Shown here: positions 1 through 64,000 of the stretch, piece after piece | Position numbering within the stretch: position 1 is the first letter of the stretch | How the letters are laid out: each line of letters begins with the position of its first letter | Assembly: GCA_964187785.1 (NCBI GenBank) | Contig: OZ076409.1 | Coordinates: forward strand, 58,034,001 to 58,098,000 | Origin: Amphiscolops sp. MND2022 | Taxonomy: Eukaryota | DNA length: 64,000 nucleotides | Direction: 5' to 3' | Made by a program: the position numbers and the translations under genes | The notes under the pieces: generated by a model | What the model was told of the DNA's origin: nothing | Databases searched by the model: none | The model's input: only the letters and a program-made list of their open reading frames with translations

Positions 1-1508
1 AAGATCTCAAGTTTGACCTGCCCAAATCAGCTGAAATTATTGACCATGTAGAGTTAAGGATAAACTACTACACTAAATGTGTTGCAACAATCTTGCCAGT
101 GTTGGGAATCAGCAAACCGCCTCGAAATTTTACTGAATTGTTCGGAACATAGACGTACCTGAACTTTGTTGAAAAACATCTTTGCACTATGCCAAAGTGA
201 AATAGTGAAATTTATAGTCGAAACAAAACGTGTTTCACGTGTTAAACGGTTGAATTGAAGAATGTCACTCTTAGAACCAAATCTCTTTCTTAATACTTAG
301 GCCTTGTAGTAGTGGTAAGTTTTACGAGAGAGGAGACTCAGCAAAATCCCAGTGTTCGTGCGCTGCTGGGAGATCTGGAAGAAGACCCTGCAAACAAAAA
401 AGAAATCAGTGTGATGTTTCTGGCCTTGGGCGACGCAGCACGAAAGCAGTTTATGGACAAGTATCCAACCACGGCTCTGTGGGAGTTAAAGGCACAGCAG
501 CTAATAGCCCTATGCAACCATTGCTCCAGTAAAAAATCTGCCATTAGACCGTCATCGATTATTTTCAAGGCTCCAACAACATGGCGAATCGCTATTTCAG
601 TTTTGGCACGCGTTGAACGGACTCCCGGCATTGTGCGACTTCGGGGATATAACAACCAACCTTGTTTTGTACGGACATGTGAGATAAGTCTTGAAGAAAA
701 ACGAAATCTCGAGGTCGAGCAATTATTCAAAGAATTTCCAAAATTGTTCAAAAGAAAAGCCGCGTGAAAAGTTACAAAAATAAAATTAATATTAAGAGTG
801 ATGCAAAAAGGCCGCAAAATACCTATTCAATTACAAGAGCAAGTAGATAAAGGAATTGAAAAACTGTTATAGATAGGGCATTTTGAGAAAATTGATAAAA
901 TTCAAGATGACGTATTTTTTCAGCCGACAGTAAGACCCTTCCAGAAGGATAAGTCTGTGAAAATTGCTACGCTAGGATATTAAACAAATCAATAGCCAAA
1001 GATAAATACCAGATGCCGCAATAGACTATCTAATTAATTGCTGAGAGATTAGATGAGAAAGAAGGCGAGGCCTGGTACTCATCATTAGGCATGACATACG
1101 CTCATGGCGAACTCCTTTACATGATTTAACCAAAAGACATTTTAATATTTTAATTTTCAAAATATTGGGGGAAGTCAACAGGCACGTATCAATTCATAAC
1201 TGGATTTTACGATCTTACTGTAATGCCTACGGAGTTCCAGAAGTTGATGGACCTCCCTTTGGCAAAAACAAATAGTGTATTTGTGTATATAGACGATTTT
1301 TAAATTGCAACAAAAGGAACCAAGTAAGAACATGTAATCAAAATGTACAGTTGAAAGCTGAGAAATGCCAAACAGCGCAAGAGAGCATAGAATGACTGAG
1401 GTATAAATTGACCAGAACGGGCATCTCTCCGACTATTGCTAAAACACAGGGCATAAGCGATAAGTTGCGACCGACCATTTTGAAGCAATTACGCTCATTT
1501 CTAGGAGC

Positions 1509-1735
1509 AGTAGTATGGGAAATCCCGAGACGGGCCACAAAAACCCCAAAAATTGAAAGTCCTCAAAACCATTGATTTTAAGTACTTTTAGAAAACATAT
1601 CATTAAAATCAGTGGTTTTTTTATTCGGGCCACCGCGAAGCCCTGCAAAACCCCAAAAATTAAAAGTCCGCGAAGCTACGCCAAAACCATTGATTTTAAG
1701 CAGTTTACGCCAGTTATCACAAAACAATGGTTTTT
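1509..1735 (+). repeat. Polinton left terminal inverted repeat (~227 bp)
   Basis: Reverse complement of 15692-15917 with a few mismatches and a small indel. Confidence 0.95.
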
Positions 1736-1825
1736 TTACCAATGCAATGTAGAAGCATTGCAATGTCGGCTTCGCAATGTAAAAGCAATGAGTATTCACA
1801 CATAACAATGAAAAATAACTAAAAA

Positions 1826-2239
1826 ATGAACTATTTATCATTCAAAGAATTTGTTGAAAAATACGGACTAAAAAACGAAGCAACTTCTAATGTGAAAATA
1901 AAAGAAATTCTTGATAGGCTTGGTGCCTCCAACGAATTAAATATTCCGTGTGGAATATACATGAGAGATGATAAGTTTAACACTACCAGTGGTATAGTTA
2001 ATTTACACCCCTCAGTGGGAACACACTGGGTTATGTTTACAAATCAAAATTATTTTGATTCATATGGATGCCCACCCCCAACTAATATACTTAATCATAT
2101 TAATAAAGGTATTTATTCAGAATATCAAATTCAGACCAACGACAGTTATTGCGCGGCATATTGTTTATACACACTGTATCTCACAAAAAAAATTGGGTTT
2201 AAAAATGCAGTACTAAATTTATACTACCAAAATTTATGA
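1826..2239 (+). CDS. Adenain-like (Ulp1 clan) cysteine maturation protease of the Polinton
   Basis: GTHWV...YFDSYG...QIQ...SYCAAYC gives the His/Asp/Gln/Cys catalytic pattern. Confidence 0.9.
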   Translation: MNYLSFKEFVEKYGLKNEATSNVKIKEILDRLGASNELNIPCGIYMRDDKFNTTSGIVNLHPSVGTHWVMFTNQNYFDSYGCPPPTNILNHINKGIYSEYQIQTNDSYCAAYCLYTLYLTKKIGFKNAVLNLYYQNL

Positions 2240-2246
2240 ATAATAA

Positions 2247-2435
2247 ATGAAGAAAATTAATAATTATTCAACTCAATATAAAATTATCTCACAAAATTTC
2301 ACAGAACAGCTTCACAATCAAAATCAAAATCATGGAAAAAATACAACAAATTTGCATAAGAAAACATTATCAAAAGATATGCAAGAATTTATAAATAACA
2401 TTTCCGCTAGTGGATTCAAACAATTTCAAGCATGA
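2247..2435 (+). CDS. Small Polinton hypothetical protein (62 aa)
   Basis: ORF with the same ATAAATG start context as its neighbours, tightly packed between the protease and the next gene. Confidence 0.5.
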   Translation: MKKINNYSTQYKIISQNFTEQLHNQNQNHGKNTTNLHKKTLSKDMQEFINNISASGFKQFQA

Positions 2436-2449
2436 TTTTTTTCTTATAA

Positions 2450-3463
2450 ATGGATCTATCAAGCTTTGTAACTTATGATAAAAAAGAATCTCTTCTTTTA
2501 AGTATTGCAAAATCTAATCAAGAAATTGTTGAAAATACTCATTCTAAACCACAAGAAACTCTAGAATTTAAAATGACTAAACAAAAAGAATCTTTCTCAT
2601 TCGACGTTTCATTACTACTACCTGAAAAATGGATGATGGGTGTAACAAGCTTAGAAGTATACAACACTGTATATAATATTACTGAAAAGAATAACAAACT
2701 TGGAATTCTTCTAACAAAACAACAACTCGAAGAGCATAGAGTTGACACTGAAATAGTGCCAAAAACAAAGGATTTGTATGAAACATCTGATGATAAAATT
2801 ATAGAAAAAACTAATACACTTATAACTAATAGTTATACTAAAAAGTAGAAAAAATTTACTAGAAAAAACTTTAACCAACTCAAGGAATTAATTGAAGTTT
2901 TTAACTATCCTGATCAACAAATACATTTTCCTGACTTTGAAATTGAACATGATTCCTTTGGAATACAACTAACACCGGGAGCATATGAATTAGTTGATAT
3001 CAATGCTTCCGTAAAACAAATAATTAATGAAAGTGATTATGATTTTAAATTCAACATAATACCCGACACAATATCAATGAGATCAGTTTTAACAACCTCA
3101 AATCCTATTCATTTTAACTCCGAACTTAACAAAGTCCTGGGATTTACACAACGTGATTACCCACCCGGAACTCACACTTCAGAAAAACCAGTTATGATAA
3201 CAACCACCGACAAAGTTCACCTGAAGTGTGATTGTGTAGATGGTTCAATTGTTAATGGTATACGAGAACAAATTTTATTTTCTTTCAGTTTAAGCGCACC
3301 TCCAAGATATAAAATTATAAAAGAACCCACAACTGTTTTGTACAAGTTGATAAACAAAACACGACTGGACACCATTCAATTTTTCCTTGAGGACTCTAAT
3401 CATGATTCAGTTGATTTCAACGTGGAGACACTCACCTTCACAATTCAAATTATCAAAATATGA
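2450..3463 (+). pseudogene. Polinton minor capsid (penton-like) protein with one in-frame premature stop
   Basis: ORFs 2450-2848 and 3077-3463 share a frame across TAG 2846-2848. Motifs YNTVYNI, LTPGAYEL, KVHLKCDCVDGSIVNG and the C-terminal VDFNVETLTFTIQI resemble Polinton single jelly-roll proteins. Confidence 0.75.
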
Positions 3464-3516
3464 TAGGATTTAATACTAATGCGAAGCTGGGAAAAAATGA
3501 AATTTTTTTCTAATAA

Positions 3517-4014
3517 ATGAGTTATAATAAATTTATAAATAATTCATATTGTGTTGGTGGAAAACATTATTCTCCCACCACAGATATTTATGGAGATATT
3601 ACAAACACTGGGATATCCATGGGTAGGCCCGTAAAAATATTACGTGGCAACTGTATGACATGTAACAGAAATAAGAGTCTAATTGTATCTGACCGAACAA
3701 TAAATGCGGATGGACTGGACGACTTCTTCAAACATTTGGGTTCTGCAGCCAAAAACGTTGGAAAAAAAATACTCAATAACCCAGGCCGTGCACTAGAAAT
3801 AACAGCAAATATTGGAACTGCAGCAGCAAGTAAAAATCCACAATTAATTGCTGCAACTGCCCCCGACGTTATTAAATTTGTTCATCAAGGGAAGGGTCTA
3901 TACAAAGCTGAAGGTTTGTCGAGTAAAGGCAGCAAAGCAGGTAACGCAAGCGGCAACACAAACAGAAAAGCAAGAACTGTTAGTAAAGGCCTGTATCTGG
4001 GGAAAATCCACTAA
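3517..4014 (+). CDS. Polinton basic protein with N-terminal Cys/His zinc-ribbon-like motif (possible core protein)
   Basis: Intact ORF with YCVGGKH...GNCMTC, followed by a Gly/Ala/Lys-rich amphipathic segment. Confidence 0.55.
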   Translation: MSYNKFINNSYCVGGKHYSPTTDIYGDITNTGISMGRPVKILRGNCMTCNRNKSLIVSDRTINADGLDDFFKHLGSAAKNVGKKILNNPGRALEITANIGTAAASKNPQLIAATAPDVIKFVHQGKGLYKAEGLSSKGSKAGNASGNTNRKARTVSKGLYLGKIH

Positions 4015-4027
4015 TTATACTTAATAA

Positions 4028-5153
4028 ATGTATTCAATTCACACCCGAGATGACTTGGAAAAATTAAAAAAATTACAAGAAACAAAATCTTTACTACGCA
4101 AAGAAAGATTAAAAGAGAAACTAGGGAAGCAAGACTTTCATTACGACCTTGAAGAAGTTTTTGAACCTGTTACTACAAAGCAGGTGGAATCAAATGAAAA
4201 GCAACTACAAGCCATGGACAAACAAACCCAAGGGGTTACACAAGCAATTGAAAATCAGACATGAGCAATAGAACACAATAATAATACTTTTCACATAGCC
4301 ATGCAAAATTCTATTAAAGAAGGAATAAAACAATATAATGAAATTACAAATCATAACAATCAGCTTCTTACAAGTCTTGTTAATTCCAACCAGGTTGATT
4401 CTAGTATTGTAAAAACAGTTTCTATTTTACTTAATGACAAAAACAAAAGTCAATTTAGTTTAGAACCAATTACACAGAGCGTCGCACAAGACAATCCGCG
4501 CAGCTCCGCAAATTTATTCACAATTAATCCCCATAACCCACAACAAGTACTAATCAAAGGTTCAACAATGACTTTTGAGAGTGGGAATTCATATGATCTT
4601 AGTAACCCAGATTTTCAAAAATTTATATCTAATACACAATTTGACAATCCAATAAATAACTGGGACTCAATTTATAACTTCTTAAATGATATGAATTTTG
4701 ATCTAAATTATGGAGATAAAAAATCAATCAGATGTCAATTTTTTAGAAGAATTTTACTCTCGCTATCAATTGCAAAACTTCGCGCAGGGCTACACACAAA
4801 CACATGATTCACAGGGCCATGCACACGAACCTACACAGAGCCCCACACATCCACCGAGCTCTATGGGCAACACACAAGGAAACCAGTTGCAGAGCTACGT
4901 GGGAAGCCAATCAGGAAGCCAATTGGAAAGTGGATTAAATGGTGAAACTTCGCGAAATTCCACGCGAAGCTCCACACAACAGTACATTTTCCTCCCATCT
5001 GACCCAGACGAATTAGTGGATCAATTGAAACTACTTTATTTTGAAAAAGTTGGAGGAATTGATAGTTTTCTGATAAATGAACAACTTATTGCAATTATAG
5101 ATAAACTCCTGGAGTATGAATGCATATCACCTTCTCAACACCAAAATATGTGA
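4028..5153 (+). pseudogene. Conserved Polinton hypothetical protein (premature stop at 4262-4264, frameshift near 4740)
   Basis: Three ORF pieces. The C-terminal LPSDPDELVDQLKLL...NEQLIAIIDKLLE motif resembles a recurrent Polinton protein of unknown function. Confidence 0.6.
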
Positions 5154-5180
5154 AGCAACTTGATCTCCTCACAAAGCCCC

Positions 5181-6272
5181 TCAATTACTTAAAGGATCAG
5201 TTTGTGGATTAAAGATCTTGTAATTTGGATTAGATTCATTACAAATCCTGTACTTACTCCCATTTTTATCTTCCAATCTGTTTATTGATAAATAATTGAA
5301 TTTTTCGTTCCATGCCTCTCTACACAAATTTTTGAATTCCTCAAAGGACATATCAAAACCTGATATGTCCCTATGAATATGTTCTACATCTTTCAGTGTT
5401 TGTTGAAATAAAATTATTATATTCGAATTGTTTCTAACTGTCTTTTTTGGTGCATCAAAATAACTCTGACATAAATAATAAACATCACAAGATTTGTGTC
5501 TTCCCCTAGTAAAAAATGGATCAATCAATTTCTGGTTGGAGTCTAACTTATCATCAAATACTACACAACACCCCCTATACTCTTCCAAATCCCCCACATT
5601 TTCTTCCACTTCTATTCCCTGTTCTATGTGTAGCTCAGGGAATAGCTACACATCCTCATATTGTTCCGGACTCCTTGTAATGATACGAATTTGTTTCTCT
5701 GGATCTTCCAAACGAATCAATCGTAATTTATTCAACAACAAATGAGTCTCACCACAAAATGATGGACCAACTAGTAATGTTCTATTACACTTATTATTAT
5801 CATCATTAGCGTTAGCTTCCGCATTATTATTATTATTATCATCATTATTATTATGTGTGCGAAAGCTATCGCGAAGCTGCGGTAGCTTTCGTGATAGCTG
5901 TCGCGCGGGAAGCAAGTCACCCCCGGTATTAATATTTGTGCGGGAGCTGTCGCGGGAGCTATCACAAAGCTGTGTGGGAAAGCTATCGCGAAGCTGCGCA
6001 GTTGTGTGTTTATCATCTTGATTATAATGCTGATACAAGTGCTGCTTCTTGACGTGTGACCTTAAATAACTCTTATTTAATTCCTTATTACAAAATTCAC
6101 ACCTCACCTTTTTGTTAAAACATTGAATGCATGTACGATACATTTTACCGTTTTTGTAGATGTAGAAATTTGTATTGGATTTTGATGTATTACAGTCTTT
6201 ACATCTTTTTTTATTACTACAAACATCACACAAACTTTTTTCACTACTTTTATTACAAATTGAGCAATTCAT
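5181..6272 (-). pseudogene. A32/FtsK-like packaging ATPase 1 with N-terminal Cys-rich zinc-binding region; disrupted
   Basis: Walker A GPSFCGET (Lys replaced by Glu), Walker B VVFDD, TRGRH, YLCQSYF, VRNNSN. In-frame TAG at 5646-5648 separates two ORFs in the same frame. Confidence 0.85.
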
Positions 6273-6284
6273 TTATTAAAAAAA

Positions 6285-6600
6285 ATCACTAAATTCCTCT
6301 AATAATCACTATGTAATCACTATGTAATCACTATGTAATCACTAAGCCAAATTCACTAAATCACTAAGGTTTCACTAAGTGTCTCTAAGAGTATTTATTT
6401 CTCTAAGATTAAAGAGTATAGTGAAATTTAGTGAAAATAAATGCTCTTAGAGACACTTAGTGATATTTAGAGAAATTTAGAGATCACTAAATTCCTCTAA
6501 GAATCTCTAAATTCCTCTAAACTTCTCTAAGAATCACTATATTTTTTGTTAATTTTTTTGTTAATTTTTTTGTTAATTTCTTGTTAATTTCTTGTTAATT
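6285..6600. repeat. Low-complexity tandem and inverted repeat spacer between the two ATPases
   Basis: TAATCACTATG x3-4 (6304-6343). 29-bp inverted repeat 6372-6400 / 6435-6463 with one mismatch. TTGTTAATTT repeats at 6546-6600. Confidence 0.8.
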
Positions 6601-7803
6601 ACTCAGTTTATTTTTAGTAAAACTTCTTGCATGATCATAAATTAAATTTTTAAAGTCCTCTTCAACTGAGTCACTAATTAGTGGTTTTTGCATACGCTCA
6701 ACGTAGTTGTCTATTTTGGATTCATTTACTTTAATATTATTTTGTTTGCAATAGGCTACATAATAATAAGCTATATTGAGTGGTGTTCTTTCAATTGTCT
6801 GGTCGGACATTTCCTCTAGGAAAATTTTGAGTCTGTTGTATTCATCACCAGTGAAAAAGTAACTTTCATAAGCAACAAGTTGTTCTGGACCCCATTTACT
6901 TCGTTTGCTCGAATCATAAATTAACTTGTACTTGTTGTTTAATACCTTGTATTTCTGACTCCTTGTGTCAAATTCAATTATACCATATTCTAACAGATCG
7001 CGGTAGTATTTCCACACTAACTCTTTGATCGAATAAGTTTGTACAATCGACTCGAAGAAGTTATCTGAGTTATTAACTGTTAGAAATATTTTGTGACAGT
7101 TTTCCTTCACGATTGGAAGAACATCTTTTGCATAGTGAGCGAGATAAATTACTTGAATCCCCATGTGTCTACCAAACCGGAACAAGTCTTCTACTTTCAA
7201 TCTAAGGTTCTTGTATGCACCTGCATCATCCAGTATTACCGTTTTATTAGCAAGTTGTTCAATACTAACTTTCTCCAACTGCAGTAGTGGTACAAAACTT
7301 TGAGAGGGAAACTCACGTTCACCTCGCCCGAATACTAAATAACTATGTGAGGTATCGTGGGAGCTGTCATGGGGACGTTGTGCCAAATAATGCTTTAAAA
7401 AACTTGTCTTCCCAGAGCCACTACTACAATAGATTATGAAATGCGCGTTGCAATGAGAGTTATTGTTGTGTGGAGTTTCGCCTATAGCTTCTTGTTCGTG
7501 ACAGCTTTCACGTTCCTGGTTTGTCAGATGAGAGTATTTGAACCCTGCAAATTGTAGTAGTTTTTTATAAACTGTTTTAAACTGTCTTGGGCGAATATAA
7601 TTCCAATATATTACAACAATAACACCTATAAAGATAATTAAACATACAATAAACATAGGATTTGTGATTACTTTATAAATTCGTGTTTTCTGAAACCAAT
7701 TGACCGCGCCAGCTTTCGTGGCAGCTTTCGCGATAGCTTCCCTACCGGCTCCTTCACCTTGATAATTATTTCTATAGCTCTGCAAGCAATAATCATTATT
7801 CAT
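6595..7803 (-). CDS. A32/FtsK-like packaging ATPase 2 with N-terminal transmembrane segment
   Basis: SSGSGKT Walker A, VILDD Walker B, RFGRH, YLAHY, VKENC. Hydrophobic stretch MFIVCLIIFIGVIVVIYW near the N-terminus. Confidence 0.85.
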   Translation of the reverse strand: MNNDYCLQSYRNNYQGEGAGREAIAKAATKAGAVNWFQKTRIYKVITNPMFIVCLIIFIGVIVVIYWNYIRPRQFKTVYKKLLQFAGFKYSHLTNQERESCHEQEAIGETPHNNNSHCNAHFIIYCSSGSGKTSFLKHYLAQRPHDSSHDTSHSYLVFGRGEREFPSQSFVPLLQLEKVSIEQLANKTVILDDAGAYKNLRLKVEDLFRFGRHMGIQVIYLAHYAKDVLPIVKENCHKIFLTVNNSDNFFESIVQTYSIKELVWKYYRDLLEYGIIEFDTRSQKYKVLNNKYKLIYDSSKRSKWGPEQLVAYESYFFTGDEYNRLKIFLEEMSDQTIERTPLNIAYYYVAYCKQNNIKVNESKIDNYVERMQKPLISDSVEEDFKNLIYDHARSFTKNKLSN

Positions 7804-7826
7804 TTATTTATAAAAAATTGTTATAA

Positions 7827-8743
7827 ATGAATCAAAATAAGAAAGAAATTGTTAAAGAAATATTTTTTCCTGTAATCAAGAAGTTTCAAAGAATTCAAAT
7901 ACAAACTCGATATAAAGATGAATGTTGGAGTATTGATCTGATAGACAGGTCTAGCTTAGCAAAATACAACAAAAACTTCAAGTTTATTTTCACAATAACT
8001 GACAACCATACTAAATATGCATGGGCGATTCCTCTCAAAGATAAAACAGGAAAAAGTACAACTACTGCATTAAAAAGTCTCATTGAAAAAGAGAAGAGAA
8101 AACCACACAAAATATGGAGTGATAGAGGTAAAGAGTTTTACAACACAACATTTTTACACTATTTAAAAGAGCAAAACATTCAAATTTGTTCAACTAATTC
8201 AGATTTGAAGGCTGTTTTTGTTGAACGTTTCAATAGAACACTTCTGGACTTAATCAAAGAACCAATGTACATTGAAGGTAGAGGTAACTGGTTGAATCAC
8301 CTTGGTGCTGCTTTACAAAAGTATAATAATATGGTGCATGGTACGACAAAAATGACACCTTTTGAAATGTCAACGAAAAATACACTAATACGCGCAGCTT
8401 CGCCTAACAATAAGAACAATGCATCAAAGCTGGTTGCAACGCCGTCTTCGCATAAATTGCGCACGATAGCTACCGCAGCTTCGCCCAAATTCCAAGTGGG
8501 AGATTTTGTAAGAGTTCCTGACAAAAGGAACCTTTTTTCAAAACGTTATACAACAAATTGGAATAGAGAACTTTTTAAAATACACAGCATCAACAAAACC
8601 CAGTAACATACACTCTAAATGATGAAAACGGAGAAATTATTCAAGGAAAATACTATGAACAAGAACTTTTAAGAAGCATATTCAACTTTGACTCTAACAA
8701 CAAAACGTTAGAAAGCATGAATATATTCCACAAATTTGAGTAA
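7827..8743 (+). pseudogene. Polinton retroviral-type (rve) DDE integrase, frameshift near 8600
   Basis: WSIDLID, IWSDRGKEF, VERFNRTL. The shifted frame continues PVTYTLNDENGEIIQGKYYEQEL to TAA 8741-8743. Confidence 0.92.
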
Positions 8744-8801
8744 TTTTCTACGTAGTTTTGCAGAGCTTTCGCGGAGCTTTCGCAATAAATTTTGATTATA
8801 A

Positions 8802-10048
8802 ATGAACACAGATATGTTTTCTTTAAAAAATAAATACACTCTTGAAAAACCTATTCATAAAATTGATTTTATTAAATATAGTCCAAGTAGTTTAGCGACA
8901 GTCAATAACGCAAACTCGAAAATAAGTGTCAGTTTGCCAAGAGAAGATGCATACATATGTTTACAAAATAGTTTCATAAGTCTAGAATTTGAAGTACTTA
9001 AAAACAATAATACAAGAATTGTTGATGGTGATGAAATAAACTTGGTTAACTTTGGGCCAATCTCTCTATTTAGTGAAGCCAAATTAACATTTTCTAGTGG
9101 GAAACACCTAGAAAAAGTTGACAATTTGCACTTGATTTCTTTAATGTATAAACTTCTAACAAGCACTAGTCAAACTTCCCAGTTATTGTATGGGTTTGAA
9201 GAAAGTACTACTATCAGAAGACAAGAACTAACAAACAACAAAAATGAGAAAGGAACCTTTTTTGTGAGAATAAAACTAAAAGACTTGTTTGGATTTGCTG
9301 ATCAAGAAAAAATAACTTATGGGTTGGGCTACACTCTTACACTCAAACGGAACGCTAACAATGACGCGATTTTAGGAAGCGTTGGAGTGGATGCTGCAAA
9401 AGTGGATATTAAAGACATGGATTGGTATATTCCACACTATGTTCCTGGTATCGAAAACCAACAACTTGTCATGGACCAAATTCTAAATAAAGATCCAACC
9501 GAATTGAGTTACACGGAACGAATTATTTTTAGAAAAGATGTTAACCCGAATAGTTCGTGGACATTTGAATTAGGCAACGCAGGCGGCAGTAGTGGAATAG
9601 AATCACCAACTTTTGTGATTGTTGGATTTCAAGCTAGAAATAAAATTGATTCTCAGGTTCATGATAATGCAGTGTTTGACCGGTTGCCAATTAGTAATGC
9701 TGTTTGTAAAATAGGATCAGAAAAATATCCCGATGATGGGATAGAATGTGACTACGACGGCGACAAATATGATCAAGCATACAATGAAATTGAAAACTTT
9801 ATCACCTACATTCTGAAACTAGCCTAATCAATCCATTTATTGATTTGAACAAATTCAGAACAAATTATAATTTGTATGTATTTGACCTAAGCAAACAAAA
9901 AGATCACATTGCGAGTCAACCAATCCGTTTAGAATTTAAATTTAATGCTGCTTTAGGTGTAGATGAGTTCATTGCTTATGCATTAGTTCTAACCCCAAAA
10001 CCAATAAGTATTAGTAGTGATGGGCAAAGGCATTTTGATTTGATATGA
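8802..10048 (+). pseudogene. Polinton major capsid protein (double jelly-roll), frameshift near 9800
   Basis: About 410 aa, beta-rich. PTFVIVGFQ...FDRLPISN...IGSEKYP, then LYVFDLSKQ...IRLEFKF...AYALVL, as in Polinton major capsid proteins. Confidence 0.85.
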
Positions 10049-10199
10049 TAGGAATGATGAATTATAATGTGATACCTAACGTAATGTTATAATAATATAC
10101 CAGATGATGATAATAAATGATGATAATAAGTGATGATAATAAATGATGATAATAAATGATGATGTAAATGATAATAAAAGATGATAATAAAAGATATTT

Positions 10200-13100
10200 C
10201 TAATTATAAAAGATGTGTGCGAAGCTACGCGTCACGCCAGTTATCACAATTAAGTGGGCCCGATCACTTATCAGATTTAAAAGGTCTTGATGATTCAATT
10301 TTCCTTTCAGAGTCCAAATGTTATAATATATTTCTTCATCTGGGAGGCTTGTGCCATCCCTTGTGCTCAGTTCGGTGTAATACAAACCAACTAATTTCAA
10401 ACAAAATATACAAGGACAATCACCACTTTGTACGTGTTTATCCCATGATAAACTTTGTATTGGATTTAAGTACACATGCTTGTCATCAAAAGGATTCAAA
10501 GCTAGCTTGTCTTGTTTCTGAACAGTTAGGTTGTGAGCATTTGAACGAATAGAATAATTAGTTGCAGTTGTTGTTTCAGAATTAAATAATGAATTTATAA
10601 ATTGTGAATAAATTGGTGTATGTTGTATTCCTTTTTGTTTTAATTTCTGAACTGTCTTTTGCGTTGCCCCATAGCTAAAAGAATATGATTTAGATCTCAA
10701 AGCTATGACGTTGTCTAATTCAATAATTGGTGGTGTTTCTAATTTCATTTTACCTATAACTTTCTTGTTAATAGAATTGTACAACTCATGATTTTCATCA
10801 AGCTCGCTGAAATCAAAATCATCTTTGAAGTATTCCAAATCATTTATAAGGTCTCCAGTTTTAATACTTAGAATGAATGAGTCTGTATCCATGTAATGCA
10901 GTTTGACTGAGCAGTTGTAGTATGGTTTTAATTTGTGATAATAAAACTCATACATTAACAATTTACTCAGTTCTAAAACATTAAAACCCAAGTAAATTGG
11001 TTTATCAAAGACAGTCTTTTCTTTATCAAATTTGTAAACACTGAATTCGGAGTAATGATTTACAATACCTTTAAAGCTTAACTTCGATTGTCTTTTTATT
11101 ATTTGATCAATATTGGTGTGGGGTATAATCTCTAAGTTTACTCTTTCTCTTACATTTTCCATAGTCTTACCAAAGAAAGCGTTGTTCATTAATTTGTACA
11201 GGTCTTTTTCAAAGTTTGTTTTTGCTTTGGTGCATTTTTGTGTGTTATGATTATTGTATTTTTCTAACCAAAGTGATTGTTTGAATCTGTAAATCATGTG
11301 AATCTTTGTTACTTTCATCCCCAAATTCGTGTAAAACTTGAACATCCTGTAGTGCATCATATAATTATATTTGTTTGTTAGGTCACACATATGTTTTTCG
11401 GTTGGTTTGTAGTTGGGTTGTTTTACACTGTTCATGTATTCTGAGAAACACTCTGGATCTGCTTTTGTTTGATAAGGACAAAGTAGAAGTTTTCGGTTTT
11501 TTCTTCAATTTCTGCTGGATATTCTAAATCACATTCTCTAAAGTATTCAAATTCATTGTCATCTGGCGTATTCAAAATGTCTTCCTTAATTTCATTCATC
11601 AGTGCAGAATCATACTGCATAGCTTCGCGCGAAGCTTCGCCACAACAGAGGTTCTTTTTTTTAAAGTCTCCAGTAGGAAGGTATTGACTCATTGCCCATC
11701 CATAAAGATTATTTGCATCAATGTACAAAAGTTTCGTATTTTCATTTGACTCAATGTAACGAGGTCCCATTACACTTGAAATTCCTCCACGAATATTTTC
11801 AAGTAGTAATAATAACTGTTTGTCTTTTATGAAATCTAATTTAATTTTAGTAAGTTTTAAACCAGCTTTCCATGTATAACCAGGTAAAGAGTAACCGTAC
11901 AAAAGATTGATGCCGTATTCAAGTGTAGACTTCTCAACAAAGTTTTCGAATACATCAGTGAGTTGTAGAACATCCATTTTGAGGTATAATTCTGTTAATT
12001 CTTGTCCGTTCTTTAAATCATATTTTTTATTAGTTTCTTGTGTACGGTTAATTTCTTCAAGACTTGGAGTTGTTTGTTTTAGTGTTGACCAGAAGTCTTC
12101 TGGACTTAGATATAACGGTTCTTGGATATTACTTAGATTAGGTATTCATAAGGATACGCCAATTTCTTTTTAAAGAATTCATCATCAAGACCATTTTCAT
12201 CCAATATTGGGAAAATGTTTGCAACGCTTTGCATACTCTTCATTAGTTTGTCCAAACTACTATTTAGAAAACGGTATGAGTCTAAAAACCTTAAACAACC
12301 TACTTCCACACTTACATAATTTTCCATTGACTTTGGGATTAATTTTGGTTCACACCCCATTTTGTATTTTTGTGTTAAGAGTTCTTCGAATATGAGATGA
12401 CAATCATAACCACTAAAATTGTGGAAAAATATGGGATTAATTGAACTTGCTTTTTTTTTACAATTTAACTTACACCTGTTGTGGGCCGCTCCTCGGTACT
12501 TACCTGTAAGGTGATCGTGGTCTCTAACTTTTTGCAAAGCACCTTCGGTATCACCGTGTAACTCTCGTTCGCAAAGCCAACACACTTTGGATTGTTGAAA
12601 TGATTCTTCTTCGGGGGTTATTTCAAGAGGAATAATATTTTCGAAATAAATATTTGCAATTATTTCTAAAGTCAACATTTCATTTACAAACCATGTTACA
12701 CACGATTCACCAAAGTATGAGCTGTAATTATTACCAAATGGTGAAATTAGATAAAATCCTACTGCAATTGGAATTTGTTTATATTATACTTTGGGGATAT
12801 CTGACTTCAGGGTAATACATTCGAAATCTGCATAAACTGTTATTGGTACGGGAACTTTCATATGATAATCTTCGAACTTTAAGTGATCCTTCCAACTGAA
12901 TGTGATATTAGTTGGTTGTTGTTTTTGACAACGGTCAATGTGTTGATTGAGAATATCCTCAGAACTAAATGCAGTTAGACATCTTCTACACACCCATTTC
13001 ATGTGTGAATCCTTATTTAGTAGGCAATGCAATTTTGTTTTTAAGCAATAATGATTTTCAAATAGCAGCAAGTCAATTTGTGATTGTAAGTAATTTTTGT

Positions 13101-14062
13101 TAATATGAATTGGTGTTAAAACTGCTCCCGTGAATTCAAAAACATTTACGTTTAAATTATTCAAGTTTTCGAACTTGGGAATATCTTTAGTTTTCATGGG
13201 GAATTCTAAACCATTTAAAATGAGTTTGTTTGTGTGTTCTGAATAACATGATGTTCTTTTTTTTATGATCCTCAACGGGAAAAAGGTGTGCTAGGATGCA
13301 CCACAAAAAGCAAAATTGATCAGCATTTTTTATATTCATAATTGATTTATTAGTCTTATATTTTTCTGGCAACTCAACCCACGAAAAAGCTTGAATATCA
13401 TTAACTTTATAAATTTCTAATATAACATTGACAATACCATTTAACACAAAACCTGGTCCTCCTAATTGTTCATCATCTAATTTCTGCATTAATGAATTAT
13501 GAACATTTAGGTTTGTGCCGAAGGTGCTTTGTATGTGATTGTAATTAAAATCTGATTTACCCATTTGTGAAATACAGCTTCTTCTCCGTTGATGTATTTC
13601 GAAAACAGCTAAATAACTCAATTGGAACTCGTATCAGGGAAAGTAAATTTTATTTAGTAAATCATTAATCTGTTCTTCAAGATGATTTGTTGGATTTACT
13701 CTCAGTTTAATGTATGTTTTTTCATTCACAATTATTTCTACTCCATGTAGTGTATTACCAAATGTGTTTTTTGTAGCGTTGTTTTTACTTCTTAACGTGT
13801 GAATTTCACTTAGGAAATGTCTTGAATTACTTATGAATTTACCACAATCTTCACACCAAATTTGTGTAGCTTCGCGTTGTTGTTTGGTTTTGTTTTTATG
13901 TTCATCTGAATTTAGATGATTAGACTTGTCAGACAATGGCATAAATGTATTACATTTTTTACAATAATATTGATTTAATTTTTGTAAATGTTTTATTGAC
14001 TTTAGATGATCAGATTTGTAAGCTTTTTTATAATCAGAATTACAAATACTGCAGTTCTCCAT
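10200..14062 (-). pseudogene. Protein-primed family B DNA polymerase with N-terminal zinc fingers and endonuclease VII-like insert; multiple frameshifts
   Basis: Six fragments carry VYADFEC (exoI), VRDHDHLTGKYRGAAHNRC, FFHNFSGYD (exoII), YIDANNLYGWAMSQ, KLMNNAFFGKT and YMDTDS. CxxC...H...H repeats in 13634-14062. Confidence 0.95.
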
Positions 14063-14159
14063 TTATTTATAATAAATTTATGAATTTAATAGCAGTATAT
14101 TTTTCAATTATTAGTGTTAATTTTTATTTTATTTTTCATGTTAAAATTGAAGAAATTAA

Positions 14160-14821
14160 TTATAAAAAATTGTGTGGTTTAAGTGGTATTGTTGGTGGTG
14201 TGTGTGAAGCTACGTTGGCTGTCGCGTGTGAAGCTACTTGTGATTTTGTATGTGATTTTGTGTGTGAAGCTGCGTTAGCTGTCGCGCGCGAAGCTACCTG
14301 ATAATTTTCAAATTGAGTCACAAATCGGTGATATTCTTTTTCATCTATATGATTATCTTTTAGGCTAGTGACATAAAGTTGTCTAAAGTCGTCAAGAGTC
14401 TTCTGAATAATAGTGTACTTAAGTTTATAATTTTGCTCCTTTTTTTCAAATAACTGGAACAAATTTTAACAACTCGTGCAGTGATTGGAACAACTATAAT
14501 GCCCACACCAGTAATACTTAGTGAGATTGATGCTGAAGTTGTTCCAATCACTATAATGCCATCGAGGGAGTTAATCAGGTTTTTTATTAGCTTGTATTTG
14601 GTGTATTTTTTCTTAGATTTCTTTTCTTCCAATTCATAATACTTCATCATTAGACTAATGTTTTGAATAGAATTATTGAAGCTATTTACTTTTTGTAATT
14701 CGTTTTGCAACGCGCTTTGCAATCGCTTATTTATCATTGATTCTACATCATATGGTGCGGAGGGGGGAGCCGTTGGGGTCAGGGAGGGATAAAGTTTTTG
14801 TTTGAAAATATTATTAATCAT
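14160..14821 (-). pseudogene. Polinton membrane-associated coiled-coil protein, frameshift near 14465
   Basis: Two overlapping ORFs: basic coiled coil, hydrophobic IIVIGTTSASISLSITGVGIIVVPI, then SLKDNHIDEKEY. Confidence 0.6.
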
Positions 14822-15612
14822 ATAAAATGAAATTTAATTCCGTCGGTGTTAATTTCATTCTGTGTTTCATATCAACAAGGTCTTTATAGGAATCTTTTTT
14901 CAATGAATCCAGAATTGATTGTCTGGTAGAATATTCTAAATCAGACAGATAATATTCACCATCTGAAGAAGGTTTTGTTTTTCCATATTCTTCCTTTAAA
15001 TAAGATTCACTGAAAGTTAGATAGTTTGCAAAAGCTTGATCTTTATTGGGAAAAGAATCGAACAAACCTTTGTCATAAAGCGGTTGAATTATGTTGTTAG
15101 TTATAGTAATTTTTTTTTGATCTAGGATATTAAGAAGATTATTTATTTCATCTTCAGTTAAAATCATTCCAGCTCGACCCACCTGACTCATAAACTTTAA
15201 GTTAACATTTCAAAACTATTGTTGTGTATTAAATTTAGTACCTCATTTACTAATGCAGTTCTTTGTTCGGTGAAAGATTTTTTCATACTTTGTTCTAACT
15301 TACTTATGGTTTTTGAAAGGTCTGAAAACTGGGAATAAATATCATTCATTAACTTTGTGTTTAATAAAACATTTTGAACTTCCTGTGGGTCTAGTGTTTG
15401 GTGTCTAGCGTGTTCGCGTCTAGCATTTTTTCTTCTACTTGATTTTCTATGTCATTTTCAAAATCGCGTTGCAAATCTTCTTTTAATTTGGAATGGGTTA
15501 TTTGGGCTAATTTTTCTTGACTTTTTATCATATCTTTTAGCTCCTGATATTCCCTCAGTTTTAGCTGTTCACTAGAATAACCAAACTTATGAAGAGATGG
15601 AGTTTCATACAT
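14814..15612 (-). pseudogene. Polinton hypothetical protein(s), fragmented
   Basis: ORFs 15391-15612 (ATAAATG start) and 14814-15191 lie next to the right TIR. Confidence 0.45.
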
Positions 15613-15691
15613 TTATTAAGTCGAAAAAGTTTAAAAATACAAAACTCATAGACATGCCCACTTGAAAATTTTTGTTGGTTGGCCCGAATCG

Positions 15692-15917
15692 AAAAACCAT
15701 TGTTTTGTGATAACTGGCGTAAACTGCTTAAAATCAATGGTTTTGGCGTAGCTTCGCGGACTTTTAATTTTTGGGGATTTGCAGGGCTTCGCGGTGGCCC
15801 GAATCAAAAAACCACTGATTTTAATGATATGTTTTCTAAAAGTACTTAAAATCAATGGTTTTGAGGACTTTTTATTTTGGGGTTTTTGTGGCCCGTCTCG
15901 GGATTTCCCATACTACT
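15692..15917 (-). repeat. Polinton right terminal inverted repeat (~226 bp)
   Basis: Reverse complement of 1509-1735; ends ACTACT. Confidence 0.95.
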
Positions 15918-16111
15918 AGGAGCAGTCAACCAATTTGATAAATTCTTACCGAATTTTGCTGCAGTAACTTTTTCTTTTTGAACAATTTTGAAAAATGACG
16001 CAGACTGGATTGATTTGGAACCAAGATCTTGAAAAAGTGTTCTTGAAAATTAATGAAGAAATTAAGAAGGTGGTAGAACTGTCCCCTTTTAAAAGGAACC
16101 AAGAAATTAGA

Positions 16112-16443
16112 ACAAGACGCCCGCTAAGCACCGGGATTTTTTCCGCCCTGTTCGCTCGCTTCCACCAACTGAGCCAGAGCTATTTGGGAAAGGGGAATTG
16201 GATCTAAGGAATAAGGTCTAAAATTTAGTGATTTTAGGTCTTATTCCTTTTCTTGACTTTAGATAGATATTATTCCCGCTGCATGCTTTTTTAGTTACAT
16301 GACTATTTTAGTTACTAGTAGCTATATAAAATAGTCAAGTAATCAAAAGGTGGAGAGTGTGGAGATTTGGCAAAATTTGGAAAGAAAACGCGTCAGAGAT
16401 CACGATTTTCCCTCCCCCAATTTTTAAATGTGGGGTCGGAATA
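16112..16443. mobile_element. Short non-autonomous insertion, Helentron/HINE-like
   Basis: Interrupts Gypsy RNase H (QEIR|IICDAS) between two A residues with no TSD. Begins (A)ACAAG and ends with a CCCC...GGGG hairpin followed by ATAA. Confidence 0.6.
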
Positions 16444-18199
16444 AATTATTTGCGACGCTAGCAAACAAGGGTTAGGCGCAGTTCTACAACAAAGCCAGAA
16501 GAATGATGAATGGAAATCAATTTGTTTTGCGTAAAGATTTCCAACTGATTTTGAGGTAAAGTACTCTAATAAAGATATAGAAACATTAGCTATAGTTTGG
16601 GCCGTCGAGCTTTCCAAAAGTTATGTTCATGGTGTACAGTTTGAAACAGTTGATGTCACTATTAATGCCAAACAAGGGAAATGAAACGTTCTCCAGCCGG
16701 TTAACGAGATGGGTTTACATGTAAGCAGAAAAACAAGAGGTATGGCCGAAAACCTGTCAAGGCATCCCATTGTAACACAGGGAGCATCATTAAAGGCCGA
16801 GACACTGTGAAATGAATGGTTCATTGTAACTAGTATAAATAGTCTGAATGATGTTTCAGAGAACAATCAAGCAAAAAGCGAGCGAAAGTAATTGCGTCAA
16901 CCGCATAAATGAACCGAGAACGAAGCAGCCAACAAGAAGGCAGGACAAGCGCAGTGCGCTGGAAACACGTAAGAGTTATTGCAAAACTAACGCAGGTAAT
17001 CACACGATGAGTCTAAGTCCGTCAATACAACTGCTCAATTAATAACTCTTACCGGCAAATTACGTCGGCAAAAAGGTTATTCAAAAAGTGATCGGATTGA
17101 TAAACAAAATACAATGGAATGGGATCATTTCGATCGTTCTCGATAGATAGCAACGAGTTTTTATATATGGATAACCATTTGGTAATCCCGCAATCTATGA
17201 AATCGATGATATTGTGTTCGCTCCACTATGGTCATCCCGAGCTTGACGCCATGATATCTATGATTACGGACATATGGTGGCTCCGTATACATCGAGAAAT
17301 TATCGACCAGGCTCGATTACGCGAACAAAGCCTCCAGTCAGATAAGAAATTAAAATATATTTCGAACCAAAATCAAACGGGAAAATTACGGAAGCCAATG
17401 ACCAGATTGAAGAATGAGCGCTAGACTTTGCCGGTTCGTTTCAGAATGCGGAAATGGGAAAAAAGTATTTATTAGTGACCATTGACCATTTTTCAGACCC
17501 GACGCAAACGTTTTACTTGAACAACGAAAAAAAGTAATCGAGTTTTTAAAACAATATAATACGCAGTTTGGAGCCCTTGAAAACTACCAACTGACCCAAG
17601 TACGGTGTTCTTAAGCGAAGCATTCACGCAGTTTTCTAAGCAATTGGATTTGAGCAAGTGACATGTCAGAAAAAGAGCGATTCTGTCTGAGTCCACCAGT
17701 AATAGGGAATCGGGACAAAAGAAAAAGATGCAAAAGAGAAGGGAGGAAGAGAGCTGAACGCCTGAGCTTGCGTTTGATCTGGAACGTGAGCCACGCCCAT
17801 CGATAATAAAAAATTTCGTCAGTTATAACGGAAATTGGGAGCAAGCAAGTAGATCAGGCGGAACAAAAGTAAGGGACGGTGCCAGAAAGAAGGGAAGAGC
17901 AATTCCCCAAAATTGAGCAGAATTTGGGAAAACCACCAAGAGCTGAGAACAGCGCAGCGAAAGGACCAATCAGAGTCCTTAAAAGAAAGCGATGCCCTAC
18001 TAAACGGTACGGCATTGATGTGTAGAACGTGGAGGCGGAAGAAGGAGAAAAACCTGCAGAAGAAGTTCAGAAGCAAGGCAGTGATAAACTTTGAAACATT
18101 GTTGATTTTAAGTTAACCGTACTGTAAACTACATTTATTACACTTGTTACATGTACATTTATTAACTGAGTTCTGTCGTTACATACTTAAAAGGGGGAA

Positions 18200-18396
18200 T
18201 GTAGTAGTGGTACGAAGAAATGACGAATACTGTTTGTAAATACGTACTGGTACTTTGTCTAAATCTGTGACTCGTTTGAGTCTCACTTTGCGAAACCCTT
18301 TCAAAACAGACAGTCAAAAAATTCATACTAACATTCATCAATACACATTTCCACCTCAAATTGGTTTTACAAAAGTATTTGAGCTTCACGTCAACA
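18200..18396 (+). repeat. 3' LTR (197 bp, TG...CA) of the decayed Gypsy
   Basis: Preceded by polypurine tract AAAAGGGGGAA (18189-18199). Begins TGTAGT, ends TCAACA, followed by TSD GGCCT. Confidence 0.85.
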
Positions 18397-20604
18397 GGCC
18401 TAGAATACAACACCGGTTTATTTAACTCGCAAATCGAACTTCTCGCGCGAGTTATTTCGATCAATTCAACATGAATAAATTTATAACCGATGTTTGATTT
18501 TCATACTGATGCTAACGACTTGTGATTTAGGATCACTCAAAATTGTAGCCCTGGACGTCATACTTAAATTGATCTACAACCCAAAAAGTGAATATTAACG
18601 AAATCGTTGTTTAATTATTCAATTTCGATATCCGTTGAAAACTCTGCCGTTGAGAATTACGTTAATCTCCATCATTGACGTTTTTTGAAACTGTTGTATA
18701 ACCGTCCCGAGCCACCGCAAACTAGCAATACAGTTGATGCCGTACCAGGCCGCTACCTATTGGCTGTTTTGGACGCTGTTTGAATGCAGTGTTTTGGTTC
18801 AAAGAATAAATCCTTCAGGCAGCGTTCGACTAGTGCTTTCAAAGGGGTTAAAACCAATTTTTTTGTTTCCTAGTATAGGCAACTTAAGAGTTCCTTTTGG
18901 GACTGAGTTTTTGCTTGTGAAATTTTAGAGGTAATATCGTCTTTTAGAGATGTTCTAATCAAATCCATCTCAATTTTTCCAATCCCGGGACTTTGAGCCA
19001 CATGGGGCCGCTTTTACCTTATCGTGATCGCTTAGCCATACATTTTAAACATCAACGGGAAAATGTCTAACTCAAGTTACGTTTCTGTTTCATTTCCTTC
19101 CATTTATGGCTTCTTGCGGAAATTTTTACGAGGGAATATTCTTTCATTGAAATAAATGTGTTGATTTTGAGATTAAATAGGGTTACAACAACGGAACAAA
19201 TATGATTGATTGAAACATGATCACAATACATACTTACACCCTCCTAGATTATTCAAAAAATATGTTAGGTATCCACAAAAACCTGAAAAATTGGTAACAT
19301 CCGGGAAGTATTCGAGATAAATCCCAATCTTTGCACACTTGCGTCGTTCTTTCGAGAAACATTTTACGATACCGTTACACGATATACCGATTTACACGAT
19401 TCGCTCAAAATACATGATTCATTCCAGAAAACAGTATAAAAGTTATTCGGTGTTCGTTCGGACCCGGAATGAAACGAGCCTGACATTCTGGCGAGAAAAG
19501 GAATTGAAACAAGGGATCAAACATCTAGTTCTGTAGATCTTCTCAGGAAAGATATAACTGAAAAGCTAACTTAAAACTGACAATTTTCACACAACAATTA
19601 TGGGAAATTAGACCATAATCAACACTTCGCAATAAAATTAATAAGAAACTAAGGAACGGTTATCTGGTTAGTATCCTGTAATTATCCGACGAGTTTGCGC
19701 AGAATTATTAACCGACGAGTTAATTTTCCGCCTTTTAATTCCGATGAGTTGTTATCGGTGTTGCACTCGGGGAGTTGTTTTCGATGAGTTTTCCGCATAC
19801 CGTTTAATTGCAATTAATTAAACATTATATCCTCTACTTATTCGTTGTGGTACTTTTATAATCATGTTTGCGAGGCCCTTGAGCAATACTTCACGTTTTC
19901 AAATCGAAAAGTAAGACTTTAGTTACTCAAAATGTTTTCAATTTAGATTTTTTACATTAGCCAGAAGCATCTTAGAATGAGCTATCGTGAAAAGAACTAC
20001 TGGTAGAGCGCTTCTACTGTTTCAAAAAGTATCCAAATAATATCAATTAACATTAGGGTTTTACCGCATAGTTTATGATTGAATAGATAATGACGTGTCA
20101 CTGCAGTGTGGAAGTTTGTGTGAAAGTACTTGGTCGCAATTGGTTACTGTTTGAACATCTTTCGAACCAGTTAAAAACCACAGAAACCAAAAAAAATATC
20201 ACCATCTAAAATTATATATGATTATAAAGAATTATAATGGTAAAGGAGATTTTTAAACCCTATATAACTAGAATTATAGCTAATTATATTGATTATAGGT
20301 TAATTTTGTCTGCAATGAAAAAACTCAAAGGGCAAGGACACTAAAAACTCTGCTTATTCTATTAGCTAACCATCAAAAGTATTCAAACAATAAAACAGGG
20401 TGCCATTGACTTCGACAAAGCTCTAAATAGAAATAAAAATGATCACAGAATTGAGGAAAGACCATTTTACTGAGCTTCGAATAACTCTTTCCCCGTAGCG
20501 TGAAAAAAAATGGCATAGTTCAAGCAAAATCTTTCTTTGATCTGATTTATATCTTGTACTGAAACATTTCTAGTTGGTCTCATTTTGACCGAAGCAAGTT
20601 CAAT

Positions 20605-21387
20605 TCAATGATAGCTCAGAAACTCCAGAGCATGTTTCGTAATTCCAACAGCCAGAGCTCCGACATATAATACGAACATGACTCGGTCTATCAACTGCGA
20701 CAGCAACTTCCAACATTTGTATTCCTTCTCGGTCTGACATGTTTCTTCCTTGCACAAAGAGGATCCATCGTTCGATTTTTCCATTTGCTTCTCTGTTGGG
20801 TTGTCATGAACGTTATGATTAGATATTCCACCCTTTTGGCGTACATCATGTCGTTCATTCCTGCAGTTAGTCCTAGCGTTCGGGTTGCGCTGTTCTTCGG
20901 CATCCGTTTCCGGTCTCTCAGCCGGGACTTCCCATCCTCTTCTAGTCTCATGGACCGATCCGGCCATCATGGCATTTTGAATTTGAGGCAACACTTGACT
21001 ATTTATAGCCTCATTGATGGCCCTTTGGATCTGTGAACTAACATTATTAAGCATATCGTCCATCTCTCTCGAGATCCTAGAATTTAATTCGCTTGACAAC
21101 CTGTTTATCTCTGCAAGTGAGTTTGCTTCAGCTGAGTTTTGGCCCAAGTCGGCGCTTGTCCTGGGTTCATTGTTCCTACAATTAGAATATAGGCTTTCGT
21201 CCTCATTCTCTTGATTGTCGCTTGCAACACTATTCCTCCTCCTAGCTGAATTACTATCTAAACTCCTTTCTCTTTCAATCCCGTTAAAGTGATTGTTTCC
21301 TAGCATTATATCTAGGTTTTCAATATCCGAAAGGATCTCTAATCCTCTAGACTTTCTAGTCTTCTTCTGCTTTCTCGTTGTAGGCAT
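20605..21387 (-). other. Chimeric ORF: LTR-borne Gag N-terminus (195 aa) fused in frame to the host channel C-terminus with M4
   Basis: First 195 aa match Gag. Junction CAT GAC A|AC CCA reads HD-NPTEKQ...IDRVMFVLYVGALAVGITKH. Confidence 0.7.
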
Positions 21388-22727
21388 TGAGACTAAACCG
21401 GGTTGAAGAATTATATTAATCAGGACCGGAAAACAGTAATTGTTAACAGATTGTTATCAAGTTGATTGTGAGGAGCTTTTCGAAAATTGTGTCTACTCAA
21501 AGGAAGTAGCTCCTATATATACTCCCTTGGGTGGGAAAAGCATGGTAGTAACTTTAAAAAATGTCATAACTACATTCCTAAAGCACCTGATCAGATCATA
21601 TACGTTCAAACATCAAAGTGCCGCTGAATTGTAGTAGCAAGGTCACGCGGCCGTTTAAATTCCTGCTTTGATGGGATTGAGAGGCATTCAAATAGCACGC
21701 GTTACTTCAAACAACATCTACTATAATATTTGCACTGCTGGTATTTGGGGAATGTCAGCTATCCCGTGCCGGCACGTGCCCCAGTAGTAAGCTAAACAAA
21801 CTTACATCAAATAACGTTACATGCATAATACATCTACAAATTGCATGTGTTAATTGACAAATGAGACCGGACTGGTCTTTCGGGCAAGTATTTGAAGCAC
21901 CAACACACAACTGGTGTTAATCATATCAACCGATCTGGAGGACTACATAACTGTTTGTAACACACTCATTACTGTACATGTCATTTAGAATGCACAAAAC
22001 AATCATATTGACCATCTGAGTAATAAATTGAATGGGTGGCCTAAATCGGCCATTATCCGGATAGGTATAGCATCAGGGGAGGGAAATTAGGCAAATGGCC
22101 TTATTCGGCTAAGCATCAGGGGAAATGAAACAAAACACTAATTATCCAACGTGATCATTTAACAAACACAGAAACGTAATTAAGCTACTCATTAATACAG
22201 TATAGCAGCGTCCACATCATTATCTTTTCGTTAGCAACTTATGGCCGAAACCGGCCGTTTGACTCAAGTTCCGTTTAACAAAGGCGGAATTCAGTTATGT
22301 GGCCTTAACCGGCCATTAATTAAATACAGCACAAGTATTGTTCAAATGGATGAATGTGATTGGTTAGCACGACTGCAGTAAGTTATATCGCCGAGAAGGG
22401 ACGTTTTCGCACTTGAACACGTTTCCTTCTCGCGATTAACTTGCTCTCTTATTGTTTGCTATAGCATCAATACAACTTCGCAATTTAATTCAGCTATTAC
22501 AACAACGAACTGATTTGGCTAATCCCAAATCGTAATATTAACAGACTAATTTGAACATCCAATATAAGTGATCAAATAAAATAAATACAAACAAAATACA
22601 TGATGTAAACGGTTTCTAAAGTTTTAGCAGTTTTATTCTTAAAAAGTTGGCAGTGTTCCGGGTATGACTTCTTGGTTGTTGCTTGTTGTCGTAATCATAG
22701 TGCCGTCACAGGCGGCAGCCTGCGACA
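20802..22727 (-). repeat. 3' LTR (1926 bp)
   Basis: Direct repeat of 35295-37220. Minus strand TGTCGC...ATGACA. Confidence 0.97.
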
Positions 22728-23424
22728 CTGCGGGTGTAAGGAAAAGAAACGAACCTGCATTCAACCCGTTTTCGTAGGCTTCCCTTCTCAGCTTTGTTAT
22801 GAATTCTGGCTCATCTCTCGGTGTAGATCTGTCCATGTACCAATCCACTCGCTGTTTCTTGATCGCATCTACTGAGCGGCCACAGACCATACATCCGGTA
22901 TAACGTGTTTCGCTCACATTCTCGTACGGCTTCGTGTTTTGAATGTGATATGACGCCCTGAATGCAGAGTCAGCTACTACTAGCGGGGTATCCATAGACG
23001 GTCCTCTCTCGTGAGGGGGCGGTGATAGAGGTGACTCCACGACAGGAAGTAGAGTTTTGCAGAGCTCTATCCGAGATTTCCCTATCTTCCTCGGGGGAGC
23101 ATAACACATTTCTCTATCAAAATATTTGTGATCCAACTTCGGGGTCACGTCCATCTGCGTCTGCCTGGAACTTGGGCCAGCTTCTGTATCTTCTTCTTCT
23201 TCTTCGGGTAATTCTACAGTCATAATGCGGCCCCCTATTAGCATGGGGCTGGATATTACCTCTTTCTCGATCCTGGCCACCAGTTGTTCCGTATCAGTGG
23301 AATAGTCGGTTTCCCAATCCGAGGCTTCGCTCTCACTACTAGATATGTAGATGACAGATTCGTTAGATTCGTCAGAATCATAATCCATGTCGAATAATTT
23401 CCTTGCCAGGTTGTACTTGCTCAT
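22639..23424 (-). CDS. Accessory ORF (261 aa; acidic N-terminus, CxxC) ending inside the 3' LTR
   Basis: Intact ATG-initiated ORF. A homologous ORF crosses the LTR boundary of a divergent relic at 39294-39832. Confidence 0.75.
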   Translation of the reverse strand: MSKYNLARKLFDMDYDSDESNESVIYISSSESEASDWETDYSTDTEQLVARIEKEVISSPMLIGGRIMTVELPEEEEEDTEAGPSSRQTQMDVTPKLDHKYFDREMCYAPPRKIGKSRIELCKTLLPVVESPLSPPPHERGPSMDTPLVVADSAFRASYHIQNTKPYENVSETRYTGCMVCGRSVDAIKKQRVDWYMDRSTPRDEPEFITKLRREAYENGLNAGSFLFLTPAVSQAAACDGTMITTTSNNQEVIPGTLPTF

Positions 23425-24338
23425 AATGAGTTTTTTAGCTATTTTGAAGCTTGGGGAGGCAACTAGTCAGAATCAAAGTTTGAGAAAGAATGAATTCAAC
23501 AAATTTGAGAATTTAGCCGACTCGGGCCTTTTACCGACAATTCGTTTTTGGCGGTTGAATCTTCGGTAAATTACCCTAATCCGACATAAACATTCCTGAA
23601 TGGAATTTCATAATTAGTCGGCCACCTTTGATATACCGATGTTTACCCGTCATCAACACCATCAGCTTAAGAGGTGTGAACGACGCTTGAGCTGCTAGCC
23701 TCAATTCTCTCCATCTCAAGTGGGTAATTAACGGGTCGCTTGAAGGCTATTAACGACACGCGCCGTTAAATTCTTTCAACATGGCTTCAGCCAATCAGAG
23801 TTAAGCTCTGACAAAATGAAAAATTAAGTAATAAAATGGCGAAAATAATAAATCAAAATAATTCAAAATGGCGGAAATAACAATTTGAGTAACTATAATA
23901 ACGGAAGTCCTAATTAGGCTAACAAACAAAACGGAACGAGGTAATACAGTGAAATGGGGTAAACGGCCGTAATTGGCCAATAATTCCATGAGTTGTAAAT
24001 AATGAAATGATCTTAGTACATTTCGCTGGCAGACTCCATGTACAGAATAAATATGTAAATAATCCCATAATATTAGTCTGGTAATAATCTTCAGCCACGA
24101 ACTCCAATCCTTCAATTCTTTATTTTGAATTCCAATTCAATTCCTTTTATTTTAATTGCACTTTCTCTTCCATATTCATTCGATCGGTCTCCATCTACAA
24201 ACTACCCTTTCTGTCTCTAATCTCTCCCGTCAGTCATCTCTTCCGACTATCCCTGTTTCTCCCTTTAAGCCGGGTCCGGCCAATTTCCTTCGCGGCAGCA
24301 ACCCGATTGGAACACTTCCCTTTTAGTCTCAGCTCAGA

Positions 24339-27300
24339 ATGTCTTCAACTGAAGGTTGGTTTGTTTCTTTTTGAACTCAAATTTAACTTGATCAGGGCTA
24401 AATTCGTTCACAAAATGCTTCCTGTTTTCATCAATAAACGTGTGATAACACGTTTCGTTCAAATTTTCAAACACTTCCGGAAGTTTTCTAATGCGGTAAA
24501 ATGGATTTTTTCCAAGGAAGCTCACCGCCAAATTTCATCTCATTCTGTTTAGAAAACCAGAATAATGACGAATCACAGATTCGAAACACCACTTCTTCAA
24601 ACAATCTTGCCGAGGTTCCTCAACGCCCGCTCCCGATTACCATGCCAAGGCCTAGATCCGATCTAATTGCTCCGTCTTCTCTATCTTCATCCAACATCCT
24701 TGCTATGCCAACAGCAGCGGTAACAGGAGGAGCCCAAGATACAGCTACTCCCTCTCCTTTCAGTGTCGACAGTGATTTTGATGTCACGGCGTACGCTGAT
24801 GAGAAAGTTTTGCTTCTCGAACGGGCCCAGGAACAGGAAGAGAGACAAATTGCCAAGAGTTCTGAACTCGGGGAACAGGAGGTTGAAGAGAGTGTCCCAG
24901 AGGGTTCACTTACGGTTGGGAACGAAATCCGATCTTCTACCTTGCCCTTCCAAACAAGCACTCCAACCAAGGATTTGCCCAGTGAGTCTGCAAGGCTGAA
25001 TTTATCGCAACTAGAAGCCGGTCTCACAGTTGCTCCATCTACCCAGACGGAATTGCCAGAATTGTTGACAACTCGCGGAAATACTACCAACATGTCAGCA
25101 GCATCATTCCTCCACCATGAGACTGACGAAAGTTCGTCTATATGTGATGCCCCCAAATTGCCGACTGGAGTCGCGGACATAGTATATTTAGACGACATAA
25201 CAGGGACTGAGGAAGCTGGTGACACATCCAGTCAGGCAAGTGGACCAGCTCTATACAGTTTCCAACCAGTGGGAGGCGCAGCAGAAACTGCAGGGGAGTC
25301 ATCAGTTGACACTCCTATTCCTCATCCGGATAACTTGCGTCCGTCAACATCAACGTCTGCAGAGCAAGGTTCTGGCATCAGGGAGCTCTCTGGTCGCAGC
25401 CGGGCTATTTTAAAACAATACTTCGATCAGGATGCTACTACCATCAACTTCCCCCTCGGCCATAGAACGGTGGCTTTCACTGAGCCACAAGTGTACCATC
25501 TTTTGAGGGTCCTTACAGATGAAACCTTGAAGATGTCTTTCACTGCCATGGAACAGATGGTGATCGGGGCAGTTCGTGGAGCGCCGGTTACTTCCAGTTC
25601 TCGAACTGGTCATTTCCGAAACAGGCCAAGAGCCCAAACTCCCGGACCTGGACTTCATAGTGATTCCGAGGGCAGTTCGCATTCTGAAAATTTCCCTGAG
25701 TCAGGAACTGATACGTCTGCCGGGTCAAGTTCGGAACAAGAAGATAGAGGACTGGACTCTTCCAACAACACTGATAGCTCTGGGGAGATGGCTCTAATTT
25801 CACAGGCTTTTAAGGAGCCTTTCAGACCTGCTTCAACTTCCTGTGGGACTACTCAAGATGATCCCCCTCAAGCAGGTTTCGAATCAGCAGATCAGTCTAG
25901 TCTTGATGCTACCCTTTCCGAGTTACGAACTCAAACTTCTCCTGCTCCGCCCTTAGCTTCGAGTTCGGGTAAAGTGCCAAAACGTAAGCAACGGAAACAG
26001 ACTCGAGGTATCCCTATGAAAGAGGAGTTCTTCTCTAAAATCGGATGGACGCGCTCGTTCATTTCTGGACCAGCAGACCCGCTCCATAATCCTTATATGG
26101 TATGGTGCCATATATGCAAAAAGAATCTTTCTGTGAAGACGAAGGGCACTTTGGAAATTCTGCGGCACCACAGGACGGAGAAGCACCTCCGAAAAGATCA
26201 AAGATGGCGTTACGAGCACCTCAAGAGTGTTCACCCCGTGTCCGGAAAGGTGCAACATCGAGTGAGAGGCCGCAATGGGAAGATTCTCTCAGAGATTGAG
26301 TTGGCTAAGGAGATGCGCCACTTTATGCACGTTGAGTTGGTGGACATCGGAGAACGTTTCCCTTTCTATGACGATTTCATAAAAGGAACAACCACCACAC
26401 TCGTCACCCCTGAATCAAGAGCTAAGACACAGATCCAACTTATTGGGAACTTCATACAGCAGCACGGGGATATTGGAATGCTCCGCAAATTGTGGTCCCA
26501 AATAGGCTCTTTGACTAACTACCAGTCCAGCTACTGTGACTTCGATTGGGGTGAAGAAAGAATTTCGGTAAGTTCTCTATTGGGTTTGTACACTGCTTGT
26601 GGTAGGCCAAAACCTTCCAAACATTTCGTAATTCTCCTTTTCCTTTTCAGGCCATCTTCCAGCACATCTTCAATTGTGCAATGAACGATTTAGCAAACCA
26701 GATTGCTACCACACAGCACTTTGCCATCGAATTTGAGGATCAGGGTGTGAACAGACTCATGTCTGTCAAATTCTGGAAAGACAACACCCTCTGCCGAGTC
26801 TACGTGTGTCGAAGTGGGCTTCCTTCCTCTGACCTTACTGGAGAGTTGGGGTCCCTCTCTCGACTCCTCTCAGTAGTATCCACTAAAGCCGATATAGTCG
26901 CCTGTTCCGGATGTCCTGTCGAGCTGATTCAGACTATCGACAACAATGTTTTCTTCCCCCGGGCTGTCCAGAGTTGCTTTCGCTTCGAGCATCTGCAGCT
27001 CCAGAAGATGATGCACAAGCCCACTTTCAGTGTGTTTGGCAGAATAGACTTCTTCTCTGTTCTGAAGTGCCTCGTAGTTTCACTTGGAGCAGCTTCCAGT
27101 GAGGATTGGGCCCTGCAATCCCCTGAACTGGCACGAGTTAGTATATTAAGTTCAAACATGAAGCGTAAAGGGTTAGGGGGTAGGTTCGGACAAAAGACAA
27201 TTCGGGTTCGTTTAGGCTATCGATACCTGCAAACTGGACTTGCCGAGTTTACCCAACCTCTGTCGGGAACTTGTAAAACATTGGAAGGCGATCCGGCAGT

Positions 27301-28745
27301 ACCTGACGTCCCATACTCCACACCAGGGAATGCAGGGGGTCCACAATCAAGTGCAGAGCTTCGAGTGGTCTCTCATCTGCGACTCCTTCTTCATCGTCAA
27401 GTTGGAGTTCTTTCAACGCATAATCAGTGATTGTGAGTATACCGCTACATATCCATATTGGTACTATAAGACATTATCAGAATGATCCTTGATCCTTGAT
27501 TCCTCGGGCCACTAGCGCAGTAGGCATATCGGTATGGGTTTATGTAGACGTTTTGTTCTTTTCATGGTCTTGTCCTTTGTATTTCCAGATGTCGCCAGTT
27601 TCGTTGCCAATCTGTTGGGCCGACGAGATGCAACATTTTTCCTCTGTGGAGAAGTCTGCCGATTCATCTCCAAGTTATGTGCCAGATGTTACTTGCCGGA
27701 AACCATCCCTCTCGAGAATTCGTGGTTCCTGCTCCTCAATTTCAACGTGAGCGACGGGAAGTTCATCAGCGAGGAGGAGTTCCTTGTCCGACACCGGCTG
27801 ACAACTCGGATAGCTACTGCCAGCAAACAGTGTGCCGATGTTGTCCATTTGAACAAGAAATCGGAGAAAGCCGCCATTGAGAAGACAGCTGCAGAGACAA
27901 CCAGCAGTTTCGTCAAAGAAGGACTGCAGTTTATTCAGTACTTGGTCAAGCAGGTCCTCAACCAAGCCGGTCTGAGCTCCGAGGTGATCAAGGGGTTGGC
28001 CGCCTTTGATCCTTTCGTCCTCTTCAAGAGGCCGAGTGAGGTCGGACTTCGTCATTTCGAGGTATTGTACTCGACCTTCCAGCTTCGCTCCTGGGTCTCC
28101 GGTGAGAATGAGAACATCTGTCGAGATGAGTATTTGGCTTTGTTAGATCACCTGCGAGTCAATTATCCTCCAGATTTCGATTTCAATGAAAATTCCCCCG
28201 ACCTGATAGACTTTCTGATGCAACTCGAGTTTTTTCAAACTCATGAGCACATTTTCCATCTTTTCAAGCTGTGCTGCTTGTGTTTGACAGAACGAAGTCT
28301 CCAATATCCCCCAGTATCTTTCGGGAGTGTTAACACTTCTGGACACCGAGGCCGTTTTGCTGACCTTATAGAGCCCTGTCAGAGTTACCTTTCTTGCGTG
28401 CCTGACTCCATTCTACATTGTTGTTCTGACGCTAATTTAGAAAAGCTTTCAGCCCTCAGTTCTTCCTTCGAGCGTTCCGCTTTCTCCCCCGACTATGATC
28501 CATGGACCTTTGTGGATGAGTTCGGGAGGTCCAAAATTTACAAGAGCCTTCTTGCCTCCTATAAGGTCGTCACTGCTGTTTCTCCCCCTCGGGCTGTTCA
28601 TCTGGAGACAGGAATTGCCTCCTCCGTGCCGGACGATTCTGCCATAAAGGTGCCCTCCAAGAAGCAAAGGAAGCGAGCAGGTAGCAGCAGTTCTACAATT
28701 TCGTCCACTTCCAAGAAGGCTGTTCAAGGGTCCTCTAAAGACTAA
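24339..28745 (+). CDS. Antisense spliced cargo gene of the retrotransposon: BED-like zinc finger plus degenerate hAT-like transposase fold (~1296 aa)
   Basis: Exons 24339-24354, 24553-26567, 26651-27136, 27216-27432 and 27589-28745 total 3891 nt. All four introns are GT-AG with matching phases (1,0,0,1). Zinc finger WCHIC...RHHRTEKH. An alternative unspliced start exists at 24501. Confidence 0.8.
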
Positions 28746-28977
28746 ATGTACATATGTATTTATGTACTTTCAGACTGTAAACTTTGTTCATTTCTCTGTT
28801 TCATATTTATTTTCATTTTGTTCTCTGTTGTCTTGATTTTCTGATCCCGTATTTATTTCCTTGTAAGGGATCATTCAAATGTCCCATTATTTATTCAAGA
28901 AATACTGCTGCATGGGACCGAAAAGATAAAAAGAATGAAAAGAAGAGAATTCCCATTTTCGGGAAGAAATTCAATTC

Positions 28978-31900
28978 TTAGTATCTGAAGTCTTCTGAGT
29001 AGTTTGGATTTGGATTAGGCCTGAGATTATATTTCCCTCCTCTAGGGCTCAGACTTTCATTTCTAGCATCTTTTTCAGATATTTCGGGCACGATAATATC
29101 ATCCCCTCTTTTCGGAGAATTTTGTGCATCGTTGTCATTCGATGAATTTCTTTCTGGAGAATTTTCATTCCCGTTTGGTCCATTTGCCATATCCGGCGAA
29201 GATTTTTCTTGGGTTTTTGGGGAAACGGCCGGATTCGGCCAATCAAATTCTTCGTTTCTAATAGCTCCAGTAGCTTCATTTCTTTTAGTGACGTCATCAT
29301 TTAAGCGGACATTCCGGCTGTGTGCCGTATTGTCATTATTCGTTTCTCGCGTGATTATATAATCCGCGTCACTCTCGTTTGCGTCATTGTTGATTTGTTC
29401 CGTACTCGGCTGTTCGCCGTTCGGTGAGCTGGCCGGAATAGGCTCGCTGCCTCGTGTGTCTAGCTGTTCGCCAAAGTTTGTTTCCCACGTTATTACATAC
29501 AAGTCGTCTTGCGGAATGATTATTTCGTCATCCGGCTGTAGACGCTGTTCTCGGAAATTGTCCTCAAGTGGCTGATTTGGAACAAACTTTTTGAGACGAA
29601 TTCGATGCAATATCTGCGTTTTATTTGTATTAAGCCTGCGGACAATGTAATTCTCGTTAGGTAAGGTCTTCTGGACTATAAATGGTCCAACCCAACGATA
29701 ATCTTTGAATGGAATTTTTGATCCTTGATGATCCGCTTTCGGCTGTAATACAAAACAGTAATCGCCCTCTTTGAGTGGGGCGGCTTTTGCTTTTCGGTCA
29801 TAATACTCCTTATATTTGATATATGACTGCATGATGTTCTGCTTAGTTTTGTCAATAAGGAGTTTTGTCCGGTTTTGGATTTCTTCTGCGAATTCAGTAG
29901 TCGGATGGATTTGCTCGTTTGGATTTGTTCCAAGCTTGTGATCCAAGATGTTGTATGGGATTCTTCCATGGAACACTCTTGTCGGTTCACATCCGATACT
30001 GGCATGGTAACTAGTATTGTGATTCAGAACTGCTAATGGCAAATATTTGTGCCATTGTCGGCGATATTCTCCACATGCCATTTTCAAGTTTGTTTTCAAT
30101 GAGGCATGTGTGCGCTCCAATTTCCCGATAGTTTGCGGGTGCTTTGTCGTTGCACATTTTAGGGTAATTCCTAAAATTTGGGTAATTTCTGCAATAATCG
30201 TGGAAGTGAAGGCAGTTCCTTTGTCTGTAATGAGCGTTGTCGGTAAGTAGGAATGTTTGGTCATAATGTCAATGAGTGCTTTGGCTACATTGATCGCTGA
30301 TGCGTCCGTGAGAGGGTAAGCGAATAAATATCTAGAGAAAACATCAATTGCCGTTAGGACATTTTCATACCCTCCGCTTGGGGGAAGATTCGGCAATAGG
30401 TCAATTTGCATGGCGTCTTCAGGTCCAAGGTCCCATTCGGGCAAATTTAGTAGTTCAGGCGTGATCGTTGCATTAGGGACTCTTTTGTCTCTGGCGCATT
30501 GCTCACACCCTTCTACCCACTTTTTGACATGTTTTGCCATGTTGGGATAATAATACCTTTGTCTGATTTCCTGCAACATTTTTGAAATCCCGGGATGTTT
30601 ATGCGCTGTCCCGTGAAGGGAGTGGAGCAGTTCCCGAAGTAGGTGTTGCGGGAGCAAAATTTGATGGTATTTAACATTCCCTGTTTCATCAAAATATTGC
30701 CGTGTTAGGATTTCGTCCTTTAGTACAATTCGTTCCAGATTATTTGCATAGTGTCTATATCGAGCGTCCTGTTGCAGTATGTTTTCTGAGTAGTCTTCGT
30801 GAAGGAGTTTTGCCTTCAATTGTTGTAATACTGCATCCTTGGATTGCTCGATAATTATCTGGTTTGTTTTCCTCAATCGGTCTTGTATTTCAGGTTGTTG
30901 TTTGGTTAAGTTGGTGGAAAGAGTTTGTATTGTAACTGTAGGGTCTTCGATTACAGGATTGTTCCTGATTGCTTCTTTCCTCGCCCAATATTGTTCTTCG
31001 GTCTCGTCGTCGTCATTGGTGTAGAAGATTTGTTCTTCCTGTGAGACTCCTGCTGATTGGACGTTTATTTCTATTGGTAGCGTTTGTACATCTTCTCGGA
31101 TTTTCATTACTAATTTGTCCTTTGGGTCTGCTTCCAGTCGGGACAAGTAATCCGCTGCCGTATTCTGTGCTCCTGGGATGTGTGCAATGACAAAATTGAA
31201 CTGAATTACATAGTCGCATGCGTTCCACAGAGCTGGGGGTACGATTTTCGTCTGAAAGAATCTCGTTACGGCTTTGTTGTCGGTTAGAATTATGACCGGT
31301 TTCGGTGCTCCCCAAAAAATATGCCCAAATTCTTTGAATGCAAAATAAATCGCAAGAAATTCTTTTGCATAAATTGACATTTTTATCTGGGCTGGGGTGA
31401 AGGTTTTTGAACCATAAGCGACCGGTGCATATGATTTGCGGATTGACGTGAATTTCTGACTCGGATCATCTTCAATGAGTACTGCGTATCCTGCAGCTCC
31501 AAAACTTGCATCTGTCATGAGTGCAATCTGCTTGTTGGGAATGGGTTGTTGTAAGGCTAAGTCGCAACATTTGTCCAGAGCTCGGTTGATTTCCTCAAAT
31601 TGCTGTACCAATTCTTTTGATACTAGGACTTTTTCGTCACTTTTCAGCATCTTGTAGAATGGGGCAAGGCGTTCGGACAGTCTTGGAACGTAGTTTCGGT
31701 AGTAGTTCAGGAAACCCAAATATCTTTGCAATGCCTTTTTCGACTTTGGAAATTTGGTTTTTTCTAGAAAATTCTGAACGTTCTGTCGTTGAGGTTTGAC
31801 GCCTTGTGGAGTAATCGTTCGTCCAAGGAAATCAATTTCACGGGCACCAAAATGACATTTGTGCATCGTCAATTTAAGGCCTGCTTCCTGAATGCATTTG

Positions 31901-34180
31901 AAAGTTGCTCTTAGGTTAGCAATGAGATGGTCGGCGTCGTTGGCGGCGATGCCGATATCGTCCACATACTGGGCGCACTGATCCGCTTTGATGACTTTGT
32001 CGAGGTATTCCCTCATGAAACTCGAGAATGCGGATAGTGACCGGCTAAGGCCTTGTGCCAAGCGTCTGTAGGCGAATGTGCGACTGGCAAAATTGAAAGC
32101 CAACATTTCGATTGAGCGTTGGTCGGCCATTGGTAGGCAGTGGTATGCCTGCGAACAGTCTAATTTGCAGAACAGTTTTTTGCCTGCCAGGTGTTGGGCA
32201 GCATCAACTAGTGTGCTGACAGGATGATTATTGTTTATATAATCATCAGAAATCAGGTTGTTGATTTTTCTCAGGTCGACTAAAAGTCGCAGTTTCCCAT
32301 TTGGTTTCTTTTGGGCGAATATTGGGCTTGCATACTTTGAGAACGGTAGAGTGGTGATGATGCCATATTTGTGTAACATGGCTAATTCGACGAGGATGTC
32401 CTCCTTTAGATTGATAGGAGCTGGGAGACTTTGACTATAGGCTGGGGAATCGTCCTTAGGCGTCAGTTTCACCTTAAATTCCTCATTCATGCCTATATCG
32501 AATCGGTGTCTTGCGAAGATATCGTGGAATTCCACTAACAGTTCCTCTATTTTCTCCTTCTCTTCAGGAGTAAGGGTGGAATCTTTCCAATCGAAGTTTT
32601 CCAAGAATTTTGCACGTGATTCTTCATCTTTGGTGGGGTCGAGTGTCTCCAGTTCCTGTAAGGCCTGTAATTCTCGGAGGATTCGTTTCTGTATCGGTGT
32701 GTGTTCCTCAGGGTTTCCAGGATTTTCTGGAGTTGGGAACCAATAGTTTTCAGAATCTTGTAGATTTTTGTTGGTCTTGATGAGACTGCTGACGTAATGG
32801 GCCGCCTGCTCTTGGTCGTTTTGCAAAAGATGCCAGGTTGATGCCGGGTCTACCGGTTTAACATGTTTCATTTGTTCTGGCGTCATGACTGAGAAATTGG
32901 CAATATGGAGTCCCTTTTTGAGTTTGTAAGGGTGGTCTGTGAAATTGTTCACTGGTATCAATATATTGCCCTCATTCAGAGTGACCAAAGCTGGGCAAAA
33001 TGTGATGTCGCCTTCTTCGTGTAGGAGGTCGCTCGGTTGCAAGATCCCGGTGACAGCATTCTCAGGGTACAACAGGGAATTGGTCCTAATTAGGACTTTA
33101 TCATTTGGCGGAATGGTTTGAGGTAGGGTTGAGAATTGGTTCTAACACGTTTGAGTATTTATGATCAGCTGTTTTGAGCTGCATTGAGAAGAACGGGAAA
33201 TTCAGTATGCCTTGTCTCATGTCCAGAACTGTGTGGTTTCGTTGAAGGAACATTAGGCCGATAATCGGACCTGTCAGGTGTTCCATGACTATAAAAATCT
33301 CATGAAACTCAATGTCGCCAACTTCAAATTTAAGTTCTATTGTGCTTTTGGGCGTTTCCAGTTGCCCATTAGCGACCATGATTTGGAAATTCGGAGGCGG
33401 ACCTTCCCGGATAACAGATTGTGGAGATAAGAGTCGAATTTTCCGGAGGTCCATTTCTGGAATTGCACTGGACAATGCTCCAGTGTCAATGAGTCCATCT
33501 ATGGTCAGCTCCCCAAAGTCCATGGGGAAGTACAACATGCGCTTCTTGCATTTGAGATTGATGTTGGTCGACAAGGGTATACAGTCTGGTTCACCGTCTC
33601 TGGTGATTAGGACGTTCTGGAATTGCTTCTCGTCTAATAGTGATTGTGGTGTAGGTTCGGAGTTGTCCTCATGGGCCTCGGTCCCCAATGGGTTCGGGAA
33701 CACTGGGTGGTTAGTACCATCATTCATCTGCCAGTTTTCAACTAGTGCTCTGGTCTTTTTATTGTGGGTAATTGGAGGGTTCTCATGGACTGTTCTATTG
33801 TAGTGCTCGATGTCATCTAGGACATATTGGAATTGTAGTAGTTCCTGGTTGTAGATCTCTGTGTCCCAATAGGGATCTCTGCCGTAATCTGGATCTATGT
33901 AGGTAGGATTGTAATTGTCAACCAGGGGAATGGGCCTGAATCGGCTATTGAAAGCAGATGTATAGTCAGGGTCCCATACAGGAATTGGTTTTTGGAACAA
34001 ATGAGTGTTATTGTATGTAATGATGGTAGCTTTTTCCATTTGTTGCTGCCAGACAACAGAGGGATAGCCCATCAATTGTTGATTGTATTGGTGGAAAGTT
34101 TGCGTTGGAGGGTCCGATCTGATGTATTGTCGGACAGATATCAGTTCGTTGTATTGGAGTCGTGGCGAAGTTAGTTTTTT
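28978..34180 (-). CDS. pol: Pol polyprotein (protease, dUTPase-like spacer, RT, RNase H, integrase) with one frameshift near 33120
   Basis: LIDTGA, KLDCSQAY, YVDD, TDASF, TDNKA, HHCC (H...HKH...CEQC), QIDL/TDKG/LER triad, WVGPF. ORFs 33101-34075 and 28978-33072 are in different frames. Confidence 0.93.
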
Positions 34181-35880
34181 GACTCATCGTTGGAAGATGA
34201 GGCCTGTGAGTTGGAAGATGTTGACTTGTGTTGTGGTTTCTGCGCTTTTGAATTGGGTTTTCCGTCATTAGCGTCGTCTGGTCTGGTGCGTTTGGGTTTG
34301 AGATGCGCACCAGCGCCTTGCCAGCATCTTTCTTCCGGGTGGTTCTTTTTACCACAAGTGCCACACTCCGGATACGTCTTTTTCTGAGTCTGTTTGCCTT
34401 GTTGGGCATCTTTTTCCTTTTTCTTCTTCAACTTTTCGCAGTCCTTGACCATATGGCCCTTTTCCTTGCAATAGTTGCAGGTTATATCTGACATTTGCCC
34501 AGTAGTTAGAGGAGTCTTGGATTTTGTCGAGGAGGTCATTGTGGCCATTGGTAGGTCGTCTGATTCCTCTAGTGCATTGAGTTCTAATTCTCTCTCCAAA
34601 TGAGCATCTATTTCGTCATAAGAGCCATTTTCGAGTCTAGCCATGTTGACAGACCGCTTCAGTTTTGGTGGCAGCTTTGCGTAGAGCAAGCTGTCAATCA
34701 TTTTCTGGGCGTGATCCCCAAATGCTTTTTCTGCCCCTTGATTTAGTTCTTCAAGGAAATCTGGTAATTTCATCGTATTGGGATCAAAGACCAGGCGGTG
34801 CCATTTATGCTTGGCAGTCGCCTGTGATTCGGGCTTGACGTATTTTCGTCTGAAGATGATTAATACGTCTTCTAAAGTTTGTCTGTTGCTGGAGCTGATG
34901 TTTCTGAAGGTTTGAAGAGCATTCTTTCTCAATAAAGAGTGGAAGTGATTGATCTTCATTTGCTCAGTCATCTCTGGCTGCATCTTGATCATCGTATGGA
35001 ACAGGTCCTCAAACAGCTCGAATTTTTCACTCTTGCCATCAAAAGTCATTGTGTTTGAGTTGACCGGGCGTATAGTGAGTTGTTGGGCTGTCGGCCTATT
35101 CTGCATCGTTGTCAAGACGTCTGCCAATCGAGTAATAGGGTCGGTTTGGGCAGCCGGAGCATTTCTCTCTTGCGCTGGGATCGTCGTGTCAAGGTTGATG
35201 TCCTCATAGGACCTGTCGAGATGGTTTCTGGATGAGACTCGTCCCGTGAGAAACTCGGGAACTTGAGGTGGAGATTCGTTGTCTCCTGTCACCATGTCAT
35301 GAACGTTATGATTAGATATTCCACCCTTTTGGCGTACATCATGTCGTTCATTCCTGCAGTTAGTCCTAGCGTTCGGGTTGCGCTGTTCTTCGGCATCCGT
35401 TTCCGGTCTCTCAGCCGGGACTTCCCATCCTCTTCTAGTCTCATGGACCGATCCGGCCATCATGGCATTTTGAATTTGAGGCAACACTTGACTATTTATA
35501 GCCTCATTGATGGCCCTTTGGATCTGTGAACTAACATTATTAAGCATATCGTCCATCTCTCTCGAGATCCTAGAATTTAATTCGCTTGACAACCTGTTTA
35601 TCTCTGCAAGTGAGTTTGCTTCAGCTGAGTTTTGGCCCAAGTCGGCGCTTGTCCTGGGTTCATTGTTCCTACAATTAGAATATAGGCTTTCGTCCTCATT
35701 CTCTTGATTGTCGCTTGCAACACTATTCCTCCTCCTAGCTGAATTACTATCTAAACTCCTTTCTCTTTCAATCCCGTTAAAGTGATTGTTTCCTAGCATT
35801 ATATCTAGGTTTTCAATATCCGAAAGGATCTCTAATCCTCTAGACTTTCTAGTCTTCTTCTGCTTTCTCGTTGTAGGCAT
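34171..35880 (-). CDS. gag: Gag polyprotein (569 aa)
   Basis: TFDGKSEKFELFEDLF capsid-like region and two CCHC knuckles (CNYCKEKGHMVKDC, CGTCGKKNHPEERC). Confidence 0.92.
   Translation of the reverse strand: MPTTRKQKKTRKSRGLEILSDIENLDIMLGNNHFNGIERERSLDSNSARRRNSVASDNQENEDESLYSNCRNNEPRTSADLGQNSAEANSLAEINRLSSELNSRISREMDDMLNNVSSQIQRAINEAINSQVLPQIQNAMMAGSVHETRRGWEVPAERPETDAEEQRNPNARTNCRNERHDVRQKGGISNHNVHDMVTGDNESPPQVPEFLTGRVSSRNHLDRSYEDINLDTTIPAQERNAPAAQTDPITRLADVLTTMQNRPTAQQLTIRPVNSNTMTFDGKSEKFELFEDLFHTMIKMQPEMTEQMKINHFHSLLRKNALQTFRNISSSNRQTLEDVLIIFRRKYVKPESQATAKHKWHRLVFDPNTMKLPDFLEELNQGAEKAFGDHAQKMIDSLLYAKLPPKLKRSVNMARLENGSYDEIDAHLERELELNALEESDDLPMATMTSSTKSKTPLTTGQMSDITCNYCKEKGHMVKDCEKLKKKKEKDAQQGKQTQKKTYPECGTCGKKNHPEERCWQGAGAHLKPKRTRPDDANDGKPNSKAQKPQHKSTSSNSQASSSNDESKN
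34174..34180 (-). promoter_or_regulatory. -1 ribosomal frameshift slippery site A AAA AAC
   Basis: Heptamer sits immediately before the gag stop. The -1 frame is open (KLTSPRLQY...QQLMGY) into the protease ORF. Confidence 0.8.
35281..35294 (-). promoter_or_regulatory. Putative primer binding site
   Basis: TGGTGACAGGAGAC directly follows the 5' LTR terminal CA. The priming tRNA was not identified. Confidence 0.7.
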
Positions 35881-37220
35881 TGAGACTAAACCGGGTTGAA
35901 GAATTAAATTAATCAGGACCGGAAAACAGTAATTGTTAACAGATTGTTATCAAGTTGATTGTGAGGAGCTTTTCGAAAATTGTGTCTACTCAAAGGAAGT
36001 AGCTCCTATATATACTCCCTTGGGTGGGAAAAGCATGGTAGTAACTTTAAAAAATGTCATAACTACATTCCTAAAGCACCTGATCAGATCATATACGTTC
36101 AAACATCAAAGTGCCGCTGAATTGTAGTAGCAAGGTCACGCGGCCGTTTAAATTCCAGCTTCGATGGGATTGAGAGGCATTCAAATAGCACGCGTTACTT
36201 CAAACAACATCTACTATAATATTTGCACTGCTGGTATTTGGGGAATGTCAGCTATCCCGTGCCGGCACGTGCCCCAGTAGTAAGCTAAACAAACTTACAT
36301 CAAATAACGTTACATGCATAATACATCTACAAATTGCATGTGTTAATTGACAAATGAGACCGGACTGGTCTTTCGGGCAAGTATTTGAAGCACCAACACA
36401 CAACTGGTGTTAATCATATCAACCGATCTGGAGGACTACATAACTGTTTGTAACACACTCATTACTGTACATGTCATTTAGAATGCACAAAACAATCATA
36501 TTGACCATCTGAGTAATAAATTGAATGGGTGGCCTAAATCGGCCATTATCCGGATAGGTATAGCATCAGGGGAGGGAAATTAGGCAAATGGCCTTATTCG
36601 GCTAAGCATCAGGGGAAATGAAACAAAACACTAATTATCCAACGTGATCATTTAACAAACACAGAAACGTAATTAAGCTACTCATTAATACAGTATAGCA
36701 GCGTCCACATCATTATCTTTTCGTTAGCAACTTATGGCCGAAACCGGCCGTTTGACTCAAGTTCCGTTTAACAAAGGCGGAATTCAGTTATGTGGCCTTA
36801 ACCGGCCATTAATTAAATACAGCACAAGTATTGTTCAAATGGATGAATGTGATTGGTTAGCACGACTGCAGTAAGTTATATCGCCGAGAAGGGACGTTTT
36901 CGCACTTGAACACGTTTCCTTCTCGCGATTAACTTGCTCTCTTATTGTTTGCTATAGCATCAATACAACTTCGCAATTTAATTCAGCTATTACAACAACG
37001 AACTGATTTGGCTAATCCCAAATCGTAATATTAACAGACTAATTTGAACATCCAATATAAGTGATCAAATAAAATAAATACAAACAAAATACATGATGTA
37101 AACGGTTTCTAAAGTTTTAGCAGTTTTATTCTTAAAAAGTTGGCAGTGTTCCGGGTATGACTTCTTGGTTGTTGCTTGTTGTCGTAATCATAGTGCCGTC
37201 ACAGGCGGCAGCCTGCGACA
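35295..37220 (-). repeat. 5' LTR (1926 bp)
   Basis: Direct repeat of 20802-22727; only three substitutions seen by eye. Followed on the minus strand by TGG. Confidence 0.97.
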
Positions 37221-38078
37221 TGGGTCATTCAAATCTTTTTCGTTGTCTGTATTGTTTCCGGGAACTTCCGTCACCTCAACTTTCGAAAGATTGTTCAGTC
37301 TTGGGAGGCCGAAAATAGGCATCAGAAACGAGTTTAGAATGGTCCTAGTAATCGGATGGGGTATGACTCCACAAGGGGTGAGGTAAACCCTAGTTGAGAC
37401 AACCGCAACTACAACAGAGATGGAAATCAGAACGATTGAGAATAGAATGAACTCGCCCACGATGGGGAAATTTTCTGACGAAGGTGGAAGAATGTCTGCA
37501 ATTACTATCAATTCGACTGTCTGAGAGAGAAGAACTGTTATTCCCAGGGAGACTCTCTCGCCACTTTCGACTGGAAGCAGAAAGCAAAGAATGGAAAGCA
37601 GAGTCATAGTCGTCGTAGGTAGTATGATCACATTCACATAAAACGTAGGGTGTCGTCGGAAACGGAAACGGTACAAAATTTTATCGTACCTCAAAGACCC
37701 AGCTGAAGTTCGAGCTCCGTGAAAGTTTCGATAACTGGTGGAGATTGAAACGGGCTGCAGGAGTTGCCACTGACCGGCAGGCTGGAAGTACTCCAGATTC
37801 AATCGATCGGAAAGGCTATTTATGCTGTCTATTGTTAGTCGGTAGCTACCATTAGTTGACCCCCATTGCCCAGCTCCGAATAAACACTCCTGTGCAAAAA
37901 GTAACAGATCTCAAGTAAATGAAGGAAACTCAATGTATTTGTAAAGAAGGGTGTCATTTGACAGCTAAAAAAACTAAAACTTGCTCCAAAGACATAAGTA
38001 ATGGATAATGATGAAAGACTAGTTAAAATTGAGCATAAACTCCTGTTGAATTATTGAGCTTTGCGATTGTAAAACGCT

Positions 38079-39337
38079 TGTGATAATATTCCTCATCTGA
38101 GCCCTCGTTTGAAACTAACGTTGCGTGGAAGACTAGTTCGTTACAAAGGCTAAGCAGGATGTCTTAAATCCTTCATTTCAGAGGCCTTAAGAGGATAATC
38201 CTCGTTTTTTTGAATATTAAATTTCAATGCTTGATGCTTGAACTTCTGTAGACTTATCTGTTTTGGATCCCGATGCTTGTGTCTTTTGGGCTTCATTTGT
38301 CTCAGATTTAGGATGAGTAACTGTGGAAACACTTTTGTTGGTTCTGACCTCTTTTAGAATGGCTTCCAACTTGTTATCCATTTCTTATCTCAGTTTCATG
38401 ATTCTATCGTTGTTCTTTTGCTCAATTACCTGTGTCCAATATTTGGATTTAATTGCTGATTTGACTGGGTTCATTCAGTTAATTTTCTAAGAGACCATTA
38501 CCTAACCTTTCTTGAACATTAACTTTAGTATCAGTTAAAGTCGCATTACCTGTATTAGGTGTCTCAACTTGGGTATTATTTGTTTATCTGTCAGGAGAGG
38601 GTGTTTATAGTCTCCTAGATCGTCTATTTCCTCTATTTCCCATTTTTCACAAACGAAAGCAAAGTTTTGCAGCAAAAAAACAGTCGAATGTTCTGCAAGT
38701 ATTCAGTGAAACAAGGCTCTTTTGAAGAATGAAATTGTTTAGAAGAGTTCACAAATTGGAAAGAGAAAACTTTTTCATGAATCAACGGCATTTGGCGCGG
38801 GTTGACTCTCGAATCAATCGATGATTTGAAGTTTATACAGCTAAAAACACATGACATAGAGTATTCGTTATTGATCGAAGCGTAGGATGCCGTATAGTGA
38901 AAAAAAAAACGCATAGTGACGGGTATACGTCGGGTCGCGAACCGCATAGTACCGCATAGTGGTACTGTGCAAAAATATGATGACAAAAGCTCGTTAAGTC
39001 TCGAACTGCACAGTGACGTATAATCACTAGTACATGTGACCATTAAGTAGCATCACAATCGACAAATTACGTTATCTCTGATTCATATGACTCATTAGGA
39101 TAATTGATGGATGTGCGGTTTTACTTCTCAATGCAATTCAGTGTTCACTTTTTAACGCGAGAGAAACTTATTTAGAACAAAGTTTATCCAAAGCAATACT
39201 CTTGCATGATATCATTAAAACGAACAACGGCGGATAAAAGTGTCGCATTATCTTTCTCATAGTTTAATTTGACTGCAGGTTTTGTTCGCCTTCTTAGTGT
39301 TGCTCCCTGGTTGCAATACAGCTGTTAGGTTGTGACA
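38079..39337 (-). repeat. Diverged 3' LTR of a related Gypsy family containing a gag stub
   Basis: Minus strand TGTCACAA...TATCACA. Colinear similarity to 50763-52106. Contains a decayed MGNRGNRRSRRL gag-like start (~38643). Confidence 0.65.
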
Positions 39338-39832
39338 GTCCTGCAACCTTGAAGGTAAACGCGGATGCCTCAAAACCATCGATGAACGCACGGGACCTGA
39401 CTCCCCTGTCGCTCACTGTTTTGTCGTCGTAGGCAGTTGCAAGTAGAAACTCACTCAAAATCTCCGAGGCATTTTGGTCGTATGTTTTGCTGCACCTTTC
39501 GCAAAATCCCTCAACGTGTTGCGTAAACATTGGGTTGAGTCTGTATAGATGCCACTTATTGACGGGCATGAGAAGAAGATTAGTACTGTGCGTGTTTTGG
39601 GTCACAAGTAGTTGCAACTGCTTTCACTCAATTCCGGTTTAGCACCGGCCTCCGCTTTAGACTCCTCAATGACGATGCGCTCCTCCGAGGTCAGACCAAG
39701 AGGCGACTCTAGGTACACTGGAGGTACTGGCATCCGATCCAGTCGCGCCCTCCGATCCTCCTCTGCTGATAACGGACAACACGACTTATCTAATAGCGAC
39801 CTCTGTGTCTTTATTCGGAACTTCTGCTCCAA
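39294..39832 (-). pseudogene. Decayed homolog of the 261-aa accessory ORF
   Basis: GFCERCSKT...RSRAFIDGFEASAFTFKVAGLSQPNSC aligns by eye with TGCMVCGRS...RREAYENGLNAGSFLFLTPAVSQAAAC. Confidence 0.65.
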
Positions 39833-41466
39833 CCGGGTGTGCTCAACACCCTTTCATTGCTCCCATCGGTTAGAAATTCCTCGTCCAGACATTCACAAAT
39901 CTACACTTCAAATCAAAAAACGAGCGTAACCATCGATCACGCGTTTCCCTCTGGGGAACCTGACAGAACTGCCAACTACTCCCGATACGAAGAACCAAGG
40001 CTTCAGGGTTCTCAAAGCACGTTTTCCAGCTAAAACACACAAACCAGACAAATAAGACAAACCAAACTCCTTCAAAAAAAAACAAAAAAATTCACGTGTC
40101 CCTACCAACGTATAACATCCCTCTTAGTTAATCTCGAATCCGTAATTTTAGCATTGCAAGTAAAAGTAACGTTCTAAACTTCCTCCTATAAAACCCCTCA
40201 CGTCATTTTATGAGATTCTTACTAGGTTGCTTAGCGACCGATGTTGTTGGAGTCCCAGCTATCGCCGACACTTCACCTCCGAAGGCTACCGGCACAAGAG
40301 AATTTGATCTAACTGAATCAACTCAGCTAGCAAAAGCCACAGCTGAACTATCACAGACTTACAGACGAGGCCCAGACTTCCCCCCCTCCACCTGGAGACA
40401 ATTCCATCGTAACACTGGCTACCCCCCGGACGGCATCTTGGAGACGCCACATAAAATCGTCCACGGCGAGAGCCCCGACAGTTCCAAGCCCCCTCAAGGT
40501 CGATTCTACAACCGCTTTCACGAAACCAGCGACTTGGAGCTCCAATCTATCCATCATTGCTTCGAGAGCTGGCTGCGATAACCAGCGCACACTGAAGTCT
40601 TCCAAACAAAGAAACAACATTCCACCTTAAAACGCATTATACTGCAAGCAGCACTACACTAGTGTAGAGATACCTATCCTACCCAGGAACAAGTAATGTG
40701 ATAACAAACCGATTTAAACTGACCCAAATGGCTGCTGGGGAAGGCGTCTAATCGATGCAACACCAAAGACTCTTTGGTGTCACCAGATGGCGAGGGCCTC
40801 ACACTCCCCAAGTTGAAAGACCGCAAATGCCCGAGCAGTTCCATTAGATACACATTTGCTGGAACAATAACTAACGACAGATCAGACAATCCGGAAATGC
40901 TGAATTATCTCAGTAAGACTTGATGCACACTGATTGCGAGTTTGACGCTATGAAGATGCCATGCAATAGACAGCCATTTTCTAACAGCGGATACCAAAAG
41001 TTCCATACATAAAACAAAGGTAAAACAAGCAACAGACAAGCAAATCAAAATCTATCACACTTACAAAATTCCTCAAATAATGCCACTTTGAAGATAGCAT
41101 TCACAGTTTCTGCACCGTCAGCTGGAATCCGGTTCGCTAGGCGGCAACACACAGGAGGAACGCCCTCACCGAGTACTTCAGCTGCTACCACTTCCAGTTC
41201 CTCACCAATAGTATCTGACCTGCGACTTCTCGCTTAGACAACTCTCCCCTGACTCGACCGATCGGATAATACGGAGATACTGTGGGAGAGTCTGGATACA
41301 GAGAAGGACCAACTGACATAAAACAAATCGCAATCTGAAAAAAAAGATGTATAAGGGTAATCCAACACTGAAGCGATAACCAGGTGCCAGATTCATGCTT
41401 TTACAACACGGTGATGTGGACTGATCAACCACATTTATCTCTCGATAAAAAGTTTTCTAAATAAAA

Positions 41467-42127
41467 AACAAGCCGGGACCGGCCCAAGTCGGCGCCATAT
41501 CCAAGGCTCAAAAATAGCAAAAAGACTTCCAAGTGTCAAGTATTCTTTTACAGAAGTCGAAAATCGAAAATTTTTCGAAAATTTTTTTTTGAAAAAATTA
41601 CATACTAAAAAAATTGGACCGAGTGGCGCGCTAACGTCTCACAATGCCGAAAAACTGAAAGGGGGGACCCTTTGAGGTTTTTCAACATCCATTCTGTCGC
41701 AAAGCATGAAAAAATTTAAGAAAAATTTTTTTTTTTTCGGGAAAAAATCTCACAATGCCGAAAAAAACTGAAAGGAGGAACCCTTTGGGATTTTCCAACA
41801 TCCATTCTGTCGCAAAACATCAAAAAAATGCAGGGGGGACATTTTGAGGAAAAAAATTTTCCGAAAAAAAAATTCCGAAAAAAAATGTCTCGCAGTGCCG
41901 AAAAAAATTGAAAGGGGGACTCTTTGGTCTCTCCCGGTATGGTATGTTACGCGGAAAAACAGGTAAAACCATTTTGGTCCAGTTCGCTAGGCCAAATGGT
42001 GCAATTTGACACCATAATATTTTGTAGAACTTTTAAGAACTATTTTGGTCAGTTCGTGTGGATTGAAAAAAAAAAAAAAGAAAAGTCACTATAATAGTCG
42101 CGTTTCACTTCATGAAGCGCCGACTAA
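41467..42127. mobile_element. Helentron/HINE-like non-autonomous element with internal ~120-bp tandem repeats
   Basis: Starts AACAAG in an A-run. Subterminal inverted repeats AGTCGGCGC (41487) and GCGCCGACT (42117). 3' hairpin 42096-42125. Three copies of CTCACAATGCCGAAAAA..GAAAGGGG..CTTTG. No TSD. Confidence 0.7.
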
Positions 42128-42914
42128 AAAAGAGGCGACCGTTGTTTTCGGTCCCCCAGTTGACCAAATTTCAAACCAACAAAATTCTACAAAAAAGGAA
42201 TTTCCCATGACACGACAACTATACTCCGCCACCCTTAAATCTACTATAAAATGCGCCTAAATTGGGCCACACACTCGAGGAATACAGGTATCCCATGCTG
42301 GACAGGTTCAAAGGAATGGCAACAAAACAGAATTAACAATAACGACAAAGGCCTCAGCGTTTACCGTGTAACTACAGAAATATCAATTGCAGCGTTATTG
42401 ACAGTCACTCGTCTGCCACGAAACTGTTAATCAACCAGTTCACTATTTACTTTACTTTCTACCAATGCGCACGAACGGATGACCTGGCTATTTCCGCCAC
42501 TTGACTTTCTCTCACTCTCCAGATCTGATTTCATTACTCTCAGCTTGGTGACGTCACAAAGGTTCAGTCGTCCATAACTAACTCGATGTTTGCTCAACTT
42601 CGAACAATCCTCCCTGCTCAATGCCAAAGACAAACGATGACCACTAACCAAAGCAAATGGTAAATACCAATCGATTATTGTACAACAGTAACACCCAACG
42701 GTAAACGACATGTCTCCCGAGCCATGAACACGTCATAAAGGGACACCAGTTACACTCCGTAAACATAGCCAAATTACCAAACTAGCCACACACCAAAAAG
42801 CCAATACCCTACCTGTCCTTCAATTATCCGAAAGACGAAGTACCATAAGCTACTCACACTGCTACTGGCTGTTTTTCTATCCACTGCTTCATTCTCTTTT
42901 CCAAAGAGGCGTAG

Positions 42915-44005
42915 TGTTATGCCGAATGGCATGATGAAGTTTGACAACGACGCGTCTCAGTTGTCAAGGACTTTGATTCCAGTTCATTAAAAACTAACAT
43001 TAAATAATTTATATTACCTAAAAGAACGACCGGTCTATCCAGTCGTCATTTTACCTAATACTTTGCATTCAATTCAGTATATATTACATGATAAACAGAG
43101 CATCGATTAGTACTTGTGAGAATCATTTTCCAATTATTACCTAAAAACAAGTAGCAGAAACCATTGACAAATCGTGGGTCAATTAGTACATTTTGCGAAA
43201 CCCAAAGCAGCAACCAAAAGATTCAGTCAACATAAACAATTGGTGCATCGATTTCTTCTTATGTTAACGATTTGTAGCTATAATCACCACCATAACCTAC
43301 AGTCGTAATTGAGTCGGTGCGAAAAGTGAAAAGACTAGTGAATTAAACTAATGCGATAACAGGTGCGAAAGTGCTGTGATGAGGATTAGCAACAACCGAA
43401 GTAACCAGTCGTCTAGTGCACCATGAAGTGATAATTGCTGACTTAACCAGTAACACCAAATAAGTACACGCACTCAATTAAACGTTACTAACATGTGACT
43501 AGTATTACGAAGGTGCTATTGCGAAATAGAAATCAACCAGTTGATCTTGTGCTACCGTGATATTCAGACGTGCTTTTTACTCTTACCAAAAATCCATTCT
43601 TTGCCCTCAACTTAGTAAAACGTACATTCCTACCTTTAAAATCTAAAATCAATTCAACATAAAAAAACGAACACTTTTCTTCCAACAATGGTAAATACTA
43701 GATCCCAGATTAGCAGAGAGACTCAAAACAAACAACCAGTAGTAGATGGATTTGTTGATGATGAAGACATCGTTAGTTTAGCTGATCATTACTCAGGGAG
43801 TTATTCCAATCAGAATGATGAAGAGACAATGAGATTTCAAGAGAGAGGTCTTGAAAGGCTCACAATAGAACAGAGGTTCTTGGAAATGAACGAGCAAATC
43901 AGTGAATTAACAAGTATGGTTCGACACTTCCTGAGAAAGTTACGTACAGTAGAGAAGAGAAGGACCAGAACGTCCACGCCTACGGGACGTCAATGCTTTC
44001 TGACA
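42915..44005 (+). repeat. Probable LTR relic containing a gag-like start (MVNTRSQ..., 43688)
   Basis: The ORF resembles a Gypsy gag N-terminus and is cut at TGACA (44001-44005). The left boundary is uncertain and no matching TSD was found. Confidence 0.4.
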
Positions 44006-46212
44006 GTGGGGGATTAGAATAGTAACGTAGAGTTGCGCACAACCATGAATCTTATTATATGACATCATATTGCCCATTGAATAGTGTATATGGCCTAAAA
44101 TATACATAAAAGATAACAGTAAGGTTTTATTTTCATCATGCTAGCATGACCAGCGTTGACGTAGACTTGGTTGCGATGTGACTATTTGTGAGGTTAGTTT
44201 TCATCTGTATAACAATATCACACCTGCAACTATGGGACAATTGTTATCAAAATCTTGAACAACAGCTGCAGAAAGGGCAGTCGTGTAGGAACTTTTTCCT
44301 AGAATAGAGTGTTTTGAGTAATTGCTACGAAGAGACATTTCTCATCTACTTTCAATCCATTATTCAAAAAAACAAAGAATACTAGCAGGATTAAGAATTG
44401 TTTCGCCTTTGTTTGCCCATTGTAATGAAGAGTACCCTAGCTGAGACTGCTAGAACTTTTTAAATCTGCAGGCCTGCATGCAGTATAATTTTTTTTATAA
44501 AACCTAAGGATTTCAGTGAGGTTCCTGTAGTAAATTTTGCAAAGTTACACACCTTCTCTATTGTTGCACTTAAATTTGAAAATATTTCTCCTTTCTTTAT
44601 GGACAAACTCACGATTTCTCCACAATTCATCTGATTTAATCGCCGGTTGCCAAATAGGACGCTGAAGATGACGCTAGTTTGATGTTTAAATTGCGAATGA
44701 TGGTAACTTGCAATGAAATGGCAGCGAAATTGTTGATGTCTCAGCTGCATTTAAAACTAGAACTGATGCATAATGAAAAACTCGCGAAAACGTTGATGAT
44801 TCGTCCAAGCAGGTTGATAAAAGATGATGACAACTGGGAAACACTAACGAAATAAAGTTCCTGTAAGAGATTTAGAAAAACATTAAAAAAGTTGCTGGCA
44901 ACTTTGAAGGACATAGAAAAAATTCAAGCATGTCCAACAAGGGTACTAGCGTGATAATTTCAGACGGTTCTCTGTTTCTGAGTAACGGGAAGAAACACAC
45001 TACCACCTGATATTCGTACTATCAACTTGGATCTCAGCAGCAAAAATTGAAAACTGATTGCAATTGACAAGCAAGGCACAAAAAATTGAATTCTGGTACA
45101 TTTTTGAATATCAAGCACTTTGTGCAGAAACGTTGAGATTTGTGCATAGTTCCTCATGCTACGAATAGAATCTACGTTTTTCTTTAGTTTTCCTTTTTGT
45201 TAGTTCTGTAGAACGAGCCTTTGTTTAAGTAAAACTTTAAACTTAATATGTTTCGTAGTTTTTGAACTATTTGTTTTTCTTTTATATTTCACTTTTGGCA
45301 ACATTTGCAAAAGCGCCAACTATGAAACATGGGAAAGAATTCATCAGTATAGATCAAGAGAAATAACTGAAAATCATGAAAGCTCACCTGAGAGTCGAAT
45401 GGGAACAGCCGGACATTGAAGTTGCAACTCAGTTTAATGTTCACGATGGAGCTTTCAGCCGCAACTAATCCATTGGGATAGATTTGCTGCTTATCAAAAA
45501 TGTGGTAGACAACATCCGCTGTGTCGTAAAACACCACATCTGGGGTCCACACAGATCCGGCCGGTAGCATAACATTGGTGACACCATTCTTAGCAGGATC
45601 CCACGCCAAGTCAAGCAAATAGTAGGTTAGAAAAACCCACAGTCTCAGACTCACGATAGCCTGCCTCTCATCTACCTCGAGGATCTGATACAAATCCACG
45701 AAAAGAAAAACCGTGTTGTTGAGCATGTTACTATGACGAACATATTTTGTGGTTTTGCTCAGCAGATCAGTTATAAAGGAGTCTTCTAGCGACGAATTTT
45801 GGAACCCGTTGCACGGCCTGTCGATACAAGTTTGGAACACTTTTGTTCGTATTCGAATTTGAAGTCTTAAGGCTTGTTTTTCGAACGCAGTATCAAACAA
45901 CCTGTATGAAAAAACCGGTTAACTTTACTGAATTTTCACAAACTCTAGAGTTATAAGTCAATTGTTGATTGTCTTTACCTAGATGAAATTTTGGGTTTTC
46001 TGTGAAATTTGCAAGACAGCGTTTTTGTCTGACATCACTGCTCTAGCATTTTCTAGCACGGGTGAATGCTCTATATGATCATTGAAAAAAGTAAAATCTC
46101 CGTCGATTTTGCTTCGCTTTGTTTGATTTTAACTTGCTTATCTGATTTTTTAGGACTCGATCGAGGTCACGTTCTCGTCGTGAGTTCTGTCACGTGTGTT
46201 ATATAAATCCAC

Positions 46213-46472
46213 ATCAGCAGAGAGCGTCCACCTCAGAATAAGGACATTGTTCAGTTCCTGGAAGCGTTGCTTGCAGAAGAACTACATCTTCGACAAATTT
46301 ATTCTTGGAATCTATATTGGGTTTCTTGGTAAGATCTTGGATTTCATCTTGGATATCTCGACAAGATCTTGGATTTCTTCGAGATCTTGCCAGAACTTGC
46401 ACAATCTTGGCAAGATCTTGGAAGATGTGGAAAGTGCTTGGCAAGATCTTGGCAAGATGTCGAACGCTGGAA
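46213..46472. repeat. Short repeat element with multiple palindromic CAAGATCTTG units
   Basis: At least five AGATCTTG/CAAGATCTTG copies in 46330-46458. Confidence 0.5.
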
Positions 46473-46583
46473 TAACTTCTAAACACCAATTATTCATTTG
46501 AACTGCCTAAATTTTATTTCAGCGCAATTTATGCAGCGTTACTTTATGCATCTTCAAAAATTTTCAATTCTGCTAGGTTATTG

Positions 46584-47022
46584 GGTACTCCTGACTAAGT
46601 GTGGTCCCTACAAAATTGATGCAGCCGGCCTGAAAACTCCTGACTAAGTGTGGTCCCTAGCAAATTTAGAATAGCAACGCAAAGCAAACATTACATGTAG
46701 TTCAAAACAGCAGAATTCAATTTACTAGATTTTAGTGTTGTTACAGCCAAAATGTATGGAACTTGATTTGAAGAGGTTAGCATATTTGTTGTATGGCTCG
46801 GTCGCTTCGCTCCCTTCGCCAAGTAGCATCATTGAGGCATGGCCATATGGCACGTCGCTCCGCTTCGCTTCGCTCCTGCATTTAGGGCACTAGGGGTATG
46901 TGAACATAGCTGACTACTTTATAATAATTATTCTGACAAAATATGCAGGGACCACACTTACATTATAGGGACCACACTTAGTAAGGAGAAATTGCTTGGG
47001 ACCACGCTTAGTCAGGAGTACC
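46584..47022. mobile_element. MITE, Merlin-like (439 bp)
   Basis: TIR GGTACTCCTGACTAAG(T/C)GTGGTCCC, perfect 8-bp TSD GGTTATTG (46576-46583, 47023-47030), internal repeats of the TIR motif. GG-starting TIRs with an 8-bp TSD fit the Merlin superfamily. Confidence 0.85.
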
Positions 47023-50000
47023 GGTTATTGTTATTAGCCCACTGAAAGAACCTTTTTGGTAAAAGTGTTCCAAAATTGAAACTTATTCACCAAGGTGACA
47101 ATGCAATGACGACAAAAAGAAAAGTCCAAGAAACCATTGAGTTCAATTTGTACATTTTTGCTTCTCAATGGAAACCTTGTAATGGCAGGTGAAACATCAG
47201 TAGGTAGTGGTTTCTTCTTAGCATAAAGCTAATAGATTTAGGAAATTAAACTTTGTTGATATTTTTGACGAGAACTGTGACTGAACAAAAGCAAACAAAA
47301 CAGTAAATTATTTTCAAACAACATCTTGCTGCGAATATTTGTCGCTGATGCAAGTTTAACAGTATGAAATAATGGATGCTCCAAAACTTCCAGTGAAAGA
47401 TTTATTGGCTTGGTGAAAAGATGTGTAAATTTTTAAACCTTCATTATGCGTTGAGACGTCTGAAGTTAAGTTTCGATTGAAATGTTTCAAAAAGAAATAT
47501 ACTTTCATTTGTTGCTAATGAAGCACGAGACTTAAAGTAAAGAGGTTTTCTCAGATGTTTATTGGTGCCATGGGAAGTAATTTTTTGTCTTAAGAATATC
47601 ATTAAATTTCATTGAAAATTTGAATTCATTATTTGTTGCATCTATCTGATCGAAGCACCTGAGACAAATTTACATGTCTGTTTGATTACGAAATTTGTAC
47701 AAAAAAAATGCTTGAAACGGTCAATATTTGGAACTTTTTGAATTTTGGGGAGGCATTTTCAGATTTTGTGAACTAACTATTTCAAATTTCTAATCTGAAA
47801 AGCACTCTGTGTTCATTTCAACGCCTGAAGACGCCTGCCATGCCAACATGATAGAAATATGGCTCTATTATTATATATAATGTACGTTTTTTGTCGTATT
47901 TACTTATCTATGGGCGATATTAAGTCATATAATAAAATTCATGGTTGTGCGCAAATCTACGTTAATATTCTACTCCCCTACCTTGAGTTTGAGCTATGTA
48001 TTATTTTTTATGAGCCTCCTGAATCACTACTGTGCATATATGTTTGAAATACTGGTCAAAACCCAAGCAAAAACAAATCACAAAACAGAGGAAAACGTAA
48101 CACTGAATTCAAGTTCACCGATGATAAAAGCATGAAAGGTGTGAGACTCCGGCTAGTTGAGTCTCACAACGAACTGTCGTGTCTTAAATATCACCTCATT
48201 ACGTAACCATCGCACAGAGCGATTTGTTTAGACAGAGCTATGATATACGACATGGAAGTGATGAATAATCCCCGTCAATTATATTTCACTGATGTGCTGA
48301 AATACCAACGATGTAAATGAGATGCGAATTTCCCATCGTTTCTGCATCTCTACAGCAGTACAAGCCAATTTGAAATGTGACGATGAAGAAACGATGGAAC
48401 TTCAGTACTCTTTCCCTCGAAGCTACGTTCTACAAAGAATCCATCAATTTCTAATCACCGTTGCTTCCATTCTCAAATAATGAAACTCATTCATCGTTTT
48501 CGAATCTACTAGCATAGAAACATGAAGACACAACAGAAACAGGTGCAAAACGGTGCAAAATGATGATTTTCATTTCCCCCTCCTAAATAGCTGTCTAGCT
48601 GCAGCAAAATCATCGCTTTTACATCTAACATTCTGATTCGCTGCTAGTTAAATTCCCAAACACTTCGATTTCAACGGTTTCAATTCCTATAATTTTTACT
48701 GCATGGTCATGATTCAATGATGATAATTATTCAAAGTAAAATAGTCTCATTATATTGTCATGTAAATTATTTCAAATTTTGCTTGGCGCGCATTTATGAT
48801 TGGTAGTTTCTCAACACCATCGACAGCAACTGGTCACGTGACCGAGTATCAATTAGCACGTTAGTCCAACCCACGAGAGCACTCGGATGGTAAGAAATGA
48901 GGCTTACCACCTACCGCGCCGGTCTACCAACCAACTATCATTAATCCAATTTGTGTACTGACTACAATACGCTTTTACGACATATTGATTTCTGCATTTG
49001 TAATTCATCTTTACCTTCAACTTATCAATACAATTCTTATCCAACTAAACTTTCTTTCCTACATTACATGAGCCATCTCTCTCCTAGACGACTTAGAAAC
49101 GGAAAACTATTTAATGAAGAAAATTCTAATCATACTGACGCCTTTTCCCACATAAATCTAAACGGTAACATGGGAGACGCGAATAGTAACACGAACGGTT
49201 GATATAGAGACCCACCATGAAAACGAAGAACGTTTTAATAGACTTCAAACCCAAATGTCTACCTTAAAGCAATGATGGAGAAATTATTAGAACATAATGG
49301 CGAGAAAGTTAGGCAAGTTGACGCCGTCTCAATGACATCTTCGTTTGTCGTACAGGCGTCCAACAAACGTTCTAAATCTGAACAAAAAGACGCGACATAA
49401 TGGCCAAATTTGGAAAACTTTCTTTTGTTGAGGGTTATTTTTTGAGCATTTTTGTCCGTAAACTCCAAATTCTTGTTCGTAAAAAAGTGCCCGATGATTA
49501 CTTCGTCTTTTAAATTTTTAATTAAATCTCTCAAAATTTCGGAATAGGGTACGAAAGTAGACGAAGTGTTTGAAAACGGAAATTGAATTTTATTGTTTTT
49601 TGGGCATTTTGAGGTTTTTTTAAAAAAAATAAAACGTCAAATTACGTAAGAGCGTACAGAATGGCTAGCTGGTCCTTTCCAGATTTTTATGGATGATGTG
49701 TATTTTATCGAAACTTCCGGAAACTGTACCAAAATTGTCTAATGGAGTGTAAATGTAGTCTAAAAGAGTGGAATTCTCTTCAAAAAGAATTTCGATTAGT
49801 TTTTAGTTCCCCTTAGATGCTCTTCGATTTTCTAACCCCACAAAGTAGGCAAAAGCTTTACAAAAATTCATAAAAACTTAATCAGGAAAAACTTTTGAAA
49901 TGTAATTTGTGTTTTTCAGGTTTGTAAATGTATTTTTATGTAATTTGGGGGTCTGTTTGGGGTCAACAAAAAATCCAAAAAACTGTACAAGGACATATTT

Positions 50001-50762
50001 CACAAAATTAAGTTAGTTTCACTTGAATTCCAGCGGCGCACCCCTGCAAATGAGGCACGAAATGGGCGCAAATGGCAACTTTTATGGGAGAGATGGAACT
50101 ATGGGCGGAAACTAACAATCAGCGGAGACTTGAGGGAGGGAATGTGGGGCTGAACAATTTTGAGGTACAGTATAGAAATGAAAATCAATGAGTTTTCAAA
50201 GACACAAGTAAAAGTATATACAATAATAGAAACTGTCATGCAAAATAGCAAGAAAGTACAGACAATAAAAATCAATCAAGATAGAGAAACGCGTAACCGC
50301 AGCTCGCGCGCTGGAGCAAGTCACCCCAAAATTTCAGTTCATGTTCGAGAAATGAAACGCGACACACTTATGGCGTCGGTCTTTTACTGCTGCTGCAGTG
50401 TTACAAGGCAATGTGGAGGTCTTCCAAACGGCACCCAACCGGCTAATACAGTTTTGTTTTGGGTGTGATCGCACGTGAAATGACTTTTTTGAGCTCAGTT
50501 ATTTTATATGAAGTTTTGAACTTTTTCAACTAAGTTACTGACAAAATGAAACCTACATGTTACTTGGTCTCTACATTAAGGAAGGTTAGTGCGAGACTTG
50601 TAAGCAAAAGCAAATTGTACTTTTTTTCTCAGTATTTGGTACACAAAACAAATTTCTTCGAAAATCACAGCTATACCTAAATCAAGTGTTCAACTTGATT
50701 TTTTGACGTTTTAATAAATTAGTTGAAAATTAAAACTTGTTGAAAATTAGTTCCACCAGTGA

Positions 50763-52106
50763 TGTGATAATCCTCTTCCCCTGGGTCTAATTTGAAATTA
50801 TTGCTGTATCTAAGGTGGGTCATTCCAATATAGTGGTTTAGCAAGATTTCTTAAGTCTTTCATTTCAGAGGCTCTGAGAGAATGATCCTCATCTTCTGAA
50901 TCTGAGTTTTCGTTGTTTGATGCGTGAGTTCCTACAGGCTTATTGTTTTTGGATCCAGAGGTTGTGTATGTCGAGTTTCGTTCGTTTCAGATCTTGGATT
51001 TGTCACTAAGGATGCACTTTTCTTAGTTCGAATTTCTTTCAGGATTGCTTCAAATTGTTTTTCGTTTCTTCTCCCATTTTTACGATTCTCTCGTTACTCT
51101 TTTGTTCGATAACGTGAGTTCATCCTTGAAACTCGCTGCTGATTTGACTAGATTCATTTAACTGAGATCCTAATTTATTTTTACTTGAACTTTCTTGAAC
51201 ATTGATATTGAAATTAGTCACATTTCCTGGGTTAGGCGTCTCAACTTGTCTTAGGTTATCACTTGTGTCTCACACTGGGGAAGGTTTTTCCAACATCCTA
51301 GAACTTCTATTTTGTCTATTTCTTATCTTTCTCAAGTGAAAACAAACTTACAAAGAAAAAGACTGAATTTCGTTGCAGGTATTTAACAGAAACAAAGTTC
51401 AACTGGGGAACAGATTCGTTGGAATATTTACAAACTGGATGAAAATGTCACTTTACAAAATAACTCCGCTTGATGGAAGTTACTTCTCGAATGAATCGGG
51501 GTTTGAATTATACAGCTGAGCTCCAGACAAGTCTGGGAACCCTATAAATGAGTATAAATCAACGTACGCTGGTAATTCTACGACTATTCATCAACAAATG
51601 GAGTTACAACTCCATTTTAAAGATGGTTAAGCTAAAAACGCATAATGACGTATACTCACTACACATCGAACTGTATAGTACCGTATATAGGTAGCTATGC
51701 GGAAAAGCTGATAATGACGAGAATACATTTCCACTCGAACCGCATGTTGACGTATAAACACAATACCTTGAAAGGTAAATTACCGCATAGTTATCAGCAC
51801 ACGTAGTTGTTTAATAGCATCACAAGTTGCATGTTACCTCATCTTTCAATCATATGCCTCATTGGGATGGTAATGGGTTGTGAGACTTTAGTTCTCAATT
51901 CAAATCAGGGTTCATCATTTCATATCAGAGGGTTATATTTGGGACAAAAATATTATGCAAACAGCACATTTACATGACATCAATAAAACAAACAGGGGAC
52001 AAGTAAAACCGTCATTTTATCAGATTTAAAGTTTGAGTTAACTTCAGTCTTTGTTCACCTTCTTAATTTTGCTCTCGGGGTCCAACACAGCTATTGGGTT
52101 TTGACG
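50763..52106 (-). repeat. Solo LTR (~1344 bp) related to 38079-39337
   Basis: TSD AGTGA at 50758-50762 and 52107-52111. TG...CG ends (terminal A mutated). Similar to the 38-39 kb LTR. Confidence 0.8.
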
Positions 52107-55100
52107 AGTGAGAAGGCGAAGATTCGGTCCGTTTTTCTGACAAAACGTGTTAGCAAAGCAAAAACACTCTTTGCATGAAGTATTGAAAACCATAAATAAC
52201 AATGTTGCAGCACGGGTAGAACAACAAACTCCAGTCCGAATTCAATTGAAAGAAGGCGTGGTTCAAATCTTACCTGTAAAAACACTGGGCGAGTTTTAGT
52301 AAAGTCGTTTTCTTTTTTTTTCAGAGAGAAAATTAGGAAGTAGTACTTGAGAGTGCGTTGGTTTTGGTGTCAATAGGTTGATGTACATTCACTGAGCAAT
52401 TGCTGGTTAGAATCAAATCAAAAACCAAAGGTATTTGAGGTTGTCTATGGTACACCATTTGGTATTGAGGAACTTTACACTGTGTCAGGGAAGTGGTGTT
52501 GTGAGCATGAGCATACTTTTGTGTTGGGTTGGGAGAAATCGAACATTAGGAGGATCCCGTGAAAACGAACGTAACTGTGTTCCAAGATTGCGATTTCAGG
52601 TTGCTACTAACCCATTTTTCTATTGCGAAAATGGAGGCCAGTGAGAGATGTTTACATTTAAGAGTGAGCATGAATGAGTCATGTCTTGGCTGAAAAAATC
52701 TGAACCACTATCTGTAACCAGATTTTGCCGACCAACTTTTCGGTGGAACAGGGCTTTGGTGACAATAAATTGAGTAAACGAATCAAAAATTCCGAAAATG
52801 TGAATAATACGTTGTAGAGTTATGGAAAAAGGCTTTCAGTGGCTATGGAGAGGCAACAAATAAGATGTGTGACATTTCCATAAAAAACAAGTGGAGTAGA
52901 CATATTATCGGACTTGATGGCAAAATGTTCGTTTTTGTAAAAAGAGACAATTTTATATGAATGCATAAAACTTGAGTTTGAGGTGAGGTAAACAGCAAAA
53001 TTAATTGAAGGATTTCACTGATAATTTTTCTCGCGTGAAAGAAAACAAAAAGTGATTAAATTCAAATTTAATTGAAAACAAAACTTGTTGCCTTGAGGAA
53101 ATTGCTTAAAAGTTAGGACACTTTCGAGTTCAATATTGTATTGGTTACAAGTTATGGTCACTATAGAGGTGTGGAAACGGTTTATAATAAGTTTAAAGAA
53201 AAGAATTAGCTTTAATAATAAGGGTGCGTTTTTGAGGTCAGTCGTTTGGAGTCTTTTGCAGAGTCGTTTCGTGACGTCCATCAGTAATCGGAAGGGTTAA
53301 AAGTGTATCTGAAAGCAGAACGAAGCTTCCAAAAACCTTACAGTGATTGATAAACGATGGCTTGAAGGGTATATTATGGTTATTTTGATTGGCGTTAGTT
53401 TCAGAGATTGTGAATGGAGTTAGAAAAAAATGTCTATTTATGGCGTTTGTGTAGAGAAAATTTTTGAATTTGAGTCAGTGTGGATCGAAAAAGTTGTTAT
53501 GGGGGAAAATTCATTGAATGTAGAGGTTGTCTTATTCATAAATTCAAACTCATGAGAAATACTTGGTTAACGTTTACATGTTGTATCATCAACATCATTA
53601 ACACCACTTTCTTTTCAAAGTGGGTTTCGCAGTGAAAAAAATTGGTTTGATTTTCAATGGCTTTTTTGGTATTGGTATTGGAAGAGGGGACAGATTGATC
53701 AGAGGACATTTTAGTACATCCAACGACTTGAATTCGAATAACAAATTGGTTGTTGTCAAAATCTGCAAGGACTAGGGGCGAATCATTCTTTTAATGGAAT
53801 GCACTTCAACGTTTTTGATTGAGAAGTAAGCGTGTCCTAATGAATTATCAGGCAGGTAAAAGTTGAGTGAACTCAATGTGTGGGGGGAGATATTTTTGTT
53901 TCACTGACATTTTTGTAGCTTTGTGGAAGAGTCTATACTAGGCTTACATCAATTGAGAATTTCATTGAAATCAGCTGGGCTTTATATTGTCCTGGTGTGA
54001 GGTTTGAGCTGTTAAAAAGTGTTGTTGTAGTTTCTTTTAGATGTTTTATTACAGACATAAGAAGTCTAAGATTATAACAGCGGGGTCGTCTTACTTTTAC
54101 CTTATAGCTAGCTAGGTCTAAGTACAATCTATTTCTGAGATCTCAGTTCTTGAAGTGTTGGAGATAAGGCCGATCGTCAGGATGAATTCTCAATTTCTCC
54201 GAGTAGATATATTCTATTAACTAGGGTAGGTTTCATCAATTAACAATGTGACAGCAACAGGATGAATCTAGGAAGCTTGTTACAGGATATATTAAGTGAA
54301 GTTTCTTCTAGAATAATTAGCTTTCAAATGAGATTACATTTACTAATTGCTTTGGTTAAGAGTTCAGAGTATTTCAGATTTATAGAATCTTTGAGGACAT
54401 GCATCATGGCATCACAATCAACCGGGATTTAAAAATTAAAATTACATATATGCACTTTGGGTTTGAGGAGTTCTAAAAGTTTTTGTTTCAGATGTTATAT
54501 GCATGGGTTTGTTTCATATGTACTGTACTTGAGTTGCATGAGTTTCGTTCTGTAGTGTACCATACTTAAGGAGTGAGAACAACCTAAGACGATTTGACTT
54601 CTTACGTCATAGACGATTCAATTGGTGCAAAAAGGTTCAATTTCTTTCAGTTTCTTTGACTGACAGTTTTTCGGTTAAGTTATTGTTGACAAGTATTTAT
54701 TATTTCATGTTTCTTTTCGTATCAGCCATGGGCTTGTTTGAAAAATTTTTCTTCATCAACATGAGTTAGTCAGCATTGAAAACTTTTCAAGTTGAAGAAT
54801 TAAAGCGTGAAGTTGTCAATGAGTTGTGAACCAACATTGGCGGGTATGTGAACCAAAAGTGAAGAAGCTTCGAAAAGTCAAGGTTCTAGTGAGAGTTCAT
54901 TTTCAACTAAAGTGAAGAGAAGAGCAGAAGCAAAAAGTTCAAGAAAGAAAATAACTTTGTCAACTGCAGATTTCAAACATTGAAAAACGAGAAGTTACAG
55001 TTTTGAAAAGTTCAAAAGAAAAATTTTGAAAATTTTTGGGGATTGCTTTTGAGAAGTAAAACAAAGTTGTAGAACATGTTTTGTAAAAGAAAAAATTGTC

Positions 55101-55474
55101 AAAAATCTTAGAAAATTTCTCGTGCTGTAAGTTGGACTTGTGTTCTGTAAAAGATGTGGGTTATAGAATTGTTAAATAGATGTATTATGCACATAACAAT
55201 GGGGATATAATTTGGGAAGATATATTTTGTGGTTACAAAGATAATTACAGATACAATTTTGTAAGGATTTAGCAATAGAGAGGTAATTATAACACGATTA
55301 TAGAAGATTAAGATTATAAGATTGTATAGCACTACACTGTATTGGAGTTATGTGATTAAAATGGGTTACAATAAGCTACAAGTTATATTTGTTAAAATTG
55401 ACTGTATAGTTCAGTTTGAAACTTGACTCAATTTGGATTATATTGTTTGAAATCTGGAGTGTAGTCCATTGGAG

Positions 55475-55620
55475 TGTGAAGACCAGTCAAGAAGTTGACG
55501 GACATTGAAGTGTGAAGACCAGTGAAGAAGTCGACGGACATTGAAGTGTGGAGACCAGTGAAGAAGTCGGCGGACATTGAAGTGTGAAGACCAGTGAAGA
55601 GGCAGGTTGAGAAGACCAGT
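55475..55620. repeat. 36-bp tandem repeat, about 3.5 copies
   Basis: Unit GTGTGAAGACCAGTGAAGAAGTCGACGGACATTGAA. Confidence 0.8.
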
Positions 55621-56906
55621 GACGAGGACAAGAATGTTGACAACGTCTGCGAACCCAGAGTGTGGGTGGATGATGTTGACCATCGTGTGTGGGTGAAGTG
55701 AAGAATGTCAGCATGTGTAGGAGAAGTTCTTTTGAGGAGTGATCAGCAACCACATTTCATTGCATCATCGAAGGAAGATGAAGGATTGAAGGCGAAATGT
55801 AGTTGAAGAGTGAAATAAAAGTGAGTAGAAGTTTTGTTTTGTAGATTATTGAAACAGAGGATGTTGCGACGGAGGATGAGCTTGGTGTTGCAGCGGGTCA
55901 TATAGTTCTAGTTTTTGAGTATACCCGAAATCTTTAAGCATGTTTTTAAAAGCGTCAGTGGCTTCTTGAAGAGCGGTACGGAAGTATTGATCCTTTGAAG
56001 TAAAGGAGGAATTTAAGACGAAAACGACATTGGACGCCGTTTCGCAAATTGCAACTTTGGGTCCTTCGAGGTGAATACGCGAGTATTGCTCAAATGAATT
56101 TTTTTTTCTTCTTTATTTGGGTGACATTGTAGAGGACCTTTAAGAAAGCAATGAGACATTTCGGAGTTATTTTGTTTTTGTTTATTTCGAGCGAGAGTTT
56201 AAAAGCCATGGTGTGGAAATGGCGGCTTTGAGGCTATGCACTTTTGAGAAATCTGAGGTCATGGTAATAATGTCTTCTGTTTCAGCATTGGGAGCCTTGG
56301 TGACGACGTTCTGAAGATCGTGAAGAGAGAGAAGTAGAAATGTTCTGAAAGAATGCGGAAGGAGGAGGAAGAAGAATAGATGTTTCTAAAACAAAGGAAG
56401 TGTAAGAAGAATGACAATGACACGTCAAAGGAGTACAACAAAAATAGGTGCTAGAATGTATCATATTTAGTTTTTTCCTATACTGTCTTGTATGTCTTGT
56501 ATCGTAGTTTTTTTGATAGAAGTAGTTATTTTTTTGACATGTACTATAGGACAAAAAATGTACTTGAAAGATAGTCCTGAGATTGTATTCAGAAAGCAAG
56601 ATATTACTTTGATTAAGCAGGTAAAAATTGAAATACCTTTGATAATGTGTCAAAGATGTATCATAGATTGTTCCAGAAAAGAAAATTAAGAAATTTGCAT
56701 TACCTGTAGGAAAGTTTAATGAAGGTTAGTTGAATTGAAAAGAGTAGTTATAGTTTCCAAAGCAGATTGAATTGCTTGGGATGATTGAGTGATGCGTTGA
56801 GAATCTAAATCGAGTGTCTTAAGAAGTTTGTGTGTTCTGTCATAGCAGTGTAGTATATGTGTGAGTGTTGTGATAGGTGTTTCAGAGGAGTTTCGTTTAT
56901 AGGGTT

Positions 56907-57832
56907 TGTTGGCGCCAGTCATCAGAAAGCAGAGAAAGTCGATTTGGAACATGCTGGTTGAGAAACAAGAACTTAACTCTTAGAAACTTAGATGAAAATT
57001 TGAAGAAAACCCTCACATTGCAAATCTTTAAACCCCCCCCCCAAATGGGTTTTTTTTCGAAGTCTCTCAGTCATAGAGCCATGAAACTTGGCACACATAC
57101 GCAGATAGCTAACACGAACTCACCGGCTAAGTTTCAAGGTCATTCACCCATTATAACCCCCTTTACCCCTCACATGTGTGGTATTCAAGGTCATTGAACC
57201 GAAAATGTAAACATTGCTATTTACCCCTATGACCACATTAGAATGTAACTCTGTTGAAATTTAGTGATGTTCACATTGTGTAAACATACTTTCTAACCCA
57301 CCTGACCAACATGCCAAAACCACCACATTCTTTGTTTACATAGCCAATAACTTCATATTATGCCTTAAATATCATTTATTTATATAACATATTTTAACTC
57401 ATATTTGCTTATATTTACTGTAGAATTGTAAACCACATTTATACCATTATTAGATAGACATTTTCTCCACTGTATAGCTATAGTCAAGTTGGGTCTCAGG
57501 ACCGCGAGACTAATTAATCTACTTCTCAATCTTCACAACTTTTCGCTAGAGTCAGAGCGACTAAGTAGCTACTCTCATAGTTGGAGAGCCGGAGCGCGTG
57601 AAGACACTGTGAGGGAAGTGTGTGTGCAGGATCACATCGGATCCAATTCAGTGCAAAGCGGAATCGCAGGAGATTCCACGGGTCACATCGGACCCATCAA
57701 GCCAAAAGATACAGTCCTTTAAAACAAGAAACCAGGAATTGTTTAGTGACGGTCCACAGCACTAAGCAACGGATCAGGACGGCGTAAAGCTTGTCAAGCC
57801 TCAGCGCAGGATAAGGGCAAGCAGCCGTTACA
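56907..57832 (+). repeat. BEL 5' LTR (926 bp)
   Basis: Direct repeat of 62560-63502. Confidence 0.95.
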
Positions 57833-57842
57833 TTTGGTCCGC

Positions 57843-58220
57843 CGACCCGGACAACTCGTTGGTGGACGACCCGGACAACTCGTTGGTGGACGACCCGGAC
57901 AACTCGTTGGTGGACGACCCGGACTAGAAGAAGACGACTCGTTGGCAGACAACAGAAGATTGCCCAAGAACTGGGTCTTGGAGTCTCTGATTTCGTGTCT
58001 CTGGGAGATTGGGCTATTGTGACTCTGGCAGATTGGGCTACTGTGTCTCTGGGAGATTGGGCTACTGTGTCTCTGGGAGATTGGACTACTGTGTCTCTGG
58101 GAGATTGGGCTACTGTGTCTCTGGGAGATTGAGCTAATGTGTGTCTGGGAGATTGGCCTTTTGTGTCTCTTGGATATTGGGCCATTGTGTCTCTGGGTGT
58201 TTGGGCTATTGTGACTTTGG
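57843..58220 (+). repeat. Two 24-bp tandem arrays in the BEL 5' UTR
   Basis: CCGGACAACTCGTTGGTGGACGAC x3 (57847-57918). CTGTGTCTCTGGGAGATTGGGCTA-like units x~9 (57993-58220). Confidence 0.9.
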
Positions 58221-58248
58221 GAACTGAGTTCAATCAAGAAGAGAAGAG

Positions 58249-61200
58249 ATGGCTCAACTAAAACGGTTTGATATCAACAAAGTTGAAACTTTTCTGAAGA
58301 ACTCTGCAGACAAGGCCCAAACTTTGAGTTATTGGAATGCAGCTGTCGAGCACGGCAAGACGATCAGAGGAATTGATGAAAACCTAGCTAGCAATGATGA
58401 CAACAAACAGATAGCAGAGCTACTGTTACGACGAATAGATGCCATAAACAGGCGAGAACGACTCATTAAGGCAATCCAAAATGCAATCAAAGTCAAGTAC
58501 CAACCACAGGTACCAAAAATGTTCTCAACTGTGATCAAAGCGATGCAGAGCCGATTTGTTGAGTTGCAGCGACAAAACTCTAACACTGGAAGGGTGATAG
58601 TACTGATGTCAGCATTGCAAGATGAAAATCAGATACTAAACTACTTGGATCTTGACGAGAAGAAACGTTCTATTGATAAACTAATGGTTAGCAACGAAAA
58701 GTTGCGGGAAGATTCAATCGCAAATGGCAAAATTGTCGACGAAGAAGATTATGCTGCAGCATGTCGAGAATTGCTGCAGAAATGGTCTGACATTAAAACG
58801 AAGATTGAAGATCTGCTGAAGACCGGAGAAGGAGGAGCCATTTTGCGAAGTCTTGAAGACGCTGAACAAAGACTGGCAGACGCTCGTGTAAACTCGACAG
58901 CAGACAAATCCAGTAAAAATTGTACCTCGCCACAAAAGGAACCACAACCAGACGATGAGAAGACCGAAGACAATGGTCATAACGCGGATGACGGCCAAGA
59001 GCGGGAAGAAGGTACTAGATCATTGCCAATAGAAGAATTGAGCATACATTCGCGAAGTAAAAGAACCAAAAGCAACAAAACGTCTGTGATTTCAAACACA
59101 TCAAGTGCAAGACGAGTTCTTGATCTAGAGATAAAAGCTTTGAAAGAGCAAGAAGAACTGCAAGCTCGCCTGACGGAACTGAAACAAAAGGAGATAGCTG
59201 ACCTGCAAGAAGAGTTGGCTCGCAAAGCTAGAATAGCTGAAAAAGAAATAGAAAGAGCGAAAGTGTCGAGCAGTGGTGGTTCTAGCTTGAGAAGCATCTC
59301 ACCGGTCGGGACTCCAGATGACAATCTGTCGAAAGTCTCAGATTGGATGAATAAGGCAGAAGAAACTGAAAACGTGGCATCGACGACTAACGTGCCATCT
59401 GTATACCAGCAAACGTCTGTCTCAGCACCAGTAATAACAGTACAATCGATGCATGAAGGACAATGCTCCGCGCTAGTGAGGGACTTGAATCCTCCAGTGA
59501 AACCGACTATATCCACCGAAGCCGCTAGTCGAGGTTTTGGAAAGCACAGAACAAAGACTGTCATAGATACTGTCAGTCAAAGAGCAACAGCACAACCAGA
59601 AGTGAAATTCGCCCCATCGAAGCCGTCGATGACTCTCAGTGCAGACCCGAATCTGTTACCGCCTACGTTTGGAGGCATCCAGAGTGGTGCATTTCAAGTA
59701 CCACAGCTTGCGAACACACAGAAGCAGTATAAGCCAAGTCAAGGGCCAAACATAGTGTCAAATGCGAGAGATGACTACTACATCAGATATAGCTTGCCAA
59801 AACTGAAGCTGGCAGAGTTTTCCGGTGACCCATTGGAGTGGCCAGAGTGGTCACAACTCTTTCAAGCAACCGTCCACGCAGCCAATATGGACGACAGTGT
59901 AAAGATGAATCACCTGAAAACAATGGTCACGGGCAAAGCGAAAGAGGCTATTGCTGGTCTGGGTTACACTGCTGAGATGTACAATGTGGCGTGGAACGTT
60001 CTAGTTCGAAACTTTGGAAAACCTCAAATGGTTGTGAACGCCCAGTTGAAGCGAATCTATTCGTTCCCTCCGATGAAACCTTATGATGGAGCCGCATTGA
60101 TCAAGTTTGCGAGAATAGTGTCGAGTTGCGTGAATGTTTTGACACAATTCAACTACGTGGGAGACCTAAACTCAGAAGGAGTTTTAGGCAGTGCCACAAG
60201 GAAGTTAACACAGGACACGAAAACGAAGTGGCTCATTTATGTCAAGCAAATGAACCTGTATCAACCTGGACTCGCTGTGTTCAGTGAGTGGCTCAATGAT
60301 ATAGCAGATGTTCAAGATGAATTGCTATTGTATTCGAATCTAAATGCTGATCGCGCAAAGACGAGCTACAAGGAAAAGGCCGAAGGTTCTACGTTTGCAA
60401 CATCAGCACCAGACACAGCCAGTGACAACTCAAAATACCAGCGAGAGTGTGCGTTGAAAGATGGCAAACATCCGATATGGAAATGTGAGAAATTCAAGAA
60501 GATGAACGTCGAAGAAAGAGGACAAAAGGCAAAAGAACTGAAGCTGTGCTTTAAATGCTTGTCAGACGCACATCAGATGAGAAATTGCTCTGGTAGACTC
60601 TGCGACGTCAATGGCTGCGGAAAACCTCATCACCGATTGTTACACCGACCTTACAAGAACGAGGAACAGATGCAAAATGTTGAAAATGTCGATGAGGTCT
60701 CAAACCTGTCCTCAATGAGAAGCAGTGGAGTGCTTCCAGTCATTCCTGTAACGATAGGGAGTGGGAGCAAAACTCTGAAAACGTTCGCTTTGTGTGACTC
60801 TGGAGCAAGCCTGTCCTTCGTGGACGAGAGCCTGATGAAAACGCTTAATCTGACGGGACAACTAGTGGATTTGAATGTTGCAGGGATTCATGGTGCGTCA
60901 GATATTAGTAGCAAACGACTAAGGGTCAGGATTGGCGATCAAAAAGGAAAAGTCAAAGAAGATATCATGGCCTATAGTCATCCCGACGTAAATGCAGGAA
61001 ATCGAACGTACAACCTCAAGAAATTGAAGGAAGAATATCCACACCTGTCAGTGCTGAAAGATTCTACCATCAACCTGAAAGATGTAAAAGTCATCTTGGG
61101 ACAAGATTGTTACCACTTGCATAGAACCATTGGGTATAGAAAATGTGGAAAGTCAAAACCTTGGGCCGTATTGACAAAATTGGGGTGGATGCTTAGTGGA

Positions 61201-61830
61201 CCCTTGCCTCAACAAGAAACTGCGAAGTTCGCCACTGAAAGTTTGGTTTTTGCAGATGTGGATCCATTGGTGGATCAGATGAAAACTCGGTCGAGGATGG
61301 AATTGTATACTTCCCACTGCAGCGTATCCGAAATGTCCAAGGAAAATACGGAGAACTCACCAGACAAATTCGTTGTAGAAAGAAACTGGCAGGAAGTCAG
61401 TACTAAACCCCTCCTTTTGGAGAACAAGCAAGTCTGGCAAGACGAAAGGCACCTAGCTGTGAGTGACCATATGAAAGTCGAACAAGACGAAAACATGGGT
61501 TTCTCAATTGTAGAAGAAAAGAACGAACATGAAAGTTTTGCAATTAAATCAAACCTCCGAACCTTGGAAGAATTTACTGTGATGCTTGATTTGCGGAAAG
61601 AGAATATAGATGTCGCCTCCGTACGACAGCATGTCGAAGAAAAGCAACCAATTCAAATGCAAGCCGTGAAGTTCGCTGCCAAGACATTAACACTTGAAGA
61701 AGGAAAAAGGTGTTCTCAATTGGAAAAAGTTGTTGGATTCGTGAAGGAGTGTCTTCGATACATCGCTTTTCCTCTTGAACTTCATGGAGGTTCAAGGGGA
61801 GTTCCGGTGTATCAGACACACCAGCAGTGA
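58249..61830 (+). CDS. gag: BEL/Pao Gag-protease polyprotein (1193 aa)
   Basis: LPKLKLAEFSGDPLEW (DUF1759-type Gag), BEL zinc knuckles (CFKCLSDAHQMRNC, CDVNGCGKPHHRLLH), protease ALCDSGA, ILGQD, TKLGW. No YxDD motif. Confidence 0.88.
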   Translation: MAQLKRFDINKVETFLKNSADKAQTLSYWNAAVEHGKTIRGIDENLASNDDNKQIAELLLRRIDAINRRERLIKAIQNAIKVKYQPQVPKMFSTVIKAMQSRFVELQRQNSNTGRVIVLMSALQDENQILNYLDLDEKKRSIDKLMVSNEKLREDSIANGKIVDEEDYAAACRELLQKWSDIKTKIEDLLKTGEGGAILRSLEDAEQRLADARVNSTADKSSKNCTSPQKEPQPDDEKTEDNGHNADDGQEREEGTRSLPIEELSIHSRSKRTKSNKTSVISNTSSARRVLDLEIKALKEQEELQARLTELKQKEIADLQEELARKARIAEKEIERAKVSSSGGSSLRSISPVGTPDDNLSKVSDWMNKAEETENVASTTNVPSVYQQTSVSAPVITVQSMHEGQCSALVRDLNPPVKPTISTEAASRGFGKHRTKTVIDTVSQRATAQPEVKFAPSKPSMTLSADPNLLPPTFGGIQSGAFQVPQLANTQKQYKPSQGPNIVSNARDDYYIRYSLPKLKLAEFSGDPLEWPEWSQLFQATVHAANMDDSVKMNHLKTMVTGKAKEAIAGLGYTAEMYNVAWNVLVRNFGKPQMVVNAQLKRIYSFPPMKPYDGAALIKFARIVSSCVNVLTQFNYVGDLNSEGVLGSATRKLTQDTKTKWLIYVKQMNLYQPGLAVFSEWLNDIADVQDELLLYSNLNADRAKTSYKEKAEGSTFATSAPDTASDNSKYQRECALKDGKHPIWKCEKFKKMNVEERGQKAKELKLCFKCLSDAHQMRNCSGRLCDVNGCGKPHHRLLHRPYKNEEQMQNVENVDEVSNLSSMRSSGVLPVIPVTIGSGSKTLKTFALCDSGASLSFVDESLMKTLNLTGQLVDLNVAGIHGASDISSKRLRVRIGDQKGKVKEDIMAYSHPDVNAGNRTYNLKKLKEEYPHLSVLKDSTINLKDVKVILGQDCYHLHRTIGYRKCGKSKPWAVLTKLGWMLSGPLPQQETAKFATESLVFADVDPLVDQMKTRSRMELYTSHCSVSEMSKENTENSPDKFVVERNWQEVSTKPLLLENKQVWQDERHLAVSDHMKVEQDENMGFSIVEEKNEHESFAIKSNLRTLEEFTVMLDLRKENIDVASVRQHVEEKQPIQMQAVKFAAKTLTLEEGKRCSQLEKVVGFVKECLRYIAFPLELHGGSRGVPVYQTHQQ

Positions 61831-62614
61831 TTTGTTGGAACGCAATCAACCGTCTAAAGACAATGCAAGTGATGAAACAAAAGCCGTGAAGATGTCATTT
61901 TGGAGCAAACATGATGTTGAGTTGAAGGAAAAACTTCTGGACAAAATTATTCCAAACGACAGTGAAAATTGTAGCAACTGGTTAGGTAATGGAAACTCGG
62001 GAATGGATGCAGTGGCACAAGCTAACCCTAACGTGCACACTCAACTGAACACTGGCCAGAGCAAGCAATTCGAGAAACGAGCTTGGAAGTTTGAACCTAT
62101 CTCAATTCGATTACATGGAAGGAACGAAAGCGCTCAGTTGAATACAACTGGCATCCTATATGCAAAGATTGTGATAGATGAATTTGCAGATGAAATATCG
62201 CTAATGGAAACGCGATTGGGTTCTTCAAAAGCACAAACAACAACAAGTTCGGACAGTGGGCCTTTCATAGGGCCGGCTGTATCACGGGAAGAAATGATGA
62301 TGCAACGTGACTCTTTTGGAAAATGCATCAAAGAAGAATTTAGACAACTTGAAGTCAATGATTTGGCTTGGATAGTGGATGAGAATGTGAAAAGAGCGCA
62401 CTACAAAATGGGTAGAGTGTTGGAAGTCTATCATGGAAGCGATGGGCGAGTGAGATCAGCGCTGGTGAAAACGGAAGATGGAAAACTCAAAAAACCAGTA
62501 GTGAAACTGGCACCCATGTTCTACGAAAGTGTTTTTCAGGAGAAAAACAGGGCCGGCAATGTTGGCGCCAGTCATCAGAAAGCAGAGAAAGTCGATTTGG
62601 AACATGCTGGTTGA
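61775..62614 (+). pseudogene. BEL/Pao pol C-terminal remnant (DUF5641-type integrase tail)
   Basis: LEVNDLAWIVDENVKRAHYKMGRVLEVYHGSDGRVRSALVKT...PVVKLAP. The stop lies inside the 3' LTR. Confidence 0.8.
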
Positions 62615-63502
62615 GAAACAAGAACTTAACTCTTAGAAACTTATAGATGAAAAAACTACTTAGATGAAAATTTGAAGAAAATCCTCACATTGCAAATCTT
62701 TAACCCCCCCCCCCAAATGGGTTTTCTCGAAGTCTCTCAGTCATAGAGCCATGAAACTTAGCACACATACGCAGATAGCTAACACGAACTCACCGGCTAA
62801 GTTTCAAGGTCATTCACCCATTATAACCCCCTTTACCCCTCACATGTGTGGTATTCAAGGTCATTGAACCGAAAATGTAAACATTGCTATTTACCCCTAT
62901 GACCACATTAGAATGTAACTCTGTTGAAATTTAGTGATGTTTACATTGTGTAAACATACTTTCTAACCCACCTGACCAACATGCCAAAACCACCACATTC
63001 TTTGTTTACATAGCCAATAACTTCATATTATGCCTTAAATATCATTTATTTATATAACATATTTTAACTCATATTTGCTTATATTTACTGTAGAATTGTA
63101 AACCACATTTATACCATTATTAGATAGAGATTTTCTCCACTGTATAGCTATAGTCAAGTTGGGTCTCAGGACCGCGAGACTAATTAATCTACTTCTCAAT
63201 CTTCACAACTTTTCGCTAGAGTCAGAGCGACTAAGTAGCTACTCTCATAGTTGGAGAGCCGGAGCGCGTGAAGACACTGTGAGGGAAGTGTGTGTGCAGG
63301 ATCACATCGGATCCAATTCAGTGCAAAGCGGAATCGCAGGAGATTCCACGGGTCACATCGGACCCATCAAGCCAAAAGATACAGTCCTTTAAAACAAGAA
63401 ACCAGGAATTGTTTAGTGACGGTCCACAGCACTAAGCAACGGATCAGGGCGGCGTAAAGCTTGTCAAGCCTCAGCGCAGGATAAGGGCAAGCAGCCGTTA
63501 CA
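62560..63502 (+). repeat. BEL 3' LTR (943 bp)
   Basis: Direct repeat of 56907-57832 with an ~18-bp indel near 62643 and a few substitutions. Confidence 0.95.
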
Positions 63503-64000
63503 GGGTTCAAGTAAATTTGTCATGTCTCGAAGTGTTCGGTTATTCAGTACAGAGGAAAGTTTGTCAGGAGTATTTTTTATAGGTGAAGAGTGTGATTTAT
63601 GTTCAGTTTTTTGTTCAGCTTGTACCATAAAGGAGATAGTCTTTGCAGAAATGAAGAGAAGTTCATTGTAGGAATACGTTTGCTTGTAGAGTGCTGTATA
63701 GTAAGTTCTATCTTTATCATCGAGTGGAGAAGATACTAGGTGTATAATGACATTGAGAGGTTGACTGATTTGAGTAGGAATGTTGCAAGGCAACAAAAAG
63801 TCATCGTAATGTATGAGGTATTCTTGAGGTACAATAAGTGGACGTGAAGTATTATTGTAAGGAAGCAAACAGAAGTATTGTTTTATAGGGTCATAATTTC
63901 GAAGGTAGCCTGTTATACAAGAGTGGTCGAGAGTGTACATATTTTTCATGGTGAACGGTGATGTATATTTGTAATTGACGAAAATGTGATTTTGTGGTTT

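Follow-up and report, generated by a model that had tools for sequence, protein, structure and literature searches.

A Ty3/gypsy insertion severs M4 from a nicotinic-type receptor subunit and places it in frame with Gag

The locus described here raises the question of whether a retrotransposon that lands in the coding sequence of a Cys-loop receptor subunit simply disables the gene or divides it into two complementary halves. We analyzed a window of 64,000 nucleotides (Amphiscolops sp. MND2022, contig OZ076409.1, positions 58,034,001 to 58,098,000), whose numbering is used throughout. A preliminary description had proposed that the insertion creates a natural split channel, consisting of a subunit without M4 and a separate fusion of Gag to M4 driven by a long terminal repeat (LTR). 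The anatomy of this proposal holds, with no loop residue lost between the two halves; its functional part is unsupported, and the fusion is the default product of the LTR family involved.

The receptor gene and its interruption

The host gene was modeled as three exons, the last of which now lies in two parts.

47091..47137, minus strand: candidate receptor exon 1, with the ATG and a hydrophobic signal-peptide core; donor GTGAAT, phase 2
45388..45817, minus strand: receptor exon 2, the bulk of the ligand-binding domain, to the Cys-loop FPFDSQ; GT/AG ends
37221..37889, minus strand: receptor exon 3, 5' part, from the second Cys-loop cysteine through loops B/C and M1-M3 into the M3-M4 loop
20605..20796, minus strand: receptor exon 3, 3' part, with 35 loop residues, M4 (IDR motif from 20691), the C-terminus and the stop

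Exon 1 was placed by a scan for signal-like open reading frames (ORFs); its phase suits the acceptor at 45817, and the resulting N-terminus aligns with that of the full-length paralog P0182, which also led us to prefer acceptor 45817 to 45901 for exon 2. The pre-insertion model is 445 aa long and has four hydrophobic peaks, with three in the 5' part of exon 3. The preliminary description had assigned the ligand-binding domain and M1-M3 to the upstream half; this content is correct, but the ligand-binding domain is divided between separate exons, 45817-45388 and the beginning of the one that opens at 37889.

By its sequence relationships, the host gene is a nicotinic-type (nAChR-like) Cys-loop subunit and not a glycine-type one. 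Pfam matches were obtained for exon 2 (PF02931, E 5.9e-21) and exon 3 (PF02932, E 9.4e-19). Among the solved relatives of both large exons nAChR subunits rank on top (E 1.3e-21 for exon 3), and the top 60 PDB sequences matched by either exon belong to nAChR-type, acetylcholine-binding-protein or 5-HT3A entries; glycine receptors are absent from these 60. The modeled protein contains a C-x13-C Cys-loop with FPFD (C147-C161, spanning the exon 2/3 junction), and the G-E-K/R pattern is found at the M1-M2 linker (ESGERV at 267). The subunit is thus placed in the cation (nAChR/5-HT3) branch, its ion selectivity being a prediction. The vicinal cysteines of loop C, the mark of alpha-type nAChR subunits, are absent: there is no CC anywhere in the 445-aa model. 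In the present allele the four transmembrane helices are no longer in one chain, M4 being severed.

Compared with 17 relatives, chosen by eye from the top matches with P0053, P0054, P0055 and lower matches left out, the model departs from the family at 4 of 54 well-conserved columns (range in the family, 0-11). Because the departures are so few, the gene gives no general sign of earlier decay. The preliminary description had allowed that the gene might already have been a pseudogene, and the model speaks against this, as no other stop or frameshift interrupts its 445 codons.

The severed tail is a true M4 segment, judged by its paralogs: 12 of the 17 have C-termini that align with it, and it keeps W411 and Y426, positions that are aromatic in all 12. 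Since Pfam gives no match for the 64-aa tail alone, the identification of M4 rests on this alignment. D419-R420 is retained as well. Two M4 residues, K436 and H437 (20630-20640, minus strand), stand where 9 and 11 of the 12 paralogs, respectively, have an aromatic residue.

Several paralogous ORFs (P0049, P0051, P0052, P0053, P0055, P0181 and P0189) end before, or lack, a normal M4, owing to an intron or a break. No receptor match in the protein collection exceeded 63% identity. Because that collection contains none of the 11 start variants tried for the receptor ORFs in the window itself, its blank on an intact (empty) allele carries no weight; a DNA search for the intact allele returned two metagenome loci, both unrelated. 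Old repeat remnants about 70% identical to each other lie at 38153-39336, inside receptor intron 2, and at 50840-52105, and match neither the LTR nor the Gag of the element described below.

The interruption is a Ty3/gypsy element of 16,419 bp, inserted in sense orientation in the part of the last exon that encodes the M3-M4 loop.

37221..37225, minus strand: target-site duplication ACCCA, upstream copy
35295..37220, minus strand: 5' LTR, 1,926 bp, TG...CA
37188..37220, minus strand: LTR-derived tail of the truncated subunit (CRRLPPVTAL*)
37125..37130, minus strand: AATAAA, 57 nt past the new stop; T/GT-rich sequence comes next
20802..22727, minus strand: 3' LTR, 1,926 bp, TG...CA
20797..20801, minus strand: target-site duplication ACCCA, downstream copy

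The element runs on the minus strand from TG at 37220 to CA at 20802, and ACCCA flanks both ends. Its LTRs differ by 3 substitutions over 1,926 bp, which corresponds to 26,000-780,000 rate units at assumed rates of 3e-8 to 1e-9 per site, a range that shifts with the true rate; the insertion may therefore be 10^4 to 10^5 such units old, or older. Acoel-like animal genomes are described as LTR-rich (PMC9911081).

Upstream of the insertion, the host frame reads ...LNDP-CRRLPPVTAL*, exactly as previously claimed, with its stop (37190-37188) 10 codons into the 5' LTR. The modeled product is an M4-less protein of 392 aa. The AATAAA at 37125..37130, the sole one on the LTR sense strand, is the likely 3' end of the truncated mRNA; with this signal so soon after the new stop, a stable mRNA for the truncated subunit is plausible.

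A family of open Gag stubs

Downstream of the insertion, the 3' LTR runs into the severed receptor exon.

20605..21387, minus strand: fusion ORF of 260 aa, in which Gag 1-195 and the residue N precede the host loop, M4 and C-terminus
21513..21521, minus strand: TATA-like box TATATATAG in the 3' LTR, 134 nt upstream of the fusion ATG; putative promoter

The fusion ORF is present as first described. It consists of 195 residues identical to the Gag of the element, the junction residue N, and 64 host-frame residues that include one hydrophobic helix; in the protein collection it forms a single-member cluster. An LTR TATA box ahead of it had also been claimed, and a TATA-like box indeed begins at 21521, with no ATG between it and that of the fusion.

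The LTR codes at both ends, with 195 gag codons at its 3' end and 29 codons of a 261-aa ORF at its 5' end. It includes the gag ATG and ends, without a stop, one base into codon 196. Because gag starts inside the LTR and meets no stop there, every 3' or solo LTR of this family opens into its flank.

A search with the fusion protein supports this reading of the family. The Gag stub is matched by 803 protein clusters, and among the 119 non-self matches listed, 96 are stubs with unrelated tails, 17 continue as Gag and 6 are unclassified. Within these 96, the tails have a median length of 16.5 aa and reach at least 64 aa in four, a distribution that serves as a rough control only, since cluster representatives over-represent long tails. 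In 95 of the 96, the first tail residue is one that a codon beginning with the LTR's terminal A can encode. In the nearest cluster, six sister copies share one stub end, and each has a tail of its own, of 2, 4, 4, 12, 18 and 75 aa. These relatives lie on ENA contigs, not necessarily from one genome, and no copies of the element were found among viral contigs.

Open Gag stubs are thus a family-wide trait of the element. An in-frame fusion is expected in one of three insertions in sense orientation and one of six overall, and the present case is no excess over chance. A large and recently active family will give such an in-frame join by a 1-in-3 chance, and no selection is needed to explain it; the earlier caution that the fusion may be incidental is borne out. 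Related Gag stubs that continue into the DNA beside them number in the hundreds and are a source of chance host fusions.

Consequences of the insertion for the receptor

Alleles with an LTR inserted in an exon are already known, and the receptor allele is a further case, probably a null. In bovine APOB cholesterol deficiency (PMC9355974) and in the mouse ERV alleles Mip Cat-Fr and Dock7 m (PMC6466679), the stop and polyadenylation signal of an LTR truncate the host protein, as here, and the truncated protein sometimes ends in LTR-coded residues. Unlike in those alleles, the LTR studied here adds a start and 195 open gag codons, and the 3' LTR is in frame with the host C-terminus.

We consider it probable that the insertion allele has lost its function, one member of an expanded nicotinic-type receptor family having been knocked out when a Ty3/gypsy element present in many copies recently inserted in sense orientation. 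An active host promoter would yield an mRNA that ends in the 5' LTR and that would be expected to escape nonsense-mediated decay, because the stop lies in the last exon with AATAAA close behind. The 392-aa subunit would fail to assemble and would be held and degraded in the ER. The 3' LTR may be weak or silent, through interference from the 5' LTR or host silencing, or may be active in other cells, in which case the Gag-M4 ORF would give no useful M4. Paralogs or an intact allele could buffer the loss.

In published cases, receptor subunits truncated between M3 and M4 act as loss-of-function alleles in vivo. The mouse oscillator allele is null in vivo, with the protein absent, and glycine receptor (GlyR) truncations lose surface expression (PMC4891346). 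A natural nicotinic subunit in Plutella xylostella, nAChR alpha6, is likewise cut between TM3 and TM4; the allele is tolerated and confers recessive spinosad resistance, and its authors state that they are aware of no functional nAChR subunit without TM4 (PMC2792709). Unlike in the present allele, the cause is a splice-site point mutation, and there is no separate TM4 ORF (PMC2792709). In bovine APOB, the exonic LTR is accompanied by raised expression of upstream exons and lowered expression of downstream ones (PMC9355974), and transcription from an upstream LTR silences downstream LTRs (PMC11109974). The 5' LTR of the inserted element is intact.

Two points weigh against a null. Read-out from the 3' LTR into M4 is possible in principle, because transcripts started in the LTR must pass its end to make Gag; a break between protease and pol in the inserted copy (see below) carries no information on its promoters. 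The persistence of the insertion fits neutrality, but fits equally well a tolerance through some rescue. If the allele is a null, it is the ordinary outcome of an active retrotransposon burst and of minor importance.

The rival readings are all unlikely. The best placed among them has the M4-less subunit made and joining pentamers with intact paralog or wild-type subunits, where it would lower or shift their responses in a dominant-negative or modulatory manner, the Gag-M4 ORF playing no role. The last-exon stop and nearby AATAAA should allow its mRNA to evade nonsense-mediated decay; the GlyR E375X variant enters wild-type pentamers and alters amplitude and EC50 (PMC4891346), and non-alpha muscle nAChR subunits tolerate long C-terminal deletions (PMC9260303). 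However, the tolerated deletions lie mostly beyond M4, deletions in alpha subunits that reach into M4 lost expression (PMC9260303), and the absence of the oscillator protein in vivo (PMC4891346) also argues against such a role.

Somewhat less probable still is a leaky allele, in which cryptic host sites would splice the element out and yield a subunit of nearly full length whose loop lacks 34 residues.

20748..37274, minus strand: candidate splice pair, weak cryptic donor at 37274 (GAG/GTGACG) and acceptor AAG with its first exon base at 20748

Both sites are in phase 0, and the product would be open through M4. Such a pair arose in only 9-12 of 2,000 shuffles with thresholds set to the observed values, but these thresholds were picked post hoc, and the number rises to 213-621 of 2,000 at 7-8 pyrimidines of 14, as in the weakest modeled acceptors. 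The acceptor is AAG, against CAG or TAG in all six modeled introns, and there is no in-frame YAG acceptor. The 102-nt loop stretch that would be removed with the element is 41% A and 17% T, against 28-40% T in introns, and a 16.5-kb intron would have to skip both the AATAAA and a stronger acceptor-like site at 22728. Insertion of the element within a small native intron was considered separately and ruled out by base composition and the AAG acceptor.

Equally doubtful is the reading in which the receptor gene had already fallen silent, or come under relaxed selection, by the time of the insertion, which was then merely tolerated. It could account for the replacement of the family's aromatic pair by K436/H437, and for a 7.5-kb intron 2 holding repeat remnants. 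A normal M4 is also absent from 5 of the 17 aligned family ORFs and from P0053, and broken or intron-split members may be common. Against it stand the otherwise uninterrupted 445 codons, the canonical splice sites and the ordinary conservation elsewhere in the protein.

The split channel of the preliminary description is more improbable than any of these. In this scheme, the host promoter would yield the M4-less subunit, the 3' LTR would yield a tail-anchored Gag-M4 protein whose loop faces the cytosol, and the two would reassemble into working pentamers. Together, the halves cover the whole subunit, with zero loop residues lost; AATAAA follows the new stop, and a TATA-like box and an ATG precede the fusion. 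A hydrophilic N-terminal part followed by one C-terminal hydrophobic helix would give the fusion the topology that M4 needs, and W411, D419-R420 and Y426 are retained.

The precedent invoked for reassembly is the engineered complementation of GlyR alpha1, in which spd-ot-trc or R316X was combined with iD-TM4-C (Villmann 2009, Haeger 2010, Unterer 2012, via PMC4891346). The division is the same as here: the cut is in the M3-M4 loop, the N-terminal part carries M1-M3 and the C-terminal part carries loop and M4, and the M4 tail complements the receptor in vitro (PMC4891346). The earlier appeal to this rescue is sound for overexpressed protein; it does not carry over to the animal, since the matching mouse allele is null in vivo, nor directly to the present host, which is nAChR-like where the GlyR is of the anion type. 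Even in overexpression, R316X was restored to 20% of wild type, the long oscillator variant, with its longer N-terminal half, was not rescued, probably through steric hindrance, and the tail of another receptor gave no rescue either (PMC4891346). In contrast to that overexpressed anion channel with its small tag (PMC4891346), the present case, known from sequence, concerns a cation-type subunit, a 195-aa Gag extension and two unrelated promoters.

Further features of the locus count against a split channel. In-frame stub fusions are the default of the element family, and the M4 tail would drag 195 foreign Gag residues with it. This M4 has K436/H437 where its family has an aromatic pair, and in several receptors, though less in muscle nAChR, the packing of M4 against M1/M3 is driven by such aromatic contacts (PMC9260303, PMC8119899). 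A neuronal and a retrotransposon promoter, with unrelated tissue patterns, would both be needed in one cell. A limited look at the literature yielded no report of complementation of a nicotinic receptor, and a narrow search of open-access papers yielded none of a natural split Cys-loop receptor.

Should both halves nevertheless reassemble in the same neurons, which we regard as very improbable, this would be the first natural two-piece Cys-loop channel, and the LTR would be a gene-splitting cassette in one of three sense exonic insertions. The 3' end of such a cassette would supply a promoter, a start and 195 open codons, and the 5' end a stop and polyadenylation signal; the effect would extend to solo-LTR derivatives, giving two-protein alleles throughout a genome with hundreds of copies. 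Domain complementation, hitherto a laboratory result for glycine receptors, would then work in nature and in a cation-type channel, and retrotransposons could split membrane proteins without killing them. An assembly artefact, with a chimeric join through the LTR repeat, has a negligible probability: the locus is known from one contig, but the 5-bp duplication matches at both ends and the receptor frame is continuous over the site.

Coding content of the element and its surroundings

Beyond the probable loss of one receptor allele, the more durable lead is the element family itself, with gag in its LTR, no standard polypurine tract and a spliced antisense gene; it predicts many Gag-host fusion ORFs. 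Its features, apart from the LTRs, are as follows.

34171..35880, minus strand: gag, 569 aa, with the ATG and first 195 codons inside the 5' LTR
35277..35294, minus strand: primer-binding-site-like sequence, starting TGG right after the 5' LTR, inside the gag frame
33101..34072, minus strand: aspartyl-protease ORF, Pfam match below cut-off
28978..32886, minus strand: pol (RVT_1 1.5e-23, RT_RNaseH 1.5e-15, rve 1.8e-11)
24339..28745, plus strand: predicted antisense gene, exons 24339-24354, 24553-26567, 26651-27136, 27216-27432 and 27589-28745
22639..23424, minus strand: extra sense ORF, 261 aa, last 29 codons inside the 3' LTR; cluster of 105 members

The order gag, protease, RT, RNase H, integrase identifies the element as Ty3/gypsy. 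Gag matches DUF1759 and zf-CCHC in Pfam, both under the cut-off, and it ends at a slippery-type site, A-AAA-AAC, near 34175, where it overlaps the protease frame; this arrangement suggests frameshifting at the end of gag. The protease ORF is out of frame with pol near 33100-33130 (minus strand), and the inserted copy looks broken at this point, through either mutation or assembly error.

For the primer-binding-site-like sequence, the window contains no tRNA with which it could pair. The priming site at the 3' LTR is atypical, as a polypurine tract adjoining this LTR is absent: the 20 nt before it are pyrimidine-rich, and one has to go about 60 nt upstream to meet a run of purines. A pyrimidine tract ending in CAG (22728-22750, minus strand), which resembles a splice acceptor, stops precisely where the 3' LTR begins. 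The coding content still puts the element in Ty3/gypsy. The 261-aa extra ORF, for which Pfam gives no significant match, has an acidic N-terminus and a CxxC motif, and the AATAAA of the LTR directly follows it.

In yeast Ty1, a Ty1/copia element, the GAG start codon also lies within the LTR and the frame extends across the primer-binding site, with only a short gag stretch in the LTR. The present element is like Ty1 in having its gag start in the LTR and the primer-binding site in the gag frame; unlike Ty1, it has 195 gag codons in a 1.9-kb Ty3/gypsy LTR, and a further ORF overlaps the other LTR end. A narrow look at the open-access literature gave no report of a gag start inside a gypsy LTR.

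The predicted antisense gene, located between pol and the extra ORF, is probably the most unusual feature of the element. It has four GT-AG introns of 79-198 nt and encodes 1,296 aa without an internal stop. Its ORFs fall in clusters of 14 and 79 members. When the clusters of the element's ORFs are compared by the lengths of their longest contigs, two have 4 lengths in common and each other pair has 1 (among the 14-15 members listed for each), which suggests that the antisense gene travels with the element family. Antisense ORFs are known from other Ty3/gypsy elements: ORF4 of Retand, with a Transposase_28 domain, gene23 of Grande and the fungal brtn (PMC7264820). Those elements, like the present one, have their extra gene in antisense between pol and the 3' LTR (PMC7264820). 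Unlike the plant and fungal examples, the present one is in an animal element and is predicted to have 5 exons and 1,296 aa, with a weak hAT/BED likeness and not Transposase_28.

The likeness to hAT is a lead only. Atlas feature matches score 0.91-0.93 with 137-154 shared features, and in one of the matched Atlas clusters 60% of the members have a hAT dimerisation domain; zf-BED is matched at E 0.57 only. Exon 3 has no Atlas match, and the structure model of the exon-5 ORF has a pLDDT of 34.5. The gene is possibly hAT-derived. A nested hAT transposon was rejected, as none of 15 flanking 8-bp direct matches was accompanied by an inverted repeat of more than 3 bp. The antisense product has a long low-complexity N-terminus.

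Two further mobile elements were noted in the window. A Polinton/Maverick-type element occupies 1509-15917, with inverted ends from AGTAGT and a 6-bp duplication, AGGAGC; it encodes an integrase (rve), an A32-type ATPase and a double-jelly-roll protein, and its putative polymerase region is in several pieces. A second LTR element lies at 56907-63502 (plus strand), with LTRs of about 930 bp that are 97% identical and a 5-bp duplication, GGGTT. It carries a 1,193-aa Gag-type ORF (DUF1759), and no RT was found among its ORFs; we take it to be BEL/Pao-like. A 24-bp tandem array is located within it at 57952-58239.

Follow-up and report, generated by a model that had tools for sequence, protein, structure and literature searches.

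The intact Ty3/Gypsy element in the 64,000-nucleotide stretch of Amphiscolops sp. MND2022 DNA analysed here (the window) has no polypurine tract (PPT) ahead of its 3' LTR, as an earlier note on this DNA had claimed and as its sequence bears out. At the start of the 3' LTR the minus strand reads TTTCTTTTCCTTACACCCGCAG/TGTCGC (here and below, the slash marks the LTR start). The loss of purines is real and specific in the family to which the element belongs (family A), and the junction site is still under nucleotide-level selection. The C-rich motif at this site, RCACCCGCWG, is likely, with a rough probability of 0.65, still to be the RNase H-generated RNA primer of the plus strand in this family. 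The earlier note had extended the absence of a PPT to the entire lineage, and this fails because a PPT is present, in the same ORF register, in sister families C and D; families C, C5 and D carry a G-rich PPT of 6-8 nt in the same codons. Its proposal of non-canonical priming is best read as a putative non-canonical primer-site sequence at the canonical place, in family A and, less so, in families B/E. The main features of the element are as follows.

20802-37220, minus strand: intact Ty3/Gypsy element of family A, 16,419 bp (16.4 kb)
20802..22727, minus strand: 3' LTR, 1,926 bp, TG...CA, a direct repeat with 35295-37220
22639..23424, minus strand: accessory ORF, 261 aa, between pol and the 3' LTR, its final 89 nt (stop included) inside the 3' LTR
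24501..28745, plus strand: antisense gene region of three open frames with a weak BED-finger match, head-to-head with the accessory gene
28978..34072, minus strand: protease and RT-RNase H-integrase frames (Pfam RVT_1, RT_RNaseH and rve; catalytic motifs located)
34171..35880, minus strand: gag, which begins 586 nt within the 5' LTR and reads through the PBS
35283..35294, minus strand: PBS TGGTGACAGGAG, adjoining the LTR and matching the 3' end of host tRNA-Leu(CAG)
35295..37220, minus strand: 5' LTR, 1,926 bp

The LTR pair differs by three mismatches over 1,926 bp and is flanked on both sides by the TSD ACCCA. Nothing is unusual in the motifs of the PBS, RT, RNase H and integrase; the PBS matches tRNA-Leu(CAG) over 12 nt, for which ARAGORN calls genes at two of six loci, and the closest PDB match of the pol product is the Ty3 Gag-Pol (E 1.6e-48). 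The element shows the TG...CA LTRs with TSD, the PR-RT-RNase H-IN order, the Ty3-type RT and the tRNA PBS that define Ty3/Gypsy elements, and a PPT adjoining the 3' LTR is absent from family A and present in sister families C and D. It is classed from its predicted enzymes as Ty3/Gypsy and not as a canonical PPT-primed member. Since gag starts inside the LTR (570-590 nt inside the 5' LTR in families A and B alike) and the accessory ORF ends inside it, each LTR opens with the end of one ORF and closes with the start of another. The antisense gene region is matched in 10/10 family-A and 9/10 family-B 3' stretches, with an A-B identity of 24-29% and a weak zf-BED match (E 0.79), and the stretch of approximately 1.08 kb between it and the accessory gene may contain a two-way promoter.

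Related elements were sought in the 1.07 Gb eukaryotic genome. Twenty elements of families A and B were fetched, of which 16 yielded an LTR pair and 15 had both ends defined. A PBS is found in all 15, the TSD is identical in 13 and has one mismatch in two, and identity within LTR pairs reaches 100%. Families C, D and E were reached through profile-search representatives; 17 of the 20 elements fetched have LTR pairs and the same PBS type, and among 12 with properly set boundaries the TSD is identical in ten and one-off in two. Identity of the RT to that of the window element is 82-90% in families C/D and 67-74% in family E.

The 261-aa ORF was found to run across the start of the 3' LTR, as the earlier note stated, with 89 nt within the LTR and the LTR-initial TG supplied by the Val codon preceding SQ. 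Counting 55 codons from the first Cys leads to the TG in 99/100 family-A and 50/50 family-B extractions, no residue being demanded at the junction, and the ORF end is locked to the LTR junction in all families. Because the codon count lands on the TG and the TSDs match, the register is real and the element ends are precise. The claim that the CxxC protein is an old, functional component also stands: the ORF is under purifying selection, and its register is kept in five or more families at identities of about 20-40%. Among its matches across the genome, 136 of the 146 scored have no internal stop. In the conserved domain of family A (28 dereplicated copies) pS is 0.78 and pN 0.21; pN/pS for the family-A ORF is 0.26-0.33, with 0.33 in the N-terminal part (23 copies) and 0.29 in the LTR-encoded tail, and it is 0.20 in family B (18 copies). 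A profile search of 1.84 billion representatives returned 302 matches at E <= 0.001, and the ten clusters looked up are unnamed ENA proteins. In this genome the best identity to two representatives used as queries is about 51% for one and 50% for the other, so relatives are present in other assemblies.

At the codons of the family-A motif, sister families C and D bear AGGGGGAG or GGGGAG. The junctions read CCAGGGGGAG/TG in family D, CCGGGGGGAG/TG in C5, CCCCGGGGAG/TG in C, AAAAATGCTGGMC/TG in E and AARRRTGCRGGAC/TG in B, and the family-A consensus is RCACCCGCWG/TG. In 278 junction extractions (V/L followed by S/L required at the junction; 13 are places fetched twice), the longest purine run within -15..-1 is 8 in 58/58 of family D, 6 in 34/34 of C, 5 in 31/31 of E, 4-7 in the 54 of B and 1-3 in 101/101 of A. 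All ten unrelated Gypsy elements of the same genome (about seven families) have runs of 8-12. Exact junctions number 1,078 genome-wide for family A, 1,029 for the D/C5 type, 703 for the B/E type and 344 for the C type, the patterns differing in strictness, and reversed-pattern controls gave none. By copy number and LTR identity, family A is not a failing branch.

The BEL element of the window also scores low on this purine-run measure (4). It is BEL/Pao-like (56907-63502, plus strand), with a last ORF (61784-62614) that enters its 3' LTR and a purine-rich but interrupted junction.

Three features surround the family-A junction.

22728..22736, minus strand: C-rich motif CACCCGCAG, frozen, where a PPT would lie (-9..-1); the putative plus-strand primer
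22739..22754, minus strand: U-rich stretch 5' of the motif, coding for FLF, the 'pyrimidine tract' of the earlier note
22705..22726, minus strand: predicted 9-bp hairpin at the U3 start (+2..+23), overlapping the codons for SQAAACD

Selection on the nucleotides is seen at silent positions. Third codon positions -8 and -5 are invariant in family A (27/27 and 28/28), and entropy at the fourfold sites is 0, 0 and 0.68 at -8, -5 and -2, as against a mean of 1.70 bits at 12 upstream positions, 0.16 at +1..+20 and 1.57 past +20. The codon at -8 encodes T, A, P or L, yet its base is A in 28/28 copies; family B has an invariant T at -8 beneath four different amino acids. The same silent freeze lies across the G-tract of families C and D, with an entropy of 0 at -5 and -2 and of 0 (C) or 0.5 (D) at -8. 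A frozen island of 30 nt between saturated flanks stems neither from shared ancestry nor from a long recombination tract. Two further regularities are open to a protein-level explanation. The T fraction at -27..-12 is 0.37-0.54 in all five families, and the U-rich stretch is explained partly or wholly by hydrophobic codons. A G occupies -4 in 278/278 extractions, in every family, and an A mostly occupies -2; since the -4 G also opens a Gly/Ala codon, a protein constraint is possible.

Two of nine family-A target sites (the 5' flanks of loci L079 and L090) end in GCAG or GCAT, like the final bases of the motif, in a sample too small to interpret.

The predicted hairpin has MFE z-scores of -3.5 in family A, -3.4 in C and -2.6 in D, and about 0 in B and E. 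Its pair counts exceed those of all 500 shuffles, and its five core pairs are paired in 87.9% over 38 distinct sequences (shuffles 79.5 +/- 1.7). Two-sided changes number 21 versus 7.6 +/- 3.3 in shuffles, a count that kinship among the sequences can inflate, and a G-C pair is flipped to C-G between A/C/D and B/E. RNAalifold returned no consensus fold common to all families. The sense strand includes G-U pairs (19 cells), which point to a structure formed in RNA.

In the proposed mechanism, tRNA-Leu would prime the minus strand in the usual way, RNase H would leave an RNA ending at -1, and this C-rich RNA would then prime the plus strand. The ORF would once have contained a short G-rich PPT that later eroded, and the RT would now read the few bases kept (the -4 G and mostly the -2 A) together with the geometry or local structure of the junction; the U3 hairpin probably aids recognition of the site in families A, C and D. 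Since an element copies its U3 end from its own RNA, the RT of another family would still need this junction. It is possible, at slightly less than even odds, that the 3' end of a pyrimidine-rich primer is set by the U3 hairpin and a matched RT and not by purine content, with the families forming a series from eight purines to none in which the polypurine sequence is dispensable. Ty3 RT fails to recognise the PPT junction of HIV, which suggests a fit between enzyme and primer (PMC5371799). Work on the HIV PPT shows that the -4 G matters and that the G-tract is the chief determinant of priming specificity (PMC1802577), so that a C-rich primer runs counter to the best-studied case.

Other origins of the plus strand were weighed against priming from the C-rich motif. 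The strand could start from loose upstream sites, with integrase trimming the U3 end and the frozen motif serving as an end-recognition or processing signal. The silent-site freeze is continuous with the LTR terminus and purine-rich codon runs occur in family A near -132 (mean purine fraction 0.92) and -60 (0.75), both in keeping with such a route. These upstream runs, however, lack silent-site conservation and are absent in family B, and the elements share no fixed position for a purine run of 13 or more. The freeze, moreover, coincides with the textbook PPT location of families C and D, and the PBS abutting the LTR, the blunt-end geometry of Ty1, implies an abutting primer. Loose upstream initiation is thus considered unlikely. 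A fixed upstream or central purine tract was likewise rejected, none being shared between elements. Slightly less probable again is the binding of the junction and hairpin by an element-encoded protein, either the CxxC accessory protein or the antisense transposase-like product, which would protect or position the primer and free its sequence from purines. Both genes are family-wide and selected, the accessory ORF end is tied to the junction in all families and the U3 start is near-palindromic, but the PPT-bearing families carry the same ORF and hairpin, the acidic accessory protein with its SIM-like and SP motifs looks more like a nuclear regulator, and the sense-strand G-U pairs fit an RNA structure better than a site in duplex DNA.

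Priming by something other than an RNase H product (a second tRNA contact, a hepadnavirus-like translocated RNA or fold-back priming) appears improbable. U3 +1..+20 has the lowest tRNA-Leu duplex energy of the windows tested in families A, C and D, but 11-78% of 200 shuffled tRNAs give as good an energy there; pairing at the junction is likewise no better than with shuffled tRNA, the sole exception being one of four junction variants (3.5%), and tRNA-Leu pairing was rejected. The motif has no CCA end, and no conserved complementary, long-range or direct-repeat partner of it recurs at a fixed place in the 13 of 16 elements whose LTR start was located. A role of the junction as splice acceptor, or its conservation solely for the protein it encodes, is more improbable still. 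A pyrimidine run followed by CAG occurs in 83/100 family-A extractions, and the earlier note had remarked on this resemblance, which is incidental: 17/100 of family A lack the AG, among them 16 with the CTG typical of a whole young subfamily, all 50 family-B extractions end in GAC, and families C and D have GAG. As the AG is not conserved, a required splice acceptor is ruled out, and the silent positions are frozen even though the amino acid at -10..-8 varies. Plus-strand priming from the C-rich motif at the usual site is the reading favoured here.

In RT trees, families A, C, D and B+E are cleanly separated, and a grouping of A with C is preferred (SH-aLRT 92; UFBoot 72). The alternatives withstand the AU test (p 0.13 for A+B/E and 0.49, from 2,000 replicates only), and the SH-aLRT tree is a quick one of 42 rows, from which L102 was omitted as too short and in which the root lies on very long branches. 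Other Gypsy elements have a PPT, and any of these trees consequently implies its loss in family A. The B/E junction motif shares little with that of family A. Co-evolution of the RT with PPT loss was considered and set aside, there being no clear signal in either the RNase H or the thumb/connection columns: RNase H has no clear excess of A-specific changes (5/119 columns versus 7 in C and 10 in D), and A-specific columns in the thumb/connection number 10/73 versus 6 in C and 1 in D.

In HIV, the PPT lies within the nef reading frame. An accessory ORF entering the 3' LTR, as here, is described for HIV-1 nef and MMTV sag (PMC12789967); these retroviruses keep a full PPT, whereas the tract here is eroded, and no sequence or fold similarity was found between the proteins. 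A PPT is generally regarded as universal in retroviruses and LTR retrotransposons alike; PMC12789967 states that all retroviruses contain one, and the structural basis of PPT recognition has been called elusive (PMC3362945). With Ty3 and other Ty3/Gypsy elements (PMC5371799), the present elements share gag, the PR-RT-RH-IN order, TG...CA LTRs, a tRNA PBS and a 5-bp TSD, and the purine tract of the sister families likewise abuts U3. Family A differs from Ty3 in having at most three consecutive purines before U3 and in placing the site inside a coding gene, and the LTRs of these elements, unlike those of Ty3, are 1.4-1.95 kb long and hold the gag start. Like the present elements, maize Grande has a conserved extra ORF, gene23, between pol and the 3' LTR, and among the extra 3' ORFs of plant LTR retrotransposons one has its own promoter and a nuclear product (PMC7264820). 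Gene23 is antisense and is not described as crossing the LTR, whereas sense and antisense genes stand head-to-head here, in an animal host. Sireviruses have a conserved stem-loop at the PPT/U3 junction, as here, but their stem encloses a true PPT with one arm upstream (PMC2829016; PMC3601003), while both arms here lie within U3 and the tract is missing. Precedents are known for three of these features: nef and sag cross into U3, gene23 has a promoter of its own, and in Sireviruses a stem-loop forms at the PPT junction. The literature covered, which left out most subscription journals and the Repbase/GyDB entries, yielded no paper describing an active Gypsy family that has a pyrimidine-rich primer site, nor one describing such a series; this is no proof that none has been published. 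Reverse transcriptases that are 82-90% identical use junctions that range from AGGGGGAG to CCCGCAG. Selection has frozen each of these junctions, each occurs in hundreds to a thousand copies, and together they form a naturally occurring allelic series for learning what RNase H and RT read. Annotation tools that demand a PPT will misjudge such elements.

A divergent homologue of the ORF had been proposed at 39294-39832, crossing the start of its own LTR and likewise without a PPT.

39294..39623, minus strand: relic of a family-B accessory ORF, crossing its LTR start at 39337 and ending ...AGLSQPNSC...

The proposal stands in part. The frame is open across 39294-39623 and profiles establish homology, but nothing was matched for 39623-39832. 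Compared pairwise, the window ORF and the relic ORF gave no alignment (tblastn; blastp best E 28). Profiles of families A and B align by hhalign with a probability of 91% (E 1.1e-6; 69 ungapped columns; 19% identity), and cross-hmmsearch gives best scores of 22-27 bits, compared with no more than 6 for shuffles. Among 1,131 window frames the relic comes third with the A profile (E 0.015), behind the element's own two, and intermediate families also tie the two ORFs together. The last approximately 98 codons of the relic (39297-39590) match a natural family-B protein at 62% (E 5e-36). The PPT of the relic is degenerate, not absent, with 9/13 purines; its family has 10/13 before the LTR in 47/50 extractions. 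LTR-like copies at 38153-39337 and 50840-52105 share only 69% identity, no gag/pol match lies between them, and they may not be the two ends of one element.

The accessory protein and its presumed promoter have the following features.

22714..22893, minus strand: conserved domain of a CxxC knuckle and two antiparallel helices (aa 178-237; alignment and model)
23335..23355, minus strand: SUMO-interacting-like motif VIYISSS followed by an acidic/serine run (aa 24-30; regex)
23460..23493, minus strand: predicted internal promoter, Inr TCATTC (A+1 at 23491) with a DPE-like AGTTG at +28..+32, 67 nt upstream of the ATG

The model of the domain has a pLDDT of 77, with helices above 90. Three Cys are nearly invariant, the third falling in the hairpin and in the low-confidence tail of the model. 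All Pfam matches, zinc-finger families included, are below cut-off, no PDB sequence matches under E 0.2, and the Atlas holds no usable match or only ones below 0.9. No fold was matched, the best hits being VIA at Z 5.9 with the first model and Foldseek at E 4.4 with the second. An errantivirus-like env glycoprotein was rejected for this acidic 261-aa protein, there being no Pfam match above cut-off and no signal-peptide or transmembrane segments by eye. The acidic N-terminus contains a SIM-like word, found with a pattern of hydrophobic core and serine/acidic run that we take to represent SUMO-interacting motifs, in 24/28 sequences of family A, 13/20 of B, 14/17 of D, 0/8 of C and 0/5 of E (shuffles <=0.09). 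No contiguous host SUMO frame was found among the six loci read. An (S/T)PxSP word occurs in 27/28 of A, 18/20 of B, 17/17 of D, 7/8 of C and 0/5 of E.

With the Inr and DPE consensus motifs, the pair occurs at the exact spacing in 81/89 family-A extractions, against 1.3 expected from shuffles, and lies 67-68 nt before the ATG in 78 of them; the counts elsewhere are 14/22 in E, 12/46 in D, 3/26 in C and 0/47 in B. The idea that splicing extends the ORF in frame upstream was rejected: the distance from AG to ATG is 38 or 39 nt and the AG is absent in some copies, and for these reasons the motif is taken as a DPE. The accessory gene is tentatively read, somewhat short of an even chance, as a unit with its own Inr+DPE promoter and a poly(A) end in the 3' LTR that would encode a small nuclear SUMO-binding regulator favouring expression of the element. 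An Inr+DPE-like match also lies inside the LTR at 36355 and 21862 (minus strand), 475 nt upstream of the gag ATG; this occurs in one of eight family-A LTRs scanned, and five B/E LTRs have one whose position relative to the LTR end is -721 to -757.

Several other features were observed in the window and genome. At about 1509-15917, inverted repeats of 227 bp bound many AT-rich ORFs with a Polinton/Maverick-type look by eye, including integrase-like, DNA polymerase B-like and ATPase-like frames. Ligand-gated ion channel exon-like fragments were recognised by eye at 37188-37607 (plus strand) and 45289-45726 (minus strand), the 5' LTR end of the window element overlapping the end of the former. 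Unrelated Gypsy families of 12.5-13 kb (loci L223-L228 and L239-L240) have two additional long ORFs downstream of pol, a tRNA-Leu-type PBS and LTRs that end in TTAAA. A large tandem array of tRNA-Leu-like 3' ends, corresponding to the primer tRNA of the elements described here, occupies G000:C8:35589244-35641273 and beyond, with most of 838 pattern matches on one strand at a spacing of about 236-296 bp.

Follow-up and report, generated by a model that had tools for sequence, protein, structure and literature searches.

The window, the whole 64-kb stretch of DNA that was analysed, carries an LTR retrotransposon of 16,419 bp that sits sense-oriented within the transmembrane exon of a Cys-loop receptor gene and breaks that gene. 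The receptor gene marks the host as an animal.

45289-45726: ligand-binding exon of the same receptor gene (Neur_chan_LBD)
37221..37700, minus strand: interrupted host exon, Cys-loop receptor transmembrane region (Neur_chan_memb)
37221..37225, minus strand: upstream copy of the target site duplication (TSD) ACCCA
37220-20802, minus strand: LTR retrotransposon, Ty3/Gypsy-type
35295..37220, minus strand: 5' LTR, 1926 bp, TG...CA ends
34171..35880, minus strand: gag ORF, 569 aa, with an LTR-coded N-terminal region, a capsid-like region, and two Cys/His knuckles
33101..34183, minus strand: protease frame; an A AAA AAC run marks its overlap with the gag stop
28978..33141, minus strand: pol frame, RT-RNase H-integrase
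24501..28745, plus strand: three antisense ORFs (727, 249, and 403 aa) inside the element, without a Pfam match
22639..23424, minus strand: accessory ORF, 261 aa, with a CxxC motif and its last 89 nt inside the 3' LTR
20802..22727, minus strand: 3' LTR, 1926 bp, TG...CA ends, its coding part without differences from the 5' LTR
20797..20801, minus strand: downstream copy of the TSD ACCCA

The two LTRs were 99.84% identical, with three mismatches at LTR positions 1059, 1064, and 1314, every one of them upstream of the gag ATG. Because the LTRs are near-identical and ACCCA is present on both sides, the copy is young and its ends are certain. Gag would lead into protease through a -1 frameshift at the A AAA AAC run, and pol would be entered from the protease frame through a second frame change that is either programmed or a lesion. 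The 5.5 kb between pol and the 3' LTR contains the antisense ORFs and the accessory ORF. Similarity of the antisense ORFs to three regions near relics was not above that of shuffles, and comparison of the accessory ORF with a protein atlas gave no usable match.

The element is Ty3/Gypsy-type by its domain order, ends, TSD, and Gag features, an assignment that is to the type and names no clade. The order of Pfam families on pol was gag-asp_proteas (just under the cut-off), RVT_1, RT_RNaseH/RT_RNaseH_2, Integrase_H2C2, and rve. For Gag, Pfam gave zf-CCHC and DUF1759, both below the cut-off, the atlas neighbours were Retrotrans_gag/Ty3_capsid/zf-CCHC at 0.92-0.94, and comparison with the PDB gave matches to nucleocapsid knuckles only; the Gag relatives matched Retrotrans_gag, Ty3_capsid, and PNMA weakly. 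Membership of Ty1/copia was rejected, as it requires the integrase before RT and here the integrase comes after it. BEL/Pao was also rejected, with the Pao peptidase A17 and DUF5641 both absent among the seven Pfam families on pol. A separate element at 61784 in the window carries DUF5641. An adjoining polypurine tract is a usual cis feature and not a superfamily discriminator; none was found adjoining the 3' LTR, where the last 20 nt hold 5 purines and the best purine run is 50 nt off.

The canonical layout of LTR elements, in which Gag starts downstream of the primer-binding site (PBS) and a non-coding U5, is not the one present here. The gag ATG at 35880 is LTR position 1341, and the first part of its frame (195 codons plus 1 nt) lies within the LTR.

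36007..36014, minus strand: TATA-like box TATATATA, 134 nt upstream of the gag ATG, putative promoter element
35965..36006, minus strand: predicted 42-nt hairpin directly after the TATA-like box (minimum free energy only, without a shuffle control)
35295..35880, minus strand: part of Gag encoded by the LTR, residues 1-195 and the first base (A) of codon Met196
35283..35294, minus strand: putative PBS, a TGG-initial 12-mer that abuts the LTR and is read as Met-Val-Thr-Gly

The first-pass annotation had placed the Gag start about 585 bp inside the 5' LTR and about 130 nt after a TATA-like sequence, with the frame reading through the LTR end and a coding PBS, with 195 codons duplicated in the 3' LTR, and with coding frames overlapping both LTR termini. 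All of this was borne out. The frame within the LTR measured 586 nt and the distance from TATATATA at 36014-36007 was 134 nt. The junction reads CAT GAC A/TG GTG ACA GGA, where the slash marks the LTR end and the last LTR base is the A of Met196, and the PBS is in the gag frame (HD/MVTG). The 195 codons were identical in the 3' LTR, and the accessory ORF overlaps the other terminus. An open frame of 217 codons was reached in none of 2000 Markov simulations of the LTR, for which the maximum was 181. No ATG occurs between the TATA-like box and the gag ATG, and the LTR holds 31 further upstream (1-1340) and 17 between Met1 and Met196. A tRNA gene was not found in the 64-kb window. The stub P0189 continues past the junction as MVTGVGFEPTHP, which we take to resemble the complement of the tRNA-Leu 3' arm, and the primer is probably a tRNA-Leu-type tRNA.

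To describe the layout among relatives, query residues 1-200 were searched, which gave 249 proteins of 312-996 aa among 575 candidates. The best 120 were examined and were 60-100% identical to the query there. An MPT-like start was present in 118 of the 120 listed, and so was a (H/Y)D-M(V/L) junction, which in those 118 came after exactly 195 residues in 95 proteins and after 189 in 14. The search for short forms gave 1207 clusters among 1237 candidates, and among the best 120 examined 98 matched up to HD and then left the family, 10 continued with MVT, and 12 ended earlier or had an altered junction. Three of the 98 were excluded as degenerate internal copies and 95 were used. The residue after HD was N, T, S, I, R, K, or M, i.e. 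an A-initial codon, in 95/95 (background 0.41), as expected of an LTR that ends in GAC A and runs into unrelated DNA; the second residue had an A-initial codon in 46/91. From the proteins alone, the LTR end is placed at codon 196 in each of these 95 separate clusters. All listed relatives, short and full-size, are from ENA contigs.

More distant relatives were sought with a profile, for which 150 of the 2349 matching representatives, one per cluster at 50% identity, were listed; 41 of these 150 distant representatives had at least 60 residues before the capsid. Among the 41, 18 had at least 50 residues before an MVTG-like motif and 3 had fewer, 7 began at MVTG, and 13 were without the motif; the last two groups may represent damaged copies, or else families whose Gag begins at the PBS. 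The residue preceding the Met was H, D, N, or Y in all 21 cases with an internal motif, which fits ...ACA/TGG. Seven distant representatives, with a capsid identity of 47-83%, had a complete-looking basic N-terminus 115-224 residues before the junction. Three distant Gags (P0302, P0425, and P0315) carried repeated H/D-M-x-T-G-like units, which would fit a junction shifted via in-frame duplication. Distances in the LTR-coded part and in internal Gag correlated only moderately, with a Spearman coefficient of 0.53 (97/120 proteins), and 19 pairs were at most 2% apart in internal Gag but at least 25% apart in the LTR part. This mismatch hints at LTR swapping, although rate differences alone could give the same pattern and the two halves of the LTR part correlated at only 0.67 with each other. 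Scans of viral and bacterial genome contigs for related loci found nothing, and a metagenome scan gave 8 loci, all of them zinc-knuckle-level or short matches, which were left out of the analysis. The suggestion of the first-pass annotation that the trait is lineage-wide was upheld by the start and junction kept in 118/120 listed full-size relatives and by the 18/41 distant representatives that fit, and the LTR-internal frame is conserved among copies.

Four further LTR ends or candidate stubs were considered in the window.

38079..39337, minus strand: decayed LTR of a second family, with a Gag stub from 38643 ending in CAC A at the LTR end
50763..52106, minus strand: solo LTR, decayed, flanked by the TSD TCACT and belonging to the second family group, with a Gag stub from ~51325 ending in CAC A at the LTR end
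43688..44005, plus strand: candidate stub ending in GAC A, unconfirmed
49068..49365, plus strand: candidate stub ending in AAC A, unconfirmed

The first-pass annotation had named Gag-like stubs at ~38643, 43688, and ~49068, and this held for the first. The 38643 stub was confirmed as an N-terminal piece of Gag from another family, matching P0321 in tblastn (E 1e-21); P0321 is one of the seven distant representatives with a basic N-terminus. The other two have fitting ...ACA ends, but a homolog was found for neither of them; for 43688 there was no longer homolog among 89 candidates and no convincing TSD, and for ~49068 the TSD candidates had a mismatch. The stub at ~51325, absent from that list, also matched P0321. 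Both confirmed relic LTRs carry stops and frameshifts, and these two, out of the four relics, have TATA-like words ~190 nt before the stub. Ahead of the 38643 relic lies a frame homologous to the accessory ORF, and it runs into the LTR in the same register (Smith-Waterman, ungapped over 65 residues, with 2/2000 shuffles scoring as high); BLASTP of the accessory ORF against this frame gave no alignment. We considered and dropped the idea that the 3' LTR boundary holds a conserved splice acceptor, since the relic has no AG there.

We then compared the LTR-coded region with neutral expectation and modelled it as a protein.

35791..35880, minus strand: Gag 1-30, a basic N-terminal tail with a short helix; relatives are on average 93% identical here
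35443..35631, minus strand: Gag 84-146, a long amphipathic helix predicted by modelling to form a parallel homotrimeric coiled coil

Across 119 relatives two blocks were conserved, residues 1-30 (93% identical) and 90-137 (84% identical), and their substitutions were conservative, with a mean BLOSUM of +0.64 and +0.70, respectively, vs -0.36 to -0.49 in neutral simulation. The linkers were 57% and 43% identical and neutral-looking in composition, yet open. Neutral drift to 60-69% identity would leave 3-4% stop-free, which is a weak point, since protein searches return only open frames and the openness of the LTR frame is partly ascertained. The comparison of dN/dS in LTR-internal codons that had been proposed in the first-pass annotation was made on the relic LTR pair of the second family, for which 178 codons lay in plain DNA alignment blocks. 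Mismatches numbered 55/33/73 at codon positions 1/2/3 (p 0.0005), and dN/dS, for this one pair only, was 0.33 (bootstrap 0.19-0.52; 0.36 in a filtered version). The neutral control had a median of 0.72 (0.47-1.12), and none of about 1000 simulations was as low as 0.33.

The AlphaFold model of Gag (mean pLDDT 39) was confident only for the helix at ~91-140. Three copies of Gag 84-146 gave an in-register coiled coil with a score of 0.80 vs 0.01 for the best control (pLDDT 88), on a scale that was calibrated on two copies, not three, and whose mark was reached by 21/30 solved homo-pairs and 0/23 monomers from microbes and by 7/16 in animals. The runs agreed in at least 96% of contacts. The model supports a putative self-association of Gag 84-146 and does not fix the number of chains. 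Conservation over many subfamilies and protein-level constraint were shown for the LTR-coded frame by these sequence comparisons, and they are good evidence that the region is a working part of Gag.

Very probably, the element encodes a Ty3/Gypsy Gag of ordinary architecture (basic tail, coiled coil, capsid, and zinc knuckles) with the tRNA primer site inside the coding frame, the LTR frame being conserved, constrained, and translated and the stubs being by-products. Transcription would start just after the TATA-like box, ~100 nt before the gag ATG, and ribosomes would take the first AUG (Met1) and then read through U5 and the PBS. The context of Met1 is weak (T at -3, C at +4), which might allow leaky scanning to the in-frame Met28. 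In standard reverse transcription the cDNA made first extends from the PBS to the 5' end of the RNA and comprises U5 and R (available text of PMC7175516). By this scheme all sequence 5' of the PBS would be copied into minus-strand strong-stop DNA and become R-U5. A PBS moved into gag would thus duplicate the 195 codons in both LTRs automatically, with no extra step, and the stubs in 3' and solo LTRs would arise as by-products, their tails being flank that is not under selection. Past the TATA-like box there is no AATAAA, only ATTAAA at 1640 and TATAAA at 1721 (LTR positions); the sole AATAAA is at LTR position 91, directly after the accessory ORF stop and upstream of the presumed RNA start. 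The U3-R-U5 boundaries are therefore provisional, and this reading accounts neither for that AATAAA nor for the missing adjoining polypurine tract.

That the stubs from 3' and solo LTRs serve the element or its host appears unlikely. The capsid-less coiled-coil fragment would co-assemble with Gag and limit transposition as copy number rises, and there are indeed more short stub-range clusters than full-size ones (1207 vs 249), stubs keep all of the helix modelled as an oligomer, and restriction by a Gag fragment is described for Ty1 (available text of PMC13709905). However, 3' LTR frames need no selection to stay open since they are recopied at each cycle, the decayed LTRs in the window carry stops and frameshifts, and short-stop transcripts may be degraded. 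It is similarly doubtful that many 3' and solo LTRs are transcribed so that the fragment poisons assembly by LTR number as a copy-number brake, and sometimes grafts a basic-tailed oligomerising domain onto host C-termini, for which the Gag-receptor-tail ORF would be an example.

We consider it distinctly unlikely that the frame is translated from an element with a short U3, in which the RNA start and poly(A) site lie near LTR position ~100-215 and a 1.2-kb leader is cis- or trans-spliced out before the gag ATG. The AATAAA at position 91 just after the accessory stop, an initiator-like TCAGT at LTR position 215, and the absence of a canonical poly(A) signal beyond LTR position 1215 would agree with it. 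The 31 upstream ATGs, set against none after the TATA-like box, and the TATA-like words before the stubs of both confirmed relics speak against it, and the AATAAA can readily be read as marking where a subgenomic accessory mRNA ends.

The first-pass annotation had further proposed that every 3' or solo LTR is a promoter, ATG, and open-frame cassette that can fuse to flanking host sequence. The 3' LTR of this element forms such a frame.

20605..21387, minus strand: chimeric ORF, 260 codons, in which the 195 Gag codons from the 3' LTR continue in frame into the last exon segment of the host gene

The host frame is phase-continuous across the insertion site, and an in-frame fusion after sense insertion into an exon is a 1-in-3 event. 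The host part contains one hydrophobic segment (Kyte-Doolittle 1.83), presumably receptor M4, and had no Pfam match. Tail length in the 95 stubs averaged 21 residues with a median of 15; random flank gives 19 and 13 (p=0.12). In a Pfam scan of 16 long-tailed stubs 0/16 reached the cut-off. The anatomy of the proposal thus stood, as intact 3' and solo LTRs are, as DNA, an ATG and open frame running into the flank in 95 examples, and the part in which fusions are made or used did not, there being no sign of use. That the LTRs are a productive source of Gag-host fusion proteins, such as the 260-aa Gag-receptor-tail ORF, is very improbable: the ORF at 21387-20605 is real and in frame with the host exon, and mouse MT/ERVL LTRs give a promoter and AUG to host genes (available text of PMC5538554), but the join is a 1-in-3 event, the tails resemble random flank, no long-tailed stub reached the Pfam cut-off, and the insertion is young and breaks the receptor gene. 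Ty1, Tca5, and mouse MT/ERVL LTRs provide precedents for the cassette idea.

Least credible is a Gag proper that starts at the ATG at the LTR end and PBS (35295), with the LTR frame untranslated or vestigial and kept for cis reasons: Met196 hardly varies and lies in a stronger Kozak context (G at -3 and +4), 7/41 distant representatives have their start at MVTG, and divergence is faster in the LTR-coded part (68% identity vs 96% in the capsid region), but this ATG is forced by the terminal CA of the LTR and the TGG of the PBS, as in every canonical element with these two features, so that conservation of Met196 is no evidence for a start there, 17 AUGs lie between Met1 and Met196, and the conservative blocks, third-position excess, dN/dS of 0.33, and coiled-coil model all indicate protein.

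Under the preferred reading, with Gag translated from the LTR, U5 and the PBS can lie one third into Gag throughout a highly successful lineage of animal retrotransposons, and a folded domain, as modelled, can be carried in both LTRs. The true Gag start is lost in annotation by LTR and internal region, and more than a thousand stubs (1207 clusters) are reported as 'genes' by gene callers. For 30% of the repeat, LTR dating is biased where it takes the LTRs to be neutral. If true, an N-terminal Gag fragment would be a route to copy-number control, and domains would be donated to the host by read-through instead of splicing.

We compared this layout with known systems. Like Ty3/Gypsy elements, this one has the order protease, RT, Ty3-type RNase H, and integrase, a capsid-like region with knuckles, TG...CA LTRs, and a putative PBS. 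Ty3/Gypsy Gag normally starts after the PBS. Unlike the usual Ty3/Gypsy element, it has no polypurine tract at the 3' LTR, and its 5.5 kb between pol and the 3' LTR carries antisense and accessory ORFs. Retroviral gag also starts after the PBS, and in HIV nef, MMTV sag, and foamy bel2 an accessory ORF overlaps U3 of the 3' LTR, at the U3 end only; the accessory ORF here likewise runs into the 3' LTR. Our searches of the open-access literature listed no animal element described as having a Gag region of ~200 codons encoded by its LTR, and subscription papers, Repbase entries, and supplements may hold one. The available text of PMC8396678, PMC9911081, and PMC3601003 added nothing on an LTR-coded Gag layout.

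Mouse MT/MT2/ORR1 (ERVL-MaLR) LTRs are platforms of promoter, first exon, and AUG for host sequence (available text of PMC5538554). According to that text they join by a splice donor, provide short N-termini, and have shown expression, whereas here the join is by direct read-through, the donated part is a 195-residue domain, and the case is known from DNA only. In Ty1 of Saccharomyces cerevisiae (Ty1/copia), the available text of PMC5454406 places the GAG start in the 5' LTR after a 53-nt 5' UTR and the PBS at RNA nt 95-104, and the PBS is coding, as PBS changes were made silent in GAG. The element studied here is like Ty1 in both respects. By arithmetic from those numbers the LTR-coded part of Ty1 is ~14 codons in a 334-bp LTR, while here 195 codons and a modelled domain lie in a 1926-bp LTR of another superfamily, and the opposite LTR end also overlaps an ORF. 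The proposed stub brake would be a restriction similar to that by Ty1 p22, from the opposite end of Gag. In Tca5 of Candida albicans (Ty5-like, Ty1/copia) the 685-bp LTR contains the ORF start at bp 382, a position called 'unusually deep', which makes about 101 codons LTR-coded; the available text of PMC4139406 reports a low copy number and few solo LTRs and leaves open the use of the start codon. The start here is similarly deep, but the LTR-coded part is twice as long, in a Ty3/Gypsy-type element with many families and with evidence of selection. The layout is a known one in Ty1 and Tca5, and it is much larger here, the largest case of an LTR-coded Gag that we found.

No polypurine tract adjoins the 3' LTR of the intact Ty3/Gypsy-type element (22728-22767 (-)) or the decayed second-family LTR relic (39338-39360 (-)). 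The stretch beside the intact 3' LTR is pyrimidine-rich and coding, as part of an accessory ORF:

22639-23424, (-), accessory ORF with a CxxC motif.

This ORF had no match in Pfam or the atlas, and an AATAAA immediately follows its stop. A weak homolog of it, in register, was found ahead of the relic LTR (39297-39623 (-)).

Past the LTR end, the frame of the short stub relative P0189 resembles a tRNA 3' arm copied well past normal PBS length, and then runs into unrelated sequence; this tail is possibly an over-extended primer copy. In the Gags P0302, P0425, P0315, and P0328 the H/D-M-x-T-G junction recurs in frame as a tandem series of degenerate copies, which suggests that the LTR-end/PBS unit was duplicated repeatedly. 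Among the listed full-size Gag relatives (P0001-P0120), distances for some pairs were discordant between the LTR-coded and internal parts of Gag, for example 1% versus 13% for P0089/P0114 and 30% versus 2% for P0001/P0058, respectively. These distances hint at LTR exchange between subfamilies. In the window, an inverted repeat pair of 76% identity (44006-44156 and 47831-47981) begins precisely at the end of the candidate Gag-like stub at 43688.

The insertion of the intact element breaks a Cys-loop (nicotinic-type) receptor gene, of which three pieces were located:

37188-37700, (-), Cys-loop receptor piece, nicotinic-type.
45289-45726, (-), Cys-loop receptor piece, nicotinic-type.
20605-20796, (-), Cys-loop receptor piece, nicotinic-type.

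The upstream receptor frame meets a stop 10 codons inside the 5' LTR, so the predicted product lacks the last hydrophobic segment.

The intact element also contains long ORFs on its antisense strand:

24501-28745, (+), three antisense ORFs of 727, 249, and 403 aa.

None of the three matched Pfam, and the first has a Cys/His motif that we take to resemble a BED finger. The ORFs may be cargo or a nested element.

Two further elements were observed. A Polinton/Maverick-like element (1509-15917) has terminal inverted repeats, an integrase (rve), an A32-type ATPase, and a double-jelly-roll capsid, with a fragmented polymerase region. A BEL/Pao-like element (56907-63502 (+)) has ~0.93-kb repeats (97%), a DUF1759 Gag, a DUF5641 tail, and a 24-bp tandem array (57952-58239); no RT was seen in it.

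The reading frame of the intact element changes twice: once between gag and protease, where an A AAA AAC run lies (34171-34183 (-)), and again between protease and pol (33101-33141 (-)). The second change may be a lesion in this copy; two-step frameshifting is, to our knowledge, unusual in Ty3/Gypsy elements.
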